IMG/VR virus record: IMGVR_UViG_3300021400_001610 | Coordinates: 18,490-82,489 of that record | DNA length: 64,000 bases | Source: a virus | Lineage: Duplodnaviria > Caudoviricetes | Strand: one strand, 5' to 3' | Shown here: in pieces, positions 1 through 64,000 of the stretch | Position numbering within the stretch: the first letter of the stretch is position 1 | How the letters are laid out: each line of letters begins with the position of its first letter | Made by a program: the position numbers and the translations under genes | The notes under the pieces: model-generated | Database searches by the model: none | What the model was told of the DNA's origin: nothing | Seen by the model: the letters and a program-made list of their open reading frames with translations, nothing else

Positions 1-177
1 ATAGAATGTGTCTTTGATTTCAAATTCTTTTCCACTTCCTTTTCTTTCCTCGAAAGCTTCGAAATCATTTAAGATACAATCGAAAGCATAAGGGCATCCA
101 TGACCATTAGACGTGGCACATTTCTTACAAACAGAACTATTTTTTGTGACCTCGATTAAATAATCATATAAATACAT
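1..177 (-). CDS. small Cys-containing hypothetical protein (runs off window start)
   Basis: Manually translated MYLYDYLIEVTKNSSVCKKCATSNGHGCPYAFDC...; RBS GAAAGGGG upstream of ATG at 177. Confidence 0.5.
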   Translation of the reverse strand, partial: MYLYDYLIEVTKNSSVCKKCATSNGHGCPYAFDCILNDFEAFEERKGSGKEFEIKDTFY

Positions 178-200
178 TTTCTTTTCCCCTTTCTTATAAT

Positions 201-380
201 TTAATTACAAATTGCTCTCCACGGTTTATCATCATGATTAATTTCCCAATGACAAGGGGCGGGTCCACTTAATATACAGTAATTTTCAAAATCTCTTAAA
301 GGACAAGTGGCACATGTTCCTTGTTCTTTGCATACTTCTTTAATTATTTCAAGTGCTTTCAAAATTTTTTCTTTTTCCAT
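201..380 (-). CDS. 59-aa Cys-rich hypothetical protein
   Basis: Manually translated MEKEKILKALEIIKEVCKEQGTCATCPLRDFENYC...; RBS GGGAG upstream; below ORF-track cutoff. Confidence 0.6.
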   Translation of the reverse strand: MEKEKILKALEIIKEVCKEQGTCATCPLRDFENYCILSGPAPCHWEINHDDKPWRAICN

Positions 381-423
381 TTCTTTCTCCCTTCTTATTT
401 TTGTCTGTGTTATACTATGAATA

Positions 424-514
424 TGGTGGAGATGATGAGGAGTCGAACCTCACGCACCAATAGGTACTTATTTCCCTGTAAGAGGGGTTGCCGTTATTCT
501 TACTTTCCATCCCC
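424..514 (-). ncRNA. tRNA-like / tmRNA-TLD-like 91-nt RNA with Ala identity elements
   Basis: Acceptor stem GGGGAUG/CAUCUCC with G3.U70, discriminator A, encoded CCA, T-arm UGAGG-UUCGACU-CCUCA; own promoter TTGACA(556-551)-17-TATTAT; no canonical D/anticodon arms. Confidence 0.65.
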
Positions 515-686
515 TTGTTGTATCTATATAATACCATAGTATTATACGATTGTCAACTCCTTTTTATAAAGTTTTAATTTTCTGACAATTATATCGGCCC
601 GGGCGGGCGCCCGCATCGTCTAATAACGATATACGATATGCTCCGATGAAAAGATGGGAGCACCGACTTGGATGCTCCCGATTGGG

Positions 687-1046
687 TTACTCACCCTTTT
701 CACGCATTTCCTTTTTCTTCCTACGGATTTCTGCGTCACGTTCCATTTTCTTTTTCTTTTTCTCGGCGTTGGCTTTTGCCTTTTCTGCCTTTTCTTTCAG
801 TTTCATTTCGTATTCTTCTGCCATCGAGTAACCGTCATAGGGTTCTGTACCCTTGTTTGCTCCTGTGGGAACTTTTACGGTGATGACGATGAAATCCTCA
901 TTGCCCTCGCAACCAACAACGGGAATTGCGATTTCGTTGGACTTAACACGGAGAACTTCTTCATCAGACAGTTTAAACTGTTCCATAATGGACTGAAGAT
1001 AAGTTTCTCTCAACATTTCTCTTTCTACTTTTCTTGATACTGCCAT
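687..1046 (-). CDS. hypothetical protein with C-terminal Lys/Glu coiled coil
   Basis: 119-aa ORF, RBS AAAGGAG, own promoter, terminator hairpin 656-680. Confidence 0.8.
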   Translation of the reverse strand: MAVSRKVEREMLRETYLQSIMEQFKLSDEEVLRVKSNEIAIPVVGCEGNEDFIVITVKVPTGANKGTEPYDGYSMAEEYEMKLKEKAEKAKANAEKKKKKMERDAEIRRKKKEMREKGE

Positions 1047-1371
1047 TGTTAACTCCTTTCGTTCTTTCCTTTATCTTGACTAAAGTATATCACATAATTG
1101 GGGACTTGTCAAGACGAATTTGGGATTTTATGAAATTTTTTTACGAAGAAAATTTGCTTTCTTTCCTTATTTTCTATATATATTATATCATAAAATTTTA
1201 AATTTGTCAATAGATTTTAAGAAATTCAGAAAATTAAAATTATTTTGAATTTTCTGAAAATTCGGCGGCGCCCGGGCGAGTTGGAAATATCATCCAACTC
1301 GACCTGTCCTGTCGATCCATTCACATATTGCCCATACAACGAATGAAAGAATGAGAAGTATAATAGTCATT

Positions 1372-1653
1372 TTATTTCTTTCCTCTCTTTGTCTTTTTTA
1401 CTAAACTTTTATCGTATACTTTGTCAACGTTCCAATGGTCATAATAATCATTGTAGAATTGTTCCTCACCTTTTAGATATGGTTTGTCACACTCTCCGAT
1501 GTTGTAACCATATTCGTCTGCGATTGGTTTAACGTAAGAATCATAATTCTTTGCTGTAATTCCTTTTACCTTTGCGTCTACTTGGGAAGTAGAAACGGCG
1601 AAGATTGCGAAGATAATGATTGCTAATATAATTGTAAAGATTTTCCGTGCCAT
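1372..1653 (-). CDS. small secreted/membrane protein
   Basis: Start moved to MARKIF at 1653 after RBS GAAGGGAG; N-terminal hydrophobic signal-like segment. Confidence 0.7.
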   Translation of the reverse strand: MARKIFTIILAIIIFAIFAVSTSQVDAKVKGITAKNYDSYVKPIADEYGYNIGECDKPYLKGEEQFYNDYYDHWNVDKVYDKSLVKKTKRGKK

Positions 1654-1714
1654 TGTCTCATCTCCCTTCTGTAAGTATATGATACTACAAAAGGATTGAC
1701 TTGTCAACCCCTTT

Positions 1715-1936
1715 TTAATCTTTTCTTAAAATTTTTAATTGATATTCGTTTAACCAATATTTACTATACTCTTCAAAATCTAAAGTATCAGAACGTAAAT
1801 CTCTTGCAATTGCATCTATTAATACAAACTCTAAAGAAGAAATATTTAACGATGTTAAATAGTAAGGGGTGAGACAAAAATCTTTGGAAAAAATTGCGAG
1901 TGTTTCATCTTTTTTTGTTAATTGATAAATAATCAT
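1715..1936 (-). CDS. hypothetical protein
   Basis: 73-aa ORF with RBS AAAGGAG and own promoter. Confidence 0.6.
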   Translation of the reverse strand: MIIYQLTKKDETLAIFSKDFCLTPYYLTSLNISSLEFVLIDAIARDLRSDTLDFEEYSKYWLNEYQLKILRKD

Positions 1937-2061
1937 TGTTTTTCTCCTTTCTCTATCATGTTTATTATACTTTAAAAATAAAGTTCTGTCAACCCCTTTT
2001 AATAAGTTAATTTTTTAACGATCGGCCCGGGCGCGGAGCACGGGAGCATGCTCCCGAACTC

Positions 2062-2727
2062 TTACGCAAAACATTTTTTTCTCATGGGTTTATGTTGACG
2101 CATACAGTGGACAAAGATTTCTTTTTCAATCAATACATCTTCAAGTCCTGTGTGAGATTCGATGAAATCATTATCCCCTGTGATGTATCTATAAAGAATT
2201 TCTGCGGTTTTTCTGACCCTACCATTTTTTGTAAGGTATCCGTTGGTATAACACCATTCCTTATAGTGAACTTGTTTACAAATGGTATCATTTGCCATTT
2301 TCATTGTGTCCCATAATTCAATACCATAGGGGAGGAAAAATCTGTATTTTGATTTTGTGATATAACGCTGTGTTTTAGATGTTGACTTGTAATCGAATCT
2401 TGCGTTGTGTGCGATTGCGACCTTTACATTATATTTCTTACATACATCTGCAAAGATTTTTCTTGCTTCGTAAAGGCTGACAACCTCACGCTCGCCATTT
2501 TTAATCTGCTCGTAGTATTTCGGAATTTTGTCTGCGTAGTATGCTGATTTCATTAATTCTCTCATTCCGAAGAATACTTCACGAATTACGAATGAATACT
2601 TTTCGTATACATTACCCATTTTGTCAATGATGGCGAACCCTAAATCATATACGATGGGGTCATCGAGTCCGTTGGCTGTCTCTGTATCGAATACTACATA
2701 ATACTTTTTACGTCTGTCAATCTTCAT
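2062..2727 (-). CDS. DEDDh 3'-5' exonuclease (DnaQ-like)
   Basis: ExoI VVFDTET, ExoII AHNARFD, ExoIII HTGLED; start moved to MKIDRRKK. Confidence 0.9.
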   Translation of the reverse strand: MKIDRRKKYYVVFDTETANGLDDPIVYDLGFAIIDKMGNVYEKYSFVIREVFFGMRELMKSAYYADKIPKYYEQIKNGEREVVSLYEARKIFADVCKKYNVKVAIAHNARFDYKSTSKTQRYITKSKYRFFLPYGIELWDTMKMANDTICKQVHYKEWCYTNGYLTKNGRVRKTAEILYRYITGDNDFIESHTGLEDVLIEKEIFVHCMRQHKPMRKKCFA

Positions 2728-2880
2728 TTTGTTTTCTCCTTCCGTTTTCTTTCCTTTGAACAATTATATATTACCATATAGGACGCAAGAAGTCAATACC
2801 TTTTTTTAAATTTTTTAAAGACGAAATATTCTGACAATGGGAGCACGGCGCCCGGGCGAAGACGAACAGATGTTCGTCTT

Positions 2881-3000
2881 CTATTTAGTCTTCAAAATGA
2901 AATACATTATTATTAGACCTATGATTGTGCCTACCCCTACTGCCGAAAAAGCTTGTAATGTAGTTAGAGTAGAATCGTGGATGAAATATAGAATAAACAT
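2881..3000 (-). CDS. 39-aa single-TM membrane peptide
   Basis: MFILYFIHDS...GVGTIIGLIIMYFILKTK after RBS AAAGGAG. Confidence 0.55.
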   Translation of the reverse strand: MFILYFIHDSTLTTLQAFSAVGVGTIIGLIIMYFILKTK

Positions 3001-3058
3001 TTTTTCTCCTTTTTTCTTTATTATACTACAAAAGGGTTGACTTGTCAACTCTTTTTTA

Positions 3059-3241
3059 TTATTTTTCTTCTTCATACCATACTTTATCAATCACTAAATT
3101 GTCTATCAACTTTTCGGGATTGTCTAAAATGTAATTCATTACCGATTCTTTATTGCTGGAATCTGTGACTATTTCAAAATCTTCTTTTTCTCCATCACAA
3201 GTTAAGTCAAACTTAATTGTAAATTCGATGTGCTGTATCAT
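3059..3241 (-). CDS. acidic hypothetical protein
   Basis: 60-aa ORF, RBS GAAGGGAG, own promoter. Confidence 0.65.
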   Translation of the reverse strand: MIQHIEFTIKFDLTCDGEKEDFEIVTDSSNKESVMNYILDNPEKLIDNLVIDKVWYEEEK

Positions 3242-3300
3242 TTTTCTATCTCCCTTCTGTGATTATATGTTATCACATTTGATGTCGTTTGTCAAGTCTT

Positions 3301-3465
3301 TTAGCACATTTTATCTTTACCAGTTTCTGTATCTGTAACACAAACTTCTCCATCTACATCTCCATCGGTTAAAGAAATAAACTTTTCTGCGGCTTCTTCA
3401 TAAGAATCAGCGTCAACATACCCACTAATGATAAAACTGCCTGATACAAAGTAAATTTTACTCAT
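3301..3465 (-). CDS. acidic 54-aa hypothetical protein
   Basis: True start MSKIYF at 3465 after RBS GAAGGGAG; the upstream extension in the ORF track crosses promoter and terminator. Confidence 0.65.
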   Translation of the reverse strand: MSKIYFVSGSFIISGYVDADSYEEAAEKFISLTDGDVDGEVCVTDTETGKDKMC

Positions 3466-3604
3466 TTTCTTTTCTCCCTTCTTTATCTTATCTATATTAT
3501 AGCAAATGGATCGACTTTTGTCAACCCTTAAATTAAAAAAAGAATATTCTGAAAATTTACGTCTTCGGCGCCCGGGCCGCGAACGTATGTTCGTGATCGA
3601 GTCT

Positions 3605-3635
3605 AAAAAAAAGAACGGACGTTTTGTCCGTTCTT
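3605..3635 (-). terminator. intrinsic terminator
   Basis: Stem AAGAACGGAC/GTCCGTTCTT plus U-run on minus strand, directly after the 3644 stop. Confidence 0.75.
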
Positions 3636-3643
3636 TTCTATCG

Positions 3644-3973
3644 TCAAGCGAGTGCGTAACCCTTGACCTTACCCTTACCCTTGACCTTGATTTCACTTAC
3701 TACGAGTCCATCAATCTGACGAAGCAACGCACTTGCTTTCTGCACCGAGATTTCAACCTTTTCGGCAACCTCTCCTGCGCTCTGCGGTTCGTGAGTGAGA
3801 ACTTCCTTAATCTTCGCCTTAATCGGCTCGTTAGCGATTGCGGTCTTGGAAGGGGAGTTCTTCCGCTTTGCGTTCTTCTCATCCATCTTGATGATTTCGC
3901 TCTTTGCCATTTCGATGACTTCTGCGTTTACGTTACCGTTGATGATTGCTTCGAACATTTCTCTCTTAGTCAT
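3644..3973 (-). CDS. winged-helix DNA-binding protein, MTKRE family paralogue 1
   Basis: MTKRE N-terminus, ISxQKASAL helix, KVKGKGK wing shared with 4745, 8204, 13356. Confidence 0.85.
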   Translation of the reverse strand: MTKREMFEAIINGNVNAEVIEMAKSEIIKMDEKNAKRKNSPSKTAIANEPIKAKIKEVLTHEPQSAGEVAEKVEISVQKASALLRQIDGLVVSEIKVKGKGKVKGYALA

Positions 3974-4162
3974 TTCGTACCTACTTTCTCGTGAAGGTCA
4001 CGACCCTTTTTAACTACTTGGGAGTTCCTGTCTCCCCTCTCTGTGATTATATATTACCATACTTTATTGAGTTTGTCAATACCTTTTTCAAAATTTTTTA
4101 TTAGTTATTTTTTTCACAAGGCGGCCCGGCAAAAGACGAACATATGTTCGTCATATTTTACC

Positions 4163-4333
4163 CTATACATTTTTGCTGTCATCCAAATTAAAATATTCTC
4201 TGATCCAAAATTCTTTTCCGCACTCGCAACAACGTGCTTTTGCTAAAACTCTAATATAGTCTCCGTAATAATCATATTTTTCTATATAGATTATTTCATA
4301 GTCTTCTGAATTACAATTTTTACATTTTGCCAT
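4163..4333 (-). CDS. 56-aa Zn-ribbon protein
   Basis: Manually translated MAKCKNCNSEDYE...RCCECGKEFW; two CxxC pairs; RBS AAAGGAG. Confidence 0.6.
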   Translation of the reverse strand: MAKCKNCNSEDYEIIYIEKYDYYGDYIRVLAKARCCECGKEFWIREYFNLDDSKNV

Positions 4334-4347
4334 TTTATTTTCTCCTT

Positions 4348-4494
4348 TTAATCTTCTGTCTGTAAATAAACACTATTAGCAATTTCAACTGTTTTAATTG
4401 GAATATAATTTTCTTCAAGTTTGTCATAGACAAATACATTCATATTCATATCATAACTATCTAAAAGTTCGTTAATAAGTTCTCTTACTGTCAT
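4348..4494 (-). CDS. 48-aa hypothetical protein (MTxRELIxEL family)
   Basis: Manually translated MTVRELINELLDSYD...; RBS and promoter; N-terminus similar to 10312-10464. Confidence 0.6.
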   Translation of the reverse strand: MTVRELINELLDSYDMNMNVFVYDKLEENYIPIKTVEIANSVYLQTED

Positions 4495-4744
4495 TTTTTC
4501 TCTCCTTTCTGTGATTTTATTCTATCACATTTTATCTTGTTTGTCAAGACCTTTTTTCAACTTTTTTATTTTGTTTTTTCTCTCCTTTCTTCTTGACAAT
4601 TATATTATAAACGAAAGTCAAGAAAAAGTCAAGAACTTTTTAGGATGTATATTGTATACATGAAGCGGGCGCCCGGGCCACCGTCGGAATATTCTGAAAA
4701 TTTACGGCGAAAAAAAAGAGGAGCAAGTGCTCCCCCCTTTTCTT

Positions 4745-5092
4745 CTATGCTACAGAGTAACCTTTCTGCTTACCCTTACCCTTTACCTTAACTTCTACTG
4801 CGGAAAGCTGACCATCTGTGACCAACTGTCTGCAAAGAGCACTTGCTTTCTGCGTGGAGATTTCCAACTCTCCTGCGATTACACTTGCCACAATCGGCTC
4901 ATTCTTACCGCCGAGGAACTCGACAATCTTTGCCTTAATCGGCTCATTGGCAATCGCTGTCTTTGACGGAGTGTGGGAACGCTTTGCATTTCTTGCGTCC
5001 ATCTTCTCGATTTCCGCCTTTGCGAAGTCTGCGATTTCGATTACATCAACGTTTGCGATTACTGCGTTCAGAAATTCTCTCTTAGTCATCAT
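4745..5092 (-). CDS. winged-helix DNA-binding protein, MTKRE family paralogue 2
   Basis: SKTAIANEPIKAKI, ISTQKASALCRQL, EVKVKGKGKQKGYSV. Confidence 0.85.
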   Translation of the reverse strand: MMTKREFLNAVIANVDVIEIADFAKAEIEKMDARNAKRSHTPSKTAIANEPIKAKIVEFLGGKNEPIVASVIAGELEISTQKASALCRQLVTDGQLSAVEVKVKGKGKQKGYSVA

Positions 5093-5209
5093 TTTGGTTT
5101 CCTTTCTGACCCTTTAGGTGGTTGTCATCCCTTTCCTTTATCTTGACTTTATTATATCACCTTTTCTTTGACTTGTCAAGACTTTTTTTTAGAACTTTTT
5201 TAATTTTTT

Positions 5210-5273
5210 TGGTGGTTTACCGTCACCACCGTTTTATGTTACGGCTTGGGGAGCATCATCTTTACTATCTCCC
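5210..5273 (-). ncRNA. candidate small structured RNA
   Basis: Own promoter (TTGACA 5313-5308, TAATAT); hairpins GGGAG/CUCCC, CCGU/ACGG and GGUGGU/ACCACC (the last two overlap); only a 6-codon ORF. Confidence 0.3.
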
Positions 5274-5460
5274 TTGTTGTATATATATTATCACTTATGA
5301 CCCTATTTGTCAACAACTTTTTGCTATGTATTTTGTATACATGATTTCTTTTACGCTTTAGTGCGGTGAAGCGGCGCCCGGGCCGAGCAAACGTATGTTC
5401 TTTTGTGGAGTAAAAAAATAGGGCAAGACGCGTCCGTCTCGCCCTCGTTCCTATCCACTT

Positions 5461-5592
5461 TCAGAACGTTGCGCCTAATTGCTGTCGCGCCCGCGGTGGA
5501 AGGCTATGGCGCGGTGAGTTGGTACCACTCACTATTCGGCTTACATTTCTGTCATCGCGCCTTGCCATCGGCGCTTCGGTATGAACTTTCAT
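5461..5592 (-). CDS. 43-aa GC-rich small ORF (or structured RNA)
   Basis: RBS AAAGGAG, promoter, MKVHTEAPMARRDD...; terminator hairpin ~5419-5446. Confidence 0.35.
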   Translation of the reverse strand: MKVHTEAPMARRDDRNVSRIVSGTNSPRHSLPPRARQQLGATF

Positions 5593-5636
5593 TTGAGTTA
5601 TCTCCTTTCTGTGATTATATATTATCATATTTGGTA

Positions 5637-5828
5637 TCATTTGTCAATAAGTTTTCTCGTATATATCAAATATTCTTCTGCTGTCATCTCTTTTATTGTG
5701 GCCTTATCATCACAACTATCAAACCAATAATCAATCATATAATTAATAGCGCGATTTTTGTTGATGAAACGCCCAACTATATCTCCATTTGTGTTAATTA
5801 CACAATATAATCTTTTTACTTTTTTCAT
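5637..5828 (-). CDS. hypothetical protein
   Basis: MKKVKRLYCVINTNGDIVGRF...; start could be the GTG at 5834. Confidence 0.6.
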   Translation of the reverse strand: MKKVKRLYCVINTNGDIVGRFINKNRAINYMIDYWFDSCDDKATIKEMTAEEYLIYTRKLIDK

Positions 5829-5900
5829 TTTCACTTGGATTTCCCCCTCTCTGTGATTATATATTATCATATTCGATGTGGTTTGTCAAGTGTTTTTTTA

Positions 5901-6110
5901 TTATTTTCTCATTGCGTCACAGTAATATTTATAAATTTCATCGAAAGTATATTGATAACCGCAATCACAATTGACTACATGATGCATAGCAACGTATTCA
6001 TTGCCTTTATGCGTAAAGAAATCAAAATCTTCTATAGTAGATTCGTAGTCATATCCGCCACACTTGGGACAACCATCAAATTCTTTATAATCTTTAAATT
6101 TAATTTTCAT
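5901..6110 (-). CDS. Zn-ribbon protein
   Basis: CPKC ... CDCG pairs; RBS AAAGGAG; architecture like 4163-4333. Confidence 0.7.
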   Translation of the reverse strand: MKIKFKDYKEFDGCPKCGGYDYESTIEDFDFFTHKGNEYVAMHHVVNCDCGYQYTFDEIYKYYCDAMRK

Positions 6111-6146
6111 CTTTTTATCTCCTTTTCTTTTTGTGATTATATATTA

Positions 6147-6323
6147 TCACATTTCTGCAAGTTTGTCAAGTGCTATTAATAATCTTTTCTTATTTTTATA
6201 AAGTCTATTGTTTGTGCAATACGTACAAGTGCCATGATTTCTGCAAGTATGATCGATTGCCTTTGAACCATAATACTTTTTTCTTTTCTCTTTTCTATGT
6301 TCAATCGCCTTGTCAAGTGCCAT
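6147..6323 (-). CDS. small basic Cys/His phage protein
   Basis: SKAIDHTCRNHGTCTYC motif; start moved to MALDKA after RBS GGGAGG. Confidence 0.7.
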   Translation of the reverse strand: MALDKAIEHRKEKRKKYYGSKAIDHTCRNHGTCTYCTNNRLYKNKKRLLIALDKLAEM

Positions 6324-6454
6324 CTTATTTACCTCCCTTGCAATTATATGATAACATATCACTTCTACTTTGTCAACCCTTTTTTAAATGTTTAAATATT
6401 CTGAAAATTGGCTTCGGCCCGGGCGAAAATGATGCCAAAAGGCATCATTTTTAT

Positions 6455-7090
6455 CTATTCAGGAAGGCAACTTGCTCCAATTCTATCACAACCCATTTCA
6501 ATATATTTTTCCATTTCTTCACGAGTACGAATACCGCCACTTGCCTTAATTTTCGTATCATTATGAATGTTTGCTTTCATAATTTCGATGTCTTTGAATG
6601 ATGCACCGCGAGTTCCAAACCCTGTGGAAGTCTTTACATAGTCTGCGGGAGTATTGTCTACAATCTTTGTGGCGATTGCGATTTCTTCATCAGTAAGATA
6701 ACAAGTTTCAATTATTACTTTCAGAATTACTCTATCATTCATTTTATTAATTCTGTCGTAAATAGTCTCGATTTCTTTTTTAATAAGATGATAGTTACCG
6801 TTTTTCATGTCTCCAATATTGATAACCATATCAATCTCATTTGCCCCATCGAAAACGGCGGATTCGGCTTCTTTAACCTTTGTCATTGTGTTACAATTTC
6901 CAAGAGGAAAACCCACAACTGTGCAAATTTTAAGTGTTGGGAAGAAGTTATAAACGAAGTCTACATAGTGAGAAGGAATACAGACAGAGGCACAACCCTT
7001 TTCTACTGCCTTTTCGCACAGATTCCAAATATCATTATTCGTTGCGGTTGCTTTCAGAAGTGTGTAGTCGATGTGTTCATAAATATTCAT
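6455..7090 (-). CDS. deoC: deoxyribose-phosphate aldolase
   Basis: DYTLLK, VGFPLG, GANEIDMVIN, KVIIET, Schiff-base VKTSTGF, KASGGIRT, RIGAS. Confidence 0.95.
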   Translation of the reverse strand: MNIYEHIDYTLLKATATNNDIWNLCEKAVEKGCASVCIPSHYVDFVYNFFPTLKICTVVGFPLGNCNTMTKVKEAESAVFDGANEIDMVINIGDMKNGNYHLIKKEIETIYDRINKMNDRVILKVIIETCYLTDEEIAIATKIVDNTPADYVKTSTGFGTRGASFKDIEIMKANIHNDTKIKASGGIRTREEMEKYIEMGCDRIGASCLPE

Positions 7091-7224
7091 TGTTGTTTCT
7101 CCTTTCCTTTATCTTGTCTATATTATAACAGAAGTATTTCAATTTGTCAACTATTAAATTGTATTAAAATTGTATTTGTCGGCGGCCCGGGCAAAACAAG
7201 TCGAAAAAAAATAGACCCGAAGGC

Positions 7225-7386
7225 CTATTCATAAGAAGAGATATCTATTAAATTTCCCTCATTATCAAAATTAAAACTAATACCACCGTAACTTGACATA
7301 CTGTCTATTTCTATAGAATTATTGTCTACATATACTATATTAGCCTTAATAGTTTCTAATATTCTTTTTAATTCTTCTTTTGTCAT
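7225..7386 (-). CDS. 53-aa hypothetical protein
   Basis: Manually translated MTKEELKRILETIKANIVYVDNNSIEID...; RBS and promoter present. Confidence 0.6.
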   Translation of the reverse strand: MTKEELKRILETIKANIVYVDNNSIEIDSMSSYGGISFNFDNEGNLIDISSYE

Positions 7387-7580
7387 TGTATTCACCTTTC
7401 CTTTCCTTTATCTTGTCTATATTATAGCAAACATCTTTTATTTTGTCAACCCCCAAATTAAAAGTTTTAATTTTCAGATAATTTTAGTGGCCCGGGCGCC
7501 ACGAACGTATGTTCGCAAATAAGTGAAGCGGTTCACTTTATGTAAACCGCTTCGTATAAGGAAAGGAGGAAGTTAGTTAA

Positions 7581-7838
7581 TTACATAATATGGATTTCAA
7601 ATTGTTCCAACATCGTCATTGCAACTAATCCAACGGTAATTCCTAACATGCAACCGTCTTTGATTTTGTCTGCAACGGGACGTTGAAGAACAAAACATCT
7701 TGTAAAGGAAAGAATGTTGGCGAACAGATAAACGAACTGTCCAATCAAGAAATCTGCCTTTACTACACACTGTGCAGTAATCAGAGTAATCAATACCAAG
7801 TAATTCAATTCTTTCCATACCATCTGAAATTTAGTCAT
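7581..7838 (-). CDS. small multi-TM membrane protein
   Basis: Three hydrophobic segments in 85 aa; terminator hairpin GAAGCGGTT/AACCGCTTC at 7525-7553. Confidence 0.7.
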   Translation of the reverse strand: MTKFQMVWKELNYLVLITLITAQCVVKADFLIGQFVYLFANILSFTRCFVLQRPVADKIKDGCMLGITVGLVAMTMLEQFEIHIM

Positions 7839-7885
7839 TCTCTTTGTTTCCTTCCTTGTTTCTTTCTGATACTATTATAACGCAT

Positions 7886-8026
7886 TTATGCGATGTTGTC
7901 AACCTTTTTTTGAAAATCTTTTAAAAGATTTTCGAGATGAACTTTCTGCATCTTCTCAAAAGCCTGTCTATTCGGAATCAGTGTTGTATATTTCTCTAAT
8001 TCGTTTACGATTTCCTTTTTAGTCAT
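7886..8026 (-). CDS. 46-aa hypothetical protein
   Basis: Manually translated MTKKEIVNELEKYTTLIPNRQAFEKM...; RBS GAGAGG. Confidence 0.55.
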   Translation of the reverse strand: MTKKEIVNELEKYTTLIPNRQAFEKMQKVHLENLLKDFQKKVDNIA

Positions 8027-8203
8027 TTCTTTTTCCTCTCTTTCTGTAATTATATGATAACACACTTTCCCATAAAAGTCAACCCCTTTTTCATATTCAT
8101 AATTTTCTGAAAATTAGTTGCGCCCGGGCGCCTGTCTGAATATTCTGACAATTAATTTCCAAAAAAAAGAAGGGCGATTTGCCCTTCCTTTATTTTCCAA
8201 AAA

Positions 8204-8548
8204 CTAACAGACGCTATATCCCTTCTGTTTGCCCTTGCCCTTAACCTTAACCTCAACGGCAGTCAGTGTACCACCTTCTACCATCTGCCGACAGAGTGCG
8301 GAAGCCTTCTGAACAGAGATTCCGACCTCTGCGCCGATTGCACTTGCCGTGATAGGCTCGTCACAATCCTTGAGGAAGTCTGCAATGGCAACCTTGATAG
8401 GCTCGTTTTCCTGTGCCTTCTTGGACACCGTTGCTCTACGCTTTTCGTTCTTTGCGTCCATCTTTACGATTTCGGATTCTGCGAACTTGATAACTTCGTC
8501 AGTGATGTTGCCTGCGATAACCATTTCCATCATTTCTCTCTTAGTCAT
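8204..8548 (-). CDS. winged-helix DNA-binding protein, MTKRE family paralogue 3
   Basis: Start moved to MTKREMM at 8548; VGISVQKASALCRQM, EVKVKGKGKQKGYSV. Confidence 0.85.
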   Translation of the reverse strand: MTKREMMEMVIAGNITDEVIKFAESEIVKMDAKNEKRRATVSKKAQENEPIKVAIADFLKDCDEPITASAIGAEVGISVQKASALCRQMVEGGTLTAVEVKVKGKGKQKGYSVC

Positions 8549-9105
8549 TTTGTACCTTCTTTCTTGCGTTGGTCGCAACCCTTTTTCATTAGTTTTAGGA
8601 AGTTCCTGTCTTCCTTTTTCCTTTTGTGTCTTTATTATATCAGATTTTCGGAAATCTGTCAAGACCTTTTTTAACTTTTTTTGAAAAACTTTTTATTTTG
8701 GGAGAAGTTTTTCTATTTCCCTTTTCTGTATCTTTATGATAACATATTTTCGGGATTTTGTCAAGGGGAAAATTTCTTTTTTGTTGAGAAAGACGCATCT
8801 TTTTTCCGCTCACGCTCAACATTCTCGGAATAGTTTTTCTTTCTTTCCCCTTGACAATTATATTATAAAGGAATTTTCTAAAAAAGTCAACCCTTTTTAT
8901 GAAAAAATTATAGAAAAATAATTCTGAATTTTGGGAACTTTCAGAAAATTCTGAAAATTTTCGGCGCCCGGTCGATCCGAATTATGGGAAATTATGGGAG
9001 TGGGCGATCGCCCGGGCGCACTGTGCGTCAGAATTTTCTGAAAATTTGCAGAAAAATAAAGGTCCCATTATGACTAATGGGACAATTTTCCAAGAATTTT
9101 GGGAA

Positions 9106-9237
9106 TTACATCAACACTGTGAAAATATTCCAAAACGATAACGGACAACCCTCTAAATTCTTTGAAAGAATTTCGATGTATGAAGCGGTGAACCAAACAC
9201 CAAAAGCGATTAACGGCGTACATAAAATCTTTTTCAT
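9106..9237 (-). CDS. 43-aa hydrophobic peptide
   Basis: Manually translated MKKILCTPLIAFGVWFTASYIEIL...; start overlaps the stop of the upstream ORF. Confidence 0.55.
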   Translation of the reverse strand: MKKILCTPLIAFGVWFTASYIEILSKNLEGCPLSFWNIFTVLM

Positions 9238-9470
9238 ACTAACTGCCACCCCCAAGATTCCTGTGCATCAAGAAAACCCTTGATAGTCCAAATTGCTTTC
9301 TTGATGTCTTCTCTTTCAATAATTTCGCCTGTGTAAATGTTTTCCAAACATTCCGCATCATCGGCGTCCATTGCCGTTGCAATTTCTTTGAGTACGTATT
9401 CGCCGAAAGCGAGCCACGCCCTATCATCCTGTGTGATTGTCATTACGATTTTCTTGTCAAACTGTGCCAT
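9234..9470 (-). CDS. acidic hypothetical protein
   Basis: Start moved to MAQFDKK after RBS AAGGAG. Confidence 0.7.
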   Translation of the reverse strand: MAQFDKKIVMTITQDDRAWLAFGEYVLKEIATAMDADDAECLENIYTGEIIEREDIKKAIWTIKGFLDAQESWGWQLV

Positions 9471-9675
9471 ATCTTTTCTCCTTTCTCTCTCTGTGATTAT
9501 AATATACCACATATCACCTACACTGTCAACCCCTTTTTATAAAAATACTTCGTTAATTAATTCACAAGGCGGCCCGGGCGCTACGAACATATGTTCTCTT
9601 AATAAGGCGAGAACGAACAACCTTTCGTTGTCCGTTCTCTTTATATGTAAGGAGGAAACAAATGTCATTTCGTTT

Positions 9676-10119
9676 TTAGTTAATACCTTTCAAAACTTCC
9701 ATAATCTGACTTTCATCAAAGGCTTCACCCTTCCAATTATTTCTATTCGGTGTTTCATCATCGAACAGAATACCGTTGGGGAAGTTTACTACTTCTTCTT
9801 TCGGTGTACCATATTTTACAATGTGGATTTCATCGAAGTGAACGCTTTTCAGATGTGCTTTGAGCCACTGAATTTTTGTTGTTGTGACCTTTTCATCGAA
9901 TTCGGCGGTGGAATTCTTTGCCAACCAACTTACGATTCCGATTGTATATCCTTTTCTCTGAAGATTGTTGAGAACCTTTGCGAGTGCCGACAGACGCAGG
10001 AGCGGAGCTGCCTGTGCATACGGTGTAGCGTCTTCAGCTTTCAGATAGTCGAGCCATCCATTAACACCGTAGAAGTTTGCGATTGTTCCGTCCATATCGA
10101 AGTAGATTGCCTTGGTCAT
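9676..10119 (-). CDS. HAD-superfamily phosphatase, 5'(3')-deoxyribonucleotidase-like
   Basis: Motif I YFDMDGT, motif IV ILFDD. Confidence 0.8.
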   Translation of the reverse strand: MTKAIYFDMDGTIANFYGVNGWLDYLKAEDATPYAQAAPLLRLSALAKVLNNLQRKGYTIGIVSWLAKNSTAEFDEKVTTTKIQWLKAHLKSVHFDEIHIVKYGTPKEEVVNFPNGILFDDETPNRNNWKGEAFDESQIMEVLKGIN

Positions 10120-10311
10120 TTTGTTTTCCTCTCTTTCCTTTTCTCTATATAGAGTATATCAAAAATTTCTCGATTTGTCAACTATTTTTACCGATTCGGA
10201 AAATGTTTTTTAATTCTAAATATTCTGAAAATTGGCGGGCGCCCGGGCAGAAAGAACGTGTGTTCGTCCATGGCGCCCCGGGCGAAAAAAAAATAAGCCT
10301 TTCGGCTTATT

Positions 10312-10464
10312 TTAAAAGTAAATTACTACTTCATTTTCATTCTGTCTACTTTCTACTACTGAATAAATATCATCGTCTTCTGCGTTTCTTACTCTTGCAT
10401 TTTCGTCAACTTCTCCATTAGCTACCATTGCATTCAGTTCTTCAATCAGTTCTCTAATTGTCAT
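10312..10464 (-). CDS. 50-aa acidic hypothetical protein (MTxRELIxEL family)
   Basis: Manually translated MTIRELIEELNAMVANGEVDENARV...; RBS GAGG and promoter. Confidence 0.6.
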   Translation of the reverse strand: MTIRELIEELNAMVANGEVDENARVRNAEDDDIYSVVESRQNENEVVIYF

Positions 10465-10559
10465 TGTATTTACCTCTTCTTTCCTTATCTTGTCTTTATT
10501 ATATCACAGCTTCGCCAGCTTGTCAACAACTTTTTTTCTCCGGTTCATCCGAAGGAGGC

Positions 10560-11033
10560 TTATGCCTCCTCCGCCATCATCTTCATCATCTGTTTTTCGT
10601 TGATGAAGCTTGCTTTTTCAAACTTAATCTGATAAGCGATTCCATTTACTGTCAGGTCGCCGTCTTCGGTGAACGGTACATTGTCCTTTTCCCATTCCTG
10701 TCCGTTCAGCTCGGTCATCAGCTTTTCGAAAATCTCGCCTTTGTTGTACTTGCTTTCGCTTGCCAGCTCATCGAAGAACTTTTCGGAGCAGAGAACCTTT
10801 GCTCCCATGCTCATCAGCAGAGCTTTCTGACCTTTGTTCGGCTTGAACCGAAGTGCGTACCCAGCTCCACGGCTCGCCTTGTCCAGCTTCAGCAGCTCCG
10901 GCAGAATCTCAGCTGTCACGAGGACGAACCAGATATTTCCAGCAGCTCTGAATCCGAAAATGTAGTTGTGGGTGTAGCTATGACGATTGTAAAATCCTAC
11001 CATTTTTGCTTTGAGTGCGACGTTGGTTGACAT
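10560..11033 (-). CDS. putative PD-(D/E)xK-fold nuclease-like protein A
   Basis: Start moved to MSTNVA after AAAGGAG; NKGEIFE...DGDL...YQIK motif; homologous to 12289-12828. Confidence 0.7.
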   Translation of the reverse strand: MSTNVALKAKMVGFYNRHSYTHNYIFGFRAAGNIWFVLVTAEILPELLKLDKASRGAGYALRFKPNKGQKALLMSMGAKVLCSEKFFDELASESKYNKGEIFEKLMTELNGQEWEKDNVPFTEDGDLTVNGIAYQIKFEKASFINEKQMMKMMAEEA

Positions 11034-11109
11034 AATATGCTCCTTTCCAATTCCTACCAATCTCCCCCTGTCATAGACAGTTTACTACAAATACAAATAT
11101 TCGTCAAAT

Positions 11110-11743
11110 TGCATAGATATACATTGACCGTTGAAATTTCAACGTTTTTAGAACTTTATACATGAATATTCATGCATTATACATTGTATACAAAGTGCAT
11201 ATGCAAAAAACAGTGCATAATATACATGTTTATGCATAAAATCAAACCCGAAAACGTTGAAATTTCAACGTTTTTATGTATGTTCTTAAAAAACAATGAA
11301 TATTCATGGATTTTACCGATTATACATAAAAATAAATTTTCATGCACGCCCGGGCGGAATTGAACCGAAATCGGTTCGATTCATAAATGAATCGAACCGA
11401 ATCCGACTCAGTTAGTTAGTTAGATTGAACTAACTCGGTCCGGCGGTCGCCCTGCGTGCAGTATACTGTATACTGTATACCGCATACTGTATACACGACT
11501 GAATAGTCTGACAATTCTGAAAAGAACGTATGTTCGTGCATAAATATACACTTGTTCGCACCCGCGAACATCCGTTTACTATTCCGATAATTAGTTTATG
11601 CGGAATAGTTCAAGGGTGTGAAGCGGAGAAAACGTTGGAATTTCAACGTTTTCAACTATTCCGATAATTAGTTTTCTCGGAATAGTAAACAAATGTTCGC
11701 GTTTCGGTATGTATATTCATGCATACGAATGCATATCTATGCA
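11110..11743. promoter_or_regulatory. ArgR(ARG)-box-like palindromes TGMAT-N4-ATKCA
   Basis: Cores at 11110, 11163, 11223, 11297, 11537, 11710, 11730; the last two are a tandem pair with 20-bp period. Confidence 0.45.
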
Positions 11744-11895
11744 CGAACAGAACATATGTTCGCGAACAGACCATAAACATATGTTTGTATACTGTATACA
11801 CGGATACTGTATACTGTATACTGTATACACGTCAGAATAGTCTGATAATTGTTAGTTAGACGGAACTAACTCGAGTGTACTGTATACTGTATACA
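11461..11895. repeat. GTATACT heptamer tandem blocks / TGTAT-N5-ATACA palindromes
   Basis: Blocks at 11461-11495, 11786-11829, 11876-11895; the first two continue into a shared GAATAGTCTGA(C/T)AATT. Confidence 0.9.
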
Positions 11896-11916
11896 CAATA
11901 CAATGTAAGTACAATC

Positions 11917-12142
11917 CTTTAGTCTGATAAAGTGGTAACGCGTTAATGCGTTAGTCCTTTATCCCTTTAACGTACTAAAGTATACCAATATGGTATACTT
12001 TAGTACGTTAAACTTCTAAACTTTAGTAGACTAAAGTCTACTGTATTGGTAGACTTTAATGCGTTAAACTTCTGAACTTTAGTGTGGTAAAGTGGACCAC
12101 AGACGTACACTTTATTACGTTAATCCTTTAGTGTAATAAAGT
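11917..12142. repeat. iteron-like array CTTTA-N7-TAA(AG) with perfect 22-bp inverted repeat
   Basis: Units at 11917, 11965, 11998, 12021, 12054, 12077, 12110, 12126; perfect IR 11966-11987 / 11991-12012. Confidence 0.9.
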
Positions 12143-12214
12143 CCCTTGCAAGTATCATGCCAAGAGATATATTTAAGAGTGATTGAAAAAGATATATGAA
12201 TTGCAATTTATGTA

Positions 12215-12243
12215 TTGACGTATCCGGCAATATAGCATATAAT
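12215..12243 (+). promoter_or_regulatory. sigmaA-type promoter
   Basis: TTGACG-17-TATAAT upstream of 12289. Confidence 0.8.
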
Positions 12244-12288
12244 CTATAGTATCAGATAACACATTTGAATTGTAAAGGAGACGAAACA

Positions 12289-12828
12289 ATGACTACTAAC
12301 AGAACTACAATGAATAATGAAATCAAAATGGCTATCCTTGAAAAACTGTTTGCAGTAGAAGCAACTCACACCTATGGATTCGCTATCCGTGACAATGGCA
12401 TGGTTAAGGCGGCAATAGTTGAAAATGCCGATGATGTAATTCCCTTTATAACAGTATGCGAACGTAACTCAAAGTCGCACGGTGGCGTATACGGTGTGCG
12501 GATGTGGAATTCTAATAAAGCATTTGAGATTATCAAAGAGTATGCACGTGAGATTATTACACTTTGCACAGTAGAAGAATTCGAACGGCAGTTCAAAGAA
12601 GCAAAGGAAAATGGTTTCAAAGGCAATCGCGGTGACTTCTTCGAACCTACTTTTGCAAAGGCTACTGGAGCAAAACTGAATACAGTAAGAAACGAAAAAT
12701 GCACAGACTGCGGAGATGTGAACCTGAATGGAGAAGAAATCCAATTAAAACTGTGGAATGCCACATTGACCACCGAACCACAAGTAAATACATTCTATGA
12801 AAGAATGATTGCAAACAAGGCTGAGTAA
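12289..12828 (+). CDS. putative PD-(D/E)xK-fold nuclease-like protein B
   Basis: Start MTTNRT after AAAGGAG; NRGDFFE...CGDV...IQLK motif; terminator AAGGCT/AGCCTT plus T-run follows. Confidence 0.7.
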   Translation: MTTNRTTMNNEIKMAILEKLFAVEATHTYGFAIRDNGMVKAAIVENADDVIPFITVCERNSKSHGGVYGVRMWNSNKAFEIIKEYAREIITLCTVEEFERQFKEAKENGFKGNRGDFFEPTFAKATGAKLNTVRNEKCTDCGDVNLNGEEIQLKLWNATLTTEPQVNTFYERMIANKAE

Positions 12829-13355
12829 GCCTTGTTTTTTTTATGCCGTGAGCCTTTATTCTTTGATTTCCGCGACTTTGATGCCTACATTGAGTATTTA
12901 TACCATTAACGATAGAAAAGTCGCTTATATCGGCGAATACGGCGGGAGCACGGTAGTCTGTTAAATAATTAACAATTATGCTCCCGATGCTCCGATGCTC
13001 CGTTAAAAAATTAACAAACATGCTCCTGTTTTCGGGAAGACGTACCTGTAAATAAATGGAAGCCCTTGAGTTAAATCCCTCTAACTTTTGGGAAAATCTC
13101 CCATGGTATTTTTTACCACCCTCCAATTCTGACAACGAAATTTTTCGTGAAAAATTTAACAAAGGGCAAAAGATTTTTCTCGCCGAAGACAGAATTTTCT
13201 GACAATTCAAAGGCGGGGCGTAGTTTTCGGAATTGCGCGAATTGTCTGACAATTCAGCTCCTGAGCGTGGAAAATAATCTCCACGAAATCAAAATTTCAT
13301 TTACAAAAAGATTCAAATAAAAAAGAGAGCCTCAACCTTCGGCTCTCTTCAATCC

Positions 13356-13712
13356 TTAAACGTAATATGCTCTTCGAATTCCTTTCCCCTTAATTTTAAC
13401 TTCAGTCGCCCGTATACGCCCTTCGCGCACCAAACTTGTACAAATCGCCGTAAAACGCTGTCTCGTAAGCTCCGGCGCCACCTCGACCATTATATCGGCA
13501 ATCGTAAACGGCTGACCGGGATTACTTTGTAGGAGTTCACAAATTCGATCTCCGTAGGCCCTATTCTCCTTATAGAGTTCAGTTTCCTTCGATCTCGCCA
13601 ACGTCGCCGCCGCCTGAGCATTTAACTTTTTCAATTCCTTTTTACATTCTTCAATTAACTCTTCACTAATTTCTCCATGAATTACAGCTTCAAGCCTTTC
13701 TTTCCGTGTCAT
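13356..13712 (-). CDS. winged-helix DNA-binding protein, MTKRE family paralogue 4 (divergent)
   Basis: MTRKERLEAVI, LTRQRFTAICTSLVREGRI, EVKIKGKG. Confidence 0.8.
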   Translation of the reverse strand: MTRKERLEAVIHGEISEELIEECKKELKKLNAQAAATLARSKETELYKENRAYGDRICELLQSNPGQPFTIADIMVEVAPELTRQRFTAICTSLVREGRIRATEVKIKGKGIRRAYYV

Positions 13713-13731
13713 TTATTTTCCTCCATTTAAG

Positions 13732-13995
13732 TTATTCATTGATATAAGAAGCCCGCCTTTTCGTGGCTCTTTTTCTACATTGTATACATTTTCTTTTTGC
13801 GTTGACTTTTTTCGAAGGACACCATGCTGGATGGTCGCATCCATAACACCTGCCCTTCGGTAATCTTCTATATAAAGCTCTCATGTTTGTGTTTTCTCGC
13901 TCCCACGCTTTTAATGCTTCACACTTATAAGCTAATATGCATATTTCATAGCACATAGGACTTGGTTCGACCCCTATCGTTGTGCATTTAATCAT
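13732..13995 (-). CDS. Cys-rich hypothetical protein
   Basis: 87-aa ORF with several CxxC; overlaps the upstream stop. Confidence 0.6.
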   Translation of the reverse strand: MIKCTTIGVEPSPMCYEICILAYKCEALKAWERENTNMRALYRRLPKGRCYGCDHPAWCPSKKVNAKRKCIQCRKRATKRRASYINE

Positions 13996-14239
13996 TTTTA
14001 TTATCCTTTTTATATACGCCCGCGTAACAATACCCTTCCATATCTACGAATGAATGATGGGCTTTACAAATACCTTGTATAGATGTAGTTCTTTCAAAGA
14101 ATTCACAATTTTTACATTTGACGATACTTTCATAAACTTCTATTAATTCATCTATGTCTGCGCGGCGCCAGTCATCTTCTTCTTTATGCTTCCAAAGTAT
14201 TTTTGACTCATCTACTTCAGTTCCAATTTGAATTATCAT
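13988..14239 (-). CDS. Cys-motif hypothetical protein
   Basis: VKCKNCEFF...C...C motif. Confidence 0.65.
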   Translation of the reverse strand: MIIQIGTEVDESKILWKHKEEDDWRRADIDELIEVYESIVKCKNCEFFERTTSIQGICKAHHSFVDMEGYCYAGVYKKDNKND

Positions 14240-14520
14240 ACTTCACCGTCCTTTCTACGCACGCCGTAGGAGCAATAATCTTCATCTTTACAGAACCCGC
14301 CGCCATTTACGTTCCTTATCGCACAATATCTTCCTTTCATAAAATCGCTGTCTATACGCAGATACTTACAATCTTTACATCTAATTACCTCTACAGCATC
14401 TATGGTAGGGGCGCTATCGATGTCATCTTTGTAGACCACTTCGACGTATTCCCAATCACCATTTTTCATTGGTTCGAAGCGCCCGCTTGATTCAAGAGAA
14501 TCTGCATCTATTAATCTCAT
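14236..14520 (-). CDS. MRLIDAD-type phage protein with Cys cluster
   Basis: MRLIDADSL ... APTIDAVEVIRCKDCKY ... YCSYG. Confidence 0.75.
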   Translation of the reverse strand: MRLIDADSLESSGRFEPMKNGDWEYVEVVYKDDIDSAPTIDAVEVIRCKDCKYLRIDSDFMKGRYCAIRNVNGGGFCKDEDYCSYGVRRKDGEV

Positions 14521-14526
14521 TATTCC

Positions 14527-14715
14527 TTACTTCCTGTATATATTAATAATAACTTCTGCTACATTATCTTTAGGTTCAAAATATTTAGCACATTGTTTTC
14601 CGTTTATATTTTTGATGCGATATTCGTTTTCTCCATCGGTTATTGTGAGGATTATTCGGTCTCCGTATATAAGTATCATATCTTCTAACTGCTTAATTAG
14701 TTTTTGTATATTCAT
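14527..14715 (-). CDS. hypothetical protein
   Basis: 62-aa ORF in a tightly packed operon. Confidence 0.6.
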   Translation of the reverse strand: MNIQKLIKQLEDMILIYGDRIILTITDGENEYRIKNINGKQCAKYFEPKDNVAEVIINIYRK

Positions 14716-14718
14716 ACT

Positions 14719-14955
14719 TCACCATCCTTTCATCTTCGCTCCGCAGTTTGGGCAATATTTAAAAGAATATGCTCCACGGTCATATCCGCATTGGTCACAC
14801 TTATATAACATTGACCCCGGAATATGATTTGGCATCCACTGCCCTATATTCGGCTCTAACGCCTTAATTATTTCATCAATTTCATCCACGCTATCCCATG
14901 GAAGATAATCAGTTAAATATCCTTTTACTTTTACCAATGCTTCTTCTTTTGTCAT
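14719..14955 (-). CDS. Zn-ribbon protein (CPNCGAKM type)
   Basis: CDQCG...YCPNCGAKM. Confidence 0.75.
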   Translation of the reverse strand: MTKEEALVKVKGYLTDYLPWDSVDEIDEIIKALEPNIGQWMPNHIPGSMLYKCDQCGYDRGAYSFKYCPNCGAKMKGW

Positions 14956-15152
14956 TCTATATCACCGCTTATCATTTCTGCGATTCGCTCTGCTTCAGCC
15001 ATTGATATACCCCATCCGTTATACTTCCTGTGGCAATCATCGCATCCATGACTTAGGTCATCCTCACCGATTTCTGATGCATATCTACAATTGGTGCAGT
15101 ACATATAATATAGTTCTTCATATATGAGTTTCGCTATCTCTTTCTTTGTCAT
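14952..15152 (-). CDS. Cys-rich hypothetical protein
   Basis: CTNC...CDDC; overlaps both neighbours by 4 bp. Confidence 0.7.
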   Translation of the reverse strand: MTKKEIAKLIYEELYYMYCTNCRYASEIGEDDLSHGCDDCHRKYNGWGISMAEAERIAEMISGDIE

Positions 15153-15715
15153 TCTTCCTCACCTCTCATATCTGCTCCGCAGTTGGGACAGAAATGTTTC
15201 GGCGCATCCCATTCGACATATCCGCATACAGAACAACTGCTAAACATCTCACCACCCGTTGACTTTTCCGTCCATTTTCCTGTTTTCGGCCGTGCGAAAT
15301 ACTTCTGCGCGAATCCGACTATCCACTCTGTAAATGAGATTTCAATCGGCTCTGACGGATATGTATGTTCTTTCCATAGCGTGTTTTCATCTACAATATG
15401 TTCTCCCCACGGAAGGTATCTTGAGTGCGACCACACGAAACCTAAACCTTCGTGCCAGTTCGCATAATAGAAATTGTCAAGCCTTCGACCTACCCAGTAA
15501 TCGTCTAATGACTCCACATAGTAGAATTTCAATTCATTTTCATCATCTGTCTTCGGATCTGCTATTTCCTTTGCCATTTCATTGACCAAATCTTCCATAT
15601 CGTCTCGGTCTATTTTAATTTGTACAATGCATTTAGTCTTCGACTCTGCAGGTGGAAGCGCCAGAATTGCGTTTATTACGTCTCGTCTATTAATAGTATC
15701 ATCGCTCTTGCTCAT
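15149..15715 (-). CDS. Zn-ribbon protein (CPNCGADM type)
   Basis: Start moved to MSKSDD after GGGAG; CSVCG...FCPNCGADM. Confidence 0.75.
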   Translation of the reverse strand: MSKSDDTINRRDVINAILALPPAESKTKCIVQIKIDRDDMEDLVNEMAKEIADPKTDDENELKFYYVESLDDYWVGRRLDNFYYANWHEGLGFVWSHSRYLPWGEHIVDENTLWKEHTYPSEPIEISFTEWIVGFAQKYFARPKTGKWTEKSTGGEMFSSCSVCGYVEWDAPKHFCPNCGADMRGEEE

Positions 15716-16178
15716 AGTAATCTTTCTCCCTTCTAATACATCCTGAACATGGAAAATCAGTATCATATGTTCCAACATGTCTACATCCGTCACAAGTTAA
15801 TACAAATGGCTGTGCAGATGGAAATGATATAATGTCAGCAATTACTTGATCATGGTCTACTGATTCACCAACCTCGCTCTTTTCGATTCTGTTTTTAATA
15901 ATTTCTATTGCATCTTGTTTACTAAAAGGAACTGATTTCTTATCTTTTAATTCTCTAATTTTTTCCTGCATTTTATGCAGCATATCATTCGTAGCCTCTT
16001 GACATTCTTTACAATATGCACTTTGCTCTTGCAATACTTTGATTGCTATATGCAATGCTTCTTGCATATCTTTTTCTATTCCACTATACCACGTATTTAG
16101 CTCACCTTCGCCATAGTCATTTATATTAAATAACATAAGCATTTTTGCTGCTTTTGCTGCTTTTTCTTCTCTTGTCAT
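15699..16178 (-). CDS. hypothetical protein with C-terminal Cys cluster
   Basis: 159-aa ORF, CDGC...CSGC. Confidence 0.7.
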   Translation of the reverse strand: MTREEKAAKAAKMLMLFNINDYGEGELNTWYSGIEKDMQEALHIAIKVLQEQSAYCKECQEATNDMLHKMQEKIRELKDKKSVPFSKQDAIEIIKNRIEKSEVGESVDHDQVIADIISFPSAQPFVLTCDGCRHVGTYDTDFPCSGCIRREKDYYEQER

Positions 16179-16181
16179 TTT

Positions 16182-16466
16182 TTACCTCATTTTTGTACCG
16201 CAATTAGGACAATAATTATATATATACAGCACTTTATGTTGTACTTTTCCACATATAGGACATTTAAGATTAATCCAATTATTCCATCCATCGCCGTCAT
16301 ATTCTTCAATCCATTGTTCCGTTTTAATTTCTTTTAATGGACAGTTCTTTCTTCTTTTTTGAAAAACTACTTTTTCTTCAGTTATTAAACAATATAAATC
16401 ATCATAATTTAAAAAACAACTATCACATGAATCTGGCATTGTTATACTATCAATATAAATTCCCAT
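16182..16466 (-). CDS. Zn-ribbon protein (CPNCG type)
   Basis: CDSC...C...CPL and CPICG...YCPNCGTKM; leftward promoter ~16497-16527. Confidence 0.75.
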   Translation of the reverse strand: MGIYIDSITMPDSCDSCFLNYDDLYCLITEEKVVFQKRRKNCPLKEIKTEQWIEEYDGDGWNNWINLKCPICGKVQHKVLYIYNYCPNCGTKMR

Positions 16467-16611
16467 TTACTTAACTCCTTTTCTTTTCTTCTAAAATAAT
16501 TATAACAGTTTTTTACGTTTACGTCAAATTTTTGTTTACGTACTCTGCGGCCGCGCCAAAATTTGACTTCTTCAGCATCCTGTGCTATACTTATATATAG
16601 GAGGACACGTG

Positions 16612-17919
16612 ATGAATAGGCTGAAGCTTGATTTTACTTTAGAGTCGGCAAAAGAACGAGTCGACTTTATTAATACATATATAAAACAATTTGATAACTT
16701 AACGGAGAAAGAAATTACGACTATTGAAGAATATTTGTTATGGGGTAAGGATGAAAATGGAATTGCCATTGGCGCCGGAACGGGATTAGAAACGAGATGG
16801 AGTAAACCAAAAGAAGCAGAATCGCTTGACGCAGTTTTAGAAAACCCAGCTTTAGCAAATAGTCAACTTTGTTCGTTGAATGATGCAGTTGTTTATAAGA
16901 AAAATAGAGACGTTTTTAATAGAAATGAAGCGAGAAAACAGGCTCCCTCGTTTATTTTACGGATTTTTGAAGATTTGTGGAGAGATATAGATGAAACGGA
17001 ATTGGAGATTAATTTCTACGAAGAAAGAACTGGAAAAAGAAAAAATCCACCAAGGGATGAACTTGTAAAACGCTTTACAAATGAAGAGGTTGAACTCATA
17101 CGTGCGCGCAGCAAAAAACTCAATCAATATAAGTATTTGAAGTTGAGACATAAGTTAAAAGAGTTAAGAGTTGAACAGTTTACAATTAGAGACTCTTATA
17201 GATCAACTTTTAATATCACTCAATCTATTTATAGTCCAAAAGAGAAGACTTTTGTTTTTGATTATGATGTAGAAGTTTTGCCGTTGGGAATTAAAGAAGG
17301 ACAGGTTGGATACTTAATTTTTGATACGAACTTTGACCCCGGCGCCCTAACCGAAAAACAGCTACGTATGATTAGTGATTTAATTTGGAAGAAAAAGAAA
17401 AATCAAAATGAAAGAATTTTTGACTTTAGAAATTTAGAGATGGTTTATCAACTTTACTTATTTAAAGAAGACTTAAATGATAGAGTTGAAAAAATTGATT
17501 ATGATCATTTGGTTGAGAACAATTTGAAAGGATTGATTGATACTTTAAAGTTTTATGAATCAATTGCTGACTTAACAGATATACAACGTGAGATACTGCG
17601 GCTGAAAGAACAAAAAAAGAAAAATACAGATATAGCCGCGTATATTAATGAAAAGTATGGAAAAAGCTATACTGCTAATTATATTAGCACTATTTTTAAA
17701 CAAAAAATTATTAGTAGAATTAATGAAGCAGTAAAACTTCATCAAGATACAATTGAAAATTGTTTCTTTGAAGAGAACTTTAAAGCATGCTGTGATTGCG
17801 GCAGAATTTTATTATTAGATAGCAGAAATTGGGTTAAAAAAGCTAGAAGCAAAGATGGCTTTCAAAATAGATGTAAGAGATGCGAGCACGAAATGAGAAG
17901 GAAAAAGAAGGGGAATTAG
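16612..17919 (+). CDS. putative transcription factor: sigma70-r4/LuxR-like HTH plus C-terminal Zn finger
   Basis: LTDIQREILRLK...DIAAYINEKYG HTH-like; CCDCG...RCKRC; promoter TTGACT(16563)-17-TATACT; start moved to MNRLK after GGAGG. Confidence 0.6.
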   Translation: MNRLKLDFTLESAKERVDFINTYIKQFDNLTEKEITTIEEYLLWGKDENGIAIGAGTGLETRWSKPKEAESLDAVLENPALANSQLCSLNDAVVYKKNRDVFNRNEARKQAPSFILRIFEDLWRDIDETELEINFYEERTGKRKNPPRDELVKRFTNEEVELIRARSKKLNQYKYLKLRHKLKELRVEQFTIRDSYRSTFNITQSIYSPKEKTFVFDYDVEVLPLGIKEGQVGYLIFDTNFDPGALTEKQLRMISDLIWKKKKNQNERIFDFRNLEMVYQLYLFKEDLNDRVEKIDYDHLVENNLKGLIDTLKFYESIADLTDIQREILRLKEQKKKNTDIAAYINEKYGKSYTANYISTIFKQKIISRINEAVKLHQDTIENCFFEENFKACCDCGRILLLDSRNWVKKARSKDGFQNRCKRCEHEMRRKKKGN

Positions 17920-18177
17920 ATGAAGAAAGGAAGAAGTAAACCAGAAAGACTTCTGGAAGAAATTATTAAATTAGACCATGTGCAGTTTCTTGGGATTTGC
18001 AAGATTTTAGATATAAAAATTTTTAAAGACGAAGAAAAAGGTAAAGATGCTGAACCAAAAACTTTTTATGAGCTATGGAGTGAGATGTGCGATGTGATTA
18101 ATGATATGAATCGCACTCGGCGCCGGAACTTAGCTAAATTGGTTTACGCAGCTACTAAAGAAGAAAAGGAGGAATAA
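17920..18177 (+). CDS. hypothetical protein
   Basis: 85-aa ORF tightly coupled to both neighbours. Confidence 0.7.
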   Translation: MKKGRSKPERLLEEIIKLDHVQFLGICKILDIKIFKDEEKGKDAEPKTFYELWSEMCDVINDMNRTRRRNLAKLVYAATKEEKEE

Positions 18178-18178
18178 A

Positions 18179-19168
18179 ATGGCTGTAAATCCACATTTTG
18201 ATATAGATTTTGAATCGAAGAAGTGTGTATGCTGCGGTCAGATGAAGGATTCTTTTTCTTTTTTAAGAACCAAGTCATTTATGTATCCGAGTGGATATGT
18301 AGATGTATGCGTTGATTGTCTTGGAGATAGATTGGAGAGGACTGAATATGATTGGAATGTGATGGATAAGATTTGTCAATATCTTGATATTCCTTTCGAG
18401 GCTCCTAAATTTGAAGAGCTACGATCTACTCATTCTGCGCCCGAGCTATTAAAAGCCTATAACTTAATATACTTTGGAGATGACTATGATGGAATTGATT
18501 GGAAGTCATATCAAGAAGCTTATAAGGAGCTGGAAGCCTCTGGCGCCCTCGACGAAGTAGCTGTACCGGGTATAGCTGAAGAACGTCGTCACCAGCTTCA
18601 AGAAAAATGGGGTATGAACTATGATGATGAGGCTTTAAACTATCTAGAAAACTTATATGATGGGCTTTTATTAACTCAGAATATCAACGGCGCACTTCAA
18701 GGTGACCAAGCCTTAAAGATTTGTAAAATTTCTTATGAAATTGATTGTCGAATCCGCGAAGGCGCTGATTTCGATAAACTTTTAGCTTCATATGATAAAT
18801 TGGTTAAAACTGGCGAATTTACTCCAAAGAATGTAAAAAATGCTAGTGATTTTGAATCAATGGGTGAACTTTGTCGCTGGCTTGAAAAGAAGGGGTTTGT
18901 TAATCAGTTCTATGATGGAGAAACCAGAGATGTGGTTGATGAGACTATAAAGAATATACAAAGTTGGAATCAACGCTTATATACGAATGAAAGTGGTATT
19001 GGTGATGAAATCAATCAACGTATACAATCTCTGAAGACTGCGGCCGAGCTAGAAACTTATTATGATGTAAATCCCGATGTGGATGATTATGATGAGTATG
19101 AAAATGAAGGCTTTGAAAAATTATTTAAAGATGAGGAGTTTGCAGTTGACCTCGAAGGAGGTGATTAA
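18179..19168 (+). CDS. putative terminase small subunit / packaging-associated Zn-finger protein
   Basis: CVCC...CVDC N-terminus, acidic tail, immediately upstream of TerL; function inferred from position. Confidence 0.5.
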   Translation: MAVNPHFDIDFESKKCVCCGQMKDSFSFLRTKSFMYPSGYVDVCVDCLGDRLERTEYDWNVMDKICQYLDIPFEAPKFEELRSTHSAPELLKAYNLIYFGDDYDGIDWKSYQEAYKELEASGALDEVAVPGIAEERRHQLQEKWGMNYDDEALNYLENLYDGLLLTQNINGALQGDQALKICKISYEIDCRIREGADFDKLLASYDKLVKTGEFTPKNVKNASDFESMGELCRWLEKKGFVNQFYDGETRDVVDETIKNIQSWNQRLYTNESGIGDEINQRIQSLKTAAELETYYDVNPDVDDYDEYENEGFEKLFKDEEFAVDLEGGD

Positions 19169-20986
19169 TTGCAAGAGAAAAAGAGAAAAATTATTCTATC
19201 TCATAAGCAAGAGTTAGTTAATAATAATACCGACTTCATTGAACGTGCAGAGCGCGACGGTATAGAATTAGAGAAAGGCGCGGTTATTACTAACGAGTAT
19301 TTAGAAAGAAATAAAAATGATTTGGGTAGGTGGGTTAATTATTTTACTGCTTATCCAGACATTTATTTAGATATAATACGACCTGCTGATTCAGAATTTT
19401 CATTGTTTTTTTACCAAAGGATGACGTTGCGGGCGCTAATGCGTTTTAAAGATGTCTTCATAACGGCGCCCCGTGCGTTTTCTAAATCCTTTATTACTAT
19501 TTTAGCCTTCTTTTTACAGTGTGTATTTATCCCTGGGAGGAAGGTATTTATTTGTGCTAATACTAAGCAACAGGCGGCGCAAATTACTAAAGAAAAGCTA
19601 TATGAAATATTTGATCATTGGCCGCTTCTTAAAAAAGAAGTAATAGGATATGAATTGAAAGATTATCCGGGAAACTATGGAAAGGACTATGTACAGTTAA
19701 GATTTAGAAATGGCTCGGTTCTCGATGTCGTACTTGCTGGAGATGCCGCCCGTGGCGGACGCCGCCATGGTGGTATGATAGATGAGATACGTGATGGTGA
19801 TGAAGAAGCTATTAACTCGGTAGTTATTCCTTTAGTAAATGTATCTCGTCGTTTGCCGAATAATACTGTAAATCCAAAAGAACCTAATCAGCAGATTGTT
19901 GCGACTACCAGTGCGGGAAGTAAAACTTCTTTCTCATATGAAAGATTAATTGACACTTTTGAAAATGCGATAATCGATCCACAACATGCTTTTATGTTTG
20001 GATGCGATTGGCGGCTGCCTGCCATGCATGGACTTATTGACAAACAATATATCAATAAATTAAAAATGAGTCCTTCCTATAATGCTGAATCTTTTGCTAC
20101 TGAATATTTAAGTTTATGGCAGGGTTCCAGTGAAGATGCATGGTTCTCCTATGAAAAACTTTCAAAATATAGGAAAATAAAGAATCCAGAAATGCACGCA
20201 ATTAATAGATCAGGATCTGAACAATTCTACTTAATATCAGTAGACGTGGGCAGAATTTCTGACCAGACTGCGGTGTGTGTATTTAGAGTTAATATATTAA
20301 AAGGAAAATTTTATTCTACTTTAGTTAATTTAATTGTTTTAGGTAGAACTCCACAAACTAAGCCTTTTACAATTCAAGCTGTGGATTTAAAAAAGATTAT
20401 TAGTCTTTATAATCCTCGTGAAGTTGTAATTGATACTAATGGTTTAGGTGTAGGCCTTGCTGATGAAATGATTAAACCTCATTATGATGAAATGGGAAAT
20501 CTGTTACCAGCATATGGTTTTATAAATGATGACACTTATAAAACTATTCAACCTAAAGATGCTCCTAAAATTCTTTATGGAATAAAAGCAAATGGACCTT
20601 TAAACTCTAAAATACATGGTAATTGTTATTCTCGATTAACTAGTGGACTTGTCCGCTTTTTAATAAAAGAGCAAGAAGCTAAAAGTGCTTTACTTGCAAC
20701 TAAAAAAGGTCAAAAAATGACCGTTGAACAACGTGTGATACGTTTAATGCCACACGAAATGACAACAAAATTATTTGAAGAAATGGCTAATCTTCGACTT
20801 AAGCGTACTGGCGCCAGCTTGGACATAGTACTCGAAAGAATTAATTCTCGTTTTCCTAAAGATAAATACTCTAGTTTTTCTTATGGACTTTGGAGAATCA
20901 AAGAACTTGAAGAGGAATACTATAAGACAAGTCATCGTCGGCGCGCAGGTAATCGACAATTAGTATTCTTCTCAGGAGGAAGATAA
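19169..20986 (+). CDS. terL: terminase large subunit
   Basis: Walker A APRAFSKS, RGGRRHGGMIDE Walker B, RNase H nuclease SVDVGR and KDKYSS. Confidence 0.92.
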   Translation: MQEKKRKIILSHKQELVNNNTDFIERAERDGIELEKGAVITNEYLERNKNDLGRWVNYFTAYPDIYLDIIRPADSEFSLFFYQRMTLRALMRFKDVFITAPRAFSKSFITILAFFLQCVFIPGRKVFICANTKQQAAQITKEKLYEIFDHWPLLKKEVIGYELKDYPGNYGKDYVQLRFRNGSVLDVVLAGDAARGGRRHGGMIDEIRDGDEEAINSVVIPLVNVSRRLPNNTVNPKEPNQQIVATTSAGSKTSFSYERLIDTFENAIIDPQHAFMFGCDWRLPAMHGLIDKQYINKLKMSPSYNAESFATEYLSLWQGSSEDAWFSYEKLSKYRKIKNPEMHAINRSGSEQFYLISVDVGRISDQTAVCVFRVNILKGKFYSTLVNLIVLGRTPQTKPFTIQAVDLKKIISLYNPREVVIDTNGLGVGLADEMIKPHYDEMGNLLPAYGFINDDTYKTIQPKDAPKILYGIKANGPLNSKIHGNCYSRLTSGLVRFLIKEQEAKSALLATKKGQKMTVEQRVIRLMPHEMTTKLFEEMANLRLKRTGASLDIVLERINSRFPKDKYSSFSYGLWRIKELEEEYYKTSHRRRAGNRQLVFFSGGR

Positions 20987-22455
20987 TGGATGAACAAAAA
21001 GTAACATTAGCAACTTTTACGAAAGCAATTAATGACATGGTTGCTAAGAATGAATCATCCTATAATTTATCACGCTGGGGAAGAAGCAGATATGAAAGAG
21101 TCAAGGATTATTCTTTAGAAGAAGTAGAAAATATTATTACTTCTGGTTCTATTGAAGCTCAGATAGCTTTATCTCGAAATTATTTTAACAAAGGCGGTTT
21201 TTATCAAAGATTACTTTTACATTATGCTACTTTATTGAAATATATAAGTTTACTAATTCCTAATCCAAGTTTTGGTAAAGATCTCTCCGAACAGTATATT
21301 TCTAAAAAGTATTATAATGCTGTTAGTTTTATTGATAATGCAAAACTTCCCAAGTTATTTACTCATATAGCTATTAAAGCATTGCGGGATGGCTGTTATT
21401 ATGGAGTACTTCAAGAGGTAACTAATAAGTCTATTTCTATATTGGATTTACCTATATTCTATTGTCGCTCACGTTTTAAAGATAAAGAAGGTAATGATAT
21501 AATTGAATTTAACGTTACTTATTTTGATACGATAACAGATAAAGATTTTCGTAAAAGAGCATTGGCGGCCTATCCAAAAGAAATATCTAATTGGTATAGA
21601 CGTTATAAGAATAGAAGAGTTAGTAATCCTTGGTGTTATGTTTCCTCAAGTGTTGGAATTTGTATGTCATTAATTGACGAAAGACCAATATTTTTACAAA
21701 TTATCGAAGCTGAATTAGAATATGATGATGCAAAAGATATTAATAAAGAACGTGACTTAGAAGAAATTAGAAAAATTCTTGTTCAACATATTCCTCATTT
21801 AACAGATGGCGGTTTATTATTTGAACCAGAAGAAGCTCTTGAAATGCATAAGGGCGCAGTTGATATGACTAAGAAAAATGAAAATCTTAGCGTTTTAACA
21901 ACCTATGCAGATGTGGATGCTATTGTTTCTAAGACTTCTAATGACAATGCGCTCAATTCAGTAGATAAAGCTTTAGCTAATATTTACGCTACTGCTGGTT
22001 CTAGTAGCCAATTATTTGGTACTGATTCTAATTTATCTTTAAGCACATCAATCACTAATGATATGGCTTTAATGATGGTATTGGCGCAGAAGCTTGAAAA
22101 TTTTATTACTTCAATTATAAATGAACGGTATGGTAACTCTAATGTTACTTTTACTTATAAAATTTTACCAATTTCATATTATAATCAAAAAGATTATGCA
22201 GAAACAACTTTGAAGTTAGCAAATTCTGGTTATAGTTTCTTACTACCGGCGCTAGCTATGGATATTTCTCAACGAGAATTAAGTAGTATAAAAGATTTGG
22301 AAAATGATGTTTTAAAATTACGAGAGAAGCTTCAGCCGTTAAGTACGTCTTATACGGAAACAGGAAACGTAGGACGTCCTCAAAAAGATGCACAAGATAA
22401 AAGTGCAAAAACAATTGCTAATGAGAAATCATTAGACAATGGAGGTTCTAATTAA
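20986..22455 (+). CDS. portal protein
   Basis: 489 aa, directly after TerL, helical composition; SPbeta-like gene order. Confidence 0.8.
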   Translation: MDEQKVTLATFTKAINDMVAKNESSYNLSRWGRSRYERVKDYSLEEVENIITSGSIEAQIALSRNYFNKGGFYQRLLLHYATLLKYISLLIPNPSFGKDLSEQYISKKYYNAVSFIDNAKLPKLFTHIAIKALRDGCYYGVLQEVTNKSISILDLPIFYCRSRFKDKEGNDIIEFNVTYFDTITDKDFRKRALAAYPKEISNWYRRYKNRRVSNPWCYVSSSVGICMSLIDERPIFLQIIEAELEYDDAKDINKERDLEEIRKILVQHIPHLTDGGLLFEPEEALEMHKGAVDMTKKNENLSVLTTYADVDAIVSKTSNDNALNSVDKALANIYATAGSSSQLFGTDSNLSLSTSITNDMALMMVLAQKLENFITSIINERYGNSNVTFTYKILPISYYNQKDYAETTLKLANSGYSFLLPALAMDISQRELSSIKDLENDVLKLREKLQPLSTSYTETGNVGRPQKDAQDKSAKTIANEKSLDNGGSN

Positions 22456-23852
22456 TGGATAAAGAAAAAGAAAAATTAACAACTTTTTCTCTTTCTGTTT
22501 ATGGTGAAATTGCTAATTATAATGAAGTCTTATCTAAAGGAAGATGTCGAATTTTTTATAAGGGCGCAAATCGAAATCGTACTTTTATAACTGAAGAGTT
22601 TGCTGCAAAATTGGTTGAAACTTTACCTTATACTCCTGTAAAAGGAATATTTGATAATGTAAAAGATGATTATACAGACCATGGCAGAGAAAGATACGAA
22701 GGGCGTATTTATGGTATTGTTCCAGAAAATCCTAATTTTGCTTGGGAAAAACATCTTGATGCAGATGGGATTGAGAGGGAATATGCCTGTACCGACGTCT
22801 TTCTTTTCACTGGACTTTATAAACAAGAAGCTTTTGATATAATTGGAAAATCTCAGTCTATGGAATTATATGTAGATTCTATTGAAGGAGAATGGCAGTA
22901 TATTAATGGGAAGAAATTCTTTGTTTTCACAGAGGGGCGCTTCTTGGGTTTACAAGCATTGGGAGAAGATTATGAACCATGTTTTGAAGGCGCTTCATTC
23001 TATACTTTAGTAGATTCTGTTAAAAATTTAATGGCTGATTTAGAAAATAACGATATATTTCAAAAGCAAAACTTGGGAGGAGAAAAGCATATGAATTTTA
23101 AACTTTCTGATAATCAGAAATACAATATGATTTGGACTCTTTTAAATCCTAGATTTAATGAAGAAAATGATTATGTTATGGACTATGCGGTTTGTGATGT
23201 ATACGATGCTTATGCAGTAGTTTTCAAATTTGAATCTGGTGACTATGAAAGAGCTTATTATACAAAGAATGATGAAACAGATTCCCTTACAATTGATAAG
23301 ATGGAAGGGTGCTACATCGTTGATGTAAATGAAGAGGAAAAGCGTGCGCTTGAAGTTCTTCATGTTATGAATAATAATACTTATGAAAAGATTGATGAAG
23401 TAGTGACTGGTTTACAGCAAGAAGTAGAAAGTTTTAACTCCAAAATTGAAGAGAACGATACTACAATTGCGACTTTACAACAGGATAAAGAGAAACTTGA
23501 ATCTGATCTACAGGAAACGCAAGAGAATTATACAGCTGCTTTAGAAAAGATTGAAGCTCTTAATTCTGAAAATGAAGGCTTAAACGAATTTAAGGCTGCG
23601 ATAGAATTAAAGGAAAAAGAAGCAGTAATTGAAAAATACACTACTCTGTTAGAGGAAGATACAATTGCTGATTTCAAAGAAAAGATCAATGAGTTTACTA
23701 AAGAAGAGCTAGATAAGGAAATGGCGTTTGCTTTAGTTCAGACTAAGTCTACTATTTTTACCAATAATGATGGTGGTTTCATTCCAAAGGATGAGCCTGG
23801 TCTCACTGGAATTGAAGCTATTTTAGAAAGACAAAAGAATAAAACGAAATAA
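22455..23852 (+). CDS. prohead protease/scaffold protein
   Basis: N-terminal domain with NRNRT, SQSME and LGLQALG...PCFEGA; acidic coiled-coil C-terminal half. Confidence 0.7.
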   Translation: MDKEKEKLTTFSLSVYGEIANYNEVLSKGRCRIFYKGANRNRTFITEEFAAKLVETLPYTPVKGIFDNVKDDYTDHGRERYEGRIYGIVPENPNFAWEKHLDADGIEREYACTDVFLFTGLYKQEAFDIIGKSQSMELYVDSIEGEWQYINGKKFFVFTEGRFLGLQALGEDYEPCFEGASFYTLVDSVKNLMADLENNDIFQKQNLGGEKHMNFKLSDNQKYNMIWTLLNPRFNEENDYVMDYAVCDVYDAYAVVFKFESGDYERAYYTKNDETDSLTIDKMEGCYIVDVNEEEKRALEVLHVMNNNTYEKIDEVVTGLQQEVESFNSKIEENDTTIATLQQDKEKLESDLQETQENYTAALEKIEALNSENEGLNEFKAAIELKEKEAVIEKYTTLLEEDTIADFKEKINEFTKEELDKEMAFALVQTKSTIFTNNDGGFIPKDEPGLTGIEAILERQKNKTK

Positions 23853-23869
23853 TAAACGGAGGATTTATT

Positions 23870-24439
23870 ATGGCTTTAACAAGATTTGTAATTGACGGTT
23901 ACGGTCAATTAGAATTAAATAATGTAGCCTTCCGTAGAGATGGTCGTGTTGAAGCACAGTGTGCTCTTGATGAAACTGATTTTGCTACAGTTCCGGCCGA
24001 AAATGGAATGTTACTAGCTGTAGATAGAGTTAACAGAGTAGTTAAATTTTTTGATAGCTCTGATGATACCTATCCAATTGCTCTGAATTATACTACTGAG
24101 CACATGTATGATGAAAGAGCCAATGCTTTAAAAGATTTCAAGCTTGAAAGAGGTACTTTCCTCCCAAGACTTGGATATTTAGCTGTTGGTGATTTATTTA
24201 CTACAAATTGTATTAGTTATGATAAGGGTTCTAGCACTGGTCAATTTGCTGATGATGACGCAGTAAAAACAGCTCTTGGTGCGATTAGTACAACTCCGCT
24301 GTATGGTGGTGCAAGCGCTAATGGTACAATTACTCTTGGTACTACGGCTCCTGCAAAGGGTCCAGTACTAAAGGTTGTTGAAAAAACTACTATGCCTGAT
24401 GGAACTCTTGGTGTAAAATTCCAAGTATTAACTGCGTAA
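23870..24439 (+). CDS. capsid decoration / minor head protein
   Basis: Between scaffold and major capsid gene; beta-rich, ENGMLL motif. Confidence 0.6.
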   Translation: MALTRFVIDGYGQLELNNVAFRRDGRVEAQCALDETDFATVPAENGMLLAVDRVNRVVKFFDSSDDTYPIALNYTTEHMYDERANALKDFKLERGTFLPRLGYLAVGDLFTTNCISYDKGSSTGQFADDDAVKTALGAISTTPLYGGASANGTITLGTTAPAKGPVLKVVEKTTMPDGTLGVKFQVLTA

Positions 24440-24455
24440 TTAAGGGGGTAATAAG

Positions 24456-25538
24456 ATGACTATTAAAGAAATGAAAGAATTAGCCCTTTACGCGGCTAAG
24501 GGCACTGCTCCTGCTAATTATTCTGTAGAGAATGTTGATGCAGCTCTCGTTGAAGGTTTAAGAGAATTAGCGGGTTCTGTTAATCAGTTTATGAAGAACA
24601 GATATGATATTTATGAAATTATTATTGAGGCTGCTGATGAGGTAGTTCCTCAGAAAGTTATTGATGCTGTTGGTATTTTTGCTGAAGTTAGACAGGTTGG
24701 TCAAGGTCAGAAGGCTTTATTTAAGACTAAACTTGGTAGAACTAGAGCAAGAAAGTTCCTTACACAAGTTGGTCTTTCTGGTGTATACGAAACTTTCAGA
24801 CTGGACAATGGTTCGTTTGAAGTTGGTGCGTATGCAATCGGTGGAGCTTGCACAATTGACTTCGAAAGAATGTTAGATGGTGCAGAAGATATGGCTGAAT
24901 TAGTTAGTCTTTTAACTGAAGCACAGACTGATGCTGTTTATCAGCAAGTTCAGAAGGCTCTTCGTGCGGCATTTACTAAAACTGGTGTACCGCAGAATAA
25001 CAGAGCAACTGGTGCTACATTTAATGCTAAGGAAATGATGAAGCTTATCTCTACAGTTAGAGCTTATGGTTCTGGCGCAGTAATTTTTGCACCGCCGGAA
25101 TTTATTGCTGAGATGGGTGCAGATGCTATTGTTCCTGTTGGAACTTATTCTAATGGTTCCGGTCAAAGCGCTACAGTTGCTGCTGCTACTGGTGGCGTTT
25201 ATCATCCACAAGATATTGATGCTATTCACAATACCGGTTATATTAATTTATTTAGAGGAACTCCGGTTATTCAAATTCCACAGTCATTTGTTGATGAAAA
25301 TAATACTACAACATGGATTGACCCGCAGCTTGCTTATGTATTACCGACTGGTGGTGAAAAAGTCGTTAAGGTTGTTCTTGAAGGAAATACTCAAATGTAT
25401 GACTTTGTTAATAGAGATCAATCTATGGAAATTCATACTTATAGAAAACTGGGTACTGCAATTCTTACATATCACAACTGGGGTATTTATAAGAATAGTG
25501 GAATCGCCCCGACTTATGCAGAACAATTTTACATTTAA
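24456..25538 (+). CDS. major capsid protein
   Basis: 360 aa, position, highly-expressed codon usage, strong terminator 25548-25575. Confidence 0.85.
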   Translation: MTIKEMKELALYAAKGTAPANYSVENVDAALVEGLRELAGSVNQFMKNRYDIYEIIIEAADEVVPQKVIDAVGIFAEVRQVGQGQKALFKTKLGRTRARKFLTQVGLSGVYETFRLDNGSFEVGAYAIGGACTIDFERMLDGAEDMAELVSLLTEAQTDAVYQQVQKALRAAFTKTGVPQNNRATGATFNAKEMMKLISTVRAYGSGAVIFAPPEFIAEMGADAIVPVGTYSNGSGQSATVAAATGGVYHPQDIDAIHNTGYINLFRGTPVIQIPQSFVDENNTTTWIDPQLAYVLPTGGEKVVKVVLEGNTQMYDFVNRDQSMEIHTYRKLGTAILTYHNWGIYKNSGIAPTYAEQFYI

Positions 25539-25547
25539 TTGATACTT

Positions 25548-25575
25548 GGGGAGGGGAGGATTCCCCTCCCTATTT
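25548..25575 (+). terminator. intrinsic terminator after capsid gene
   Basis: GGGAGGGGA/TCCCCTCCC stem followed by ATTTTT. Confidence 0.8.
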
Positions 25576-25606
25576 TTAAATTTAGGAGTAAAAAGGAGTA
25601 GTTAAG

Positions 25607-26092
25607 ATGGAAGAGAAAGTTAAGGTTAAGAATTTGATTTCTAGTAGAGTAAATATTGATATTCCAGAAATGAGACTTAGTAGAGTCTGGGAAAAGAAGG
25701 GTGCAGTTAAAGTCATTCCTTTCGATCAGTTAGAAGAAGCAATGTATAATCCTGGTGTTGAAGCCTTGTTTACAGAAGGTATTCTTGGAATTGATGATTT
25801 AGAAGTTAAGCAAAAATTAGGTTTAGAACCAGAAGATACTAATGAGCCTGTTAATATTATTATTTTAACTGATGCACAAAGAAAACGTTATTTAACTGTT
25901 ATGCCAACTTCTGAGTTTAAAACAGAAATTCAGAAATTACCTCTTGAACAGGTAAGAGAGCTTGCTCGTTATGCAATAGAAAATGAAATTGCTAATTTTG
26001 ATAAGTCTGAAATTATTAAGAAAATGATTGGTACAGATATCATAAGTACAATTCAACTTAATAAAGTAGACGAGGAAAAAGTAGAAAATTAA
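25607..26092 (+). CDS. head-associated hypothetical protein
   Basis: 161-aa ORF following the capsid gene. Confidence 0.7.
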   Translation: MEEKVKVKNLISSRVNIDIPEMRLSRVWEKKGAVKVIPFDQLEEAMYNPGVEALFTEGILGIDDLEVKQKLGLEPEDTNEPVNIIILTDAQRKRYLTVMPTSEFKTEIQKLPLEQVRELARYAIENEIANFDKSEIIKKMIGTDIISTIQLNKVDEEKVEN

Positions 26093-26104
26093 TAGGAGTT
26101 AGAG

Positions 26105-26533
26105 ATGGCTTCGGTTTATGATATATATGATGCCTTTCTCTCCAAAATGTTGGAAGATGAATGGTTAAATTGGGCAGATGAAGAAAGATATGAAGATTGG
26201 CGTTCTCTTTTAGATGCTGCGATTCCTTATTTTAAATTTCCAAGAGTTAGTTTGGAAATAGATGGAGATGAATTTGTAGACCCTGATTTTTCAAATGAAG
26301 AAATTCAAATTCTTGCAACTTATATGAAATGTGAATGGTTAAATAGAACTATTCTTACTTGGGAAAATGTTAAACCTTTATACGTAGAAAGAGACTTTTC
26401 TCAAGCTAACTTAATAGATAAGTTAAAACAGTTACTTGAAAGAGAGGAATATAAAGCATTGAAACTTGAACGAATTTATTATCGTTCTCGTAAAGGGAAG
26501 CCATTTACTTATAGTCAATTGGCGGGAGATTAA
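26105..26533 (+). CDS. putative head-tail adaptor
   Basis: Helical 142-aa protein at the adaptor position; inferred from synteny. Confidence 0.55.
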   Translation: MASVYDIYDAFLSKMLEDEWLNWADEERYEDWRSLLDAAIPYFKFPRVSLEIDGDEFVDPDFSNEEIQILATYMKCEWLNRTILTWENVKPLYVERDFSQANLIDKLKQLLEREEYKALKLERIYYRSRKGKPFTYSQLAGD

Positions 26534-26534
26534 G

Positions 26535-26825
26535 ATGAAGTATATTCCTGGTATGGATGAAGGATACGCCAATAGTTTAAAGAATAAGTTGTTTGGTCTA
26601 CTTTGTGAATATGAGAAAGATAGGGAGTGGGAAAAGTTTTTAGATTCAATTTTGATTGAATTGTATGGATTTGACCCAGAAGAAAGGACTATAAATTATT
26701 ATACTCTGGTTCATAAAATTTCCTCTTTGAGATATTTGAGATATGAATATTTTAGAAGTACAATTTTTGATTGTATGTCTTTGCTTTCTAAATTGACGGA
26801 GGAAGATGAAGATGGGGTACTATGA
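26535..26825 (+). CDS. hypothetical protein
   Basis: Start moved to MKYIPG after GGGAG. Confidence 0.65.
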   Translation: MKYIPGMDEGYANSLKNKLFGLLCEYEKDREWEKFLDSILIELYGFDPEERTINYYTLVHKISSLRYLRYEYFRSTIFDCMSLLSKLTEEDEDGVL

Positions 26826-27537
26826 GAATGTTTATTTGAAGAGACTAAATAGATATGGTATAGATTTTCAATCTCGCATGCAAGGCCAAAGAGAAGAGAA
26901 TTTTAGACGACAACTTATGAAATCAGTTTATTATGTGAATTTTGATTATGATGGAGAAGTTCGAGAAGGTGAATTGACGCCGATGCGGCAGAATGAAACA
27001 AAGACAATGCAGTATTTGTTGACTGATGTTCATTTAGATATTCCGAATGGAACCGTACTCTTTATTCCAGATAAAAATTATGAACTGCGACCTTGGCTTA
27101 TCTATTATTTAGAAGATATGAAAGCAAGTGGATATAATAGATATATTGTTTTAAAAATGACACATTTGCTTTCTTGGAAAGATAGAAGTGGTGAATTAAG
27201 AGAAACTTGGGCTTACTTTTACGGGCAAGAAGATAATATGTTGAAAGATGAATTAAAGTCTCGTAGTAGAAGTAGAGTTCTTTATACTGAGAATTTGAAG
27301 TTGAGTTTCTTTATTATGCCAGTAAATGAATTTTTAAGAAAAGATGATTATTTAGAAGTTGGAGAAGGTGGATTAAAAGAAGCTTATGTTGTAACAGGCT
27401 ATGATACTCAGTCAACTCCAGGAGTTGAATTTGTTTCTGTAGACCCGCAATATATTCGTGATTTGACGCCGCCGCCAGAACAAACAGAAGAGGATGAAAG
27501 TTTTGACTTCTTCTGGATTAATGGAGGTGTTGAATAA
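26806..27537 (+). CDS. putative head closure/stopper protein
   Basis: Beta-rich 243-aa protein at the connector position; synteny only. Confidence 0.5.
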   Translation: MKMGYYENVYLKRLNRYGIDFQSRMQGQREENFRRQLMKSVYYVNFDYDGEVREGELTPMRQNETKTMQYLLTDVHLDIPNGTVLFIPDKNYELRPWLIYYLEDMKASGYNRYIVLKMTHLLSWKDRSGELRETWAYFYGQEDNMLKDELKSRSRSRVLYTENLKLSFFIMPVNEFLRKDDYLEVGEGGLKEAYVVTGYDTQSTPGVEFVSVDPQYIRDLTPPPEQTEEDESFDFFWINGGVE

Positions 27538-28028
27538 TGAATGTAAGGAATTGCGCAGACATAGGTATAAATGCACAGTATATAATTAAAAGACTTTTAG
27601 CTAATCAGAATTTACTTAAATTACTATATTATACAGATAAAGATCCGTTGAATCATGAGGATTTAACTCAAGAACAAATACAAACAGAAGTGTTTGAAAA
27701 ACTTATTAAAATTGTACCTCGCGTTGGACCAAAAGAAACTGCTAATTCCGTCGTGGCTTTACGTATTGCGCGCGGGAGCGGTCTGGCGGCCAACAGCGAG
27801 TTTAAAAACGTTTATTTAAGTTTAGAAGTTTTCGTTCCTATGACTCAATGGATTATTAAAGATACTAATTTAAGACCTTTTGCTATTATGGGGGAGATTC
27901 AGAAATCTCTGAATAATAAGAAAATTGAGGGATTGGGAAAGCTGACTGGAGGAGATTTTGATTTGAACTTTTTAACTGAAGAAATTTCTTCTTATGAACA
28001 GACTTTCGTTTTGACTTCTTATGATTGA
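27537..28028 (+). CDS. putative tail terminator/completion protein
   Basis: 163 aa in the neck module before the tail tube; synteny only. Confidence 0.5.
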   Translation: MNVRNCADIGINAQYIIKRLLANQNLLKLLYYTDKDPLNHEDLTQEQIQTEVFEKLIKIVPRVGPKETANSVVALRIARGSGLAANSEFKNVYLSLEVFVPMTQWIIKDTNLRPFAIMGEIQKSLNNKKIEGLGKLTGGDFDLNFLTEEISSYEQTFVLTSYD

Positions 28029-28773
28029 TGATAAAGTTTTTCTTGGCTTTCCGATAGAGTTTAAAGACGTATGTAAGATTTATCCCCCTAAAGTAAATGA
28101 TGTAGTTAATAATGAAGATTTTAATATTTATCGTTCATTGTTTACTATGACACAGGAAGAATTAGATGAAGCTTACTTAAAGGACGAGAATGTTACTCAA
28201 GTTCCGACTCCTTTTCAATATTTGTTAATGAATTATTATCAAGATGAAGAAGTTAAGGATAAAATTATAGATGCTTTTAATTTATTTGTTCGTGAACCAG
28301 TAACAATTGTACCTGAAATTGAGTTATTACTAATTGGCAAAAGTGAAGATGAATTAGATCCTGATGTGGATTTAGAAAATCCTAGATTATTAACTGAAGA
28401 AAATTTTTTTGATTTTCAAAATCAAATACGTTTAGTAATGGGGCAAGATAAAGTCGAACCTCCAGAACCGGAAGATGAAAATTTAGATCCGCGCATTAAG
28501 CGTTGGAAAATGAAAGTTAAAGAATCTGAAAAGATAGTTCAAAAAAAGAAAGCTAAAGATTCACCGACTTTTGGAACTTTACTTGCTGCAATTTGTTGTA
28601 TGGGAATTGGTTTAAATCCACTTAATATAGGAGAGATAAGCTATGCGTGTGTGCATTGGTTAATTGCGATGTATCAGCAGAATGAAGAATATGATGTTGA
28701 TATAAGAGCATTACTCGCTGGCGCGGATAGTAAAAAAGTAAAACCAAAATATTGGATAAAAAATATTGAATAA
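28021..28773 (+). CDS. putative tail assembly chaperone-like protein
   Basis: 250 aa; C-terminal ALLAGA..KKVKPKYW; directly upstream of the tail tube. Confidence 0.45.
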   Translation: MIDDKVFLGFPIEFKDVCKIYPPKVNDVVNNEDFNIYRSLFTMTQEELDEAYLKDENVTQVPTPFQYLLMNYYQDEEVKDKIIDAFNLFVREPVTIVPEIELLLIGKSEDELDPDVDLENPRLLTEENFFDFQNQIRLVMGQDKVEPPEPEDENLDPRIKRWKMKVKESEKIVQKKKAKDSPTFGTLLAAICCMGIGLNPLNIGEISYACVHWLIAMYQQNEEYDVDIRALLAGADSKKVKPKYWIKNIE

Positions 28774-28799
28774 AAGAAAAATATAGGAGGCTATATAAT

Positions 28800-29786
28800 A
28801 TGGCAATTATTCTTGATAAATATGCTATTAAGGAAGTCGCTGACGTTATGTTCTACGAGCTAGACTCTAAGGGCGCGCCTTCCGCTCCGGTACTTTATCT
28901 TGATACCTTAAAGACTTCTACATTAGAGCAGAGTTCTGAAACTGTAGATGCTACTGGTGGTAAGGGTAATGTAAAGTTACTTTCTTGGGATACTAACAAG
29001 GAAATCACTTTAACTCTTGAAGATGCAGTATTCAGCGCTAAGTCTCTTCAGATCATGTTTGGTGGAGACATGCAGGTTAAGGCTAATGGTACTCAAGAGG
29101 TATTAAAGACAATTAAAGCTGCTGATATTAGTGTTGCTACTGATGCAACTGACTATTTAACATTTAGATTAAATAAGCAGGATTATTACATTAAGAAGAC
29201 TTTAGTAACCGCATTTAGCTATGCTACAGCTGATGGTACTAGTGTTGCTGATCCTGTACCTATTGCTTCTCCAAATTGGACAACTGGTAAGGGTGGAACT
29301 AATCAGGATATTGAGTATGCTACTTTTGATTTATTAGATTGTGTTACTACTCCTTCTACTACTGGTCAAACAGCTATTCAGGATGGTATGACAATTAATA
29401 TTGGCGCCGAATTTAGTTCTAATACTTATTATATCACTGGTGATACATATGCTAGAAATGTTGCTTCTGGTAAGGATGAGTTCTTACAGTTCATCATTCC
29501 GAAGGGCAAGGTATCTGCTGAAGATGTTAGCTTAACAATGGAAGCTGATGGTGATCCGGCTACATTCTCTATGACAGTTAATTGCTTAAAGAGTGAATCT
29601 GGTTCTATGCTTAAGCTGGTTAAGTACAATCTTGGTGGTACTTCTGGTAGTGCAAGTGGTAAGAATAAGGGTGTTGCTTCTGTTCTTGATGACTTCAATG
29701 AAGAGAGTGAACGCGCTGAGTGGGATAATCCGAAATCTGTTATTTCTGAGGGTAGTAAATCTCAGACAACAGTTATTCCGTCCTAA
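28800..29786 (+). CDS. major tail (tube) protein
   Basis: YAIKEVADVMF, ATGGKGN, Thr/Ser-rich, strong codon bias, terminator follows. Confidence 0.75.
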   Translation: MAIILDKYAIKEVADVMFYELDSKGAPSAPVLYLDTLKTSTLEQSSETVDATGGKGNVKLLSWDTNKEITLTLEDAVFSAKSLQIMFGGDMQVKANGTQEVLKTIKAADISVATDATDYLTFRLNKQDYYIKKTLVTAFSYATADGTSVADPVPIASPNWTTGKGGTNQDIEYATFDLLDCVTTPSTTGQTAIQDGMTINIGAEFSSNTYYITGDTYARNVASGKDEFLQFIIPKGKVSAEDVSLTMEADGDPATFSMTVNCLKSESGSMLKLVKYNLGGTSGSASGKNKGVASVLDDFNEESERAEWDNPKSVISEGSKSQTTVIPS

Positions 29787-29855
29787 ATTTAATACGTTTT
29801 TAATGGCGGGGAGGCGGTTGGCCTCTCCGCTTTATTTATACGGAGAGTATATAAA

Positions 29856-30656
29856 ATGGATAAAGAGTTTGGTATGCAAGAGCTGTACTTTGTACAGTTA
29901 AAATCTACTTATCCTATGGAGATAAAAGGAAAAGAGTTTGCTGCGGGTGAAGTTATCGCGGCATTTGACAAAATTCAAATTGCGAACTTTCGAGATATTC
30001 ACAAAGAAGCTGCCGCGCAAGGTGGTTATCAAAATCGAAAAGTAACAATTTGGAATAGGACTGAAGGAGTTGAACTAGTTTTTACACAGGGAATTTTTTC
30101 AAAGACCCAATTGAGTTTAATGAATAATATGCGTATTATTTCTTTAAAGGATAATCAAATAGTGCGTATAGCTCAACGTGATGAACTAGAAACAGATAGT
30201 GAAGGAAAAGTTACATTAACCCATGTGCCTATAAATTCATGGATTTTTGTTTATAATAGAGAAACGGGTGAGAAACTGACGGGTTTATCTTTGATAGATC
30301 AAAACATACTTCAAACTCCTTTAGTTTATAAGGAAGTTATAGTAGATTATGAATATGCTTATGATAATGGCGCGGATGTGAGTTTTGTTGGTGAAGATAT
30401 TTTTGATGGTTTTTTAAGTCTGGAAGGTAGAACCAGGATTAAAGACGATGAAACTGGAGAAACTCATACTGCAATTATTTACATTCCAAAATTAAAAATT
30501 ACGTCAGACTTCACACTCACTTTGGGACAAAACGCGCAACCTGTTGTTGGAAGATTTAAAGCTACGGCGCTAGCGACAGGTGAACGGAAACAATCAAAAG
30601 CCTTAGAGATATATTATTTGAATGATGATATTGATGAAGACAATGAATGGCGTTAA
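29856..30656 (+). CDS. second tail-tube-like protein (paralogue)
   Basis: FGMQELYFV, AQGGYQN and IPKLKITSDFTLTL align with motifs of 28800-29786. Confidence 0.6.
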   Translation: MDKEFGMQELYFVQLKSTYPMEIKGKEFAAGEVIAAFDKIQIANFRDIHKEAAAQGGYQNRKVTIWNRTEGVELVFTQGIFSKTQLSLMNNMRIISLKDNQIVRIAQRDELETDSEGKVTLTHVPINSWIFVYNRETGEKLTGLSLIDQNILQTPLVYKEVIVDYEYAYDNGADVSFVGEDIFDGFLSLEGRTRIKDDETGETHTAIIYIPKLKITSDFTLTLGQNAQPVVGRFKATALATGERKQSKALEIYYLNDDIDEDNEWR

Positions 30657-30703
30657 TTTTTAATTAACGTCATTTTTTTTATTGATTGAATAGGAGGTAA
30701 GAT

Positions 30704-33700
30704 ATGCCTGGTGAAACTGTTGATGTATTAGTCAGAGCGCGAATGGAAGCTAGTAGCGTAGAAGCTGGAGTCGGGCAGATACAAAAAGCTTTAAAAGGAT
30801 TAACTTTACCGAAAGGAATTTCTGATGATTTGGAAAAAAGTTTCAGTAAGTTAAATCCTTTATTAAAAGATTATCAAAAACAATTAAATAAGGGTTTTTC
30901 AAATAAGAAAGATTTACAAAATTTTAATACTTTAAAAGAGAAAATTAATGAAGTCTTTGGAGAGATTAGTTCTAAAATACAACAAGTTAATTCTAAAGAA
31001 ATTAAGTTAAAAACAGATGTTCAAGCTATTGAAAAAGCTGAAAGAGAAGTAACTAAGCTTTCTAATGATTTGCAAAAAGCTTTAGATGGTGTTATCACTA
31101 AAAATGTTAATACTTCTAATATTGATACTCAGTTTAATAAAATTTTAAATTCTTTTACTAGAGCAACTTCATTAAAACCAATGACGCAAACAGCTAAAAA
31201 TCTTTTCAATGCAAAAGATTTTGCTGGTTATAATGCAGAATTAGATAAAATACAAAATAAAATTAAAAGTTTAAGCGCGGGTTCTAAATTTAATTTTGCA
31301 AAGAGTCTTGGTTTTAAAGGCGCAGTAACTGATATAGACGGTATAAATCAAAAGATCACTGGATTTTTTAATAATATTCGTGCTAATGCAGGAAAAGTAC
31401 AAAGTATTGAAACTCTTAGGCAAAAACTTCGTGAAGCTAGTCAAGAAGCTTCTCAATTAAAATTGGATGCAGTTGCACGTGGTGCACAAGGTATAGCTAA
31501 TGCTGCTTCTGGGGTTCAAAATTTAGGTAGCAGTTTAAGAAATGCAGGAGATGGCGCCCAACAAGCTGCATCAGGCTTATTGTCTGCAAAAGAACAAGTA
31601 GAGCAATTAAAATATTCCACTCAATATTTCTTTAGTTTAAGAAATATGTTTAGTCTCTTAAGAAGAGGGATAGATGATGCTATTGAATCTGTTAGAGACT
31701 TAGATAAGGCAATGACAGAAACTGCTGTAGTTACTGATTTCTCTGTATCTGATATGTGGAATATGCTTCCGGAATATACAGCATTAGCTAATAAACTTGG
31801 AGCTACTACACAGGGTGCATACGAAACTATGACCCTTTATTTCCAGCAAGGTTTGGATAAACAACAAACTTTTGAAATAGGTGAAGAAACCATGAAGATG
31901 GCTCGTATTGCTGGTTTAGACTATGCTGATACGACTAATATGATGACTGCGGCTCTTCGTGGATTTAATATGGAGTTAAATAAAACTTCAGCAGAAAGGG
32001 TAAATGATGTATATTCAAAATTAGCTGCTATTACCGCATCTGATACTAGAGAACTTGGACAAGCTATGGAACGTACAGCTTCTATTGCCCATTCTGCTAA
32101 TATGGATTTTGGTAATACAACTGCATTCTTGGCTCAAATGATTGAAACGACTCGTGAAGCACCTGAAAATTTAGGTACTGCGATGAAAACAATTATTGCT
32201 AGATTTCAAGAATTAAAAGCTAATCCATATGAAATTTCTGAAGTTGATGGTGAAGAAGTCGATTTTAATAGAGTAGATAAAGCATTAAAATCTATTGGAG
32301 TTGACTTAATGGATAATAGAGATAAATTCCGTGATTTAGATGATGTATTTATGGATATAGCTTCTAAATGGGATGGTTTATCTCAGACACAGCAACGTTA
32401 CATTGCTACTACCGCAGCGGGTTCAAGACAACAGTCTCGTTTTCTCGCTATGGTGCAAAATTATGATAGATTAAAAGAATTAACTGAAGCTGCTGCGAAT
32501 AGTGAAGGCGCTTCTCAAATTCAGTTTAATAAAACTTTAGATTCATTTGAATCAAAAGTAAATAAATTAAAAAATGCTTGGCAACAGTTTACAATGAGTA
32601 TTGCCAATAATCAAATTATTAAAGGAGCTGTTGGAGGACTTACTAGCGTACTTGATACTGTTAATAATTTGATTAATACGCTTAGTGGTGGGAATGGAAT
32701 TGTAAAATCTTTTCTATCTTTATTTACAGCTTTTGCGGGTTTAAAGATTGGTGGTAGAGTTGTTAATTCTTTAGTCGGTGCATTAGGTGGTTTAGTTGAT
32801 CCTCAGACTAGTGTATTTGCTGGATTAAGAGGCGGTTTTACTGGAAATAGGCAAGCTGGAAATGCTGCGTTTGCTTCACAGATTAATCAACCAATTGTAA
32901 ATGCAATTAATCATTTAACTGCAATAATGTCGAAAACTGATGCAGCTAAACAGGGTATACAAAATAGCAGACAGCGTTCAGATTTAATTAACCAGAGAAG
33001 AAATAATATTTATGATATGATGCAAACCAGTCGTGGTGGTTTTAGTGTCAAGGATGTTAAAAAACAAATAAAAGGACTTAGTGGAGCTGAACAGCATGCT
33101 ATTTATAATAATAGTCCAGTTTTACAAAAGGCATTACAAAGAAGTTATACAGATGCCTATAAAAAATTAAATTTAACTCCAGAAGCTATGTCTATGCTTG
33201 AACAGCATCAAAAAACTATTAATCAGAAGATGCGCTCTGGTCAAATTTCAATACAAGAAGGATTAAGACATCTTTATAATCCATATCAAGTTGGTCAAGA
33301 ATTAGGTGGACAAACAGCAGAAGAAATACAAAAAGGTTTACTAAAGCATTTTCAACAAAGCAGTAAAGAAAATTTTACAATTAGTAGCAAAATAAGCAAA
33401 GCTGCCGATAAAAAGGGCTTAACTGGTCAAGCGCGTGCTGATTGGATCAATAAAGCTAAATTAAAAGTAGCTTCTCAAGCATTTGGTGATTCTACAACTG
33501 CTAATATAACTAAAACACAGTCAGCTGTACTTGGTTTGTCTAAATCTGCTAACGGTGCAGGACAATCTATTATGGGATTGGGTATGGCATTACAAGCTGC
33601 AGGATTCCAAACTGCCGGCGCGATGTTCATGAATATCGGTAACGGCATTATGGGTATTGGTATGGCTGCTGAAGGAGCTGCGTCTGGAGTAAGTAAACTT

Positions 33701-36700
33701 GGTGCAGCCGTTAAGGCTATTGGGTTAGGTTCAGTAGTTGGAATTGGAGCAGGTGTTGTAGCATTAGGTGCTTTAACAGCTGGCGTTGTGGCTTATATGA
33801 ATCACCAAAAGAAAATGGTGAAAGAAACTCAGAAAGCTGCGAGAGAAGTAACTAATTCTTATGAAGATATAAAAACAGAAACTCAATCTAATATTTCTAA
33901 ATTAACTGATTATAAGGATACTTTTACAGAACTTTCTAAAGGTGTAGACAGTGAAGGTAATAATGTAGATCTTGGAACAGAAGAATACGCTGATTATTTA
34001 AAAATTGCTAATGAAGTAGCAAAAATGCATCCAGAGCTAGTTAAAGGATATAATGCTTCTGGTAATGCAATATTAAAGAGCAACAAAGCTGTAGAAGAAG
34101 CTATTGAATTAGAAGAAAAAAGACAAAAAGTAGCAACTGATGAATATATTACTGAAGATTCTTTACAAAAATTAATAGAAGGAAGAAATTCTACTAAAAG
34201 ATGGAAAGTAGGACAAGAAATTTCACAAGGCGGACATTGGGAAAAAATTAAAGATGGTGAAGATACTACTGGAATGAGAACTTCCATGGGTTCTAAATGG
34301 GTAGTAGAACAAACTTCGACTTTAAAAAAACATGCTCAAGAAGTAGTTGATACAATTCAAAAAATTGATCCAAGCGGAGAATTATTAAAAAGTTTTGAAT
34401 CACAATATGGATTAATGGATGGTGCGTTATTAAACTTGGATGAAAGAGGTATACGTGCAATTCAGGAGCATGGGGCATCTATGCTAGACCAAACTAAAAC
34501 TCAATATAAAGATGCCGGTGAAGATGTCCAAACTTTAGTTGATGATTTAAATGATAATATTGCTCAAGTAGGTAAAGACACAGAGGGCATAGAGGCGGTT
34601 ACAGAGCCAATTTATAAAAATCTTTCTACTTATGCTAGTCAAAATAGAATATTTGAAAAAATTCCAGAAGAATTTCGTTTAGCCGCGGAGCAAGGCTTAA
34701 AAGATATTTCTAAATTACAATATGATGATAGTGGTGCGGAAATAACTGGAAAAGCAATGCAACAAAAAGTCCAAGATATGGCAAATAGTGTTGCTGATTT
34801 AAATGGACATGGACAAGAGTATCAAAAAATTATTGAGTCCATGGATAAGCAACAAGAAAAATTTGGTAATCATTTAGACTTAGCAAAATATGGAGAAGGA
34901 ATTAAAGAAAGCATCACTACTTTAACGAAATGGAAAAATGATGCTCTTGAAATTTATAAAAAAACTGGTGATGAGTCTCAAAAAATTATAGCAGAAAGTT
35001 TAGCAAATCAGATTGCCGCTTATGATAAATTTGGTACTGTGGCCGGGGAATCATTAAGTGAAGGTTTTAATCAATTAGGAGATAGAATAGAGAGCGCTGG
35101 AAAAGTTTATGAAAATTTTCAAGCTTCAACAGAAGGAATAAATGATTTTTATACTGGCGCAGATAATGTAAAGCAAGTTATAGATGACATAAAAGACGGT
35201 ATTGATGACGCCGGAAAAGGAAGCCAAACTTTTTGGAAAGGTGCAGAAGCAGTACTTGGTGAAGATTTTGTTAAAGAAGGCAGTTTTAATAAGGTTAATA
35301 AACAATTAAAGACTGTTAAAGATTGGTTTTATGATGCTGAAGGTGAAGCTAGAGATGCACAAGAAACTGTAGGCATGTTTTTTGACTATGTTGGCGAACA
35401 TCAAGAGGATGATTTATTAGGAGATTTTGGCAAGAAAAATAAAACTGTTGGTGATATAATGAAGGTTGCAGATGGAGAGTTTGATTTGTCTAATGCTGCA
35501 AATTTAACAGCTGAACAGTTTGATAATCTCGCAGCTTCTCTTGGTATGTCAGATACAACTTTAGCTTCTATGCTTAATAAAGCTAAACAGTTTTATAATA
35601 TTGATTTTAGTAATGCTGATGTTTTAAGGGCTAATTTAGCAACTTCTGAAGGAAGTTTAACTGGAAAAAATATTAATGAAAAAGATCAACAGCGTTTATA
35701 TACTCGTCGTTCTACTTTTGAAGCCGAAGCCGAGGCGGAAGGATATACACCTCCTGAATATAAAAAATTAGAAGAGAAAATGGCCAAAAATAATGTTAAA
35801 CTTTTAAGCGATGCAGAAGATATGAAGTTTGACGAATTGAAAAAAGCTTCTGTAGGATTGGGAGTTAAAAATGGCCAGGACTTTATTAAAAAATTCAGTG
35901 ATTTAGGGTATTCAAAAGAAGATATACAACAATTATATGATTTAGGAAAAGCTAAAGGAGATGACAGATTTAAAGATAATCGTTTGGATTTAAAAGGCCA
36001 AACTTTTGATGAAGCTTATAGTAAATATATAGATAGCTTACCAGAAGAAGACAAAAGCGCAGAAGAATCTATTGCTAGTAGCAATATGACCCTTGTATCT
36101 AATACTTCATCTATTTTGGCCGCCGTTGGTGGTATTTTAGCTAAAGATGTAGATAAAAATGAGAAAGTTAAGAAAAATCCTTGGAATGATGGGCAAACTT
36201 ACTATAAAGGAGAAGGATATAAAGCATTACGTGACGTTTATGGCGGCGCGGGAATGGATACCAAAGCTCAATATTTTGCTAATGGATTAGATATAGAAAC
36301 TGGTAAAGAGTTATCTACAGAAAAATATAAACAATATTATAATGAATTAGGGAATTTACATCAAGCTGCATTGCAAAAACAAGCAGAATTAGAAATTGCA
36401 GCAAATAATGCTTCCAGTTCTCAAGAACAAGAAAGACTTGCAAGACAAGCTGAATATTGGGGTAAAGCAGCAGAAGGGTATAAGAATTATATGAAGATGG
36501 GCGAAGAGGCTCATCAAAAATATTTAAGTGATAATAAAGAAGAAGAAGCATCTGACAATAATAAAACTAAAAATAAACAAAAAAATAATAATGATGAAGC
36601 TTTATCAGCAGAAGAAAAAGCACAAAGAGAAAAAGATGCAAGAAGTAAAGCATGGACAGAAAAGCCTCAAGAAAAAGCAACAGATACTTCTACTACATCA

Positions 36701-39700
36701 AAAGTAGATACTACAGATATACAGAGTAAATTTAATTCAATAGCCACCCGTGGTTTTTCTAGTTTAATTTCTGGATTAACTCCCGAATCTATAAAGACTC
36801 CCGAGGCTCAGAGTGCATTAAATTCAATTTATAAAACTGCTTTAGGTTCTACAATAGATAATCCAGCAACGTTAACTAAAGATTTGGCATCAGATTTTAA
36901 AACTTTAGGTATCAATGTTCAAGATGCTATTGATGCTGGATTAGTCGTTGATAAAAATAATATTTTAGGTAAGGCTAAAAAAACAGGAAAAGATGCTTCA
37001 GACGCTGCAGCTCAAGGTACAGAAAGTGGATTAGATTCTTCTGATACTGGAGAAGTAAAAGCAAAAGGTAAGTCTAAAGGTAAAAAAATTGCCGATGATG
37101 CCGCGAAGGGAACTTCAGATGGCGTGTCTGAAGGAGGAAAAACAAAACCTCAAAAACAGCAACCTAAAGAGACCCAACAAGTGGAAGAACCTTCTGTTCC
37201 AAAAGAATCAACCTATACAATTAAGGCTGAATATGGAGAAGTAAAAAAAGCTCAAAAAGCAGTTAATAAATTAAAAGAAAGTGCTGATGGAAAAACTTCT
37301 TTTAAAATTAATGTTTCTGGAACAGGTAAACTTAAAACTGCTGCAAAAGCTGTTAATAAATTATCTAAAGCTCAAAAAGATACTTCAGTTAGTTTATCAG
37401 CTAAAGTCACTGGAGTTAATAAAGCTGAAGAATTTAATAAAACCATTAAAAAAGCTAATAAATTAACTGATAAAACAGTTAAGTTAACTGCTAATACATC
37501 AGGATTATCTGATGCTAATAGTTTAATTAGTGCAGTTAGAACTTTTAATAATCTAAGCGATCATACGGTTACTTTAACAACTAAAAAAGTTACTAAAAAT
37601 GTAAATGAAAATGAGGCCCGTGGCGGTTTTATCACTAGCAATGGTACGGCTTATAGAGAAAAAGGCGGGTCTATATTTAAAAGAAAAGGAACGGATGTAG
37701 TTCCTGCTATGTTAACTCCTGGTGAATATGTTCAAAGACGTAGCGCTGTAAGATATTTCGGAGTAGATTTTATGAGAGAAATTAATCATAAAAATCTACT
37801 TGGAGCATTACAGTCATTTGGTTCTACCGCAAAAGGTTCTAGACGAGGTCGTGTAGGTCCAAATAATAATGGTGGGTTAACTCTTACTGGTGAAGAAGGA
37901 TTTGAAGTAGCTTGGCTGCCATCTGAAAATAAATCTATGATTCTTGGCGCTGACGGCCCACAAATGGTTGATTTGCCAAAAGATGCAGTAGTTTATTCGC
38001 ATGATCAATCAGAACAAATTTTAAAACGCAAATCAATTTCTGCTTCTTCTGCTAGTGATGGCTTTACTGGCAGTGATAAATATAGAAAACCATCTGGTGG
38101 TAATTCTAGTAGCGGTGGAGGCAACTCCAGCGGTGGTTCCAATGGTTCTCGTTCTGGAGGATCTGGAGGTGACGGCGGAAGACAAGCCAAAAAGAATCAA
38201 AAGAAACAAACAAAGATTCTTCAAAAAGCTGGTAAAATAAATGCTTGGTGGTGGAATATGACCAAAAGAGTCGAAGCCACACAACGTAAAATAGACCAGC
38301 TTAATAAAAAAATAGAAAAGGCCATAGATAAGGTTGGCACTACTTTAAGTTCAATTAGTGGAGAAGCTACTGAATATATCAAAAAGCTTAAACAACAAAT
38401 CGACTTAAATACCGAAATGCTTAATAAAGCTGACAAAAAACTTGGTATTTTAAGTGGAGAAAAAACATCTAAAAGAACTAAAGATGCTAAAAAAGCAGTA
38501 AAAGAAGATAAAAAAAGACTTAAAAAAGCTAGAAAAACAGACTCTAAACAAGATGATAAAAAAGCGAAGAAAAGACTTAAAAAAGACCAAAAAGAACTTA
38601 AAAAGTCTCAAAAAGGTGTTAATTGGGCAAGAATTTCTTACGATGTAGTTAAAAAGAAGGGCAAAAAGAAAACTAAAAAATCTAAGAAAAAGAGAATTAA
38701 TCTTTCTCCTTATATTTATTTAGATCCAGATACTGGCGCCTACAATGTTGATTATGATAAAATCAATAAAGAAATTGGATTAGATCATAGAAATAAAAAG
38801 GGCAAGAAGGTTCAAGGTAACAAATCTAAAGCCAAAGCTACAATGGAAGCTGCGGAAAAAAGGATAGAAAAGTATCAAGATAGACGTAATACAGCGGAAG
38901 ATAATATTGATAAGGCTCAAGATGCATTAGATGAACTTGGTCAGAAGTTATATGAAACATTCTTCGCTTGGGAAAACGAGCTTACAAAAATTTGGAATGT
39001 AACTCAAAAAATTGCCGACGCTGAATCAAAGCGCGGCAGAGCCGAAAGTTTTTCTGAATTACTTGATGCTCAAGTAGCTGATGGAACCATCTCTTCAAAG
39101 AATAATTTATTAGGTAAAGATTACTTTAATAAAATTAATACTGCTTTTACTAAGGGGATTAATGAACAAATCAGTTCAATTAATTTAACAAGAGAAAGTA
39201 TTGATTTAAAGAAGACTAATTTACAAGACTTATTAAATGGAGAAACTGAGAAAAAAACTTTACAAAATATTAAAGATATAATTGATTATAGTTCTGCTTA
39301 TAGTGAATGGGATGATTTAGCAGCAAGTACTCAAAAAACAATAAAACAAACAGATAAAAAAATAAAAAAAGCAGAAGAAGACAAAAAAGATGCAAAAAAA
39401 GCTATTAAAAAAGACAATAAAATAATAAACAGTAAAAAATCCACTAAAAAAGAAAAGAAAACAGCAAGACAAGATAAAAAAGAAGCAAAGCAAGATAAAA
39501 AAGAAGCCACAGCAACAATTAATGCTTATACAGAATTAAGAGATTCGCTTAGCGACACTTTGGCTACAGCAAATCAAGAAATGCAAAATATTCTTGATGC
39601 AGGATATGAAGAATTAGATGCTGGTAAACTTGCAGCATATGAAGCTGAAAAATCTGCTTTAGAAGACCAACTTAAAATTGTTGAAGCTGCAAATAAATAT

Positions 39701-41377
39701 ATGCATCCAGAGACAAAGGATGATGGAACTATTAGTATTAATTTTGATACTGATTTATTTGAGCAAGATAAACAAAAAGGTCTTTTAAATTCAACAACTG
39801 CTGAAAAAATTCAAGAGTATGTAAAGAAAATTGTTGATGAAACTCAAGACTTACATGATACTTACAAAGATTTAACCGAAAAGATAACTGAGTTGCACAG
39901 TACGCTGGCAGATTTACAAGATGCTTGGGTTGGTTATTCTGAAGACTTAATGTCTTACTTAGAAGATGCCCAAGAAGTCGATATTGAGAAATATAAATCA
40001 TTAAGTGATTCTATTCGTGATGCGTTGGAAAAACTATTAGATCAAGTTAAGAAAAACTTGGAAGAGCGCAGAAGACAGGAAGATAACGCAAAAACTGAAC
40101 GTGATATTTCTCAAAAGCAACAACGCCTAGCTGCATTACGTGCAGATACTTCTGGTGGACATCAAGTTGAAATTGCACAGCTAGAAAAAGAAATTGCTGA
40201 TGCTCAGACAGACTACGGACGTAATCTTGAAGACCAGTTACTTGATAGATTAAATGACCAGGCCGATGCTGCGGCAGAACAACGTGAGCGTATTATTGAA
40301 CTTGAAGAAGCGATTAATAGTGCAGTAAATAATGCTGAGACCGTTAATAAATGGATGGAGAATCCTGGTCAATTTAAAGAAGAGATTAGAGCTGCCGTAT
40401 ATAAAGCTAAAGACTATCAAAACTTAACTAAGGCTCAACAAGAACAAGTAGATAGACAAACAGATCAATTACTTGTTGGTTTAGAAACAAATCCTAAGAA
40501 AACCGAAGAAGTCAAAAATGCTATCAATCAAATGACTGCATTAGTTGAATTTCTTGAAGGATCATTAAGTGATGTTGGAGATAATGTTGAGGCTAATAAA
40601 AATAATACTGATAGTATTGATGATAAAGTCGCAACAGTAATCGAAGGATTGAGAGGAAATATCGATGCTGTAACAAAGGCGGTAAAAGGTGTAGACCAAA
40701 CATTAAAAGATAACGAAACAGCAGAGGTAGGTAGACAGACTAGAGCAGAAGAAGCGGCCAAAGCAACTAATGATGCTAGTAATCAAAGTACTTACAAATT
40801 AGCAATAGCTAATGCACAAAGTAATGGTACAATTACCGCAAATCAATTTAACAAAGCAATTAGTGCGGGCGCCAATATTAATAAAAGCGCTGATCAAGTA
40901 GTACAAGATTTAAAAACATCTCAATTAACTTGGAAAGAAATTTTAACAGCAGCCCATAACGCTGGTTGGGGTCCTAAAAAAATAAAAGACTTAAATCGAA
41001 ATGCCTCAAAAGACAGTGCTTTTAGAAAAGCTTGGGAATCAATTTTTCCAAATAAAAAATGGAATGAATATGCTACTGGTGGTCTTGCTAGTTATACAGG
41101 TCCAGCTTGGCTCGATGGTACTCCATCTAAACCAGAGCTCGTTCTTAACTCAGCCGATACTAAAAATTTCATTGCACTTCGCGACGTATTAAGTAAAGCC
41201 ATGGGTAACATAGATAATTCAAGCGAAACTTTAACAAATACGTCATATGAAATTAATATAAACGTAGATCACATCAACAACGACTATGACGTAGACAAAA
41301 TTGCAGCTAGAATTAAAAAAGACATTGTTAAAGACGCAGGATATAGAAACGTAACCCAAGTTAGAAATTTACGGTAA
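30704..41377 (+). CDS. tail tape measure protein (3557 aa)
   Basis: TP901-type core (LDKAMTETAVV, VNDVYSKLAAITAS, LAQMIETTREAPENLGTAMKTI), helical Ala/Gly repeats, three A(R/T/K)GG-type motifs. Confidence 0.92.
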   Translation: MPGETVDVLVRARMEASSVEAGVGQIQKALKGLTLPKGISDDLEKSFSKLNPLLKDYQKQLNKGFSNKKDLQNFNTLKEKINEVFGEISSKIQQVNSKEIKLKTDVQAIEKAEREVTKLSNDLQKALDGVITKNVNTSNIDTQFNKILNSFTRATSLKPMTQTAKNLFNAKDFAGYNAELDKIQNKIKSLSAGSKFNFAKSLGFKGAVTDIDGINQKITGFFNNIRANAGKVQSIETLRQKLREASQEASQLKLDAVARGAQGIANAASGVQNLGSSLRNAGDGAQQAASGLLSAKEQVEQLKYSTQYFFSLRNMFSLLRRGIDDAIESVRDLDKAMTETAVVTDFSVSDMWNMLPEYTALANKLGATTQGAYETMTLYFQQGLDKQQTFEIGEETMKMARIAGLDYADTTNMMTAALRGFNMELNKTSAERVNDVYSKLAAITASDTRELGQAMERTASIAHSANMDFGNTTAFLAQMIETTREAPENLGTAMKTIIARFQELKANPYEISEVDGEEVDFNRVDKALKSIGVDLMDNRDKFRDLDDVFMDIASKWDGLSQTQQRYIATTAAGSRQQSRFLAMVQNYDRLKELTEAAANSEGASQIQFNKTLDSFESKVNKLKNAWQQFTMSIANNQIIKGAVGGLTSVLDTVNNLINTLSGGNGIVKSFLSLFTAFAGLKIGGRVVNSLVGALGGLVDPQTSVFAGLRGGFTGNRQAGNAAFASQINQPIVNAINHLTAIMSKTDAAKQGIQNSRQRSDLINQRRNNIYDMMQTSRGGFSVKDVKKQIKGLSGAEQHAIYNNSPVLQKALQRSYTDAYKKLNLTPEAMSMLEQHQKTINQKMRSGQISIQEGLRHLYNPYQVGQELGGQTAEEIQKGLLKHFQQSSKENFTISSKISKAADKKGLTGQARADWINKAKLKVASQAFGDSTTANITKTQSAVLGLSKSANGAGQSIMGLGMALQAAGFQTAGAMFMNIGNGIMGIGMAAEGAASGVSKLGAAVKAIGLGSVVGIGAGVVALGALTAGVVAYMNHQKKMVKETQKAAREVTNSYEDIKTETQSNISKLTDYKDTFTELSKGVDSEGNNVDLGTEEYADYLKIANEVAKMHPELVKGYNASGNAILKSNKAVEEAIELEEKRQKVATDEYITEDSLQKLIEGRNSTKRWKVGQEISQGGHWEKIKDGEDTTGMRTSMGSKWVVEQTSTLKKHAQEVVDTIQKIDPSGELLKSFESQYGLMDGALLNLDERGIRAIQEHGASMLDQTKTQYKDAGEDVQTLVDDLNDNIAQVGKDTEGIEAVTEPIYKNLSTYASQNRIFEKIPEEFRLAAEQGLKDISKLQYDDSGAEITGKAMQQKVQDMANSVADLNGHGQEYQKIIESMDKQQEKFGNHLDLAKYGEGIKESITTLTKWKNDALEIYKKTGDESQKIIAESLANQIAAYDKFGTVAGESLSEGFNQLGDRIESAGKVYENFQASTEGINDFYTGADNVKQVIDDIKDGIDDAGKGSQTFWKGAEAVLGEDFVKEGSFNKVNKQLKTVKDWFYDAEGEARDAQETVGMFFDYVGEHQEDDLLGDFGKKNKTVGDIMKVADGEFDLSNAANLTAEQFDNLAASLGMSDTTLASMLNKAKQFYNIDFSNADVLRANLATSEGSLTGKNINEKDQQRLYTRRSTFEAEAEAEGYTPPEYKKLEEKMAKNNVKLLSDAEDMKFDELKKASVGLGVKNGQDFIKKFSDLGYSKEDIQQLYDLGKAKGDDRFKDNRLDLKGQTFDEAYSKYIDSLPEEDKSAEESIASSNMTLVSNTSSILAAVGGILAKDVDKNEKVKKNPWNDGQTYYKGEGYKALRDVYGGAGMDTKAQYFANGLDIETGKELSTEKYKQYYNELGNLHQAALQKQAELEIAANNASSSQEQERLARQAEYWGKAAEGYKNYMKMGEEAHQKYLSDNKEEEASDNNKTKNKQKNNNDEALSAEEKAQREKDARSKAWTEKPQEKATDTSTTSKVDTTDIQSKFNSIATRGFSSLISGLTPESIKTPEAQSALNSIYKTALGSTIDNPATLTKDLASDFKTLGINVQDAIDAGLVVDKNNILGKAKKTGKDASDAAAQGTESGLDSSDTGEVKAKGKSKGKKIADDAAKGTSDGVSEGGKTKPQKQQPKETQQVEEPSVPKESTYTIKAEYGEVKKAQKAVNKLKESADGKTSFKINVSGTGKLKTAAKAVNKLSKAQKDTSVSLSAKVTGVNKAEEFNKTIKKANKLTDKTVKLTANTSGLSDANSLISAVRTFNNLSDHTVTLTTKKVTKNVNENEARGGFITSNGTAYREKGGSIFKRKGTDVVPAMLTPGEYVQRRSAVRYFGVDFMREINHKNLLGALQSFGSTAKGSRRGRVGPNNNGGLTLTGEEGFEVAWLPSENKSMILGADGPQMVDLPKDAVVYSHDQSEQILKRKSISASSASDGFTGSDKYRKPSGGNSSSGGGNSSGGSNGSRSGGSGGDGGRQAKKNQKKQTKILQKAGKINAWWWNMTKRVEATQRKIDQLNKKIEKAIDKVGTTLSSISGEATEYIKKLKQQIDLNTEMLNKADKKLGILSGEKTSKRTKDAKKAVKEDKKRLKKARKTDSKQDDKKAKKRLKKDQKELKKSQKGVNWARISYDVVKKKGKKKTKKSKKKRINLSPYIYLDPDTGAYNVDYDKINKEIGLDHRNKKGKKVQGNKSKAKATMEAAEKRIEKYQDRRNTAEDNIDKAQDALDELGQKLYETFFAWENELTKIWNVTQKIADAESKRGRAESFSELLDAQVADGTISSKNNLLGKDYFNKINTAFTKGINEQISSINLTRESIDLKKTNLQDLLNGETEKKTLQNIKDIIDYSSAYSEWDDLAASTQKTIKQTDKKIKKAEEDKKDAKKAIKKDNKIINSKKSTKKEKKTARQDKKEAKQDKKEATATINAYTELRDSLSDTLATANQEMQNILDAGYEELDAGKLAAYEAEKSALEDQLKIVEAANKYMHPETKDDGTISINFDTDLFEQDKQKGLLNSTTAEKIQEYVKKIVDETQDLHDTYKDLTEKITELHSTLADLQDAWVGYSEDLMSYLEDAQEVDIEKYKSLSDSIRDALEKLLDQVKKNLEERRRQEDNAKTERDISQKQQRLAALRADTSGGHQVEIAQLEKEIADAQTDYGRNLEDQLLDRLNDQADAAAEQRERIIELEEAINSAVNNAETVNKWMENPGQFKEEIRAAVYKAKDYQNLTKAQQEQVDRQTDQLLVGLETNPKKTEEVKNAINQMTALVEFLEGSLSDVGDNVEANKNNTDSIDDKVATVIEGLRGNIDAVTKAVKGVDQTLKDNETAEVGRQTRAEEAAKATNDASNQSTYKLAIANAQSNGTITANQFNKAISAGANINKSADQVVQDLKTSQLTWKEILTAAHNAGWGPKKIKDLNRNASKDSAFRKAWESIFPNKKWNEYATGGLASYTGPAWLDGTPSKPELVLNSADTKNFIALRDVLSKAMGNIDNSSETLTNTSYEININVDHINNDYDVDKIAARIKKDIVKDAGYRNVTQVRNLR

Positions 41378-41380
41378 ATA

Positions 41381-41419
41381 AAAAAAGGAGGTCATATAAA
41401 TGACCTCCTTTATTTTTTT
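41381..41419. terminator. bidirectional terminator between convergent modules
   Basis: AAGGAGGTCAT-ATAA-ATGACCTCCTT with A-run left and T-run right. Confidence 0.9.
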
Positions 41420-41804
41420 ACTCCATAAACGGCATCAGTGCGCCAAGCTGATCGGGTGTACATTCAAAATCTTCACCCAAATCTTCAATTGTCAGATTGC
41501 AGTTATCAACCTCAACTTCTAAATTTTGAAGATCAGTCAATGCCTTATCGCACTCATCAATTAAGTCTTCTTGAATCATAATTTGGCTTCCATCTTCATT
41601 GAAAACGATTTCTCCATTTTCATCCTTGCGAGAATACTTCTCAACAATTTCTTGGAATTTTTCATTATAGAAATCACTTTCCTTCTCTAGCGATTTTCTA
41701 ATCTTATTTAATTTATAAGCACCTTTTAGTGGAAGATTTACGCTACTAAAGAAACCAATATTATTTCTAAAATCCATTACCTGATTCATTGTAATTTTAA
41801 CCAT
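41418..41804 (-). CDS. acidic hypothetical phage protein
   Basis: 128-aa ORF, RBS GGAGG. Confidence 0.75.
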   Translation of the reverse strand: MVKITMNQVMDFRNNIGFFSSVNLPLKGAYKLNKIRKSLEKESDFYNEKFQEIVEKYSRKDENGEIVFNEDGSQIMIQEDLIDECDKALTDLQNLEVEVDNCNLTIEDLGEDFECTPDQLGALMPFME

Positions 41805-41814
41805 TTAACTCCTC

Positions 41815-42543
41815 CTATTCCCAGTTAAAAATTTCTACTTTCTTTCTATGTTTATCATTTATATATTTACCAATACCAATAGCATCAGCTATATCATCTG
41901 AAACTGTTATATCAAACCACTCTTTAACTTTCATCTGCATAGAACGCTTTCTGTCGACTCGTGAGCGCCCTTTGACTTCACAATGCGAGCGCCAAGTCGC
42001 GGGCGGAACGATTACATATTCGGTATTTTGTTCAACACAAGTAGCCATTAGTATACCTTGTAATCGCGCAAGGGTTTGATATGTTGTAACTCCAACAGTT
42101 TTATTATTCAGTTGTTGAAGTTGTATTCCTTCAATTCCTATTATATCTGGATTCCAATTTTGAATTAATTGAATTAACCAATTCTTAATTTCGATATCGC
42201 GTTCAATTTCGTCATCGGCGCCCGCGCTAAAGACGTCTGCATAAATAAGTTTTCCATCGTCAAAAATAGAATATCCAGTTATATGAGTAGCTTGATCTAA
42301 GCCAATTGAGCGCTGTACCTTTTTACTTTTTGGTATTATTTCTTTTGTAAAATTATATTGATTCTGTTGGCAAATTGGACATATAAACTTATCTCTAACT
42401 TTTCTATAAGGTAAATAAATTTTATGCCCCTCATTACATTCAAAAGTTAATTCTGTATCTAAATTCTTATACTCATCTGAAAGTAATGTCCAATTATGTT
42501 CTATCGCCGCCTTTCTTATGTCTTCAATTTTTATCTTTGCCAA
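41815..42543 (-). CDS. RuvC-like Holliday junction resolvase with N-terminal Zn ribbon
   Basis: IGLDQAT, IGIEG, DIADAIGIG; CNEGH...CPIC. Confidence 0.8.
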   Translation of the reverse strand: MAKIKIEDIRKAAIEHNWTLLSDEYKNLDTELTFECNEGHKIYLPYRKVRDKFICPICQQNQYNFTKEIIPKSKKVQRSIGLDQATHITGYSIFDDGKLIYADVFSAGADDEIERDIEIKNWLIQLIQNWNPDIIGIEGIQLQQLNNKTVGVTTYQTLARLQGILMATCVEQNTEYVIVPPATWRSHCEVKGRSRVDRKRSMQMKVKEWFDITVSDDIADAIGIGKYINDKHRKKVEIFNWE

Positions 42544-43515
42544 TTAAATTCCACTGGAACCAAAACCGCCATTACGGTCTTCGCCAATTTCTCCTACAGA
42601 TTCCACTTCGACAAATTCTGCCTTAGGAACTTGAACTAATCGCATCTGAGCAAAACGCTGCCCTTCTACAATTGTATAAGCATTACCATGAAGAATTGAT
42701 TTAATGTGGATCTCTCCATTATCATCAAATTCATAATCTATATCTTTAAAAGGCGGTTCAATATTTTCAACAATAACCCCAATTTCATCACGATATCCTG
42801 CATCAATAAGTCCAGGAGTATTAGCAATACGAAGTTTTGTTTTTACCGACTGGCCGCTACGTGGTTGGATAAGAATTGCATATCCTTCTGGAATAGCCAT
42901 TTTAATACCAGTGCCGATAATTTTTGTTTCTCCAGGTTCTAGAATGATTTCTTCTTTTGCATAGATATCAAGACCAGCATCAGTTTTATGAGCATAAGTC
43001 GGAACTTTTACTCCTTCTTCTAACTCACATGGTATATGAATTACTTTACTATTTGTATTAATAATTTCTTGAATTTTATTTGCGGAAAGCATATAAATTT
43101 CTTTTAAGAAATCTTTTTTCTTTTCGCTTAAAAAGTCAATTTCATCAATAGCTTCAGAAGCTTTATTAAATTCCTCTTTTACACTATCTTCGTTATAGTC
43201 TTTATCTAAAGCTAGAATACGAAGTTCTTTTTCGGCGGCAGGATCATTTAGGGTCTCATTGAACAAACCTAACACTTGTGGTTTTAATGTTTCAAACTCT
43301 TCATCAGTTAAAGCCATAAGCGACTCAAACATTTCAAGTCCGCCAATTAAGTCAATTGCATCTTGATTATCTTCATAGAACTGTAAAATCTCTTCTTCGC
43401 TTAGTTTGTTTTCAAAAGCGTCTTCCTCTACAATTTCTACTCCAGTTTTTTCTTCGTTTTCAGCGCCGGCGCTTTCAATAACAGTCATATTTTCTTTTTC
43501 ATTATTCAAAGTCAT
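42544..43515 (-). CDS. dut: trimeric dUTPase with long N-terminal extension
   Basis: AGLDI, PRSG, GLIDAGYRDEI, AQM, RNGGFGSSG; start moved to MTLNNE after GGAGGA. Confidence 0.9.
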   Translation of the reverse strand: MTLNNEKENMTVIESAGAENEEKTGVEIVEEDAFENKLSEEEILQFYEDNQDAIDLIGGLEMFESLMALTDEEFETLKPQVLGLFNETLNDPAAEKELRILALDKDYNEDSVKEEFNKASEAIDEIDFLSEKKKDFLKEIYMLSANKIQEIINTNSKVIHIPCELEEGVKVPTYAHKTDAGLDIYAKEEIILEPGETKIIGTGIKMAIPEGYAILIQPRSGQSVKTKLRIANTPGLIDAGYRDEIGVIVENIEPPFKDIDYEFDDNGEIHIKSILHGNAYTIVEGQRFAQMRLVQVPKAEFVEVESVGEIGEDRNGGFGSSGI

Positions 43516-43723
43516 CCCAAATTCCTCCAAGGATTCTTGTTACTTTAATTAAATATTGCTCTCCGATGATTTCTCCTTTAGCTTTTTTCGTTTTATATGT
43601 ATATCCACTGGCGCCAACAGTATGACCATGTTCTTCAGCATCTTCTCTAAAGTTTTGAATTGCTTTGATAGCTTCTTCTTCGGTATCTACTACGTATTCT
43701 TCTGTTCTTTTAATTAATCTCAT
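43502..43723 (-). CDS. hypothetical protein
   Basis: 73-aa ORF in operon. Confidence 0.7.
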   Translation of the reverse strand: MRLIKRTEEYVVDTEEEAIKAIQNFREDAEEHGHTVGASGYTYKTKKAKGEIIGEQYLIKVTRILGGIWDDFE

Positions 43724-43995
43724 TTATTTTCTCCTTCTACATTTGTCGAAATACTAATTGAATGATCTGTTGTTGTTGTAGTGTATTCATCACCATAAGT
43801 ACGAAGTGGTGTAGTGCTATATGTCCAAGAAGGTTTATTTAAACCCCACCAACTAGGAGAAGTATAAATAAAGGTTTTATGCCCTTTTCCTTCGTGGTAT
43901 CCATATTGATACATTTCATCAAGTAATTCTTTTAATTCTCTTTCGGTAAATTCAATTTTACCTTTTTCATTTTTTGTAAAAGTTTTCGTTATCAT
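43720..43995 (-). CDS. hypothetical protein
   Basis: 91-aa ORF, Thr-rich C-terminus. Confidence 0.65.
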   Translation of the reverse strand: MITKTFTKNEKGKIEFTERELKELLDEMYQYGYHEGKGHKTFIYTSPSWWGLNKPSWTYSTTPLRTYGDEYTTTTTDHSISISTNVEGENK

Positions 43996-44847
43996 TTATT
44001 TATTCTCCTCTAAAGTAAAAAATAATAATTCATAAGCATAAGGAAGTTTTTCTTTAAAGTTATTCACAAGCCACCGCCATTCAGATAATTTATGATTATG
44101 ACGATGATGAATTAAATTTAAAATATTTTCATAACTCATTGTAATTGTACGTGTTTGAAGCCACGATTCCGGAAGCCAACGTATGAGTTCTTTCCAATAT
44201 CTTTTATCTCCAGTTTCATTGTATAATTGCCTTAATTGTTCTAGATCAGTTAAAAATTCATTAATTCTAACATCTAAATGAATTGGGTCAATTAACTGTA
44301 TTCTATCATCATAGTCATCAGTTTCAAAACAATCTAATGTAATTGGAGTCGAAGCTAATTTATGCATTGTCGATGTTGAATTAGCTACGGTTCCAACCTT
44401 ATATGTATCAAATTCTTTCCAAAAATACAATGGCGCAGTTAAATCAAATGATACAATTATTTGACGAAGAAACTTGCGATGTTCGCTTCCTGCTTTTATT
44501 AATTTTTGTGCTAATTCTAAATCATTAGGACCAAGCAAAGCAATATCTTGTTGATATAAAGAACGATCGCCATAACGTAGAGTAGAATTGGTAGAATAAA
44601 ACCAATCCATATATTTTTGTGCTAAATCATAGAAATCATTATCTTTTAATGGCTCTTTACCAAACTCTTTTCTATGTTCATTTTCATAACTCGCCCAAGC
44701 ATAAGCAACGTCCCATTTATTATCTTCAAAATAATTATCATCAATTAAATCGAAGAAACTATCGCTTCTATCCCAGCTATTTAAAGGATTTCTCATTCCT
44801 CTAAAAGCGCCTTTAAAGTTAAATACTTCTAAGTTTTCTAATTTCAT
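43996..44847 (-). CDS. ThyX-like (flavin-dependent thymidylate synthase-like) protein, atypical
   Basis: HRKFLRQI.VSFDLTAPLY.WKEFDTYK...NSTSTMH and ELIRWLPES...R..H.L.EW blocks resemble Thy1 fold; RHR motif replaced. Confidence 0.65.
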   Translation of the reverse strand: MKLENLEVFNFKGAFRGMRNPLNSWDRSDSFFDLIDDNYFEDNKWDVAYAWASYENEHRKEFGKEPLKDNDFYDLAQKYMDWFYSTNSTLRYGDRSLYQQDIALLGPNDLELAQKLIKAGSEHRKFLRQIIVSFDLTAPLYFWKEFDTYKVGTVANSTSTMHKLASTPITLDCFETDDYDDRIQLIDPIHLDVRINEFLTDLEQLRQLYNETGDKRYWKELIRWLPESWLQTRTITMSYENILNLIHHRHNHKLSEWRWLVNNFKEKLPYAYELLFFTLEENK

Positions 44848-44941
44848 ATAATTAACTCCTTTTTTATCTCTATATATATTATATCAAAAAAAATTTTTTT
44901 TGTCAAAATTTAAAAGCCAGATTTTTCAATCTGGCTTTATC

Positions 44942-47119
44942 TTATTCTTCCTTATTTTCTTTCTCTTTTCTTCTAGAAAGAATTGCGATAATGATATTGA
45001 TTAAGAGGATGACAATCATCACAATTGTCCATTTATCTACAAGTACCATTGGTAAGGTTATATCTTCTGTAAGTAAGAATATAATTCCCGAAATAATACT
45101 TACGATAATTGTTAAAATTCTTTTAATTGCTTTATTATTATATTCTTTATCATCATTTGCTTCTCTTATTTTATTAATGGCTAAACTTATAATAAGTATT
45201 ATAGCTATAAAAAAAGTAAGTAACATCGCAATTAAATTAATTAATGCCCACTCTCCCATTGGCGCGAAGGCTTTATTCATAAGAGGAGTATTTGTATTTT
45301 TAATATCAGTTGTTGTAGGATTATTTTCTGTTGGTGTATTATCTGTGAAAATAATTGTTGTTTCTGATGTTCTTGGCGCCGGCGCTGAAGGAGTATTTGT
45401 CTTCGTAGGAACTGGTAGTAGACCAAGAAGAGAAACATGCTTTAGATATTCTCTTTTAACTGGGTCAGGTAAGTTTACCCAAGTTTCTACATCAGGTACG
45501 TCTATAAAAATTGGACTAATGTGTTCAATTGGTGTATATGTTTCATATGAAGGATTATAAATTTCCGGAACCTCTACGTATTCTGGTTCTTCTACTACTC
45601 TTTTCTCAATTATATTCTCTGTCTCATCTAATTCTTCAAGATAATTAGGATTATAAATAATAGGTTCAAATCCTAATAGTTCAAGAGTGGGTTCTGTTGG
45701 TGCAGTAGGTTCTGGTAAAGGAATGTTAGCAGTTACTTGTGAATTATAGTAATAAGTAACATAGATTTCATTACTATCACTAGCATACTTCTTTCCATTT
45801 TTATATGAAAATGTATAGCTATTTCCTTTATCATGGATTTCTTGATAGTCAGCCTCATCTTTAAATGGAGGATACTCAAATTGACCAAAAGTTTGATACC
45901 AATAATGACTTAAATAATTATTGCCCTGATAATTATAAAATGCTCCATAATTTTCATCTTCATACAATGGTTTACTGTTATTTGCATAAGCTAAACTTTT
46001 TACAGTAATCGTATCATTAGCATCAAAAGTAATTGTTTCTTCATAGCTTTGACCATTATACAAATAATGAGTTAAATATAAAGTATATGTCTCGCCACTT
46101 TTTTCTTCTGATTCCTGTACATTAACCGTAGATGTATATTCTTTTTCTTTTAATGCATTATTTTCTCTACGAACATCATTACGATATACAGCTTTCTTTA
46201 AAAGATTTTCAAACTGTTCTGAATTGTCTGTATAGGTTCCAGTTTCGGGATCATATGTAGGTCCAGACTTTAATGGAAGCATATTATATTCTTCAATAGA
46301 CATTCCTACATTATTAATTATCTGCTCATTTTTTATATCTGTTTGATTTGCTGCAGAAGTATAATTAGCATAATCTTCATCATATTTAGCTTTATCAGCT
46401 TTATACTGGGCCACGTCTTCAAGATACTTAGATTCTCTTTTAGCATTTTCTGCGTCAATTCTTTCTTTCTCAGTTTTATTAGCTACTTCAGTATCAGCTA
46501 CCTTCTGGTCTTCTTCTGCATTATGCTGACGAATTTGTTCGTTTTCTGCCTTAATACCTTCAATTCTTTCTTTTTCTGCGGCGACAGCCTCTTCATATTC
46601 CTTTTCGGCAACCGCTACATCAGCATCATATTGAGCTTTTCTACTGGCATTTTCAACTTCCGCAGCTTCTCTATCTTTTTTATTTTGTTTTACTTTAGCA
46701 TCCTCTGATGCATTGTGAGAACTAGCACTTGCAGCGCCCGCGGCATTTTGTTCATCAATTTTAGCATTTTCAGAATCTACTCTTGCTTGTTCTGCTTCAT
46801 TGGCCGCCACCGCATCGTCGTGAGCTTTTTGACTTGCTTCTTGTTTTGCTTGACCTTCAGCATTTTTTTGATTGATGTCTTTAACAGCTTGATTATATTC
46901 CTTATCAACTGCCGCGTTATATTTATCTACATCTTTATTATATTCTTTTGCTTCTTTATTATATTCTTTAGCTTTGTCATTATCTTTATAAGTTTCTACT
47001 TTCGGTTTATCTGGTTTTGCGGGAGGATTATCTAAATCAGTATCCGCAAAAGCAAATCCGGTTGTAGAAAAAATTAATGTAAAACTAAGAAGAATACTCA
47101 GGATTTTCTTCTTCATCAA
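44942..47119 (-). CDS. membrane-anchored surface protein (adhesin-like)
   Basis: Signal peptide, Ala/Glu/Lys coiled-coil repeats, PEPTAPTEPT Pro-rich region, C-terminal hydrophobic helices; terminator ~44914-44938. Confidence 0.8.
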   Translation of the reverse strand: MMKKKILSILLSFTLIFSTTGFAFADTDLDNPPAKPDKPKVETYKDNDKAKEYNKEAKEYNKDVDKYNAAVDKEYNQAVKDINQKNAEGQAKQEASQKAHDDAVAANEAEQARVDSENAKIDEQNAAGAASASSHNASEDAKVKQNKKDREAAEVENASRKAQYDADVAVAEKEYEEAVAAEKERIEGIKAENEQIRQHNAEEDQKVADTEVANKTEKERIDAENAKRESKYLEDVAQYKADKAKYDEDYANYTSAANQTDIKNEQIINNVGMSIEEYNMLPLKSGPTYDPETGTYTDNSEQFENLLKKAVYRNDVRRENNALKEKEYTSTVNVQESEEKSGETYTLYLTHYLYNGQSYEETITFDANDTITVKSLAYANNSKPLYEDENYGAFYNYQGNNYLSHYWYQTFGQFEYPPFKDEADYQEIHDKGNSYTFSYKNGKKYASDSNEIYVTYYYNSQVTANIPLPEPTAPTEPTLELLGFEPIIYNPNYLEELDETENIIEKRVVEEPEYVEVPEIYNPSYETYTPIEHISPIFIDVPDVETWVNLPDPVKREYLKHVSLLGLLPVPTKTNTPSAPAPRTSETTIIFTDNTPTENNPTTTDIKNTNTPLMNKAFAPMGEWALINLIAMLLTFFIAIILIISLAINKIREANDDKEYNNKAIKRILTIIVSIISGIIFLLTEDITLPMVLVDKWTIVMIVILLINIIIAILSRRKEKENKEE

Positions 47120-47342
47120 TCTTCCTCCCCTCTTCTAAACCTGCTACATATCCATTAGTATATTGAATATGTAGTTCTTTTTTAATATTATCGAATATGT
47201 TTGGAAAACAGCTTCCAATAACATACTCGAAAGGTATTTCTGTTTCTTCATTTGGTGAGATATTATCCAAAGCATCCACCATTTTTCTTAATATACCATA
47301 TTTAACTGTAATCTTATTGGTTAGCTGTTTTTCCTCACTCAT
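47085..47342 (-). CDS. hypothetical protein
   Basis: 85-aa ORF, RBS AAAGGAG. Confidence 0.7.
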   Translation of the reverse strand: MSEEKQLTNKITVKYGILRKMVDALDNISPNEETEIPFEYVIGSCFPNIFDNIKKELHIQYTNGYVAGLEEGRKIDEEENPEYSS

Positions 47343-47354
47343 ATAATTTCTCCT

Positions 47355-49556
47355 TTATAATTTTAATTTTTTACTATGCTTATATCTTTCTTCTACTTCT
47401 TTTTGCTTTCCATAATTAAAAGCAGTTTTGTAATCTCCGGTTAAGTATCCAGTAACTCTTCTGAGCCTTTGAATAGCTTTGCCGCCACATTCGGGACATT
47501 CGTTTCCAATTTCACCAGTCCAACCGCAATTTAAACATAAGTCATTGGGTACGTTTAAAGCGAAATATGGAATATCTTTGTCCATAGCAAAGTTGACAAT
47601 TTGTTCTAATGCTTCTAAGTTATGTAATACAGCGCCTTCTAATTCAACATAGGTGATGCATCCCGCACTTGAATAACCTGTTAATTGAGATTCGATACTA
47701 ATTTTTTCAAAAATAGAAACATCTTTCCATACAGGTACGTGCATTGAGTTAGTGAAATACTCGTGATCACTTATATTAGGAATTTCACCAAAGTCTTCTT
47801 TAAATTTTTTCATTGCTGTATAACATAAGTTTTCAGCAGGAGTATAATACACTCCAAAATTTAATTTATATTTTTGTTTAAATTCAGCGCATCTATCTTT
47901 AAATAATTGTTCAATTCGTTTTGCTAATTCCATTCCTCTTTCTTCAGTATGGTCACAACCAATAAGAATTTGAAGAGTCTCTGCTAATCCAATTTGCCCA
48001 AGGGAAAGTGTACCATGTTTGAGCGCGGAACGAATCCCTTCTTCAGGTTTATAACCAATCATTGTTCCGTTTTCATACATGAATTTAGCGGCCGAGGCAT
48101 CCTGTGAACAAATATATTCATACCGTTCAATTAACATATCTTTTGCTTCATGGATTTTCTCATCAAGCAAAATCATAAAGTCTTCTACATTACCAGCTTG
48201 CATTGCTAAAGTTGGCATTATAACTGTTACAGGACAGATGTTTCCTCGTCCGTCTTTTGTTTGGGGATTTACGCCAGGATCAGCATTAATATCAGCTCCA
48301 TTTGCCGTGCGACATCCCATGGTACTGAAATAAGTCTTTGGATCGTTTTTATCATAGCCAATGTTACCTGTCCAATCTACATTCGCATAATTTGGATATA
48401 GACGGCGCGCAGTTGATTCAAGTGCTAATTTAAATAAGTCATAATTTGGGTCACCAGGCTCTCTATTTACTCCTTTCATACATTGGAAAATGCCACATGG
48501 AAAGATAGGAGTTTTATGTAATTTACCAACACCCTTGATCGAGCCTTCAAGAAGTGCTTTAATAATCATGCGACCTTCTGGTAAGGTACATGTTCCGTAA
48601 TTAATTGAGGTAAAAGGTAATTGATTTCCACTTCTGCTTTGTAATGTATTAAGGTTGTGATACATACCTTCGACAGCTTGCTGAGTTTCTTTTACTGTCA
48701 TGTCCATAGCATAAGTGTAAGCAGGCCCATCATTAATTTTTTTATAATAATCTAATGGATACTCTTCTGGTTTAAAAGTTTTTTCATTTTCGTGATAATC
48801 TATATTTTCTATATATTTCAATCCATCTTTATAATGTTTATAAAAACTTTTCCTTACATAAGGAACCATCGTCCAATCAAGATGTGTAGCACTTACTCCA
48901 CCAAATTGCATAAGCGATTGAAGCTGAAAGATAACTGCAACCAATTGAAAAGCAGTATTTACACTATTTGCGGGCCGCACATCTGTTTGTCTTGTATTAA
49001 AACCTTCAGCAAGTAACTTATCAAAAGGAACTGATAAGCAGTTATGCATACCAACTGCATAATTATCTAAGTCGTGAATATAAATCTCATTATTTAAGTG
49101 ATTCATTCTTGACTTTTCACTCATCAAATTATCAAGAGCATATTGTTTAAAAATAACCGATTCAGCCTCACCTTTCCGACCGCCGAATGAGTGTTCATCT
49201 ACATTGGCATTTTGATTCTCAATATTTGTTGCTTCTAATTTAGAAGACATCAAATCCATCATTTGAGAATTCCATTTTCTTACGCGCTCGCGCTCTTGAC
49301 GATAACGAATATATGATCTAGCTACATCTTTTCTTTTTGTAGCCATAAGACCATTTTCTACTAAGTCTTGAATCTGTTCAACTGTTAAAATTTCATCAGT
49401 TTTATCTCTGATAAAATTAGCTATATTATTAGCTTTCTCTAGTGCATAATCTGAAATTTCTCCATCTATTTCTTCGAAGGCTTTTAATATAGCATTAACA
49501 ATTTTATTTCTATTAAATTCAACTACTCTTCCATCTCTTTTTTTAATATATTGCAT
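47355..49556 (-). CDS. nrdD: anaerobic ribonucleoside-triphosphate reductase (class III)
   Basis: N-terminal ATP cone (KKRDGRVVEFN), MGCRT finger loop, CLNC..CPEC, glycyl-radical RRVTGYL. Confidence 0.95.
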   Translation of the reverse strand: MQYIKKRDGRVVEFNRNKIVNAILKAFEEIDGEISDYALEKANNIANFIRDKTDEILTVEQIQDLVENGLMATKRKDVARSYIRYRQERERVRKWNSQMMDLMSSKLEATNIENQNANVDEHSFGGRKGEAESVIFKQYALDNLMSEKSRMNHLNNEIYIHDLDNYAVGMHNCLSVPFDKLLAEGFNTRQTDVRPANSVNTAFQLVAVIFQLQSLMQFGGVSATHLDWTMVPYVRKSFYKHYKDGLKYIENIDYHENEKTFKPEEYPLDYYKKINDGPAYTYAMDMTVKETQQAVEGMYHNLNTLQSRSGNQLPFTSINYGTCTLPEGRMIIKALLEGSIKGVGKLHKTPIFPCGIFQCMKGVNREPGDPNYDLFKLALESTARRLYPNYANVDWTGNIGYDKNDPKTYFSTMGCRTANGADINADPGVNPQTKDGRGNICPVTVIMPTLAMQAGNVEDFMILLDEKIHEAKDMLIERYEYICSQDASAAKFMYENGTMIGYKPEEGIRSALKHGTLSLGQIGLAETLQILIGCDHTEERGMELAKRIEQLFKDRCAEFKQKYKLNFGVYYTPAENLCYTAMKKFKEDFGEIPNISDHEYFTNSMHVPVWKDVSIFEKISIESQLTGYSSAGCITYVELEGAVLHNLEALEQIVNFAMDKDIPYFALNVPNDLCLNCGWTGEIGNECPECGGKAIQRLRRVTGYLTGDYKTAFNYGKQKEVEERYKHSKKLKL

Positions 49557-49597
49557 GTATTCCTCCTAAGCAAATTTATATATTAAGGATTGTTAAT

Positions 49598-49786
49598 TTA
49601 TTTTATTAAACCACAATAAATACATTTATTATTCTTATATACATGCGGACAAATTGTTTGAAGATGTTCATTATCTTCCATATATTTTTGTACCTCAGGT
49701 TGAATAATAAAAATAGAAGGGTCTAATAGAGATTGGATTTGTTGATTATTAAAATTAATTTTATCTCTAATTTCTTCACCTGTCAT
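49598..49786 (-). CDS. small Cys/His protein
   Basis: CPH...CIYC; 62 aa. Confidence 0.65.
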   Translation of the reverse strand: MTGEEIRDKINFNNQQIQSLLDPSIFIIQPEVQKYMEDNEHLQTICPHVYKNNKCIYCGLIK

Positions 49787-50892
49787 TATCTTACCTCCTC
49801 CCCACGATATTCGTAGAAGTCTTTGAATAATTCGTAGTTGTTTTCTCTTACAAATTGAAAAATAGATTGAATTGATTCTTTAGTTAATAACGGTTCATTA
49901 ATTTGATATTGTTTAATCGCCGCCTTAGCATAACTATACAAAGTTTCGTAGGGTTCTGTATATTTAAAATATTTATTTCCTGCACTAACGACTAAGTGCT
50001 GATTATAACGAAGAATTAATTTCATAACCATCTTCCAATTATTATTAATGAAAAAGGATTCATTAAATATAAGTGGAAAAATAAGGTGTTGAGTACGTAA
50101 GTTTATTATATTATGAAATATACGTTGTATTCCACCATTAATTAATTCTTCTTCTGTAAAAAGATTATTTATATTAATTGAAGTTTGTTTTAATGTACTA
50201 AATTCTTTTTTTATTTCAACTAATTCTGGTATATAACTTTCATCTATTAAACCATTATGTTGTAATGAGTAATAAGAACCCATAGGATTGATACATAACC
50301 ATTTAAATAAATCCTTTTTATTATTAACTTGAATTGGAAACTTTGCACCGATCCGGCGCCCAGTTTGGGATGGAATCCATTCAGATAAATTATCTTTTAT
50401 AAAATCAATAGCATCCTCAACGTTATTTAAATTATAATCGTGAAAAATAATTCCATGTATACCGTGTCCGCGCCGTAGTTGTTTTTCGTAGTCTTTCCAA
50501 ATCGTTTTACCATCAAGAGAAAGTCGTATATGTTCTGCTCGTCTCATTGTGCTAATTGGAATTTGGTATTTTTTACTTTTTGGAAAAGGTGCATTTGCAT
50601 ATAATTGAATATCTGGTTTCATTAATTCTATTTCTATAGGTAATGGTTTATATTTTTGCCCATCGAAGGCGCGGCCGCCATATTCAATATTCTTATAAGT
50701 TAAATTTAACGGCTTTGAATTATAAAAATCTTGTCTTATAATAAAATGACTATAATGATATGGAGAGAAAGTTGGAGCTAATCCAACAATCTCTCTTTTA
50801 TGTTTGTAATAGGAGGATAGTTTCATTAATTCTAAATTATAGAAAGGAATTGGATAATAGCGAAGGTCTGCATCATATAAGCCATAACTCAT
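49786..50892 (-). CDS. radical-SAM-associated-like protein lacking the CxxxCxxC motif
   Basis: GLYDAD, NLELMKLSSYYK and GG...LPIEIE..KPD..LY N-terminal signature; no Cys triad. Confidence 0.5.
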   Translation of the reverse strand: MSYGLYDADLRYYPIPFYNLELMKLSSYYKHKREIVGLAPTFSPYHYSHFIIRQDFYNSKPLNLTYKNIEYGGRAFDGQKYKPLPIEIELMKPDIQLYANAPFPKSKKYQIPISTMRRAEHIRLSLDGKTIWKDYEKQLRRGHGIHGIIFHDYNLNNVEDAIDFIKDNLSEWIPSQTGRRIGAKFPIQVNNKKDLFKWLCINPMGSYYSLQHNGLIDESYIPELVEIKKEFSTLKQTSININNLFTEEELINGGIQRIFHNIINLRTQHLIFPLIFNESFFINNNWKMVMKLILRYNQHLVVSAGNKYFKYTEPYETLYSYAKAAIKQYQINEPLLTKESIQSIFQFVRENNYELFKDFYEYRGEEVR

Positions 50893-53800
50893 ATTTCCAT
50901 ACGCTCCAATTCTGTTTTAATATATCCATTATCTTCAATTGATGTAATTAATTCAACTAAATGATGTGGAGTATTTTTATATTTTTTTGCAATAAAATTA
51001 TCTTCACGTCTAATTCCAGTTACTATAATTTTATTTCCTCTTGAAAACCATGATTTCTCAATTACTTTTTTTGTTCCATCGGGTCTTTTTTCTGATAATT
51101 GTTTATCATAATGTGTAAAAGCATCACCAAATATTTTTACATTAACTACTCCAGTTGTGGTTAACAAAGTTACGGTTTTCTTTGCTTTATCTTTATCTAA
51201 TACTGTTCCTGCAATTCTATGAATTTTAAACAAAGGAATTTTCTTTCCTGTATCTTTCGCTCTAAATTCATAATTAACTTCCGGCTGTTCTGGTAACTTG
51301 GTATAATCACTTAAGCCATATAATCCAGTTTTTAAATTCTTTAATTCATGGTCATGTACATAACATGAAATTGAATCCATTTCCCACTGACTGATATTAC
51401 CAAGACAATATTTATCCCACATATCATGCCATAACCTATTATTAACTGCTTCTAATAATTCTTCATTATGTTCCTTGATAAATGGTCTAATAATATCCAT
51501 TTGTTTTTTATAAATTTTATCCCAATCAGTTTGTTTAATTATAAAAACATAATCATTTGATGTAGATAATAAATCCATATCAAAGTTTTCTGAATAGAAT
51601 GATAATGCTATATTATCTAAACCATATGAATTATCTATTTTATTCTTTTTTAAATATTTATTAAAGTTATAAACTCTACATTGAAAATCATATTCTTTTG
51701 GAATTAAATTAAAATCAATTAACATTTTCATATTCTGTAATGTGATACGTTTTTTCTTATCAGCAATTACATCGATATAATCTTTCATTGCTTGAACACG
51801 ATCGTTCCCTTTGCAAATATTATCGAAGGCGCCCGCCTTAATCAAATTAATCATTTGAGGCTTATTAATCTTAACTTTATTCAAAAAATCTTCAATAGAA
51901 TCATATGGTCTATTATCTATTATTTGATGAATTAAATCTACTCCAACTTTAGTAATACCGCTGAGTCCATAGATAATACTATTTCTATTTATGTCAGGCG
52001 CGAATGTAAACTTCGATTTATTAATATCAGTTGCAATAATATTAACTCCCTCAGTTTTCATTTTTCCAATTGCTGTAGCAATTTTTCCATAATTGATTTT
52101 GGAGGTTTTCCGCGCCTTGGCACTATCATTACTATCGGTTTCTTCTGGTTCGACGTTAGCGCCATCTTCAAAAATTCCCATTGATACGTCATCAAAGGTT
52201 TGTTCATTATTGTTTCTATCTGTATCTTCTTCATTAAAAATTTCTTCTCGTTCATTGCCGCCACTATCGCTAATTAAACAAGCGCAATTCCATAAAATAA
52301 TTGGATAACGATATGCTAAATTTAATTCTTGTAATCCAATAATTGAATATGCTAATGTATGAGATAGATTAAATCCATAACCCTTACTCATCGCAATAAG
52401 TACATTCCATACATACTTACAAAGCTGTTCATTACAGCCGCGCTCTTTAATCTTTTCAAAATATTCTTCAGTTAACTTCTCATATTCCGCTGGGTTCTTT
52501 TTTGCAATTGATTTTCTTAATTTATCTGCCCATGTTAGATTAAAACCACCTAACTCCGGAAGCTGAACTAATTGCATAAATTGTTCTTGAGCGATACATA
52601 AGCCGTAAGAAATACCTAATATTGGTTGAAGGATTTCTTTGGCTTCGGCGCCAAGTCCGTATTTTTGTAATTCATAATCCCAATCAGATGGATGTGCTTT
52701 AAACCTTGCCAATTTATTAACTGGCATTTCTCCACCTTTTTCCGTAGCCATAAGACGAATCGCTGAATTTAAAATTGCTAAGTCATCTACTGAAGTTGGT
52801 TTCATTGCTGCAATACCACTTATTCCAGACTGTTTTTCCATTTGGAATAAGCTCATTACTTCGTGATTCCAACACATTTTCCACATTTCGGGATTAGTTC
52901 TTTCTAAATTATATACACCTACAATTTTCTCATAAGTTTCTTTTAATGTCGATTCTTCTTTCTCATAACCATATTCACAAATTAAATCAATACAATTATG
53001 AATTTTATCTAATGCTTCTACTGAAAGAATATCATATTTGATTAATCCAGTATCTTCTGCATCATGTAAATCGAATTGTGTAATAATTTCACCACTTGGC
53101 GCCCGCATAAGTGCCGTTGAATTTGTAAATGGTTCGTCAACGAAAATAACTCCACCTGCATGAATACCCATTCCATTGATAAGTCCTTCAATTCCTTGGG
53201 CAACGTTCCAAAGCTCTGGATAATTTTCTTCCATTTCAATTCGGAACTGTTTTGATGCACTAATTCCGTTATCTGGATCGCCATAAAAAGTTTGATGTAA
53301 TGTTCTTAACTGTCCTCTATCAGCTTCAATAAATGAAGATAAATATTGCGCCGTATCTACATCAATACCTAATCCTCTTGCTGCTGTGAGAATTGCAGAT
53401 TTAGATTTTTCAGTTTTAAGAGTTAATACATTTGCAACCCTGTCTTCACCATATACTTCTCTAAATCTATTCAATACTTCTGCGCGCCGGCCGCCTTCGA
53501 TGTCAATATCTACATCAAGTACTGATACACGTTCAGGATTAAGAAATCTCCATCTTTTTGTTGGGCTGTTTTCTCGAAGTGGATTTATTTGTGTAATTCC
53601 TAAAAGATACAACAAAATAAATCCTACACCAGATCCACGACCAGCTCCTACCAATGTTCCAGCATCCCAGCATACATCAATTATATTTTGAAGATTTAAG
53701 AAATATGCACTCCATCTACTTCCATTTACTTCGGAAGAAACCCAGGTGTCTTCAAGACAGGCATTAATTTCGTCATAAGTTTCTTGATTATTTAAGGTTT

Positions 53801-54881
53801 CATCATTTTTAATTCTATCAACTATTGCATAAACCAATAAATTATCTTCAAAATATTCTGACTTTAAAAAAGTTTTTATATAAGGAATTTTATTTTTATA
53901 AAATTCTATTTCATTATTATGAGCATGATGATTTTTCCAATTCAATCTTGGAATATTCAATGATTTCATTAATGTAAAATCTTTACATTTATTTTTAATT
54001 TCAATTATATTCTGATATGCTTTTTGAAGAACCTCTTCTCCAAGTTCTTCTTCCATATAACCCCTAATTTCTTCATCGCTCATTTGATAAGTTGTTGCAT
54101 AAAAATCATCAACCTCTCTATCTCCCTGCTGAGCGTTAAGAAAAGCTTTATGAATTGGCCTATCTTCTTTTTTCAAATAATGAGAATCGGTTGTAATTAT
54201 ATATTTAATTCCTAACTCATCACTCAATTTAACCAACTCATTATTCACATAAATCTGGTCTTTATTCTTCGATGGTTGCATTTCAAAATAAAAATCATCT
54301 CCGCCAAAAATCTTTTGCATTTGGTTAATCCAAACTTTAATTTTATCCATCGAAGGCGCGCCAGTATCACGTAACCTCATAAGTTGAGTTGGAAGACATC
54401 CTCCAAGACAAGCCGTACTTCCAATTACATGACCAGGATTTGCTCCAATAATATCAATTAAATCTTGATAATACGTTGGTACTCTACGCATCCTGCGCGC
54501 GATCCAGCTTCTCATCCACGCACGAGTTGATATTTCACGAATTTGTTGATGACCAATTTCATCTTTTGCAATTAAAATGAAATGATAATATCTATCAAAA
54601 TCTTTATTAAAATTTTGATTCGTTAATCCATTTCTAACTAAATAAATTTCATTACCAAAAAGAACCCTAAAGTTAGGGTTATCTTTTTTAATTTTATTGT
54701 AATATTTTTCTGCTCTAACCGCACTAGCTATTGTATCATGTTCGGTAATTGCTACTACTTCATGACCAAGTTCAATTGCATAATCAATTAATGATTCTAC
54801 AGTATTAATACTATCGCGCAAACGAAAGTTACTGAAATCAGTATGATTATGCAGAGAACCAGGGTATCTTAATTTCTCCAT
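50889..54881 (-). CDS. dnaE: DNA polymerase III alpha subunit (DnaE-type, PHP domain)
   Basis: SLHNHTDFS PHP, TTDSHY, GRGSG, RFLNPER..LDVDID, GIHAGG, KYDILSV, YGFNLSH, C-terminal OB fold. Confidence 0.95.
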   Translation of the reverse strand: MEKLRYPGSLHNHTDFSNFRLRDSINTVESLIDYAIELGHEVVAITEHDTIASAVRAEKYYNKIKKDNPNFRVLFGNEIYLVRNGLTNQNFNKDFDRYYHFILIAKDEIGHQQIREISTRAWMRSWIARRMRRVPTYYQDLIDIIGANPGHVIGSTACLGGCLPTQLMRLRDTGAPSMDKIKVWINQMQKIFGGDDFYFEMQPSKNKDQIYVNNELVKLSDELGIKYIITTDSHYLKKEDRPIHKAFLNAQQGDREVDDFYATTYQMSDEEIRGYMEEELGEEVLQKAYQNIIEIKNKCKDFTLMKSLNIPRLNWKNHHAHNNEIEFYKNKIPYIKTFLKSEYFEDNLLVYAIVDRIKNDETLNNQETYDEINACLEDTWVSSEVNGSRWSAYFLNLQNIIDVCWDAGTLVGAGRGSGVGFILLYLLGITQINPLRENSPTKRWRFLNPERVSVLDVDIDIEGGRRAEVLNRFREVYGEDRVANVLTLKTEKSKSAILTAARGLGIDVDTAQYLSSFIEADRGQLRTLHQTFYGDPDNGISASKQFRIEMEENYPELWNVAQGIEGLINGMGIHAGGVIFVDEPFTNSTALMRAPSGEIITQFDLHDAEDTGLIKYDILSVEALDKIHNCIDLICEYGYEKEESTLKETYEKIVGVYNLERTNPEMWKMCWNHEVMSLFQMEKQSGISGIAAMKPTSVDDLAILNSAIRLMATEKGGEMPVNKLARFKAHPSDWDYELQKYGLGAEAKEILQPILGISYGLCIAQEQFMQLVQLPELGGFNLTWADKLRKSIAKKNPAEYEKLTEEYFEKIKERGCNEQLCKYVWNVLIAMSKGYGFNLSHTLAYSIIGLQELNLAYRYPIILWNCACLISDSGGNEREEIFNEEDTDRNNNEQTFDDVSMGIFEDGANVEPEETDSNDSAKARKTSKINYGKIATAIGKMKTEGVNIIATDINKSKFTFAPDINRNSIIYGLSGITKVGVDLIHQIIDNRPYDSIEDFLNKVKINKPQMINLIKAGAFDNICKGNDRVQAMKDYIDVIADKKKRITLQNMKMLIDFNLIPKEYDFQCRVYNFNKYLKKNKIDNSYGLDNIALSFYSENFDMDLLSTSNDYVFIIKQTDWDKIYKKQMDIIRPFIKEHNEELLEAVNNRLWHDMWDKYCLGNISQWEMDSISCYVHDHELKNLKTGLYGLSDYTKLPEQPEVNYEFRAKDTGKKIPLFKIHRIAGTVLDKDKAKKTVTLLTTTGVVNVKIFGDAFTHYDKQLSEKRPDGTKKVIEKSWFSRGNKIIVTGIRREDNFIAKKYKNTPHHLVELITSIEDNGYIKTELERMEI

Positions 54882-54950
54882 TCACATTTACCTCTTTCTT
54901 TTTTATTCTATATATAGTATATCAAAATTTTATTAATTTGTCAAATAATA

Positions 54951-55286
54951 TTAGTCATAATATTCTTTTAAAAGATAATTTGTTTTAAAACAAATCTTCT
55001 CATAATTTTTAGAACATTCTGCAGAACCAGCGTTATTATAACATAAATATTTGCATCCTACACAAGTTTTTAATTGTAAGCATCTTACTTCTACATATGA
55101 ACCTCGTCCAACATTTACTACTCTTTTTCCATCTAAAATATACCAAGAACGACCTAATATTTTATCTATAAATGAATCTTTTAATTTTATTAATTCGTGT
55201 CTTCCTACAATAATAATTTTATTATTATTTACATCTTTTATTTCTTGAGAGGCAGAATTAAATTCATAAGTTTTATATTTTTCCAT
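54951..55286 (-). CDS. hypothetical protein with C-terminal Cys cluster
   Basis: CVGCKY...C...C; start moved to MEKYK just after the upstream stop. Confidence 0.6.
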   Translation of the reverse strand: MEKYKTYEFNSASQEIKDVNNNKIIIVGRHELIKLKDSFIDKILGRSWYILDGKRVVNVGRGSYVEVRCLQLKTCVGCKYLCYNNAGSAECSKNYEKICFKTNYLLKEYYD

Positions 55287-55288
55287 TT

Positions 55289-55480
55289 TTAATACCATAT
55301 TTCTTCCCATCCACATTTCAGACATTTATAACGATATTTAGGAGGATTGCATGCTAAGACATAACGTATATTTTTATAAATCGAACCTTCACATACTGGA
55401 CATTCAAGATTTGTTTTGCACCACTCGGATAAATCTAGTGGTGATTTGTAATATTCTTCTATATATTCTTCCCACTTCAT
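55289..55480 (-). CDS. Zn-ribbon protein
   Basis: CPVC...ACNPPKYRYKCLKCG. Confidence 0.7.
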   Translation of the reverse strand: MKWEEYIEEYYKSPLDLSEWCKTNLECPVCEGSIYKNIRYVLACNPPKYRYKCLKCGWEEIWY

Positions 55481-55947
55481 TAGAATCCTAAACTCCCATC
55501 TTCAATTTGATAGTTAGTGATAAAAATTTGAGGTGTATATCTTCCTCCCCATTCATTTAAGTTTGCTCTACCAACTACTTCTAACTTAATAGAATCATAC
55601 TGTGCCAATTCACTAATAAAATCTTTTGCATGGAATTTCATATATGCAATTCCAAACTTTTCTATTTTAACCGTATCTTGATTCTTACCCATAATACGAA
55701 TATCATTTTTTGTAATATTAATATCCTTAATATGAATCAATGGTTCATTATTATGCTGACCCCACAAATCTTCATGTTTTGCAATGTCTATAATTAAATC
55801 AGCAATATCAGAATCTGCGGCAATACGCTCAAAATTAACTTCATACCACGTCTCACCGAAATCAATATTTGCTAATTCTTTATTTGCATATTCATGGAAA
55901 GCTGAAAGGTTCTTGTCTAAAATACCAATACCACATGCGTTATCATG
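55480..55947 (-). CDS. recJ: RecJ-like exonuclease, exon 2
   Basis: Begins HDNACG, completing the DHHA1 AG|HxxAxG motif; 156 codons including stop, in frame with exon 1. Confidence 0.85.
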   Translation of the reverse strand, partial: HDNACGIGILDKNLSAFHEYANKELANIDFGETWYEVNFERIAADSDIADLIIDIAKHEDLWGQHNNEPLIHIKDINITKNDIRIMGKNQDTVKIEKFGIAYMKFHAKDFISELAQYDSIKLEVVGRANLNEWGGRYTPQIFITNYQIEDGSLGF

Positions 55948-56876
55948 CATCTTAATCTTTTGTTTCCAAAAGGATAGACTATTTTTTACTACCTTATTAG
56001 GTAGAACACCCATTTCAAATTGCGTATCAATAGCAATCTTACGTCTCCGATTGAGACTAGTCGTTACAGGTTTCACTAAACTCATTTTCTAATTGGATAA
56101 TCTAAATCATCTTTGTGATGATTTTGACCTATATTAATCATTGTTACTGCACTTCTATTCCAACCTACTTTTTGACCGATTTCTTTTTGAGATAAAGTTG
56201 TATTTTTGAGCATATCTATTACTTGCTCTGCTCGCCAATTATTAATTTCTTTTTCAGTTGGACGTAAAGGGTATGTTAAATTTTCATTATACCAAGCAGT
56301 TCCGTCAATAATATGACGAACCATATCTTGAGTGATATTATATTTTTTTACAATAGTACGTCTCTGAATTCTCCAATCAAGTAAATCTTTTTGAATTAAG
56401 ATAGCTTGTTGTTCAGTTATTTTTGCACCATTATGATTATGTGGAGGTTCTTCTCCTCCAGGTAAAACATTATATCCATTTGGTACCAAACAATTATAAT
56501 AAGAAATATATTCTTTTTCTTTTTCGTTATAATCTTCAAACCATCCCAACACTTCAAAACTAAAATTTTGTACTCCATATTTTTCGATGGCTTGGTTAAT
56601 TAAACTTCTATAACGATAATATCTACTTATATGTTGTTCAAATCGTTCTTCTGGATTAATGCTTTGTCCTATATATATTTTATGATTAATTTTATTTTCA
56701 ATTTTATAAATGGCTTTTTCTTTATATTTTTTCATTTTATCTCCCCTTATAAGAAATAAAATGAGCTTAGTGTTTCCCACGAGGTTCCCACCGACTTTAC
56801 TCGCTGAGGGTTTCTCGTTAGCCGCATATGCGACCCCGTTGATAAACGGAAAAGGTGTTACAGGCCATTAAATTCG
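55948..56876 (-). mobile_element. group I intron (IA-like) in recJ
   Basis: 5' exon ends in U (GGT), intron ends in G; P4 ACGAG/CTCGT, P3 ACGGGGT/AACCTGT, P7 GACTA/TAGTC with CCTGTAACGACTA and AAAATAGTC; internal homing endonuclease ORF. Confidence 0.85.
56082..56735 (-). CDS. GIY-YIG homing endonuclease (intron-encoded)
   Basis: AIYKIENKINHKIYIGQS...RFEQH...E...YN; C-terminal HTH repeats; start moved to MKKYK after GGGGAG. Confidence 0.9.
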   Translation of the reverse strand: MKKYKEKAIYKIENKINHKIYIGQSINPEERFEQHISRYYRYRSLINQAIEKYGVQNFSFEVLGWFEDYNEKEKEYISYYNCLVPNGYNVLPGGEEPPHNHNGAKITEQQAILIQKDLLDWRIQRRTIVKKYNITQDMVRHIIDGTAWYNENLTYPLRPTEKEINNWRAEQVIDMLKNTTLSQKEIGQKVGWNRSAVTMINIGQNHHKDDLDYPIRK

Positions 56877-58157
56877 ACCAGCCGTAAAAGTAAAATATCC
56901 ACTTTCATCCATAAAGTTTTTAAATGAAGTCAGCTCTGAATCATTTAATCCTCTACTTGAGCCTTTAATCTCTCCCTCATCATTCAACCGTGCTACAATA
57001 GTTGGTTTCTGATATTTGGCCGCCAGCTTCATAGCAGTAAGTCCGTTTAACTCTGGAGGAAAATTTTCATTATCAAGTCTTACAAATAGAATTTTATTTT
57101 CTAATAAGTCATATTTATGAATTTTAATTTCCAATTCTTCAACAGCTTTATCTAAAATACGATTCTGCTTTGCCCTTGCATTTGTACACTCCCGTGCCGA
57201 TTCGATAGCAACTTCTTCAAACGTACCTTTAGCCCCGCGCTTATGAGACTCGACCATCTTATGTCCATCAATAAAGGCTTCAAAACATCGTTGCTTTTCT
57301 TCCATCGTACCAGTTCTAATCATTGCATTAATTAGAGGGGTTATATAAAATGCAACTGTAATGGGAGTTACTTTCCCTCCCATTGAGAACGATTGCTTTT
57401 CACATAATGCTTGGAAGAAATAGTTTTTTATATTGAAAAAACCGGTATGAACAATATATCTATTCTCAAGCTCTAACATAGACATCATATCAGATACAAT
57501 ACCCAATGCTGCCAAGTCAATAAATTCTCCTGCATAATTTGTTTTATACATACTGTCACAATATCTACAAAATTGCCAGGTGACGCCAGCGCCGCATAGG
57601 TCTTTGTTATTATAATTCGGTGATAGCTGATTATTAATTATAACACTATGGTTCGAAAACTTGGTATCTGGTTCTACAATATGATGGTCTAAAATCAAAC
57701 ACTCGATACCTTCGGCGCCGAGCTGTTCAATATATTCATAGTCATTACTACCAGCATCAGGTAGTATTACATATTTGATTATCATATCATTTTCTATTAA
57801 ATTAAAAATTTTATCAACAGTATCAGACAGTCCATGTCCTTTCCCCTCATGTAGAATAGGAATAATACCAATATCTTTATTAAATTTACGTAGATACTGT
57901 ATGAAGATTGCGGCCGAGGTAAAGCCGTCTACGTCGGAATCGACCACGATACATAAATTACAGTTTTTTGAATTAATAATTTTATCAAAAAGTTTATAGC
58001 CTTCTTCAATATTATATAATTTAATTGGACTTTCTAAAGCAGATGCATCCGGAACATTGAGAAAATATTCAAGCTCTTTTTCTGTAAGCCCACGCTCCAT
58101 AAGCAGTTCATTTGTATAGTTATTTCTAATATCTTTATTTACCAATTTTGTCTTCAT
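56877..58157 (-). CDS. recJ: RecJ-like ssDNA exonuclease (DHH family), exon 1
   Basis: DSDVDG, LDHH, DLAALGIVSD, GSSRG; ends FTFTAG before the intron; spliced product 582 aa. Confidence 0.9.
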
Positions 58158-58320
58158 ATAATCGCTCCTCTATAATAAAAGTTGTTTTAAGCATATAGGC
58201 TTGTAGTTTAGCATCTGTTAAGTACTGAATACCTTTGACTGCAACTAAATCAGTTAAATTATCCAAATCTTTTATAAGGTTTTCTAATAAGTCTTTTTGT
58301 TCATTCATTGATAATATCAT
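58135..58320 (-). CDS. hypothetical protein
   Basis: 61-aa ORF overlapping both neighbours. Confidence 0.55.
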   Translation of the reverse strand: MILSMNEQKDLLENLIKDLDNLTDLVAVKGIQYLTDAKLQAYMLKTTFIIEERLYEDKIGK

Positions 58321-59369
58321 CTTATTTTTACCCTTCTTTTATAAAGTTTCCAAAATATGTCTGCCCCTTTATCGGTTGGACTATCTTTCATATCTAATAA
58401 GTTTTCTCTATCATATATAAATGAAAAATCTGCATAATTCTGATATTTTTTTCCTATTGAATATAGCTTATTAAAATACTCATCACTACCTGATTTTTCT
58501 TCTTTATCAAAGCAAATAACAATTTCACCCGGATGCGATGCTCGCATTAATATTTTTAAAGCATGTTTATTAAATTGACTTCCACATACTGCAACTGAGC
58601 AATTGGCGAAATCAAATCCTTCAAATTGAAGTACTGATTTTTCCGCTTCAAATAAGAAACAAACTCCGGTTCTTCGTATATTTTCTTTTGTTTTATTTAA
58701 TCCATACAAGTTAAGTGAAAGTGGATGACTATACCATTTTCCTTCTATTTGCACCGGCATATATTTACCCACATTCTCTACTTCCCATTCGTTAAGTGCG
58801 CGCCCTCGTATACCAATAAGTTTTCCATCTACGTTATAATGGGGAATTATAATTTTATTTTGAGGAATAGAATATCGAATATCAAATTTATCCATCGCAG
58901 ACTTACTAATCCCGTCTTTTAACCACTCTTGTGGATAAAACTTAGTAAAACAATCTATAATTCCTTTTGGATAAGTTGGCAACTCGATACGCTCGGGCGC
59001 CGAATAAGTAGAACGTATACTCTTATACTTCTTCGGCGCGAAGCCGTCTAACTGTCTGTAATTACTACAGTCAAGTATTACTTTATATACATCTTCATAC
59101 CAATCATAGTCTAGCTGCCTGGTTTCGTAATAGGTTTTTAAAAATTGAAAAATACCCATTGAACCACATTCTGTATAGCACTGAAAGATATGACTATTCT
59201 CATAATAATATAATTTCATAGATGCTTCACTTGCATCTTCATTATGACATATAGTTTTAAAAATTACATATCCTGGTTTCTGTACGTAATCATCAGAACC
59301 TAGAGTTTCCATCAGTTGAATAACTTTTTGAGTATCTAATTGTTCTATAATACTTTTATAATCAATCAA
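58317..59369 (-). CDS. DNA primase (DnaG-like)
   Basis: CH..C..C zinc-binding domain, IIIPHYN..G..IGIRGR, TOPRIM FEAEKS and ICFD. Confidence 0.85.
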   Translation of the reverse strand: MIDYKSIIEQLDTQKVIQLMETLGSDDYVQKPGYVIFKTICHNEDASEASMKLYYYENSHIFQCYTECGSMGIFQFLKTYYETRQLDYDWYEDVYKVILDCSNYRQLDGFAPKKYKSIRSTYSAPERIELPTYPKGIIDCFTKFYPQEWLKDGISKSAMDKFDIRYSIPQNKIIIPHYNVDGKLIGIRGRALNEWEVENVGKYMPVQIEGKWYSHPLSLNLYGLNKTKENIRRTGVCFLFEAEKSVLQFEGFDFANCSVAVCGSQFNKHALKILMRASHPGEIVICFDKEEKSGSDEYFNKLYSIGKKYQNYADFSFIYDRENLLDMKDSPTDKGADIFWKLYKRRVKIR

Positions 59370-60936
59370 CTACTTCACCGCGATTTAACCTTTCTACTAT
59401 TACTTTTAAATGTTCATATTCACTATCATCCCAACTTTTAATTTCATAATCATCTCTTGTATTAAAATTTTCTATTGGTTCAATTCTTGAATCAGTAATA
59501 AATAAATCACGTTTTCTTAGAGTACCTAAATTCATATCAGACCAAATACGAACTTGTGTCCATTCGCCACTACGGACTTTAAATATATCAGTTACTAAAT
59601 TCGGCTTATTTTCTGGATGATTTTCATATAAAGGTTCTAACAATTCTAATTCTTCTTTAGTCGGTCTAGCCATAATCGCGCCATTATCAGCTTTATTAAT
59701 TGTACTACGGCCGCCCGCCAACGAACCTTCATTTCGTATATCTTTATTATCATCACCTTTAGCATTTAATTGAGTTGATGTAAACATCGCCACATCTAAT
59801 TCAACTGCTAAATCTTTTAATGCTGTAGCAAACATAAGTAATACTTCATCATTTCTTAAAGCAAATCCCTTAAACTCATTTAATAAAGAAGGTCCAATAA
59901 AAATATAATCATAAAATACATAACCAATATCATGTACAATACAATTTTCTCTTACAATTGTTTTAACCGTTTCAATTGTTGGATTTGGCATTTTAACCAA
60001 TATTAAATTTTCACTATATTTCTCCATTAAATGAATTGCCTGAGTGATAATCGCTCTTTCTCTTTGTGAAAAATCTGCATATTTAAAACGGCTTCTACTT
60101 ATATCAGTTAAATAAGCAAGAATCATTAACCTTACTTCTTTAAATCTTTGTTCTGTAACAATGAATAAAACCTTTTCACTATTTCCTTTTTGTTCCCATT
60201 GACAAGTTATATTATTATATCTAAAAGGATAAGCTAAATAACAAGCATCGGCTACTGCATTAGATGTTTTACCTACTCCACTCGCCGCACTTCGTATTGT
60301 TAATGTACCTTTTTTTGCTCCGTCTATAACTTGATTATAAATTGCGCCTTGAACTGGCATACCAATTTCATATGCTGCGCCAAGCTCATTAACTAAATCC
60401 TCCATTCCAGCTGCGGCAGATTCAATTTCTATTTCATCACTTGTTTCATATTTTGATTCTACTCCAAGTAATTTTTTTCTTACTGCATCTGTTATTTTTT
60501 TGGGAGTTAAAAAGTTAAATTGTTCATTAATTTCTTCACATTTTGGATTTGTTAAATCTTCACAATAAAATTCATCTGTATCAAAACCTTGCTTTTTCAA
60601 ATCTTTTAAAAGGTTTAACATTTTAAAACGATTATAATAAAAATCAAAGTTATCTACTTCAGATAATTCTATTATATCTTGAAGATATTCAATACCATTT
60701 TTATCTTTAAAAGCTTTCGCAGATACTTGATCTGGTTCTATAAAATTCTCTATATCAATTGGTTGAATTTTTGTGGCGCCGTTTCGATATAAACCATTGA
60801 TCGCCATAAAAATTGACCGTTCAAAACGAGTTGGAAAATCAGTTAGAACAAAAGAATATTTATCAATTTCACTTAATAATTGAGGCTTCTTCATTAAACA
60901 GCCGAGAATTTGTTGAATATCTCTTTTGTCTATCAC
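59362..60936 (-). CDS. DnaB-like replicative helicase
   Basis: Walker A AASGVGKT, VFYDYI, TSTQLN, KVRSG. Confidence 0.9.
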   Translation of the reverse strand: MIDKRDIQQILGCLMKKPQLLSEIDKYSFVLTDFPTRFERSIFMAINGLYRNGATKIQPIDIENFIEPDQVSAKAFKDKNGIEYLQDIIELSEVDNFDFYYNRFKMLNLLKDLKKQGFDTDEFYCEDLTNPKCEEINEQFNFLTPKKITDAVRKKLLGVESKYETSDEIEIESAAAGMEDLVNELGAAYEIGMPVQGAIYNQVIDGAKKGTLTIRSAASGVGKTSNAVADACYLAYPFRYNNITCQWEQKGNSEKVLFIVTEQRFKEVRLMILAYLTDISRSRFKYADFSQRERAIITQAIHLMEKYSENLILVKMPNPTIETVKTIVRENCIVHDIGYVFYDYIFIGPSLLNEFKGFALRNDEVLLMFATALKDLAVELDVAMFTSTQLNAKGDDNKDIRNEGSLAGGRSTINKADNGAIMARPTKEELELLEPLYENHPENKPNLVTDIFKVRSGEWTQVRIWSDMNLGTLRKRDLFITDSRIEPIENFNTRDDYEIKSWDDSEYEHLKVIVERLNRGEVVD

Positions 60937-61484
60937 TCTTCATCCTCCAAATCATCTAATACACTAAAATCGACTTTATATTTTTCTTTTTTAGGATTTT
61001 GTTTTTTAATTTTAACTTTAGTTCTTTCTGCTGCTTCGCGCATCTGACGTTCAATTTCTGCAACAGTACCAGCACTTTGTTGTTCTCTTTTTGCCCAATA
61101 ATTACATGATTCTGTATATATAAAAGGTACAATTCCTATACCTCCATGACCTTTATCCCAATCATTATGTTTTATATCATAAAAATATTTTAAAGCAAAA
61201 AAAATACCTTTATTAGTCATTTTTTCTTTAAGAAATTTTTTTCTTTGCGCTTCACACATATGATAGTCATAAGGTACTTTTAAATCACGAGAAATAAAAT
61301 CATATATATAATCGTGGTATTCTTCGTCTGTTGCGGGGACAGCATGCTTCCAATCTTCATAACACTTTCTATGATAGAAATAATTACGAGAAGCCATTAT
61401 CCATTCTTTGCCTTCTAAATCTATATTACGATCTATATCTCCGCCGCAGACTCTACAATGTACAATCGCCAATTTCTTCGCCAT
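60933..61484 (-). CDS. Zn-binding replication-associated protein
   Basis: CRVC...HRKC; sits just upstream of the helicase; a loader role is only an inference. Confidence 0.6.
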   Translation of the reverse strand: MAKKLAIVHCRVCGGDIDRNIDLEGKEWIMASRNYFYHRKCYEDWKHAVPATDEEYHDYIYDFISRDLKVPYDYHMCEAQRKKFLKEKMTNKGIFFALKYFYDIKHNDWDKGHGGIGIVPFIYTESCNYWAKREQQSAGTVAEIERQMREAAERTKVKIKKQNPKKEKYKVDFSVLDDLEDEE

Positions 61485-61583
61485 ATAAAACTCCTTTCTT
61501 ATTCTTTATTATATTATAACATAAATTAAGGAATTTGTCAAATTTAAAAAGCGTATCTAAAAGATACGCTTTAACTTATATAT

Positions 61584-62552
61584 TTAACTATTCATTTCCC
61601 TCATGTCCAACAGAACCAGATAGAATAAATCTTTTTGGTCTTCAGTAATCTCTGAAAGTTTAATCTTTCTACCAAATACCATTTCAACCTTTTTCAAAAT
61701 TCTGTCAGCATTTGATTCATCCGCACCAACTAAGGTTGTCCACAGCTGTGCTGCTTCTTCTCTAATCTCATCAAAATTAAGCTCTTCCTCAACCTTAGAT
61801 TCAATTTTATCAACGACTGTTGCGCCATCTTCATCGCGCTGCTTATCAATAGCTTCGTTAATAGCTTTAACCAGTTCGTCGTAACCAAGCTTAATTTTAG
61901 GAACTAAGTATGGAAAACGACTACCTGCCATTACGGTAGGAGTTTGTCGAGTATATAACCATCTTTGACTGTTTCCATTCTCATCCCATTCAGTAGCGAT
62001 ATAACCAATAATATCTACAATTTGATTAACTACTTCATAACATCTCTTTGGCATACTCGGCGCCAAAATTTCAATTTCGCTATCATCAGCTAACTTTTCT
62101 TTTCTTGTCTCAATATGGCTGATAAGCACAAGACCATATCCAAGCATTGTAATTTTTCTTAAACAATTCTCAAATTCCTTTTTAGTAAGAGTCCATCCTT
62201 GACCCCAAGGAATATCACGAATTGATTGAACACCATTTTGAGCGCATACAAACTGTTCACACATTTCATATGCAATTGTAGTAGTATCAATTGTAATTGT
62301 ATCATACATTTCGCGAGCTTCGGGTTTTTCTAATTGCTTTAATACTTGACGAAATTCTGTCCACTTATTAATATCAACAGCTTTAATTCCATCAATAGCG
62401 TTATAACCTTTTTCAAAAGCAATTAGTAGATTTTTAGGAAAACGAGAAGCCATAGTAGTCTTACCAGTCTTTGGCTTCCCGTAAAGTAAGATATATTTTC
62501 CTTTTAAATCTCTTGAAATAACCGTAGGCTCAATATTTAAAATATCAATCAT
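61584..62552 (-). CDS. Sak4-like AAA ATPase / single-strand annealing protein
   Basis: LLYGKPKTGKTT, LIAFEKG, ITIDT, LISH; adjacent to an SSB-like gene. Confidence 0.75.
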   Translation of the reverse strand: MIDILNIEPTVISRDLKGKYILLYGKPKTGKTTMASRFPKNLLIAFEKGYNAIDGIKAVDINKWTEFRQVLKQLEKPEAREMYDTITIDTTTIAYEMCEQFVCAQNGVQSIRDIPWGQGWTLTKKEFENCLRKITMLGYGLVLISHIETRKEKLADDSEIEILAPSMPKRCYEVVNQIVDIIGYIATEWDENGNSQRWLYTRQTPTVMAGSRFPYLVPKIKLGYDELVKAINEAIDKQRDEDGATVVDKIESKVEEELNFDEIREEAAQLWTTLVGADESNADRILKKVEMVFGRKIKLSEITEDQKDLFYLVLLDMREMNS

Positions 62553-62568
62553 ATGAGCCTACCTCCAA

Positions 62569-63486
62569 TTAAAATCCCAGGTCTGCAAAACCATTATTAG
62601 ATGTCTGCGGTGGCGTCTGCTTAGAAGCAGCTCTAGACATATCCTTGCTCTTCTGATTTTCAAGTCTAAGCTTTCTATCAGCAAGAGCGTTCTGAATTTC
62701 TGCATTATCAAATGCAAAATCGCCTTCCAGAGGTTCCTGCGAACCACCAGTAATAATCAAATCACTTCTATTAATGGTTCTGGTCTTCTCAATCGGCTCA
62801 CCAAAATCAACTTCCTCAATAATTGTTTCAGTTGTTGCGGAAAAATCAAGACGACCATTTGCCTTTACAGTATCACCAACATTCCAATATGTAGAAACCG
62901 CATCAATGACTCCGGCGCTCTGTGCGTACATCGGAACTACATCTACCTTACCACCATACTGTGGAATAATAGCATCAATCTTATATCTTCCTGTCGGCTC
63001 GCCATTTCTATCAATTTCTTCTGCCTTATTTGCAACTACAAACTCAGCTGTATAAGTTGCTTCAGGCTTACAATCTCCCTTATTAATTCTTGTAACAAAA
63101 GAAGAATTAATTCTTGGGAAAGAGATAAGTCTACCATCCTGGCTGTAGTATTCATTCATACGAACACTACCACTAGTAATTCTGACTCTATCAGCGCCGT
63201 CTTCACCATTCTCAGATGCGGCAATACTGACATATTCATCCATTACCTTTTTAATAGATTCATAAGCCGGATTCGGGGTACCCTTGTTAGTCAGCTTAGA
63301 TGCGAACATATGAACAGGAATTGCGAGTTCCTTTTCCTCTCCGCTAATCTTCTGCGTAACTTTAACAATAATATGACCACCAATTGAATCCATAGTCTGT
63401 CCATTTTTATTAAAATGACCAGGCTTAATATCAATTTCAGCAAGAATACCTTCTACTTTACATCTATTTTCGGCTTGTCTTAACAT
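62569..63486 (-). CDS. putative ssDNA-binding protein
   Basis: Two beta-rich OB-like halves, C-terminal GFADLGF tail, biased codons. Confidence 0.65.
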   Translation of the reverse strand: MLRQAENRCKVEGILAEIDIKPGHFNKNGQTMDSIGGHIIVKVTQKISGEEKELAIPVHMFASKLTNKGTPNPAYESIKKVMDEYVSIAASENGEDGADRVRITSGSVRMNEYYSQDGRLISFPRINSSFVTRINKGDCKPEATYTAEFVVANKAEEIDRNGEPTGRYKIDAIIPQYGGKVDVVPMYAQSAGVIDAVSTYWNVGDTVKANGRLDFSATTETIIEEVDFGEPIEKTRTINRSDLIITGGSQEPLEGDFAFDNAEIQNALADRKLRLENQKSKDMSRAASKQTPPQTSNNGFADLGF

Positions 63487-63581
63487 TTATTTTTTTCTCC
63501 TGTTTATCTGTTTCTGTTCGTTTGGTTCGTTAAATAAAATAATAAATCTTGGAGGGTATAAACCCTCCGATCTATTAAAAA

Positions 63582-63830
63582 TTACTCATCATCGCTCGGA
63601 ACGAAAACCTTTCCTTCATCGGTCAGAACTACATAAGTAACTGGCTTCTCTGCGCCTTCTACTTCAACCTTTTCTCTAACTGCCAGACCCTTCTTTGTCA
63701 GGTCAGTAACATTTGCACCAACGGATCTCTCTGTTCTATCAAGAGCAGTTGCCAGCTCAGGAACGGAAACCTTACCACCATTGTTCTTTACATACTCAAA
63801 TACTTCGTTAGACTTTTCTGTCAGCTTCAT
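63582..63830 (-). CDS. MarR-like winged-helix DNA-binding protein
   Basis: VSVPELATALDRTERSVGANVTDLTKKGLA, LTDEG. Confidence 0.8.
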   Translation of the reverse strand: MKLTEKSNEVFEYVKNNGGKVSVPELATALDRTERSVGANVTDLTKKGLAVREKVEVEGAEKPVTYVVLTDEGKVFVPSDDE

Positions 63831-64000
63831 AATCTTTTTTCTCCTTTTAAATAAATAATTTAGTTTAGTTTATTTTATTTTTGAAAGTTTTTCTTTTCTC
63901 TCAACTTTCTATATATATTATATATTAAATTTTATTAAAACTCAAATTTTGATAGCTCTTTTTTCTTAAAAAATTGTCATTCCAATAACGCTTGTACTGT

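What the first reader, a model, noticed from the sequence alone, without database searches (positions are those of the whole stretch)
424..514. 91-nt mini-tmRNA / tRNA-Ala mimic with its own promoter
Seen: the minus strand reads GGGGAUG...UGAGG-UUCGACU-CCUCA-U-CAUCUCC-A-CCA. This gives a full 7-bp acceptor stem with G3.U70 and A73, an encoded CCA and a canonical T-arm, a few nt after a TTGACA-17-TATTAT promoter. The ~50-nt middle does not form a normal D-arm or anticodon arm (alternative helices are GUAAGA/UCUUAC, CCCU/AGGG and AAUA/UAUU), and there is no room for a tag ORF. Known: G3.U70 is the AlaRS identity element of tRNA-Ala and tmRNA, and these ends resemble Firmicute tmRNA ends as I recall them. 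Inference: an alanylatable RNA that cannot decode or tag could sequester SmpB, EF-Tu or AlaRS, release stalled ribosomes without tagging, or act as a decoy for tRNA-targeting defence nucleases.
Basis: partly seen in the sequence, partly recalled or inferred. Interest (0 to 1): 0.78.

Follow-up and report, generated by a model that had tools for sequence, protein, structure and literature searches.

The report
Anticodon-less alanine tRNA mimic, phage
This uncultured phage of a gut or rumen Firmicute carries, behind its own strong early promoter, a real 91-base gene for an RNA that keeps the alanine-accepting top half of a tRNA but has no anticodon arm, so it can probably be loaded with alanine but cannot read codons. 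It is not a miniature tmRNA of the known phage type, and what it does is untested.

Summary
Window 424-514 (-) encodes a 91-nt RNA with these features:
- a 7-bp acceptor stem carrying the full bacterial alanine identity set (G2-C71, G3.U70, G4-C69, A73);
- an encoded CCA;
- a canonical T-arm;
- a TTGACA-17-TGnTATTAT promoter 13 nt upstream.

ARAGORN and Rfam call nothing there. No stem with a 7-nt loop exceeds 3 bp, so the RNA cannot decode.

The RNA plus promoter recurs as a sharply bounded module in three gene contexts (five contigs, two sequence variants). It is better conserved than its surroundings. Four complete relatives lack it.

The "mini-tmRNA" reading fails its tests:
- The Rfam tmRNA model scores the element 20.4 bits, against 18.7 for a true phage tRNA-Ala.
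- A model of the DS6A-type "TLD-only" tmRNA scores 72 family members 37-115 bits, but this RNA only 19.5, which is within the ordinary tRNA range.
- The D-loop motif, the P2 helix and the GGAC motif are absent.

Best reading: a non-decoding tRNA(Ala) top-half mimic, made early and cut out of an operon transcript. It probably acts as a decoy or sponge for a factor that reads tRNA acceptor ends. The target is unknown. A cis-acting processing element is the main rival.

Earlier notes of this scan report similar anticodon-less alanine mimics in other phages. I rate it a new variant of a known kind, of moderate interest.

The parts
424..514 (-). 91-nt tRNA(Ala)-like RNA gene with no anticodon arm. 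RNA position p corresponds to window coordinate 515-p.
   Evidence: Sequence read. RF00023 gives a global match at 20.4 bits, E = 9.6e-8 in the 82-kb record. tRNA-Sec is the best family of the tRNA clan at 20.4 bits. The same RNA occurs in L002, L232, L233 and L235 at 96.7-100% identity.
508..514 (-). Acceptor stem, 5' strand GGGGAUG (RNA 1-7).
   Evidence: It pairs with 428-434 and includes G3.U70.
424..434 (-). Acceptor stem 3' strand CAUCUCC (434-428), discriminator A73 (427) and encoded CCA (426-424).
   Evidence: It matches the bacterial alanine identity set A73, G2-C71, G3.U70, G4-C69 listed in PMC9976931.
436..452 (-). T-arm: 5-bp stem UGAGG/CCUCA with loop UUCGACU. U435 is an extra nucleotide that can extend the stem (G62.U80) or the acceptor (G8.U80).
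   Evidence: Type B RNA in L033 has UGGGG/CCCCA at the same place, a change on both sides that keeps the pair.
454..467 (-). Hairpin H2, GUACC-UAUU-GGUGC, directly 5' of the T-arm. It sits where a class II variable arm would, and its 4-nt loop cannot decode.
   Evidence: Present in the minimum-free-energy and centroid folds of both variants. The Rfam tRNA-Sec alignment places it as the variable arm.
478..503 (-). Hairpin H1: the 6-bp helix GUAAGA/UCUUAC encloses a 14-nt loop with ACGGCA, a D-arm-like GG. The competing helix CCCU/AGGG (486-483 with 477-474) is mutually exclusive with it.
   Evidence: The minimum-free-energy fold picks CCCU/AGGG in the window variant and H1 in the L002 variant. 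The three substitutions between the variants do not discriminate between the two helices.
528..556 (-). Sigma-A-type early promoter TTGACA-17-(TG)n-TATTAT. A weaker overlapping one lies at 570-541.
   Evidence: The -35 to +1 core is identical in L002 and L235, and the 60 nt upstream of the RNA are 90-97% identical across the three contexts.
596..614 (-). GC-rich core (GCCCGGGC type) that marks the upstream border of the cassette.
Evidence: Identity between contexts falls to 61-73% from about here upstream.
656..679 (-). Intrinsic terminator of the preceding gene (ORF 1046-687), which isolates the RNA's transcription unit.
201..380 (-). First downstream ORF (59 aa, Cys-rich, unknown function), co-transcribed with the RNA because no terminator lies between them.
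   Evidence: PHROG 9264, unknown function.
1..177 (-). Start of the second downstream ORF. It is 124 aa in the full record. The operon terminator lies outside the window at L001 856-873.
   Evidence: No Pfam or PHROG match.

Best explanation
Window 424-514 (-) is a genuine phage gene for a non-decoding tRNA(Ala)-like small RNA.

Anatomy. It keeps the acceptor/T-arm 'top half' of a tRNA: a 7-bp stem with G2-C71, G3.U70 and G4-C69, then A73, an encoded CCA, and a canonical T-loop. The D and anticodon arms are replaced by an idiosyncratic body of about 55 nt. That body has one D-arm-like hairpin with a GG loop and one short hairpin beside the T-arm.

Expression (inferred). Host sigma-A RNA polymerase transcribes it from a near-consensus early promoter. 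It is the first element of an RNA + 2-ORF operon in a region of small promoter-driven cassettes resembling a host-takeover module. It is released like a tRNA, by RNase P at G1 and by 3' cutting and trimming to the CCA. Host AlaRS would be expected to charge it, because alanine identity lies wholly in the acceptor stem.

Function (inferred). With no anticodon arm it cannot read codons. I therefore propose that it acts in trans as a mimic, decoy or sponge for a factor that reads tRNA acceptor ends. Candidates are AlaRS or EF-Tu, an enzyme that uses Ala-tRNA, or a host toxin or nuclease aimed at the CCA end or acceptor stem.

It is not a member of the DS6A-type TLD-only tmRNA family.

Shown here: the anatomy, the promoter, the operon layout, the recurrence as a module, the absence of an anticodon arm, and the failed family membership. 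Inferred: processing, charging, and action as a decoy.
For: Anatomy and alanine identity:
- The anatomy is read directly from the sequence.
- It matches the published bacterial alanine identity set (PMC9976931).

Non-decoding:
- ARAGORN finds no tRNA and Rfam finds none.
- My enumeration of every closing pair around a 7-nt loop in RNA positions 9-62 finds no stem longer than 3 bp.

Promoter and operon:
- The promoter matches 11 of 12 positions and has an upstream TG.
- No terminator lies between the RNA and the two ORFs. The operon terminator is at L001 873-856.

Module recurrence:
- Five contigs, three different gene contexts.
- Identity between contexts: RNA 96.7-100%, the 60 nt upstream 90-97%, flanks 61-75%.
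- In L232 the RNA has 0 changes in 91 nt while its promoter has 5 in 60. The chance that all 5 fall in the promoter is about 0.01 (my calculation).
- The three RNA substitutions fall in loops, or keep a pair (C29U gives U.G; G8A gives A-U with U80).

Phage type:
- Large phage with a terminase, a portal and NrdD.
- The nearest cultured portals are from Bacillus and Enterococcus phages of 120-166 kb, at 24-30% identity.

Parallel cases:
- Other phages carry their own irregular alanine-acceptor RNAs inside tRNA arrays (L033, L140, L256).
- Earlier notes of this scan report the same kind of RNA elsewhere (leads, not evidence).
Against: - There is no expression data.
- Only two sequence variants exist, so there is no covariation test of the body and no test of selection on G3.U70.
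- The high identity of the module could reflect recent cassette exchange rather than constraint.
- Four complete relatives do without it, so it is dispensable.
- No partner protein is conserved next to it.
- The possible 13-bp acceptor/T stack (7+6 or 8+5) might impair EF-Tu binding.
- The decoy target is unspecified.
Confidence: 0.5

Rival explanations
1. Cis-acting processing or stability element. The tRNA-like fold is a portable 5' leader, like plant-mitochondrial t-elements, tRNA punctuation or mascRNA. It recruits RNase P and 3' tRNA-processing enzymes to define or protect the 5' end of the downstream early mRNA. The released RNA is a by-product.
For: - The RNA is always the first element of the transcript and is always followed by an ORF with no terminator between them.
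- In L002 and L232 the Shine-Dalgarno sequence starts within about 8 nt of the CCA.
- The promoter + RNA block travels as one unit in front of different ORFs.
Against: - A processing signal needs neither G3.U70, A73, G2-C71 and G4-C69 nor an encoded CCA, yet all of them are intact.
- The many other cassettes of the same early region manage without such a leader.
- tRNA-mRNA co-transcripts are ordinary for trans-acting tRNAs, so the lack of a terminator does not discriminate.
Confidence: 0.2
2. TLD-only mini-tmRNA. It would be a tag-less tmRNA tRNA-like domain, like that of mycobacteriophage DS6A, that binds SmpB and inhibits or diverts host trans-translation.
For: - The ends are tmRNA-like, and RF00023 matches globally with E = 9.6e-8.
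- There is a published precedent: the DS6A 'TLD only' RNA. A similar molecule inhibits tmRNA, perhaps by titrating SmpB (PMC4131195; PMC11915505).
- Such genes are abundant in viral contigs from the same sample series.
Against: - RF00023 gives 20.4 bits, under the 47-bit cut-off and no better than a real tRNA-Ala at 18.7 bits, whereas DS6A scores 43.2.
- Model R1 of the DS6A type scores 72 members 36.8-115 bits, ordinary tRNAs 29 bits or less, and this RNA 19.5.
- The RNA lacks the GG(U)UUCGAC D-loop analogue.
- It lacks a P2 helix closing next to the T-arm.
- It lacks the GGAC motif that is near-invariant in the family.
Confidence: 0.12
3. Decayed relic. A tRNA-Ala or tmRNA-derived gene whose body has degenerated, carried along with an active promoter cassette without a function of its own.
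For: - Distribution is narrow and sporadic: five contigs, two variants, absent from four complete relatives.
- The body has no recognisable homologue. Alignment z-scores against other irregular RNAs are below 1, and the next-best R2 hits fall in the tRNA range.
Against: - The acceptor stem, T-arm, T-loop consensus, discriminator and CCA are all perfect while the body is unrecognisable. That is not the pattern of uniform decay.
- The RNA is at least as conserved as its own promoter and far more than its flanks.
- It occupies first position behind one of the strongest promoters of the region.
Confidence: 0.1
4. An irregular but decoding tRNA, such as an allo-tRNA-like or tRNA-Sec-like suppressor or a quadruplet decoder, that standard finders miss.
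For: - tRNA-Sec is the best Rfam clan member, at 20.4 bits.
- A 13-bp acceptor/T stack, a 6-bp D-type stem and a variable-arm-like hairpin recall tRNA-Sec and allo-tRNAs.
- Allo-tRNAs with G3.U70 are charged by AlaRS and occur in phages and rumen Clostridia (PMC5389517).
Against: - No stem longer than 3 bp closes a 7-nt loop anywhere in the body.
- The best candidate, CCC/GGG around UCUUACA, has C33 and C37 instead of U33 and R37 (read).
- The score is far below the tRNA-Sec cut-off of 47 bits, and ARAGORN is silent.
Confidence: 0.03

Closest known systems
TLD-only (tag-less, 'CDS-less') tmRNA of mycobacteriophage DS6A (JN698994 28478-28560; PMC4131195, PMC11915505), and the large family of the same type that I found in viral contigs
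   Same: - Phage-encoded RNA of about 80-90 nt.
- GGGG... acceptor stem with G3.U70, and A73.
- Canonical T-arm.
- No anticodon and no tag reading frame.
- Plausibly alanylatable and non-decoding.
   Different: DS6A-type RNAs have features this RNA lacks:
- a short D-loop analogue, GG(U)UUCGAC;
- a covarying 7-bp P2 helix capped by a small hairpin;
- GGAC before the T-arm.

Scores also separate them. This RNA scores 19.5 bits where family members score 37-115. Its body is two unrelated hairpins. SmpB binding is therefore not expected on the same grounds.
tRNA-Ala and the tRNA-Ala acceptor/T minihelix (alanine identity set; PMC9976931)
   Same: G2-C71, G3.U70, G4-C69, A73 and CCA, a 7-bp acceptor stacked on a T-arm, and a GG-containing loop that could form the elbow.
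   Different: No 4-bp D-stem with a normal loop, no anticodon arm, one extra nucleotide between the T-stem and the acceptor strand, and 91 nt instead of 76. It is not called by ARAGORN or Rfam.
Irregular tRNAs: bacterial tRNA-Sec (8/5) and allo-tRNAs (8/4, 9/3), some with G3.U70, found in phages and rumen Clostridia (PMC5389517)
   Same: A non-7/5 acceptor branch is possible (13 bp as 7+6 or 8+5). There is a long D-type stem and a variable-arm-like hairpin next to the T-arm. G3.U70 sits in an otherwise non-alanine scaffold.
   Different: Allo-tRNAs and tRNA-Sec keep a working anticodon arm and decode. This RNA has none.
tRNA-like elements cut out of longer transcripts: mascRNA from MALAT1, plant-mitochondrial t-elements, and phage T4 stable RNAs C and D of the tRNA cluster
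   Same: A tRNA-shaped, non-decoding element embedded in a longer transcript and presumably released by tRNA-processing enzymes.
   Different: Those elements are not reported to carry a complete alanine identity set with an encoded CCA. None shows sequence similarity here. The mascRNA model gave only 13.6 bits, and on the type B RNA rather than this one.

Membership tests
tmRNA / TLD-only tmRNA (DS6A type) | 7-bp acceptor stem with G3.U70, A73 discriminator, 3' CCA | tested here: met
   Read. The same is invariant in 72 of 72 family members of alignment A5, though partly because the search patterns imposed it.
tmRNA / TLD-only tmRNA (DS6A type) | T-arm with a 5-bp stem and a GGUUCGANUCC-type loop | tested here: met
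tmRNA / TLD-only tmRNA (DS6A type) | Stem-less D-loop analogue of about 10-14 nt with the GG(U)UUCGAC motif directly after the acceptor stem | tested here: not met
   The window RNA has 40 nt (GAAAGUAAGAAUAACGG...) with no UUCGAC. The family consensus is shown.
tmRNA / TLD-only tmRNA (DS6A type) | P2 helix whose 3' strand joins the T-arm through GGAC/GAC | tested here: not met
   In the family all 7 P2 pairs covary and A-C before the T-stem is invariant. The window RNA has a local 5-bp hairpin followed by G.
tmRNA / TLD-only tmRNA (DS6A type) | Covariance-model score above that of ordinary tRNAs | tested here: not met
   RF00023: 20.4 bits (cut-off 47), against 18.7 for a true tRNA-Ala and 43.2 for DS6A. 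R1: 19.5 bits, against 36.8-115 for members and 29 or less for tRNAs.
tmRNA / TLD-only tmRNA (DS6A type) | Binds SmpB | not testable with these tools
   No RNA-protein docking or assay is available. It needs a gel shift with a DS6A-type RNA as positive control.
Canonical decoding tRNA (RF00005 / ARAGORN) | Cloverleaf with a 4-bp D-stem and a 5-bp anticodon stem closing a 7-nt loop (U33, R37) | tested here: not met
   No ARAGORN call and no Rfam hit at gathering score. Enumerating all 7-nt loops gives stems of at most 3 bp (read).
tRNA-Sec / allo-tRNA (irregular acceptor branch) | 8/5, 8/4 or 9/3 acceptor/T branch together with a working anticodon arm | tested here: not met
   A 13-bp branch is possible (G62.U80 or G8.U80; G8A in L002 keeps the latter pair), but there is no anticodon arm. 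The tRNA-Sec model gives 20.4 bits against a cut-off of 47.
AlaRS substrates (alanine identity) | A73, G2-C71, G3.U70, G4-C69 in an acceptor helix | tested here: met
   Sequence against the identity table in PMC9976931. Actual charging is not testable here.
Cis-acting tRNA-like processing elements (t-elements, tRNA punctuation) | tRNA-like fold contiguous with an mRNA on one transcript, cleaved by RNase P/Z | tested here: inconclusive
   Co-transcription is implied by the lack of a terminator before L001 873-856. Cleavage itself was not testable.

The most novel reading that the evidence does not exclude
The RNA is one instance of a broad, undescribed class of phage 'acceptor-arm decoys'. These would be alanine-chargeable tRNA top halves without anticodons that have arisen repeatedly, with unrelated bodies, in different phages, some inside tRNA arrays and some behind early promoters. 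They would act in trans on the host. One route is to soak up defence toxins that attack tRNA 3' ends or acceptor stems, such as nucleotidyltransferase, pyrophosphokinase or acetyltransferase toxins. Another is to divert AlaRS, EF-Tu or Ala-tRNA-dependent enzymes. Either would be a counter-defence or takeover principle distinct from both phage tRNAs and mini-tmRNAs.
Probability: 0.15. Interest if true: 0.8.

Novelty: new variant of a known kind. Interest (0 to 1): 0.5.

Why it matters
Phage tRNAs are currently explained by codon usage or by escape from anticodon nucleases. Tag-less tmRNA has been noted once, in phage DS6A. An RNA that keeps only the chargeable, factor-binding half of tRNA-Ala, under a strong early promoter, fits neither explanation.

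If it is charged and acts in trans, it would point to host processes that phages manipulate through the acceptor end of tRNA. It would also give a simple handle for finding the host target: one 91-nt RNA with a G3.U70 to G3-C70 control.

The side result may matter more for annotation. DS6A-type mini-tmRNAs are common and well structured in uncultured phages, yet they fall below Rfam's tmRNA cut-off.

Tried and rejected
1. Standard detectors. ARAGORN, Rfam at gathering score and Rfam in E-value mode gave only sub-threshold hits to tRNA-Sec and tmRNA. A MicC hit on the opposite strand over the AT-rich promoter (30.8 bits against 90) I treat as chance.
2. Copy of a host gene. No species-representative bacterial genome has the 3' 26-mer. 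Genomes with the looser end pattern are mostly full-length tmRNAs of Chloroflexota, Veillonella and others, with different T-stems.
3. Cultured phages. No blastn match for the element, for type B or for a DS6A-type RNA.
4. Divergent copies in 23 related phage records. None found by blastn, by RF00023 (only ordinary tRNAs) or by my own model R2.
5. Homology of the body to other irregular alanine-acceptor RNAs (type B, L140, L256). Alignment scores are no better than shuffles, with z from -0.5 to 0.6. R2 scores type B 32.7 bits, against 26 or less for tRNAs. The shared CUUACAG heptamer is therefore not evidence of common descent. It is also simply the anticodon-loop or D-arm sequence of ordinary tRNAs.
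6. Partner proteins. The neighbouring ORFs have no Pfam family and only unknown-function PHROGs, and they differ between contexts.
7. attP remnant. Rejected, because both acceptor strands and a correctly oriented promoter are present.
8. Small protein (ORF 537-415, 40 aa). Rejected, because its start codon lies inside the -10 region and has no ribosome-binding site.
9. Expression evidence.
10. The MAFFT alignment of mini-tmRNAs (A1) was too poor for RNAalifold. I replaced it with a model-guided alignment (A5).

Full report
**What is there.**
- The window is the 3' 64 kb of an 82.5-kb IMG/VR virus record, estimated about 70% complete. Its GC content is about 34%.
- The record encodes a large terminase, a portal, NrdD, a RecJ-like exonuclease and a DnaB-like helicase.
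- The nearest cultured portals are at 24-30% identity, from Bacillus and Enterococcus phages of 120-166 kb and from gut phages.
- This, the consensus sigma-A promoters and the AGGAG ribosome-binding sites point to a large lytic phage of a gut or rumen Firmicute. That is an inference.
- The first 16 kb of the window is an array of small cassettes on the minus strand. Each has a terminator, a GC core, a strong promoter and a small ORF.

**The element.**
- The acceptor stem has 7 bp: G1-C72, G2-C71, G3.U70, G4-C69, A5-U68, U6-A67, G7-C66. It is followed by A73 and CCA.
- The T-arm is UGAGG / UUCGACU / CCUCA.
- One extra U lies between the T-stem and the acceptor strand. It can pair with G62 or with G8, which gives a possible 13-bp stack.
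- The body (RNA 8-62) contains a 6-bp helix, GUAAGA/UCUUAC, around a 14-nt loop with ACGGCA. A competing helix, CCCU/AGGG, excludes it.
- A firm 5-bp hairpin with a UAUU tetraloop sits one nucleotide before the T-arm.
- I checked every possible closing pair of a 7-nt loop in the body. The longest stem is 3 bp, and that loop has C33 and C37. The RNA cannot decode.
- ARAGORN and Rfam call nothing there.
- The acceptor stem carries the whole bacterial alanine identity set: A73, G2-C71, G3.U70, G4-C69 (PMC9976931).

**Is it more than chance?**
- The bare stem geometry occurs 0.33 times per shuffled window, so geometry alone proves nothing.
- With the TTCGA T-loop added, the expectation falls to about 3e-4.
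- The tmRNA model gives E = 9.6e-8 for the whole record.
- The stronger evidence is that the element recurs.

**Recurrence and conservation.**
- The same RNA occurs in one other viral contig (L002) and in three metagenome contigs (L232, L233, L235). Only two sequence variants exist, differing at G8A, C25U and C29U.
- These five copies lie in three different gene contexts.
- Identity between contexts:

| Segment | Identity between contexts |
|---|---|
| RNA (91 nt) | 96.7-100% |
| 60 nt upstream (promoter) | 90-97% |
| next 70 nt upstream | 61-73% |
| 60 nt downstream | 62-75% |

- Other DNA shared by the two phages is 66-87% identical.
- In L232 the RNA is unchanged while its promoter has five substitutions. 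The chance of that split is about 0.01 by my calculation.
- The three RNA substitutions lie in loops or keep a pair.
- The promoter + RNA block is therefore a discrete, portable and well-kept module.
- It is also sporadic. Four complete relatives (portal 77-85% identical) and 18 partial ones lack it by blastn, by RF00023 and by my model R2. Those relatives carry large arrays of ordinary tRNAs, including a normal tRNA-Ala.

**Transcription unit.**
- The promoter TTGACA-17-TGnTATTAT (556-528) ends 13 nt before G1.
- No terminator follows the RNA. Two small Cys-rich ORFs of unknown function (59 and 124 aa) follow, and then a strong terminator lies just outside the window at L001 873-856.
- In L002 and L232 a different or shifted ORF begins within about 20 nt of the CCA.
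- The RNA must therefore be cut out of an operon transcript, as tRNAs are. That is an inference.

**Is it a mini-tmRNA?**
- The literature has one precedent. [quoted passage not shown]
- I located the DS6A element at JN698994 28478-28560. It is unannotated in the record and scores 43.2 bits with RF00023.
- Two capped pattern scans of viral contigs then turned up many RNAs of the same build.
- A single-sequence covariance model of one of them (R1) scores 72 distinct sequences at 36.8-115 bits. DS6A scores 59.5 and ordinary tRNAs 29 or less.
- On the model-guided alignment, 96.4% of cells pair, against 41-56% when the 3' partners are slid. All seven P2 pairs covary.
- Against this family the window RNA scores 19.5 bits, inside the tRNA range.
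- RF00023 gives it 20.4 bits, no better than the 18.7 bits of a genuine tRNA-Ala from a related phage.
- It lacks the GG(U)UUCGAC D-loop analogue, the P2 helix and the GGAC junction.
- No bacterial species representative has its 3' 26-mer.
- The tmRNA resemblance therefore reduces to what tRNA-Ala and tmRNA have in common. Membership is tested and not met.

**Relatives of its own kind.**
- A second RNA, type B (89 nt), has the same acceptor stem and T-loop and a compensated T-stem. It sits between tRNA-Tyr and tRNA-Met in the tRNA arrays of three other viral contigs, and ARAGORN does not call it either.
- Further irregular alanine-acceptor RNAs of 91-109 nt turned up in other phages.
- Their bodies do not align with this one better than shuffles do, and R2 finds no remote homologue.
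- They look like parallel inventions rather than one family, with a caveat: my scans imposed the alanine-type ends.
- Earlier notes of this scan describe several such 'anticodon-less alanine tRNA mimics' in other phages, one of them behind an early promoter in a ruminant-gut phage. I treat these as leads that agree with my reading, not as evidence.

**How it most likely works.**
- Shown: a promoter-driven, modular and conserved RNA gene with a chargeable tRNA-Ala top half and no decoding capacity.
- Inferred: release by RNase P and 3' trimming, and alanylation by AlaRS, whose recognition needs only the acceptor helix.
- Inferred: action in trans as a mimic or decoy of tRNA acceptor ends early in infection. 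The target is unknown. Candidates are AlaRS or EF-Tu, enzymes that use Ala-tRNA, or host toxins and nucleases aimed at the CCA end or acceptor stem.
- I give this 0.5 overall. Most of that weight rests on the first two steps.

**Rival readings.**

| Reading | Confidence |
|---|---|
| Cis-acting leader that recruits tRNA-processing enzymes to shape the downstream mRNA | 0.2 |
| SmpB-titrating mini-tmRNA | 0.12 |
| Functionless relic | 0.1 |
| Irregular decoding tRNA | 0.03 |

- The cis-leader reading is consistent with the position at the head of the transcript and with the module's portability. It does not explain the intact alanine identity set and the CCA.

**Novelty and verdict.**
- Non-decoding tRNA-like phage RNAs are known in principle: the DS6A TLD-only tmRNA, and allo-tRNAs with G3.U70.
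- This one is a new variant. It has alanine-type ends on a body that fits neither tmRNA nor any tRNA class, and it sits in an early-gene cassette rather than a tRNA array.
- Evidence is purely computational and the family is tiny. The interest is moderate.

Noticed in passing
L150 3678-3758(-), L228 3860-3941(-), L274 6877-6958(+), L313 12917-12997(+), L237 1501-1583(+) (DS6A), and about 70 further loci: DS6A-type tag-less mini-tmRNA (TLD-only) genes are abundant in uncultured phages. They score 36.8-115 bits with a single-sequence model, and all 7 P2 pairs covary. They fall below Rfam's tmRNA cut-off (DS6A scores 43.2 against 47), and DS6A's own GenBank record does not annotate the element. 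The papers I could read name only DS6A.
   Followed up: yes
L033 2759-2847(-), L034 749-837(-), L035 5643-5731(-): An 89-nt RNA (type B) with the same GGGGAUG/CAUCUCC acceptor stem, A73, CCA and T-loop as the window RNA. It has a D-arm-like hairpin (GAGU/ACUC) and no anticodon arm. It sits between tRNA-Tyr and tRNA-Met in large phage tRNA arrays, and ARAGORN does not call it.
   Followed up: partly
L140 3276-3366(-); L256 6026-6121(-); L276 8438-8534(-); L138 9419-9527(-); L254 859-958(-): Further irregular RNAs of 91-109 nt with alanine-type acceptor ends and bodies that are neither tRNA-like nor DS6A-like. Several lie in tRNA arrays, and L256 comes from a sample that also yielded relatives of this phage.
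   Followed up: no
L239 3157-3236(+) and at least 10 further contigs of phages of about 135 kb (L250, L261, L288, L310): An 80-81-nt tRNA-like gene with a GGGGAUG acceptor stem, a normal D-arm and an odd, enlarged anticodon region. Most copies have no encoded CCA.
   Followed up: no
window 424-620 and its counterparts in L002, L232, L233, L235: The promoter + RNA unit has sharp borders at the GC core upstream and right after CCA-UA downstream. Three different gene neighbourhoods flank it, so early-region cassettes are exchanged at these seams.
   Followed up: partly
G000 355-1013 (upstream of the window); L093, L094, L095, L102 in relatives: The record begins with tRNA-Lys(UUU), tRNA-Ile(UAU) and tRNA-Gln(UUG), probably the remnant of an array cut by the contig end. 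Complete relatives carry arrays of 10-15 or more tRNAs per 3-kb locus, including tRNA-Ala(UGC).
   Followed up: no
window 514-633 (+): A sub-threshold MicC match (30.8 bits against 90) on the strand opposite the promoter region. I take it as a chance hit in AT-rich DNA.
   Followed up: no

Follow-up and report, generated by a model that had tools for sequence, protein, structure and literature searches.

The sixteen cassette junctions in the early region of this phage are copies of one composite module, carried on the minus strand. The module runs in the order intrinsic terminator, pre-core box, GC core (GCCCGGGC), slot and consensus sigmaA promoter. The pre-core box, which is of the LexA type or a double box of the CodY type, lies at about -95 and the GC core at about -80, while the slot at about -55 to -65 holds a CodY-type box, a Rex-type box, or a phage-specific palindrome. 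This geometry is constant over 168 promoters, at which the boxes occupy -55 to -115 and almost never lie over the promoter core. The modules mark a region of cassette reordering, duplication, gain, and loss, and evolution refills their operator positions from a limited set of boxes.

The window analyzed here, a stretch of 64,000 nucleotides, comes from an 82.5-kb IMG/VR phage record. Its source is an uncultured, probably virulent phage of ruminant-gut Firmicutes; integrase and resolvase searches of the phage were negative. The early region (window positions 1 to 11.4 kb plus about 0.8 kb upstream) is hyperplastic and contains about 29 small genes laid out as mini-cassettes. Window positions 1 to 13400 hold 36 terminator-like sites, compared to 8.8 in shuffles. 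Promoter sequences that match at 11/12 positions or better number 21 there, all on the minus strand except one on the plus strand. Genes driven by junction promoters, and the core-less early promoters, are as follows.

415-537: tmRNA-like RNA/ORF, driven by the junction 1 promoter
6455-7090: DeoC-like gene, driven by the junction 10 promoter
9676-10119: HAD/5'-nucleotidase-like gene, driven by the junction 15 promoter
1084-1112, minus: core-less early promoter of the TTGACAAGTC type
1679-1707, minus: core-less early promoter, -35 overlain by a TTGACAAGTCAA palindrome
3020-3048, minus: core-less early promoter, -35 overlain by a TTGACAAGTCAA palindrome
4519-4547, minus: core-less early promoter
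5151-5179, minus: core-less early promoter, -35 overlain by a TTGACAAGTCAA palindrome
7874-7902, minus: core-less early promoter
8634-8662, minus: core-less early promoter
8736-8764, minus: core-less early promoter
10498-10526, minus: core-less early promoter

The GC core occurs in 17 exact copies in the phage genome, all confined to the 12-kb early array, with 0 copies across the remaining ~68 kb. Fifteen of the 17 fall inside the window (597 to 11348), where shuffles predict 0.07, and two lie just upstream of it; degenerate copies are found near 4124 and 8966. At each core, the minus strand reads hairpin and T-run, then core, then a TTGACA-17-TATAAT consensus sigmaA promoter, which bears out the shared minus-strand layout that an earlier note on this DNA had claimed for these spacers. 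The junctions are organized as follows.

Junction 1, 528-679, minus: hairpin 656-679, core 597-604, CodY-like box 576-590 (1 mismatch), -35 at 556 to -10 at 528
Junction 2, 1182-1277, minus: core 1270-1277, exact CodY box 1248-1262 and a weaker one at 1221, promoter 1210 to 1182
Junction 3, 1964-2058, minus: GGGAGCATGCTCCC hairpin, core 2025-2032, slot 2004-2021 with GTTAA-N4-TTAAC (weakly Rex-like, 3 mismatches), promoter 1992 to 1964
Junction 4, 2765-2881, minus: LexA-like box 2863-2876 within hairpin 2858-2881, core 2850-2857, CodY-like slot box 2825-2839 (3 mismatches), TTGACT promoter near 2796
Junction 5, 3496-3633, minus: terminator about 3603-3633, LexA-like box 3580-3593, core 3570-3577, CodY-like box 3543-3557, promoter 3524 to 3496
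Junction 6, 4051-4152, minus: LexA box 4137-4150 (exact consensus CGAACATATGTTCG) within hairpin 4135-4152, degenerate core GCCGGGC near 4124, Rex-like box 4102-4119, promoter 4079 to 4051
Junction 7, 4604-4740, minus: terminator, pre-core CodY-like double box 4688-4702, core 4671-4678, slot TGTATATTGTATACA 4646-4660, promoter 4632 to 4604
Junction 8, 5285-5445, minus: terminator 5420-5445, degenerate LexA-like box 5388-5401, core 5376-5383, slot with CTTCA..TAAAG element and TGTATTTTGTATACA 5327-5341, promoter 5313 to 5285
Junction 9, 6348-6454, minus: terminator, core 6417-6424, CodY-like box 6395-6409, promoter 6376 to 6348
Junction 10, 7122-7230, minus: terminator 7209-7230, core 7185-7192, slot an AT-rich direct repeat with no named box, promoter 7150 to 7122
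Junction 11, 7421-7553, minus: terminator 7525-7553, LexA-like box 7502-7515, core 7490-7497, CodY-like box 7469-7483, promoter 7449 to 7421
Junction 12, 8054-8187, minus: terminator 8169-8187, pre-core CodY-like box 8139-8153, core 8122-8129, exact CodY box 8101-8115, promoter 8082 to 8054
Junction 13, 8862-9083, minus: terminator 9062-9083, exact CodY box 9032-9046 with overlapping partner, core 9010-9017, degenerate second core near 8966, 24-nt double CodY motif 8936-8959, promoter 8890 to 8862
Junction 14, 9501-9640, minus: hairpin, LexA-like box 9584-9597, core 9572-9579, Rex-like TTGTGAATTAATTAACGA 9550-9567, promoter 9529 to 9501
Junction 15, 10153-10313, minus: terminator 10290-10313, extra CCCGGG 10277, LexA-like box 10253-10266, core 10241-10248, CodY-like slot box 10219-10233, promoter 10181 to 10153
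Last core, 11348-11355 (element 11348-11400), minus: behind hairpin 11371-11400, at the edge of hub 1

Enrichment over shuffled DNA was found for LexA, CodY, and TGTAT-N5-ATACA boxes and, modestly, for Rex boxes, but not for the ARG boxes that the earlier note had also listed. The LexA-like dyad CGAAC-N4-GTTCG, with no more than 1 mismatch, occurs 13 times in the array and hubs, compared to 0.28 in shuffles and 0 in the rest of the genome, and it ranks first in an unbiased dyad count. Across 71 boxes from six genomes, the class consensus is CGAACATAcGTTCG with zero flank information, and this is the Firmicutes LexA consensus (PMC2248561). The 14-kb array and hubs contain 16 CodY-like sites with no more than 2 mismatches, compared to 0.45 in shuffles, and the remaining 68 kb contain 3; the 11 genomic sites within 1 mismatch of AATTTTCWGAAAATT all lie within the array or hubs. 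The CodY-like boxes reported at 576, 3543, 6395, 7469, and 8101 are all present, along with others. In the six genomes, 22 of 39 boxes have a CodY partner (no more than 5 mismatches) at exactly 9 nt, against a null mean of 3.8 and maximum of 10 in 2000 simulations. A double motif with this offset is the 24-nt architecture of real CodY operators, and the boxes match the published Firmicutes CodY consensus operator (PMC10415144). TGTAT-N5-ATACA occurs 6 times compared to 0.03 in shuffles, and the boxes reported at 4646 and 5327 are among the 6.

The Rex class is weaker in the window: TTGTGAA-N4-TTCACAA with no more than 3 mismatches occurs 8 times compared to 2.0 in shuffles, and TTGTKAA-N4-TTMACAA with no more than 2 occurs 7 times compared to 0.85, a modest excess. 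Among the Rex boxes proposed earlier, that at 9550 is good, while those at 4102 (2 to 3 mismatches) and 2004 (3 mismatches) are weaker. Rex-type boxes are the main slot element in relatives, where 165 distinct boxes give the consensus TTGTTAAWWWWTTAACAA, that is, the clostridial Rex consensus (PMC5367854). ARG-like boxes were at shuffled levels (3 versus 2.1 and 1 versus 1.7), and the hub motif CATGAATATTCATG, considered as an ARG box, does not have the spacing of one. In a negative control, the 141-kb Geobacillus virus E3 genome (30% GC), we found 1 LexA-like site, 2 CodY-like sites, and no GC core. The three matches to host consensus sites carry a look-elsewhere cost, with about eight palindrome families open to matching. 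For the TGTATAC and CTTTA-N6/7-TAAAG slot classes we know of no matching host site; both turn up again in the repeat hub of the phage itself. Phage proteins are the more likely binders of the GC core and the other palindromes.

Boxes also accumulate in two hubs, where the reported pile-up holds for LexA-, CodY-, and Rex-like boxes and TGTATAC units but not for ARG boxes. Hub 1 also carries AACGTTGAAATTTCAACGTT palindromes.

Hub 1, 11034-12264, no strand assigned: gene-poor repeat region
Hub 1, 11523 and 11749: LexA-like boxes, plus half-sites
Hub 1, 11786-11902: TGTATAC repeats
Hub 1, 11502 and 11836: CodY-like boxes, 3 mismatches each
Hub 1, 11965-12132: 56-bp tandem units built on CTTTA..TAAAG
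Hub 2, 12829-13355, no strand assigned: convergent intergenic region, strong promoter absent
Hub 2, 13193 and 13240: CodY-like boxes
Hub 2, 12958, 13000, and 13145: Rex-like boxes

The earlier observation is therefore confirmed in part (layout and boxes, ArgR boxes excepted), and its interpretation is partly supported. LexA, CodY, and Rex are repressors that are DNA bound in undamaged, well-fed, redox-balanced cells. Judged from sequence, it is plausible that host regulators bind at least the LexA and CodY/Rex classes, and we give this about an even chance. The host's own LexA, CodY, and Rex would then bind the boxes of their types and act from upstream of the promoter cores, not over them. 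Once bound, the regulators may modulate the strong early promoters, which would make early transcription dependent on host state, or rising phage copy number may titrate them away from the host regulons; given binding, these two outcomes would be about equally probable, and each about twice as probable as a roadblock that backs up the terminator. Thus, if the boxes are bound, the phage may sense the host's regulators or act as a sink for them. Positions -55 to -115 are not where LexA, CodY, and Rex usually repress, and common descent may account for the fixed box geometry, the spacers being copies of each other.

Every box falls between a terminator and the next promoter, where the array has its only untranscribed DNA, and the pre-core boxes follow the terminator T-run at a distance of a few to about 25 nt. 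This arrangement would suit insulators, in which a dimer of whatever binder sits behind the terminator, blocks read-through RNA polymerase, and seals the cassettes apart; the near-consensus boxes also suggest selection for maximal affinity. We consider this improbable, since the slot boxes come after the GC core, near the next promoter, where a roadblock would achieve little, pre-core boxes are missing from many junctions (1, 2, 3, 9, and 10), and the hub 2 boxes have no identifiable read-through path.

The array also encodes candidate binders of its own, MarR/TrmB-like winged-helix paralogues, at 3 to 5 per genome.

3644-3973, minus: winged-helix paralogue, 109 aa, MarR/TrmB-like, candidate phage-encoded binder
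4745-5092, minus: winged-helix paralogue, 115 aa
8204-8533, minus: winged-helix paralogue, 109 aa
13356-13712, minus: divergent winged-helix paralogue, 118 aa, recognition helix LTRQRFTAI, first gene beyond hub 2

The AlphaFold model of the paralogue is a confident winged helix (pLDDT 87), Foldseek matches it to PadR, SmtB, and MarR folds, and Pfam assigns MarR_2 or TrmB to the paralogues in relatives. The divergent paralogue is matched in four of five relatives, past the w10560 orthologue in each (G001, 13406-13053; G002, 41064 versus 39470; G003, 40621 versus 39904; G005, 17141 versus 15379). If these paralogues or another early protein bind the boxes, the array would work as an operator system for autoregulation or early shutoff, comparable to stoperators or SPBRE, and the likeness to host operators would reflect convergence or mimicry that competes at the LexA, CodY, and Rex sites of the host. 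Phage binders are needed anyway for several slot classes and the hub repeats. In addition, orphan LexA half-sites are enriched 3 to 4 times in the array and hubs, and some LexA-like boxes abut, with centers only 14 bp apart; both features are unusual for LexA. SPbeta, in which MrpR binds SPBRE, provides a precedent (PMC10516654). However, the recognition helix ISTQKASAL is nearly identical throughout the main group, so these paralogues cannot explain three or more box classes, and their similarity to the CodY winged helix is not significant (E = 0.13). Three independent box classes equal three host consensus sites, the 9-nt CodY double motif included, and the phage-specific palindromes are already plausible targets for phage proteins. 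Searches of six genomes (G000 to G005, two of them complete) for LexA_DNA_bind, HTH_CodY, and the Rex N-terminal domain gave nothing above the Pfam cutoff, the single subthreshold hit being in G003 (11.8 bits, E = 0.02). We therefore regard phage-encoded binders of the host-type boxes as unlikely, though a good deal less so than insulation, and binding by host regulators as the better reading.

The composite of LexA box and core is common to at least 24 related IMG/VR contigs, and the box consensus shows no drift even where identity between the phages in a marker protein falls to 58%. Six relatives vary in the order, copy number, and content of their cassettes, and the same gene stands behind different slot boxes in different phages. 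The "plug-in" idea put forward earlier thus holds, in that relatives keep the scaffold while slot content varies; the companion proposal that each cassette is tuned separately loses weight, since box type is not tied to gene identity. Chimeric spacers occur, such as one in G001 at 4795 that joins the slot of window junction 9 to the promoter of junction 1, and 20 of 58 conserved-block ends lie within 60 bp of a core (17.5% expected, P = 0.0014), a modest enrichment that is confounded by gene boundaries. On this evidence, and with PeSL (promoter-early stem-loop) elements as precedent (PMC2839356, PMC4122927), the boxes and GC core could be homology patches for cassette swaps with no protein-binding role. 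That account has little probability in our view: homology patches need neither palindromes nor host operator consensus, the box consensus is held among the contigs while flanks carry zero information, and the hub 2 boxes stand away from cassette junctions.

Several known systems resemble parts of this array. Mycobacteriophage stoperators are many copies of one short intergenic site type, bound by a known phage repressor in temperate phages. SPbeta likewise has many short conserved sites in its intergenic spacers, but of one type, for a known phage protein (MrpR), and in a temperate phage (PMC10516654); the phage described here has several site types, three of them equal to host consensus, and candidate phage binders only. 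The PeSL modules of T4-like phages also combine a terminator with a strong early promoter, repeat through a hyperplastic region of small genes, and lie where related phages differ by insertion, deletion, replacement, or reordering, yet those phages are unrelated, infect Gram-negative hosts, and have neither operator boxes nor a GC core (PMC2839356, PMC4122927). Overlapping 24-nt CodY operators of Bacillota share the double architecture of 22 of the 39 phage boxes, a 15-nt AATTTTCWGAAAATT and a second motif sharing 6 nt, but in hosts such operators tend to be degenerate and to overlie promoters or fall within genes, whereas the phage boxes are near consensus and stand at about -60, -80, or -100 (PMC10415144). 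The Bacillus thuringiensis tectivirus GIL01 carries Firmicutes-type LexA boxes in its regulatory region and co-opts host LexA with phage gp7 and gp6 (PMC6182141). It differs in being temperate, with a few boxes over promoters, a small cofactor, and a phage LexA homologue, whereas in the phages here the 11 to 16 LexA-type boxes per genome stand clear of promoter cores and the search for a LexA homologue gave none above the Pfam cutoff. A precedent in a virulent Firmicutes phage is phi29/Nf, a lytic Bacillus phage with several sites for the host global regulator Spo0A at its early promoters, which couple phage development to host physiology (PMC2731898). There, one regulator is involved, its sites overlap promoter cores and origins or adjoin them, and experiments demonstrated both binding and repression (PMC2731898). 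The array described here instead combines consensus sites of three regulator types, places them upstream at -55 to -115, and repeats them in an exchangeable module.

The small-gene early region of this phage is assembled from real, modular junctions that are conserved among its relatives. The window covers bases 18490-82489 of a single IMG/VR record (82,489 bp), which is listed there as linear and roughly 70% complete. Window 1-11 kb is filled with minus-strand small genes (hereafter, with about 0.8 kb upstream, the array), followed by two gene-poor repeat regions, hub 1 (11.03-12.26 kb) and hub 2 (12.83-13.36 kb), and late and replication genes lie beyond the two hubs. The late block ends in a single ORF of 3557 aa (window 30704-41377, plus strand), which presumably encodes a giant protein of the tail or tape-measure type. 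When window 1-16000 was compared with 50,697 phage records by Megablast, no match was returned, and the closest cultured relative by terminase was Geobacillus virus E3, at only 42% identity. Near-identical DNA was present in sequencing runs from sheep, goat and bovine gut metagenomes; the listed runs holding phage DNA were all ruminant gut metagenomes, with no RNA runs among them. A scan of genome contigs with a 436-aa marker protein found no relative.

Three scans of IMG/VR, one with a pattern and two with proteins, found relatives, and six genomes were taken in full: the record itself (G000) and five relatives (G001 to G005), two of which, G002 and G003, are complete (136.6 and 115.3 kb). 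Pfam scans of G000, G002 and G003 found neither tyrosine (PF00589) nor serine (PF00239) recombinases. As these scans detected no integrase or resolvase in the record or in the two complete relatives, the phage is probably virulent.

Each junction is organized around the GC core GCCCGGGC, which occurs 15 times in the window (0.07 expected) and 17 times genome-wide, always within genome positions 18141-29837. Every copy, on the minus strand, follows a hairpin and T-run and precedes a TTGACA-17-TATAAT promoter, often with an extended -10. Counting a degenerate core near 4124, there are 16 junctions of this one design. A formal scan of window 1-13400 identified 36 terminator-like sites (8.8 in shuffles). 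Promoters scoring 11/12 or better numbered 21, of which 20 lie on the minus strand and the other on the plus strand. The minus-strand layout described in the earlier note (terminator, optional box, core, variable slot and sigmaA promoter) was thus upheld. Another 13 or so early promoters are core-less, including those with the palindrome TTGACAAGTCAA (TTGAC-NN-GTCAA) listed below. It is possibly a separate operator class, at a position from which a repressor would obstruct RNA polymerase. A further motif, GGGAGCA(T/C) / (G/A)TGCTCCC, recurs in spacers and in hub 2. Some copies are perfect 14-bp palindromes (GGGAGCATGCTCCC), and relatives have the motif too.

1084-1112, minus strand, core-less early promoter with TTGACAAGTCAA across the -35
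1679-1707, minus strand, the same
3020-3048, minus strand, the same
5151-5179, minus strand, the same
656-679, GGGAGCA(T/C) / (G/A)TGCTCCC motif
2035-2058, the same motif
2838-2848, the same motif
12945-13020, the same motif

The earlier note had read the boxes around the core and in the hubs as candidate operators for host CodY, LexA, Rex and ArgR. The counts of each box type were set against those in dinucleotide shuffles of the array. The LexA-type box CGAAC-N4-GTTCG, with at most one mismatch, occurred 13 times against 0.28 in shuffles and was absent from the other 68 kb. Seventy-one such boxes from the six genomes gave the consensus CGAACATAcGTTCG, a 14-bp palindrome with the RNRY centre that is a feature of Firmicutes LexA operators, and held no information outside these 14 bp. 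This consensus equals that of the Firmicutes LexA operator, or Cheo box (PMC2248561). In the complete genomes, 14/15 and 15/16 LexA-type boxes, and all cores, fall inside an early array of 8-9 kb, and the composite of LexA box, 3-12 nt and GCCCGGGC was present in at least 24 contigs. A second gene-poor region lies at the far end of the array:

genome 15700-18300 (window -2790 to -190), a pair of LexA-type boxes that abut each other (at genome 17876 and 17890, with 14 bp between centres), CodY-like boxes and a further two cores

The same abutting pair recurs in G002, G003 and G004. Host LexA operators usually overlap or adjoin the promoter core or the start site, so that LexA blocks RNA polymerase. 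The phage boxes are not placed in this way: across 168 promoters in the six genomes their centres cluster at -85 to -115, near -95, and only 3/51, falling between +5 and +30, touch a promoter core.

CodY-type boxes were similarly abundant, with 16 matches to the 15-nt consensus AATTTTCWGAAAATT at up to two mismatches (0.45 in shuffles). Genome-wide there are three exact copies and eight with one mismatch, all in the array or hubs. Real CodY operators usually pair two 15-nt motifs with a 6-nt overlap, forming a 24-nt site (PMC10415144). Among 39 phage boxes, 22 had a second motif (up to five mismatches) exactly 9 nt away, compared with 0-7 at other offsets from 5 to 15; under the null, 2000 simulations gave a 9-nt partner to 3.8 boxes on average and to 10 at most. 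In CodY operators, a second motif at the 6-nt overlap supports cooperative binding by CodY, which depends on GTP as well as on branched-chain amino acids. The phage boxes are centred near -60, -80 or -100 and mark the sub-lineage that holds this window. Searching the literature for phage-borne CodY boxes turned up nothing relevant.

Most relatives carry Rex-type boxes in the slot in place of CodY-type ones. The classical Rex consensus, the 18-bp palindrome TTGTGAA-N4-TTCACAA, was weakly enriched in the array (8 versus 2.0), and the degenerate form TTGTKAA-N4-TTMACAA occurred seven times in the window (0.85 in shuffles), mostly with two mismatches; K/M-degenerate and clostridial forms outperformed the TTGTGAA-type consensus in enrichment. 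In G002 there were 11 Rex-type boxes, 3 of them exact, against 0.35. The 165 distinct boxes of the relatives gave a clear consensus, TTGTTAAWWWWTTAACAA, which is that of clostridial Rex in its TTGTTAA-N4-TTAACAA form (PMC5367854). The Rex claim is therefore modest for the window and well supported in the relatives. Rex-type boxes sit at -55 to -75 among the 168 promoters of the six genomes.

The TGTAT-N5-ATACA boxes of the earlier note were also recovered (6 versus 0.03 in shuffles), with centres near -55. ArgR/AhrC ARG boxes were rejected, because neither the 18-bp TNTGAATWWWWATTCANW nor its Bacillus variant was enriched over shuffles (3 versus 2.1 and 1 versus 1.7). ARG boxes are usually paired and have a 4-nt centre, which the hub motif CATGAATATTCATG lacks.

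When all 5-mer dyads of the six early regions were counted without bias, CGAAC-N4-GTTCG came first (35 exact versus 0.1), and the count also recovered the CodY-type, Rex-type, TGTATAC, CTTTA/TAAAG, GTTAG-N6-CTAAC and core palindromes; the named boxes were thus not cherry-picked. Only three of about seven non-core palindrome families are known to match a host site; of the sites considered for the remaining palindromes, those of TnrA (whose spacing would have to be N7), NrdR and CtsR and the E. coli-type SOS box, none is known to fit. One of the families connects hub 1 and junctions. CTTTA-N6/7-TAAAG units occur in the 56-bp tandem repeats of hub 1 (window 11917-12142), and the same element is the slot element right after the core in many junctions of G004 and G005 (loci L039-L042) and occurs at window 5350-5372, so that at least one phage-specific site is common to hub and junctions. 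Two CodY-type boxes and three Rex-type boxes lie in hub 2, although this convergent gap is poor in promoters. The core itself is centred near -80 in the 168 promoters. The geometry of boxes and promoters may be inherited rather than selected, since spacers are copies of one another.

Comparison of the six genomes revealed that cassettes are reordered, duplicated, gained and lost, and that, of 29 early ORFs of this phage that were tested, 13 lack a homologue in all five relatives. Spacers are chimeric: one in G001 joins the slot of window junction 9 to the promoter of junction 1. Slot content differs even in front of the same gene: the box of a 221-aa gene is CodY-type in three genomes, Rex-type in G002 and CTTTA/TAAAG-type in G004. 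Ends of conserved blocks lay within 60 bp of a core in 20/58 cases (p = 0.0014), an enrichment confounded by gene boundaries and significant only at 30-60 bp. As a control, Geobacillus virus E3 (141 kb, 30% GC) had one LexA-like site, two CodY-like sites and no core.

The array also encodes possible binders of its own. Among DNA-binding domains, none of the LexA, CodY, Rex or HTH_3 kind exceeded the Pfam cut-off in the six genomes. A paralogous family of about 110 aa, with three to five members per genome, is modelled confidently (pLDDT 87) as a winged helix; the window has four members, at 3644-3973, 4745-5092, 8204-8533 and 13356-13712. Foldseek matched it to PadR, SmtB and MarR folds with high probability and weak E-values, and a profile search hit MJ223 at E 4e-4, its match to the CodY winged helix being no better than E 0.13; some of its 3225 metagenomic relatives carry MarR_2 or TrmB. 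These paralogues are credible rival binders of the boxes. Their recognition helix, however, is nearly constant, so they cannot explain three different box classes, and four phage-specific palindrome families would already supply them with targets. We consider binding by a phage-encoded protein a minority possibility.

The other early products are as follows:

6455-7090, minus strand, DeoC/LacD-family aldolase (Pfam E 2e-14)
9676-10119, minus strand, HAD/5'-nucleotidase-like protein (weak hits)
10560-11033, minus strand, 157-aa hub-flanking protein
12265-12828, plus strand, distant homologue of the 157-aa protein, facing away from it across hub 1
424-514, minus strand, short tmRNA-like RNA element just behind the promoter of junction 1

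Scanning ten early proteins with Pfam and PHROG yielded little beyond DeoC, the HAD-like protein and PHROGs of unknown function. The DeoC-like and HAD-like cassettes are metabolic in type and conserved in several relatives, with the HAD-like gene duplicated in G003; an atlas look-up placed the DeoC-like gene no more finely than Bacillota/Bacteroidota/viruses. The 157-aa protein, found in all six genomes, is 24% identical to its plus-strand homologue and confidently modelled (pLDDT 90, pTM 0.84). Neither had a fold match (Foldseek E > 0.1; VIA-align best Z 3.2), and these searches spoke neither for nor against a PD-(D/E)xK reading. The RNA-like element scored 20.4 bits against Rfam tmRNA (E 8e-5), below the gathering score of 47. 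ARAGORN called no tRNA or tmRNA, and Rfam matches were all sub-threshold. The segment 422-604 is the best-conserved piece of the array (94% identical in G001).

Judged from sequence, chance does not account for a match to three host repressor sites this exact and this persistent. LexA, CodY and Rex all sit on DNA in healthy cells, and LexA is released upon RecA-stimulated self-cleavage. We give binding of the boxes by host regulators an even chance; recombination-only or insulator roles take what probability this and a phage-encoded binder leave. The earlier note had offered two readings, separate tuning of each cassette or titration of host repressors. Box type does not track gene identity, which argues against tuning. 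Generic throttling or titration fits better, because near-consensus boxes lie upstream of promoter cores, in untranscribed gaps, and also in a promoter-free hub. In its fullest form, exchangeable, maximal-affinity operators for LexA and for CodY or Rex would sit in the untranscribed gaps of the early region, and the replicating genome would soak up three host global repressors. SOS, amino-acid and fermentation regulons would then open without a dedicated takeover protein, and sub-lineages would swap CodY for Rex boxes to suit their hosts. We regard this complete scheme as unlikely. The lineage is widespread in sheep, goat and cattle gut metagenomes, and any effect on host regulons would therefore bear on rumen ecology.

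If host LexA, CodY and Rex do bind, DNA-damage, nutrient and redox sensors would be wired into one modular, evolvable junction; we know of no earlier phage that wires several host physiological sensors in this way. Such binding would extend the single-regulator cases of phi29 with Spo0A and GIL01 with LexA, and would make the idea of viral DNA as a transcription-factor sponge concrete and testable. In stoperator/SPBRE-type arrays a cognate phage protein recognizes the repeated site; here the winged-helix paralogues are the candidates for that role, linked to no particular box class. In T4-like phages, recombination between PeSL junctions yields mini-circles. Like the shuffled PeSL cassettes of T4-like phages (PMC2839356, PMC4122927), the junctions combine a stem-loop terminator with a strong sigma70-type early promoter, are repeated among small early genes, and coincide with indels, replacements and reordering between relatives. 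With or without such binding, the T4 PeSL cassette system has a Gram-positive counterpart in this array, where regulatory sites, besides genes, are shuffled as plug-in parts.

Follow-up and report, generated by a model that had tools for sequence, protein, structure and literature searches.

Which protein, if any, reads the 15-nt palindromic boxes that recur through the early region of this phage? The stretch of 64,000 nucleotides analysed here (the window) was taken from an IMG/VR phage record of 82 kb that holds only about 70% of the phage genome. The phage is uncultured, and its putative host is a Gram-positive bacterium of the gut or rumen. The boxes are candidate protein-binding operators, taken as real on the sequence patterns described below, and we give a probability of roughly 0.55 to the reading that they are operators for the CodY of the host.

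Layout of the early region and distribution of the boxes

On the minus strand of the window are the early genes, together with sigma-A promoters that are near consensus and number about 30. Single-gene cassettes on this strand form the array that makes up the early region, and its 14 cassette boundaries have the same order of parts. A terminator comes first and is often followed by a LexA-type box; then come a GCCCGGGC core, an operator slot, a spacer that is A/T-rich and UP-like, and finally a near-consensus sigma-A promoter. A CodY-type box fills the operator slot at 10 of the 14 boundaries, mostly centred at -61 or -62. Where the core is located no more than 60 bp upstream of a box, the box usually starts 5-8 bp past the core. 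The LexA-type boxes, a second host-type operator, are found only in the early region, with 10 compared to 0 for the mirror control, and all are clear of the promoters. The upstream regions of the cassettes are mosaic and have clearly been copied from promoter to promoter. The module is bracketed by two gene-free repeat hubs, which also hold boxes.

An exact motif search recovered perfect copies of AATTTTCTGAAAATT at the three positions given in the initial annotation (1248, 8101, and 9032), where shuffles predict 0.01. With up to two mismatches to AATTTTCWGAAAATT, the window contains 17 boxes compared to 2.32 expected, and the largest number in a shuffle was 9. Fifteen of the 17 are within 576-13254, which bears out the claim of many CodY-like boxes: the three perfect ones, eight with one mismatch (576, 3543, 4688, 6395, 7469, 8936, 10219, and 13193), and four with two mismatches (8139, 8945, 9043, and 13240). 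The initial annotation had proposed to count the boxes in 1-13.4 kb and in 13.4-64 kb, and had named equal density as evidence against its claim. The counts are 15 and 2, an early excess that corresponds to 1.1 boxes per kb in the early region and 0.04 per kb in the rest. Shuffling the early region in 50-bp blocks gave a mean of 0.145 boxes and a maximum of 2, versus the 15 observed. Compared to the richest among 201 sampled Clostridia genomes, the phage has boxes at about 75 times the density. Sites with three mismatches are partly due to chance; those at 1221, 2825, 11502, and 11836 are found in a meaningful context. The array continues about 550 bp further to the left of the window (genome positions 17937-17960). 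The individual sites are the following:

528-556, minus strand: early promoter, hexamers TTGACA-17-TATTAT
576-590, minus strand: CodY-type box, reads AATTGTCAGAAAATT; ends 19 bp before the -35 of the promoter of a tRNA-like RNA gene
597-11355, no strand assigned: GC core (CCCGGG, mostly GCCCGGGC), 16 copies marking cassette boundaries; 0 copies in the remainder of the window
1221-1235, minus strand: degenerate second box beside the 1248 box, motif match with 3 mismatches
1248-1262, minus strand: perfect box, 37 bp before the -35 of promoter 1210-1182
3543-3557, minus strand: box with 1 mismatch, 18 bp before the -35 of promoter 3524-3496
4688-4702, minus strand: box with 1 mismatch, on the upstream side of the GC core, 55 bp before the -35 of promoter 4632-4604
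6395-6409, minus strand: box with 1 mismatch, 18 bp before the -35 of promoter 6376-6348
7469-7483, minus strand: box with 1 mismatch, 19 bp before the -35 of promoter 7449-7421
8101-8153, minus strand: two boxes (motif matches) on either side of a GC core
8101-8115, minus strand: the perfect box of this pair, 18 bp before the -35 of promoter 8082-8054
8139-8153, minus strand: the box with 2 mismatches of this pair, with a gap of 56 bp to the same -35
8936-8959, minus strand: 24-nt double site with 6 nt shared, 45-54 bp before the -35 of promoter 8890-8862; 3 mismatches to the optimised overlapping CodY site (PMC10415144)
9032-9057, minus strand: perfect box and weaker overlapping box, just downstream (on the minus strand) of terminator 9083-9062
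10219-10233, minus strand: box with 1 mismatch, 37 bp before the -35 of promoter 10181-10153
11497-11525, minus strand: double box in a gene-free repeat hub, beside GTATAC repeats and a LexA-type box; no promoter near
11836-11850, minus strand: degenerate box in a hub, after two LexA-type boxes and GTATAC repeats
13193-13254, no strand assigned: pair of boxes, 47 bp apart, with convergent genes on either side; promoters absent within 650 bp

Ten of the 14 boundary promoters, defined as those that follow a terminator and a GCCCGGGC core, have a box, compared to none of the 16 other promoters (Fisher p = 3.3e-5). The boxes at 576, 3543, 6395, 7469, and 8101 end 19, 18, 18, 19, and 18 bp before TTGACA or TTGACT. 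The spacing of 18-19 bp reported in the initial annotation for these five boxes therefore stands, with the strand corrected to minus for both the promoters and the genes. When the window and eight relatives are taken together, the gaps between box and -35 fall into three classes, 18/19 bp (17 cases), 36/37 bp (7 cases), and 54-57 bp (7 cases). The corresponding box centres are at -61/-62, near -80, and near -99, in steps of about 18.5 bp. The boxes are located at -54 to -69 or further upstream, and none covers a -35 or -10 hexamer. The promoters that carry them have A-rich UP-like spacers and often a TG ahead of the -10 hexamer.

The motif and CodY operators

A position matrix built from 109 sites retains A1, A2, T3, T4, T6, C7, G9, A10, A13, T14, and T15, which fits AATTTTCWGAAAATT. 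C7 and G9 are almost invariant within an A/T context, T12 is tolerated in the right half, and A4 never occurs in the left half. The known CodY operators of Bacillota share the 15-nt AATTTTCWGAAAATT with C7/G9 in A/T-rich arms, the double or triple sites that overlap in 9-bp register, and the location between genes (PMC10415144, PMC5314169). They differ from the phage boxes in several respects. The phage boxes are on a phage genome at a density about 75 to several hundred times that of bacterial genomes; most are upstream of the -35 and not over or downstream of the promoter; and the G5/C11 variant and T12 are common. The frequent G5/C11 variant deviates from the textbook consensus and counts against the CodY reading. 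So does an orientation bias, seen in the unequal halves (T12, A4) and in the A at the centre of 79 of the 109 sites when read along transcription; a symmetric dimer is not an obvious explanation for this bias. A crude comparison of the conservation of boxes and flanks found no excess in the boxes (79% versus 80%), which also speaks against CodY, as does the location upstream of the promoter, which is not usual for CodY repression.

Two overlapping 15-nt boxes that share 6 nt and form a 24-nt site are a known binding mode of CodY (PMC10415144). The 6-bp overlap of the boxes at 8936 and 8945, noted in the initial annotation, was seen again in the mismatch search, and the 9-bp period at 11502-11525 is visible as TCTGA at 9-bp spacing. 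Additional TCWGA cores are found at +/-9, 18, and 27 bp from a box. Scored against the optimised overlapping CodY site AATTTTCAGAATTTTCAGAAAATT (PMC10415144), the window has four matching 24-nt double sites with no more than 3 mismatches, including 8936-8959, and locus L011 has nine with no more than 4 mismatches, versus 0 in the mirror controls. Double sites with a single mismatch occur once in L011 and once in L004, and the double site at 11497-11525 is also found in L005 and L024.

Related phages, hosts, and candidate readers of the boxes

Five to eight related rumen or gut phages have the same box at gaps of 18/19, 36/37, and 54-57 bp. The box is absent from about 37 of 50 related loci, which counts against the CodY reading; these box-free relatives keep the promoters and have other sequence in the slot, as judged from best local matches that are not proven orthologues. 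A scan of IMG/VR for box-N18/19-TTGACW found only 21 stretches, including the relatives and phages phiNIT1, Grass, and BSP38. The module of a box, 18 bp, and TTGACT is invariant in the terminal repeats of the cultured Bacillus subtilis phages phiNIT1, Grass, and Goe20. In these phages the box belongs to the terminal redundancy and follows a hairpin and a GC-rich stretch, with two sites only per terminal repeat, and 14 of its 15 positions are invariant across six phages from two genera.

CodY was found above the Pfam cut-off in only 44 of 200 sampled Clostridia genomes, and CodY was not seen in three of the four bacterial assemblies (MAGs) in which distant relatives of the phage occur; both results count against the CodY reading. 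The phage relative (L050) in the sole CodY-positive MAG (G001) is without boxes. B. subtilis, the host of the module-bearing phages, has CodY and served as control in the search of the MAGs.

A DNA-binding protein encoded by the phage, for example an early shut-off factor or an early-to-middle switch factor, could read the boxes, and their likeness to CodY sites would then be convergence or mimicry. The strict promoter-anchored geometry, the orientation bias, and the patchy distribution among relatives would fit such a protein, as would the lack of CodY in most sampled Clostridia genomes. The phage encodes at least five winged-helix paralogs from a family of more than 6000 members with no known function, and the gene could also be outside the record. 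However, no protein family within about 10 kb is common to all five box-rich relatives yet restricted to them in these fragment records; the families that all five share recur in 34-42 box-free loci. No recognition-helix variant of the paralogs tracks the boxes; the helices of box-rich phages are the same as those of box-free ones. A CodY-family match is absent from the phage record. A weak PDB hit that linked the paralogs to CodY (E = 0.65) was lost with a 69-sequence profile, their predicted fold (pLDDT 89) is a generic winged helix with no CodY in the top 50 matches, and the DNA-contact residues of CodY (LSYS, T-R-S-V of the recognition helix, and G-M of the wing; PMC10415144) are not kept in the paralog alignment. 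The Herelleviridae phages of B. subtilis showed no match to the winged-helix paralog and have the identical box and spacing, and the 24-nt architecture in 9-bp register is the one described for CodY. We regard a phage-encoded reader as unlikely.

We consider it less likely still that the boxes are mainly a decoy that titrates CodY and derepresses the amino-acid and nucleotide supply genes of the host, with promoter control being secondary. The density of about 1.1 sites per kb, far above that of any sampled bacterial genome, the three perfect-consensus sites, the hub boxes and those at 13193-13254, which are remote from promoters, and the co-occurring LexA-type boxes, none over a promoter, would fit a decoy. 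However, a decoy could work at any distance from the -35, whereas 17 sites across the phages are at 18/19 bp; the promoter-linked boxes are restricted to boundary promoters; and two sites per terminal repeat in the B. subtilis phages are too few to titrate. That no dedicated protein is involved, and that the box is an extended UP element, curved DNA, or a relic of promoter-cassette duplication, appears very improbable. The box is A/T-rich, it abuts an UP-like spacer, and the mosaic upstream regions were copied between promoters. Against it count the near invariance of C7 and G9 in an A/T context, the palindromic sites, the 9-bp register of the double sites, the boxes far from promoters, the sixteen equally strong promoters without a box, and the same 15-mer in B. 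subtilis phages that have no detectable sequence similarity to the window.

Direction of effect and known systems

The initial annotation had proposed that the boxes are CodY operators at early promoters and that they act as class I activator sites. The first part is supported by the sequence match, the 24-nt double sites, the spacing across phages, and the module in the B. subtilis phages. Class I activator sites, such as that of CAP, are centred at -61.5. The same placement, with a centre at -61/-62, applies to five boxes of the window and to 17 sites when all the phages are counted. The second part is nevertheless unsupported, because the box-bearing promoters are as near to consensus as the others (on average 0.7 versus 1.15 mismatches of 12), the further centres near -80 and -99 follow in steps of about 18.5 bp that are not on one helix face, the box-free relatives keep homologous promoters, and CodY is a repressor or roadblock at most of its known targets (PMC5314169). 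The boxes follow a terminator and precede the next promoter, a siting that would suit a roadblock to read-through (PMC5314169). If CodY binds, damping or insulation would be likelier than activation.

From the sequence patterns we infer CodY binding and its effect as follows. In well-fed cells, active CodY would occupy the high-affinity boxes, some of them as cooperative double sites in 9-bp register. Bound CodY would modulate the boundary promoters and seal the cassettes from read-through, and the copies in the hubs might couple another process, perhaps replication, to the same nutrient signal. The phage would thus probably tie early gene expression to the nutritional state of the host. A broader and more tentative possibility, which we doubt, is that the early region, through interchangeable operator slots, would read host physiology by several inputs and might also be a sink for it. 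The boundary slots and both hubs would then carry sites for several global regulators of the host, among which CodY-type and LexA-type sites are certain and others possible; nutrient and DNA-damage state would gate individual host-takeover cassettes and perhaps replication; and related phages would swap operators to suit the regulators of their hosts.

Spo0A sites (phi29) are a known case of host regulator sites on lytic phages, and CtrA sites are an inferred one. In phi29 and Nf, the Spo0A boxes are located at early promoters and near replication origins. This siting would be paralleled here by the promoter boxes and the hub boxes: 10 boundary promoters carry predicted host-regulator sites, and so do the repeat hubs, which are putative replication regions. 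Phi29 and Nf are virulent Bacillus phages that carry the Spo0A boxes of the host, and their behaviour depends on these boxes (PMC2731898). The likeness is that of a lytic-class phage with sites for a host global regulator, here by sequence. The signal differs, however, being sporulation through Spo0A there and nutrient supply here, and the phage studied here has a repeated slot at many single-gene cassettes, with spacers shared with LexA-type boxes. For the CtrA sites in phages of Alphaproteobacteria, "lytic deferment" was proposed from comparative genomics (PMC9437464). Those too are inferred sites of a host global regulator that would time phage development, whereas phylum, regulator, and site architecture all differ.

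We found no paper in the literature that links CodY boxes to phage early promoters. If CodY reads the boxes, large Firmicutes phages would directly sense the amino-acid and GTP supply of the host at the first step of infection. This would bear on how phage yield and timing depend on host nutrition. It would also matter for how phages behave in gut and rumen and for designing phage promoters that respond to nutrients. Because the same module is present in cultured B. subtilis phages, the idea is testable with standard genetics.

CodY-type boxes at early cassette boundaries

The early region carries an array of 15-nt pseudo-palindromes resembling the consensus AATTTTCWGAAAATT of CodY, a bacterial nutrient sensor and regulator. 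Perfect copies occur at 1248, 8101 and 9032 of the window, where 0.01 would be expected. At two or fewer mismatches there are 17 sites in the window against 2.32 expected, a number reached in no shuffle, and 15 of these 17 are confined to 576-13254. When the early region was shuffled in 50-bp blocks, which preserves local composition, the mean count was 0.145 and the maximum 2. These counts agree with those of the initial annotation, as do the 6-bp overlap of boxes 8936 and 8945 and the 9-bp TCTGA period at 11502-11525; over the whole record there is one more double site, some 550 bp beyond the window's left end. The comparison phage Troll (Bacillus cereus group) has only two sites with at most one mismatch in 163 kb, and at this threshold no array of CodY-type boxes.

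The source IMG/VR virus record is 82,489 bases long and about 70% complete; the window is its bases 18490-82489. Judging by its proteins, the record stems from a large tailed phage that infects a Firmicute capable of anaerobic life. Its terminase shares about 42% identity with the one from Geobacillus virus E3 and about 36% with the terminases of large Enterococcus phages. PHROG matches identify a portal protein as well as a large DNA polymerase, and the record also encodes a DnaB-type helicase and an anaerobic ribonucleotide reductase. Megablast of the window's first 14 kb found no cultured phage close at the DNA level.

GC skew and open reading frames place the genes between 1 and about 11,000 on the minus strand. 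A scan allowing at most 2 of 12 mismatches to TTGACA-17-TATAAT found 30 minus-strand promoters in 1-13,400, ten of which match the consensus at 12/12; many have TG ahead of the -10 hexamer. The hexamer CCCGGG, mostly in the form GCCCGGGC, is present in 16 copies in the first 13.4 kb (window 597-11355) and in none in the remaining 50.6 kb. This GCCCGGGC-like GC core lies within 110 bp upstream of 14 promoters and marks 14 cassette boundaries. These boundary promoters are usually located behind a terminator-like hairpin and often behind a LexA-type box, CGAACNNNNGTTCG. In related phages the CCCGGG core is either kept or wholly missing.

A CodY-type box was found within 95 bp upstream of 10 of the 14 boundary promoters versus none of the 16 core-less promoters (Fisher p = 3.3e-5). 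The distance from box end to -35 hexamer is 18 or 19 bp for five boxes, 37 bp for two, and 45-56 bp for others. The spacer is A/T-rich, ends in a AAAAAGGGG-like sequence, and appears to resemble an UP element. The remaining four boundary promoters have no CodY-type box; two of them carry a CATGTATACAAWATACAT palindrome directly upstream of the -35 hexamer, and the other two a partial Rex-like sequence in the interval between core and promoter. Some CodY-type boxes have no nearby promoter and are located in gene-free repeat regions:

11497-11525, CodY-type boxes
11836-11850, CodY-type box
13193-13254, CodY-type boxes

The copies in the repeat hubs hint at an additional role that is not tied to promoters.

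Boxes in related and cultured phages

Relatives were gathered through a small winged-helix protein family that is represented by four paralogs in the window; this search yielded 46 IMG/VR and 4 MAG loci, which were scanned with the widened consensus AATTKTCWGAMAATT at one mismatch or fewer. Boxes were abundant in five loci (L011, L005, L010, L026, and L006), few in three (L004, L024, and L009), and absent at this threshold from about 37. In the box-rich phages, 17 boxes lie 18/19 bp from the next -35 hexamer, seven lie 36/37 bp away, and another seven 54-57 bp. In a matrix of 109 sites, A1, A2, T3, T4, T6, C7, G9, A10, A13, T14, and T15 are kept, and positions 5 (G/T), 11 (A/C), and 12 (A/T) are variable. 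Along the direction of transcription, 79 of the 109 sites have A at the centre, and there are slight differences between the two halves; the box therefore has polarity. BLAST alignments to relatives gave 79% conservation for the box versus 80% for its flanks. This comparison is uninformative, since the conserved promoter seeded the matches and their make-up is mosaic.

The operator slot upstream of the promoter of a tRNA-like RNA gene was compared between the window (528-600), the related locus L005 (11139-11228), and a second window cassette (6348-6424). Window and L005 have identical promoters for this RNA gene; however, the slot upstream of it in L005 matches that of the other window cassette (promoter 6376), which indicates that upstream slots have been swapped between cassettes.

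When 2.9 million viral contigs were scanned for the pattern of a box followed by N18/19 and TTGACW, only 21 stretches came up. They include the relatives as well as three cultured phages of B. subtilis (phiNIT1, Grass, and BSP38). Every near-consensus box of these three phages lies in the terminal redundancy, which is their early region. The arrangement there is as follows:

L066:790-960 (phiNIT1 terminal redundancy) and the loci L077-L081, B. subtilis Herelleviridae module: hairpin, GC-rich stretch, AATTGTCAGAATATT, 18 bp, TTGACT-17-TATACT

The box (14/15) and its spacing are invariant in six B. subtilis phages from two genera, and the adjoining sequence contains insertions and deletions. B. 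subtilis possesses CodY, and the consensus has been shown to matter in this species (PMC5314169). The module in cultured phages makes both the candidate reader and the direction of its effect testable in a cultured system.

The candidate reader and its likely effect

We regard the boxes as a well-supported cis-element, with CodY as the candidate reader. The usual CodY site consists of two 15-nt boxes with 6 nt in common, to which two dimers bind cooperatively; longer arrays build up in the same register, and the site optimised for crystallography includes AATTTTCAGAATTTTCAGAAAATT (PMC10415144). Some phage boxes are likewise doubled with 6 nt shared, and extra TCWGA cores near the phage boxes occur almost only at +/-9, 18, and 27 bp. 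The window contains four 24-mer matches with at most three mismatches; L011 contains nine with at most four mismatches, and a single-mismatch copy is found in both L011 and L004. The mirror controls have none. The polarity of the site and the G5/C11 variant are features of the phage boxes that are not textbook for CodY. Structural work shows, however, that CodY mainly reads the shape of the DNA and makes just two base-specific contacts in each half-site (PMC10415144).

Bacterial genomes weaken the assignment to CodY. Within Clostridia CodY is by no means universal, being present in 44 of 200 sampled genomes. Scanning genome contigs for phage relatives gave four MAG contigs, all without boxes; of the four MAGs holding these distant relatives one has CodY, and its phage contig is among those lacking boxes. 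Over the 44 CodY-positive genomes, box matches numbered 269 versus 164 in the mirror control (hand tally). Some genomes without a CodY match are enriched as well, so that near-consensus site counts do not separate CodY-positive from CodY-negative genomes among the 201 Clostridia genomes. One such genome (G058, Clostridia, 1.3 Mb), with no match to the CodY GAF-domain family, has 19 scattered near-consensus sites versus 2 in the control.

A reader encoded by the phage was also sought. The phage record has no CodY-family match, Pfam HTH_CodY giving nothing even at E = 1. Protein families that every box-rich locus has in common occur just as well in 34-42 box-free loci, and no phage gene co-varying with the boxes was found among the compared loci. 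The recognition helices of the winged-helix paralogs do not follow box presence in box-rich versus box-free loci. Judged from these comparisons, no phage protein accounts for the boxes. The paralogs (109-118 aa in the window) are located at:

3644-3973, minus strand, winged-helix paralog
4745-5092, minus strand, winged-helix paralog
8204-8548, minus strand, winged-helix paralog
13356-13712, minus strand, winged-helix paralog
genome ~16990-17340, fifth winged-helix paralog

Metagenomic homologues of these proteins number more than 6000, and no Pfam family covers them; in a search aimed at the host, the paralog protein matched solely one uncultured faecal phage record. The predicted fold has a long N-terminal helical part and a winged helix (pLDDT 89). 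A profile of four paralog sequences weakly matched the C-terminal, DNA-binding domain of CodY (E = 0.65). We rejected this resemblance to CodY: with a profile of 69 sequences the CodY match disappears and the hits are MJ223 and MarR-type proteins, and in structure comparison the predicted fold matches generic winged-helix proteins.

The initial annotation had proposed that CodY acts as a class I activator from -62. Five promoters do have a box at this position; activation itself is disfavoured on four grounds. The box-bearing promoters are already of consensus strength. The alternative box positions are about 18.5 bp apart and thus fall on different helical faces. In box-free relatives, the regions that best match the box-bearing promoters locally have other sequence in the slot. 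Finally, CodY is mostly a repressor, through competition or roadblock, and activates just a few targets (PMC5314169). Because of these four points we favour a negative or insulating role for the candidate CodY boxes; activation by CodY at the boxes is possible, as is titration of CodY by them. Under a negative role, CodY in well-fed cells would be seated just upstream of the UP-like spacer, where it would make docking harder for the polymerase alpha subunit, possibly by extending across the A/T-rich spacer in steps of 9 bp. Alternatively, the seated protein might halt polymerases reading through the preceding terminator. The closest mechanistic precedents for host regulator sites on phage genomes are the Spo0A boxes of phi29 and Nf (PMC2731898) and the CtrA sites on phages of Alphaproteobacteria (PMC9437464); we found no report in the literature of CodY boxes at phage early promoters.

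Other repeats and operators

LexA-type boxes CGAACNNNNGTTCG number ten at one mismatch or fewer, four of them perfect, all in the early region (window 2863-11762); the mirror control has 0. Several are lengthened into longer palindromes (e.g., 2858-2881), and in some relatives the count reaches 22 within 14 kb. A composite unit that combines LexA-type boxes and GTATAC repeats with a double CodY-type box is present in three copies, one of them inverted:

window 11440-11540, composite unit
window 11740-11850, composite unit
genome 17880-17960 (~530-610 bp left of the window), composite unit

The three copies flank the early module on both sides, and similar units are present in L010, L024, and L026. 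Other palindromes lie at or near boundary promoters:

4640-4660 and 5325-5345, palindromes
2004-2021, 9550-9567 and 12958-13017, palindromes

Among these are CATGTATACAAWATACAT, twice, and a few Rex-like TTGTKAA-N4-TTMACAA sequences; Rex-type boxes at up to three mismatches are not enriched in the window (24 versus 23 in the mirror control).

Arrays of a different repeat, in the form TTTCCAGAAA, TTTCTAGAAAA, or TTTTTGGAAAA, were found in gene-free DNA:

genome 15900-16020 (left of the window), repeat array
L006:13680-13760, repeat array
L010:19076-19130, repeat array
L026:17307-17370, repeat array

These repeats score as weak CodY-like matches, yet they constitute a distinct family.
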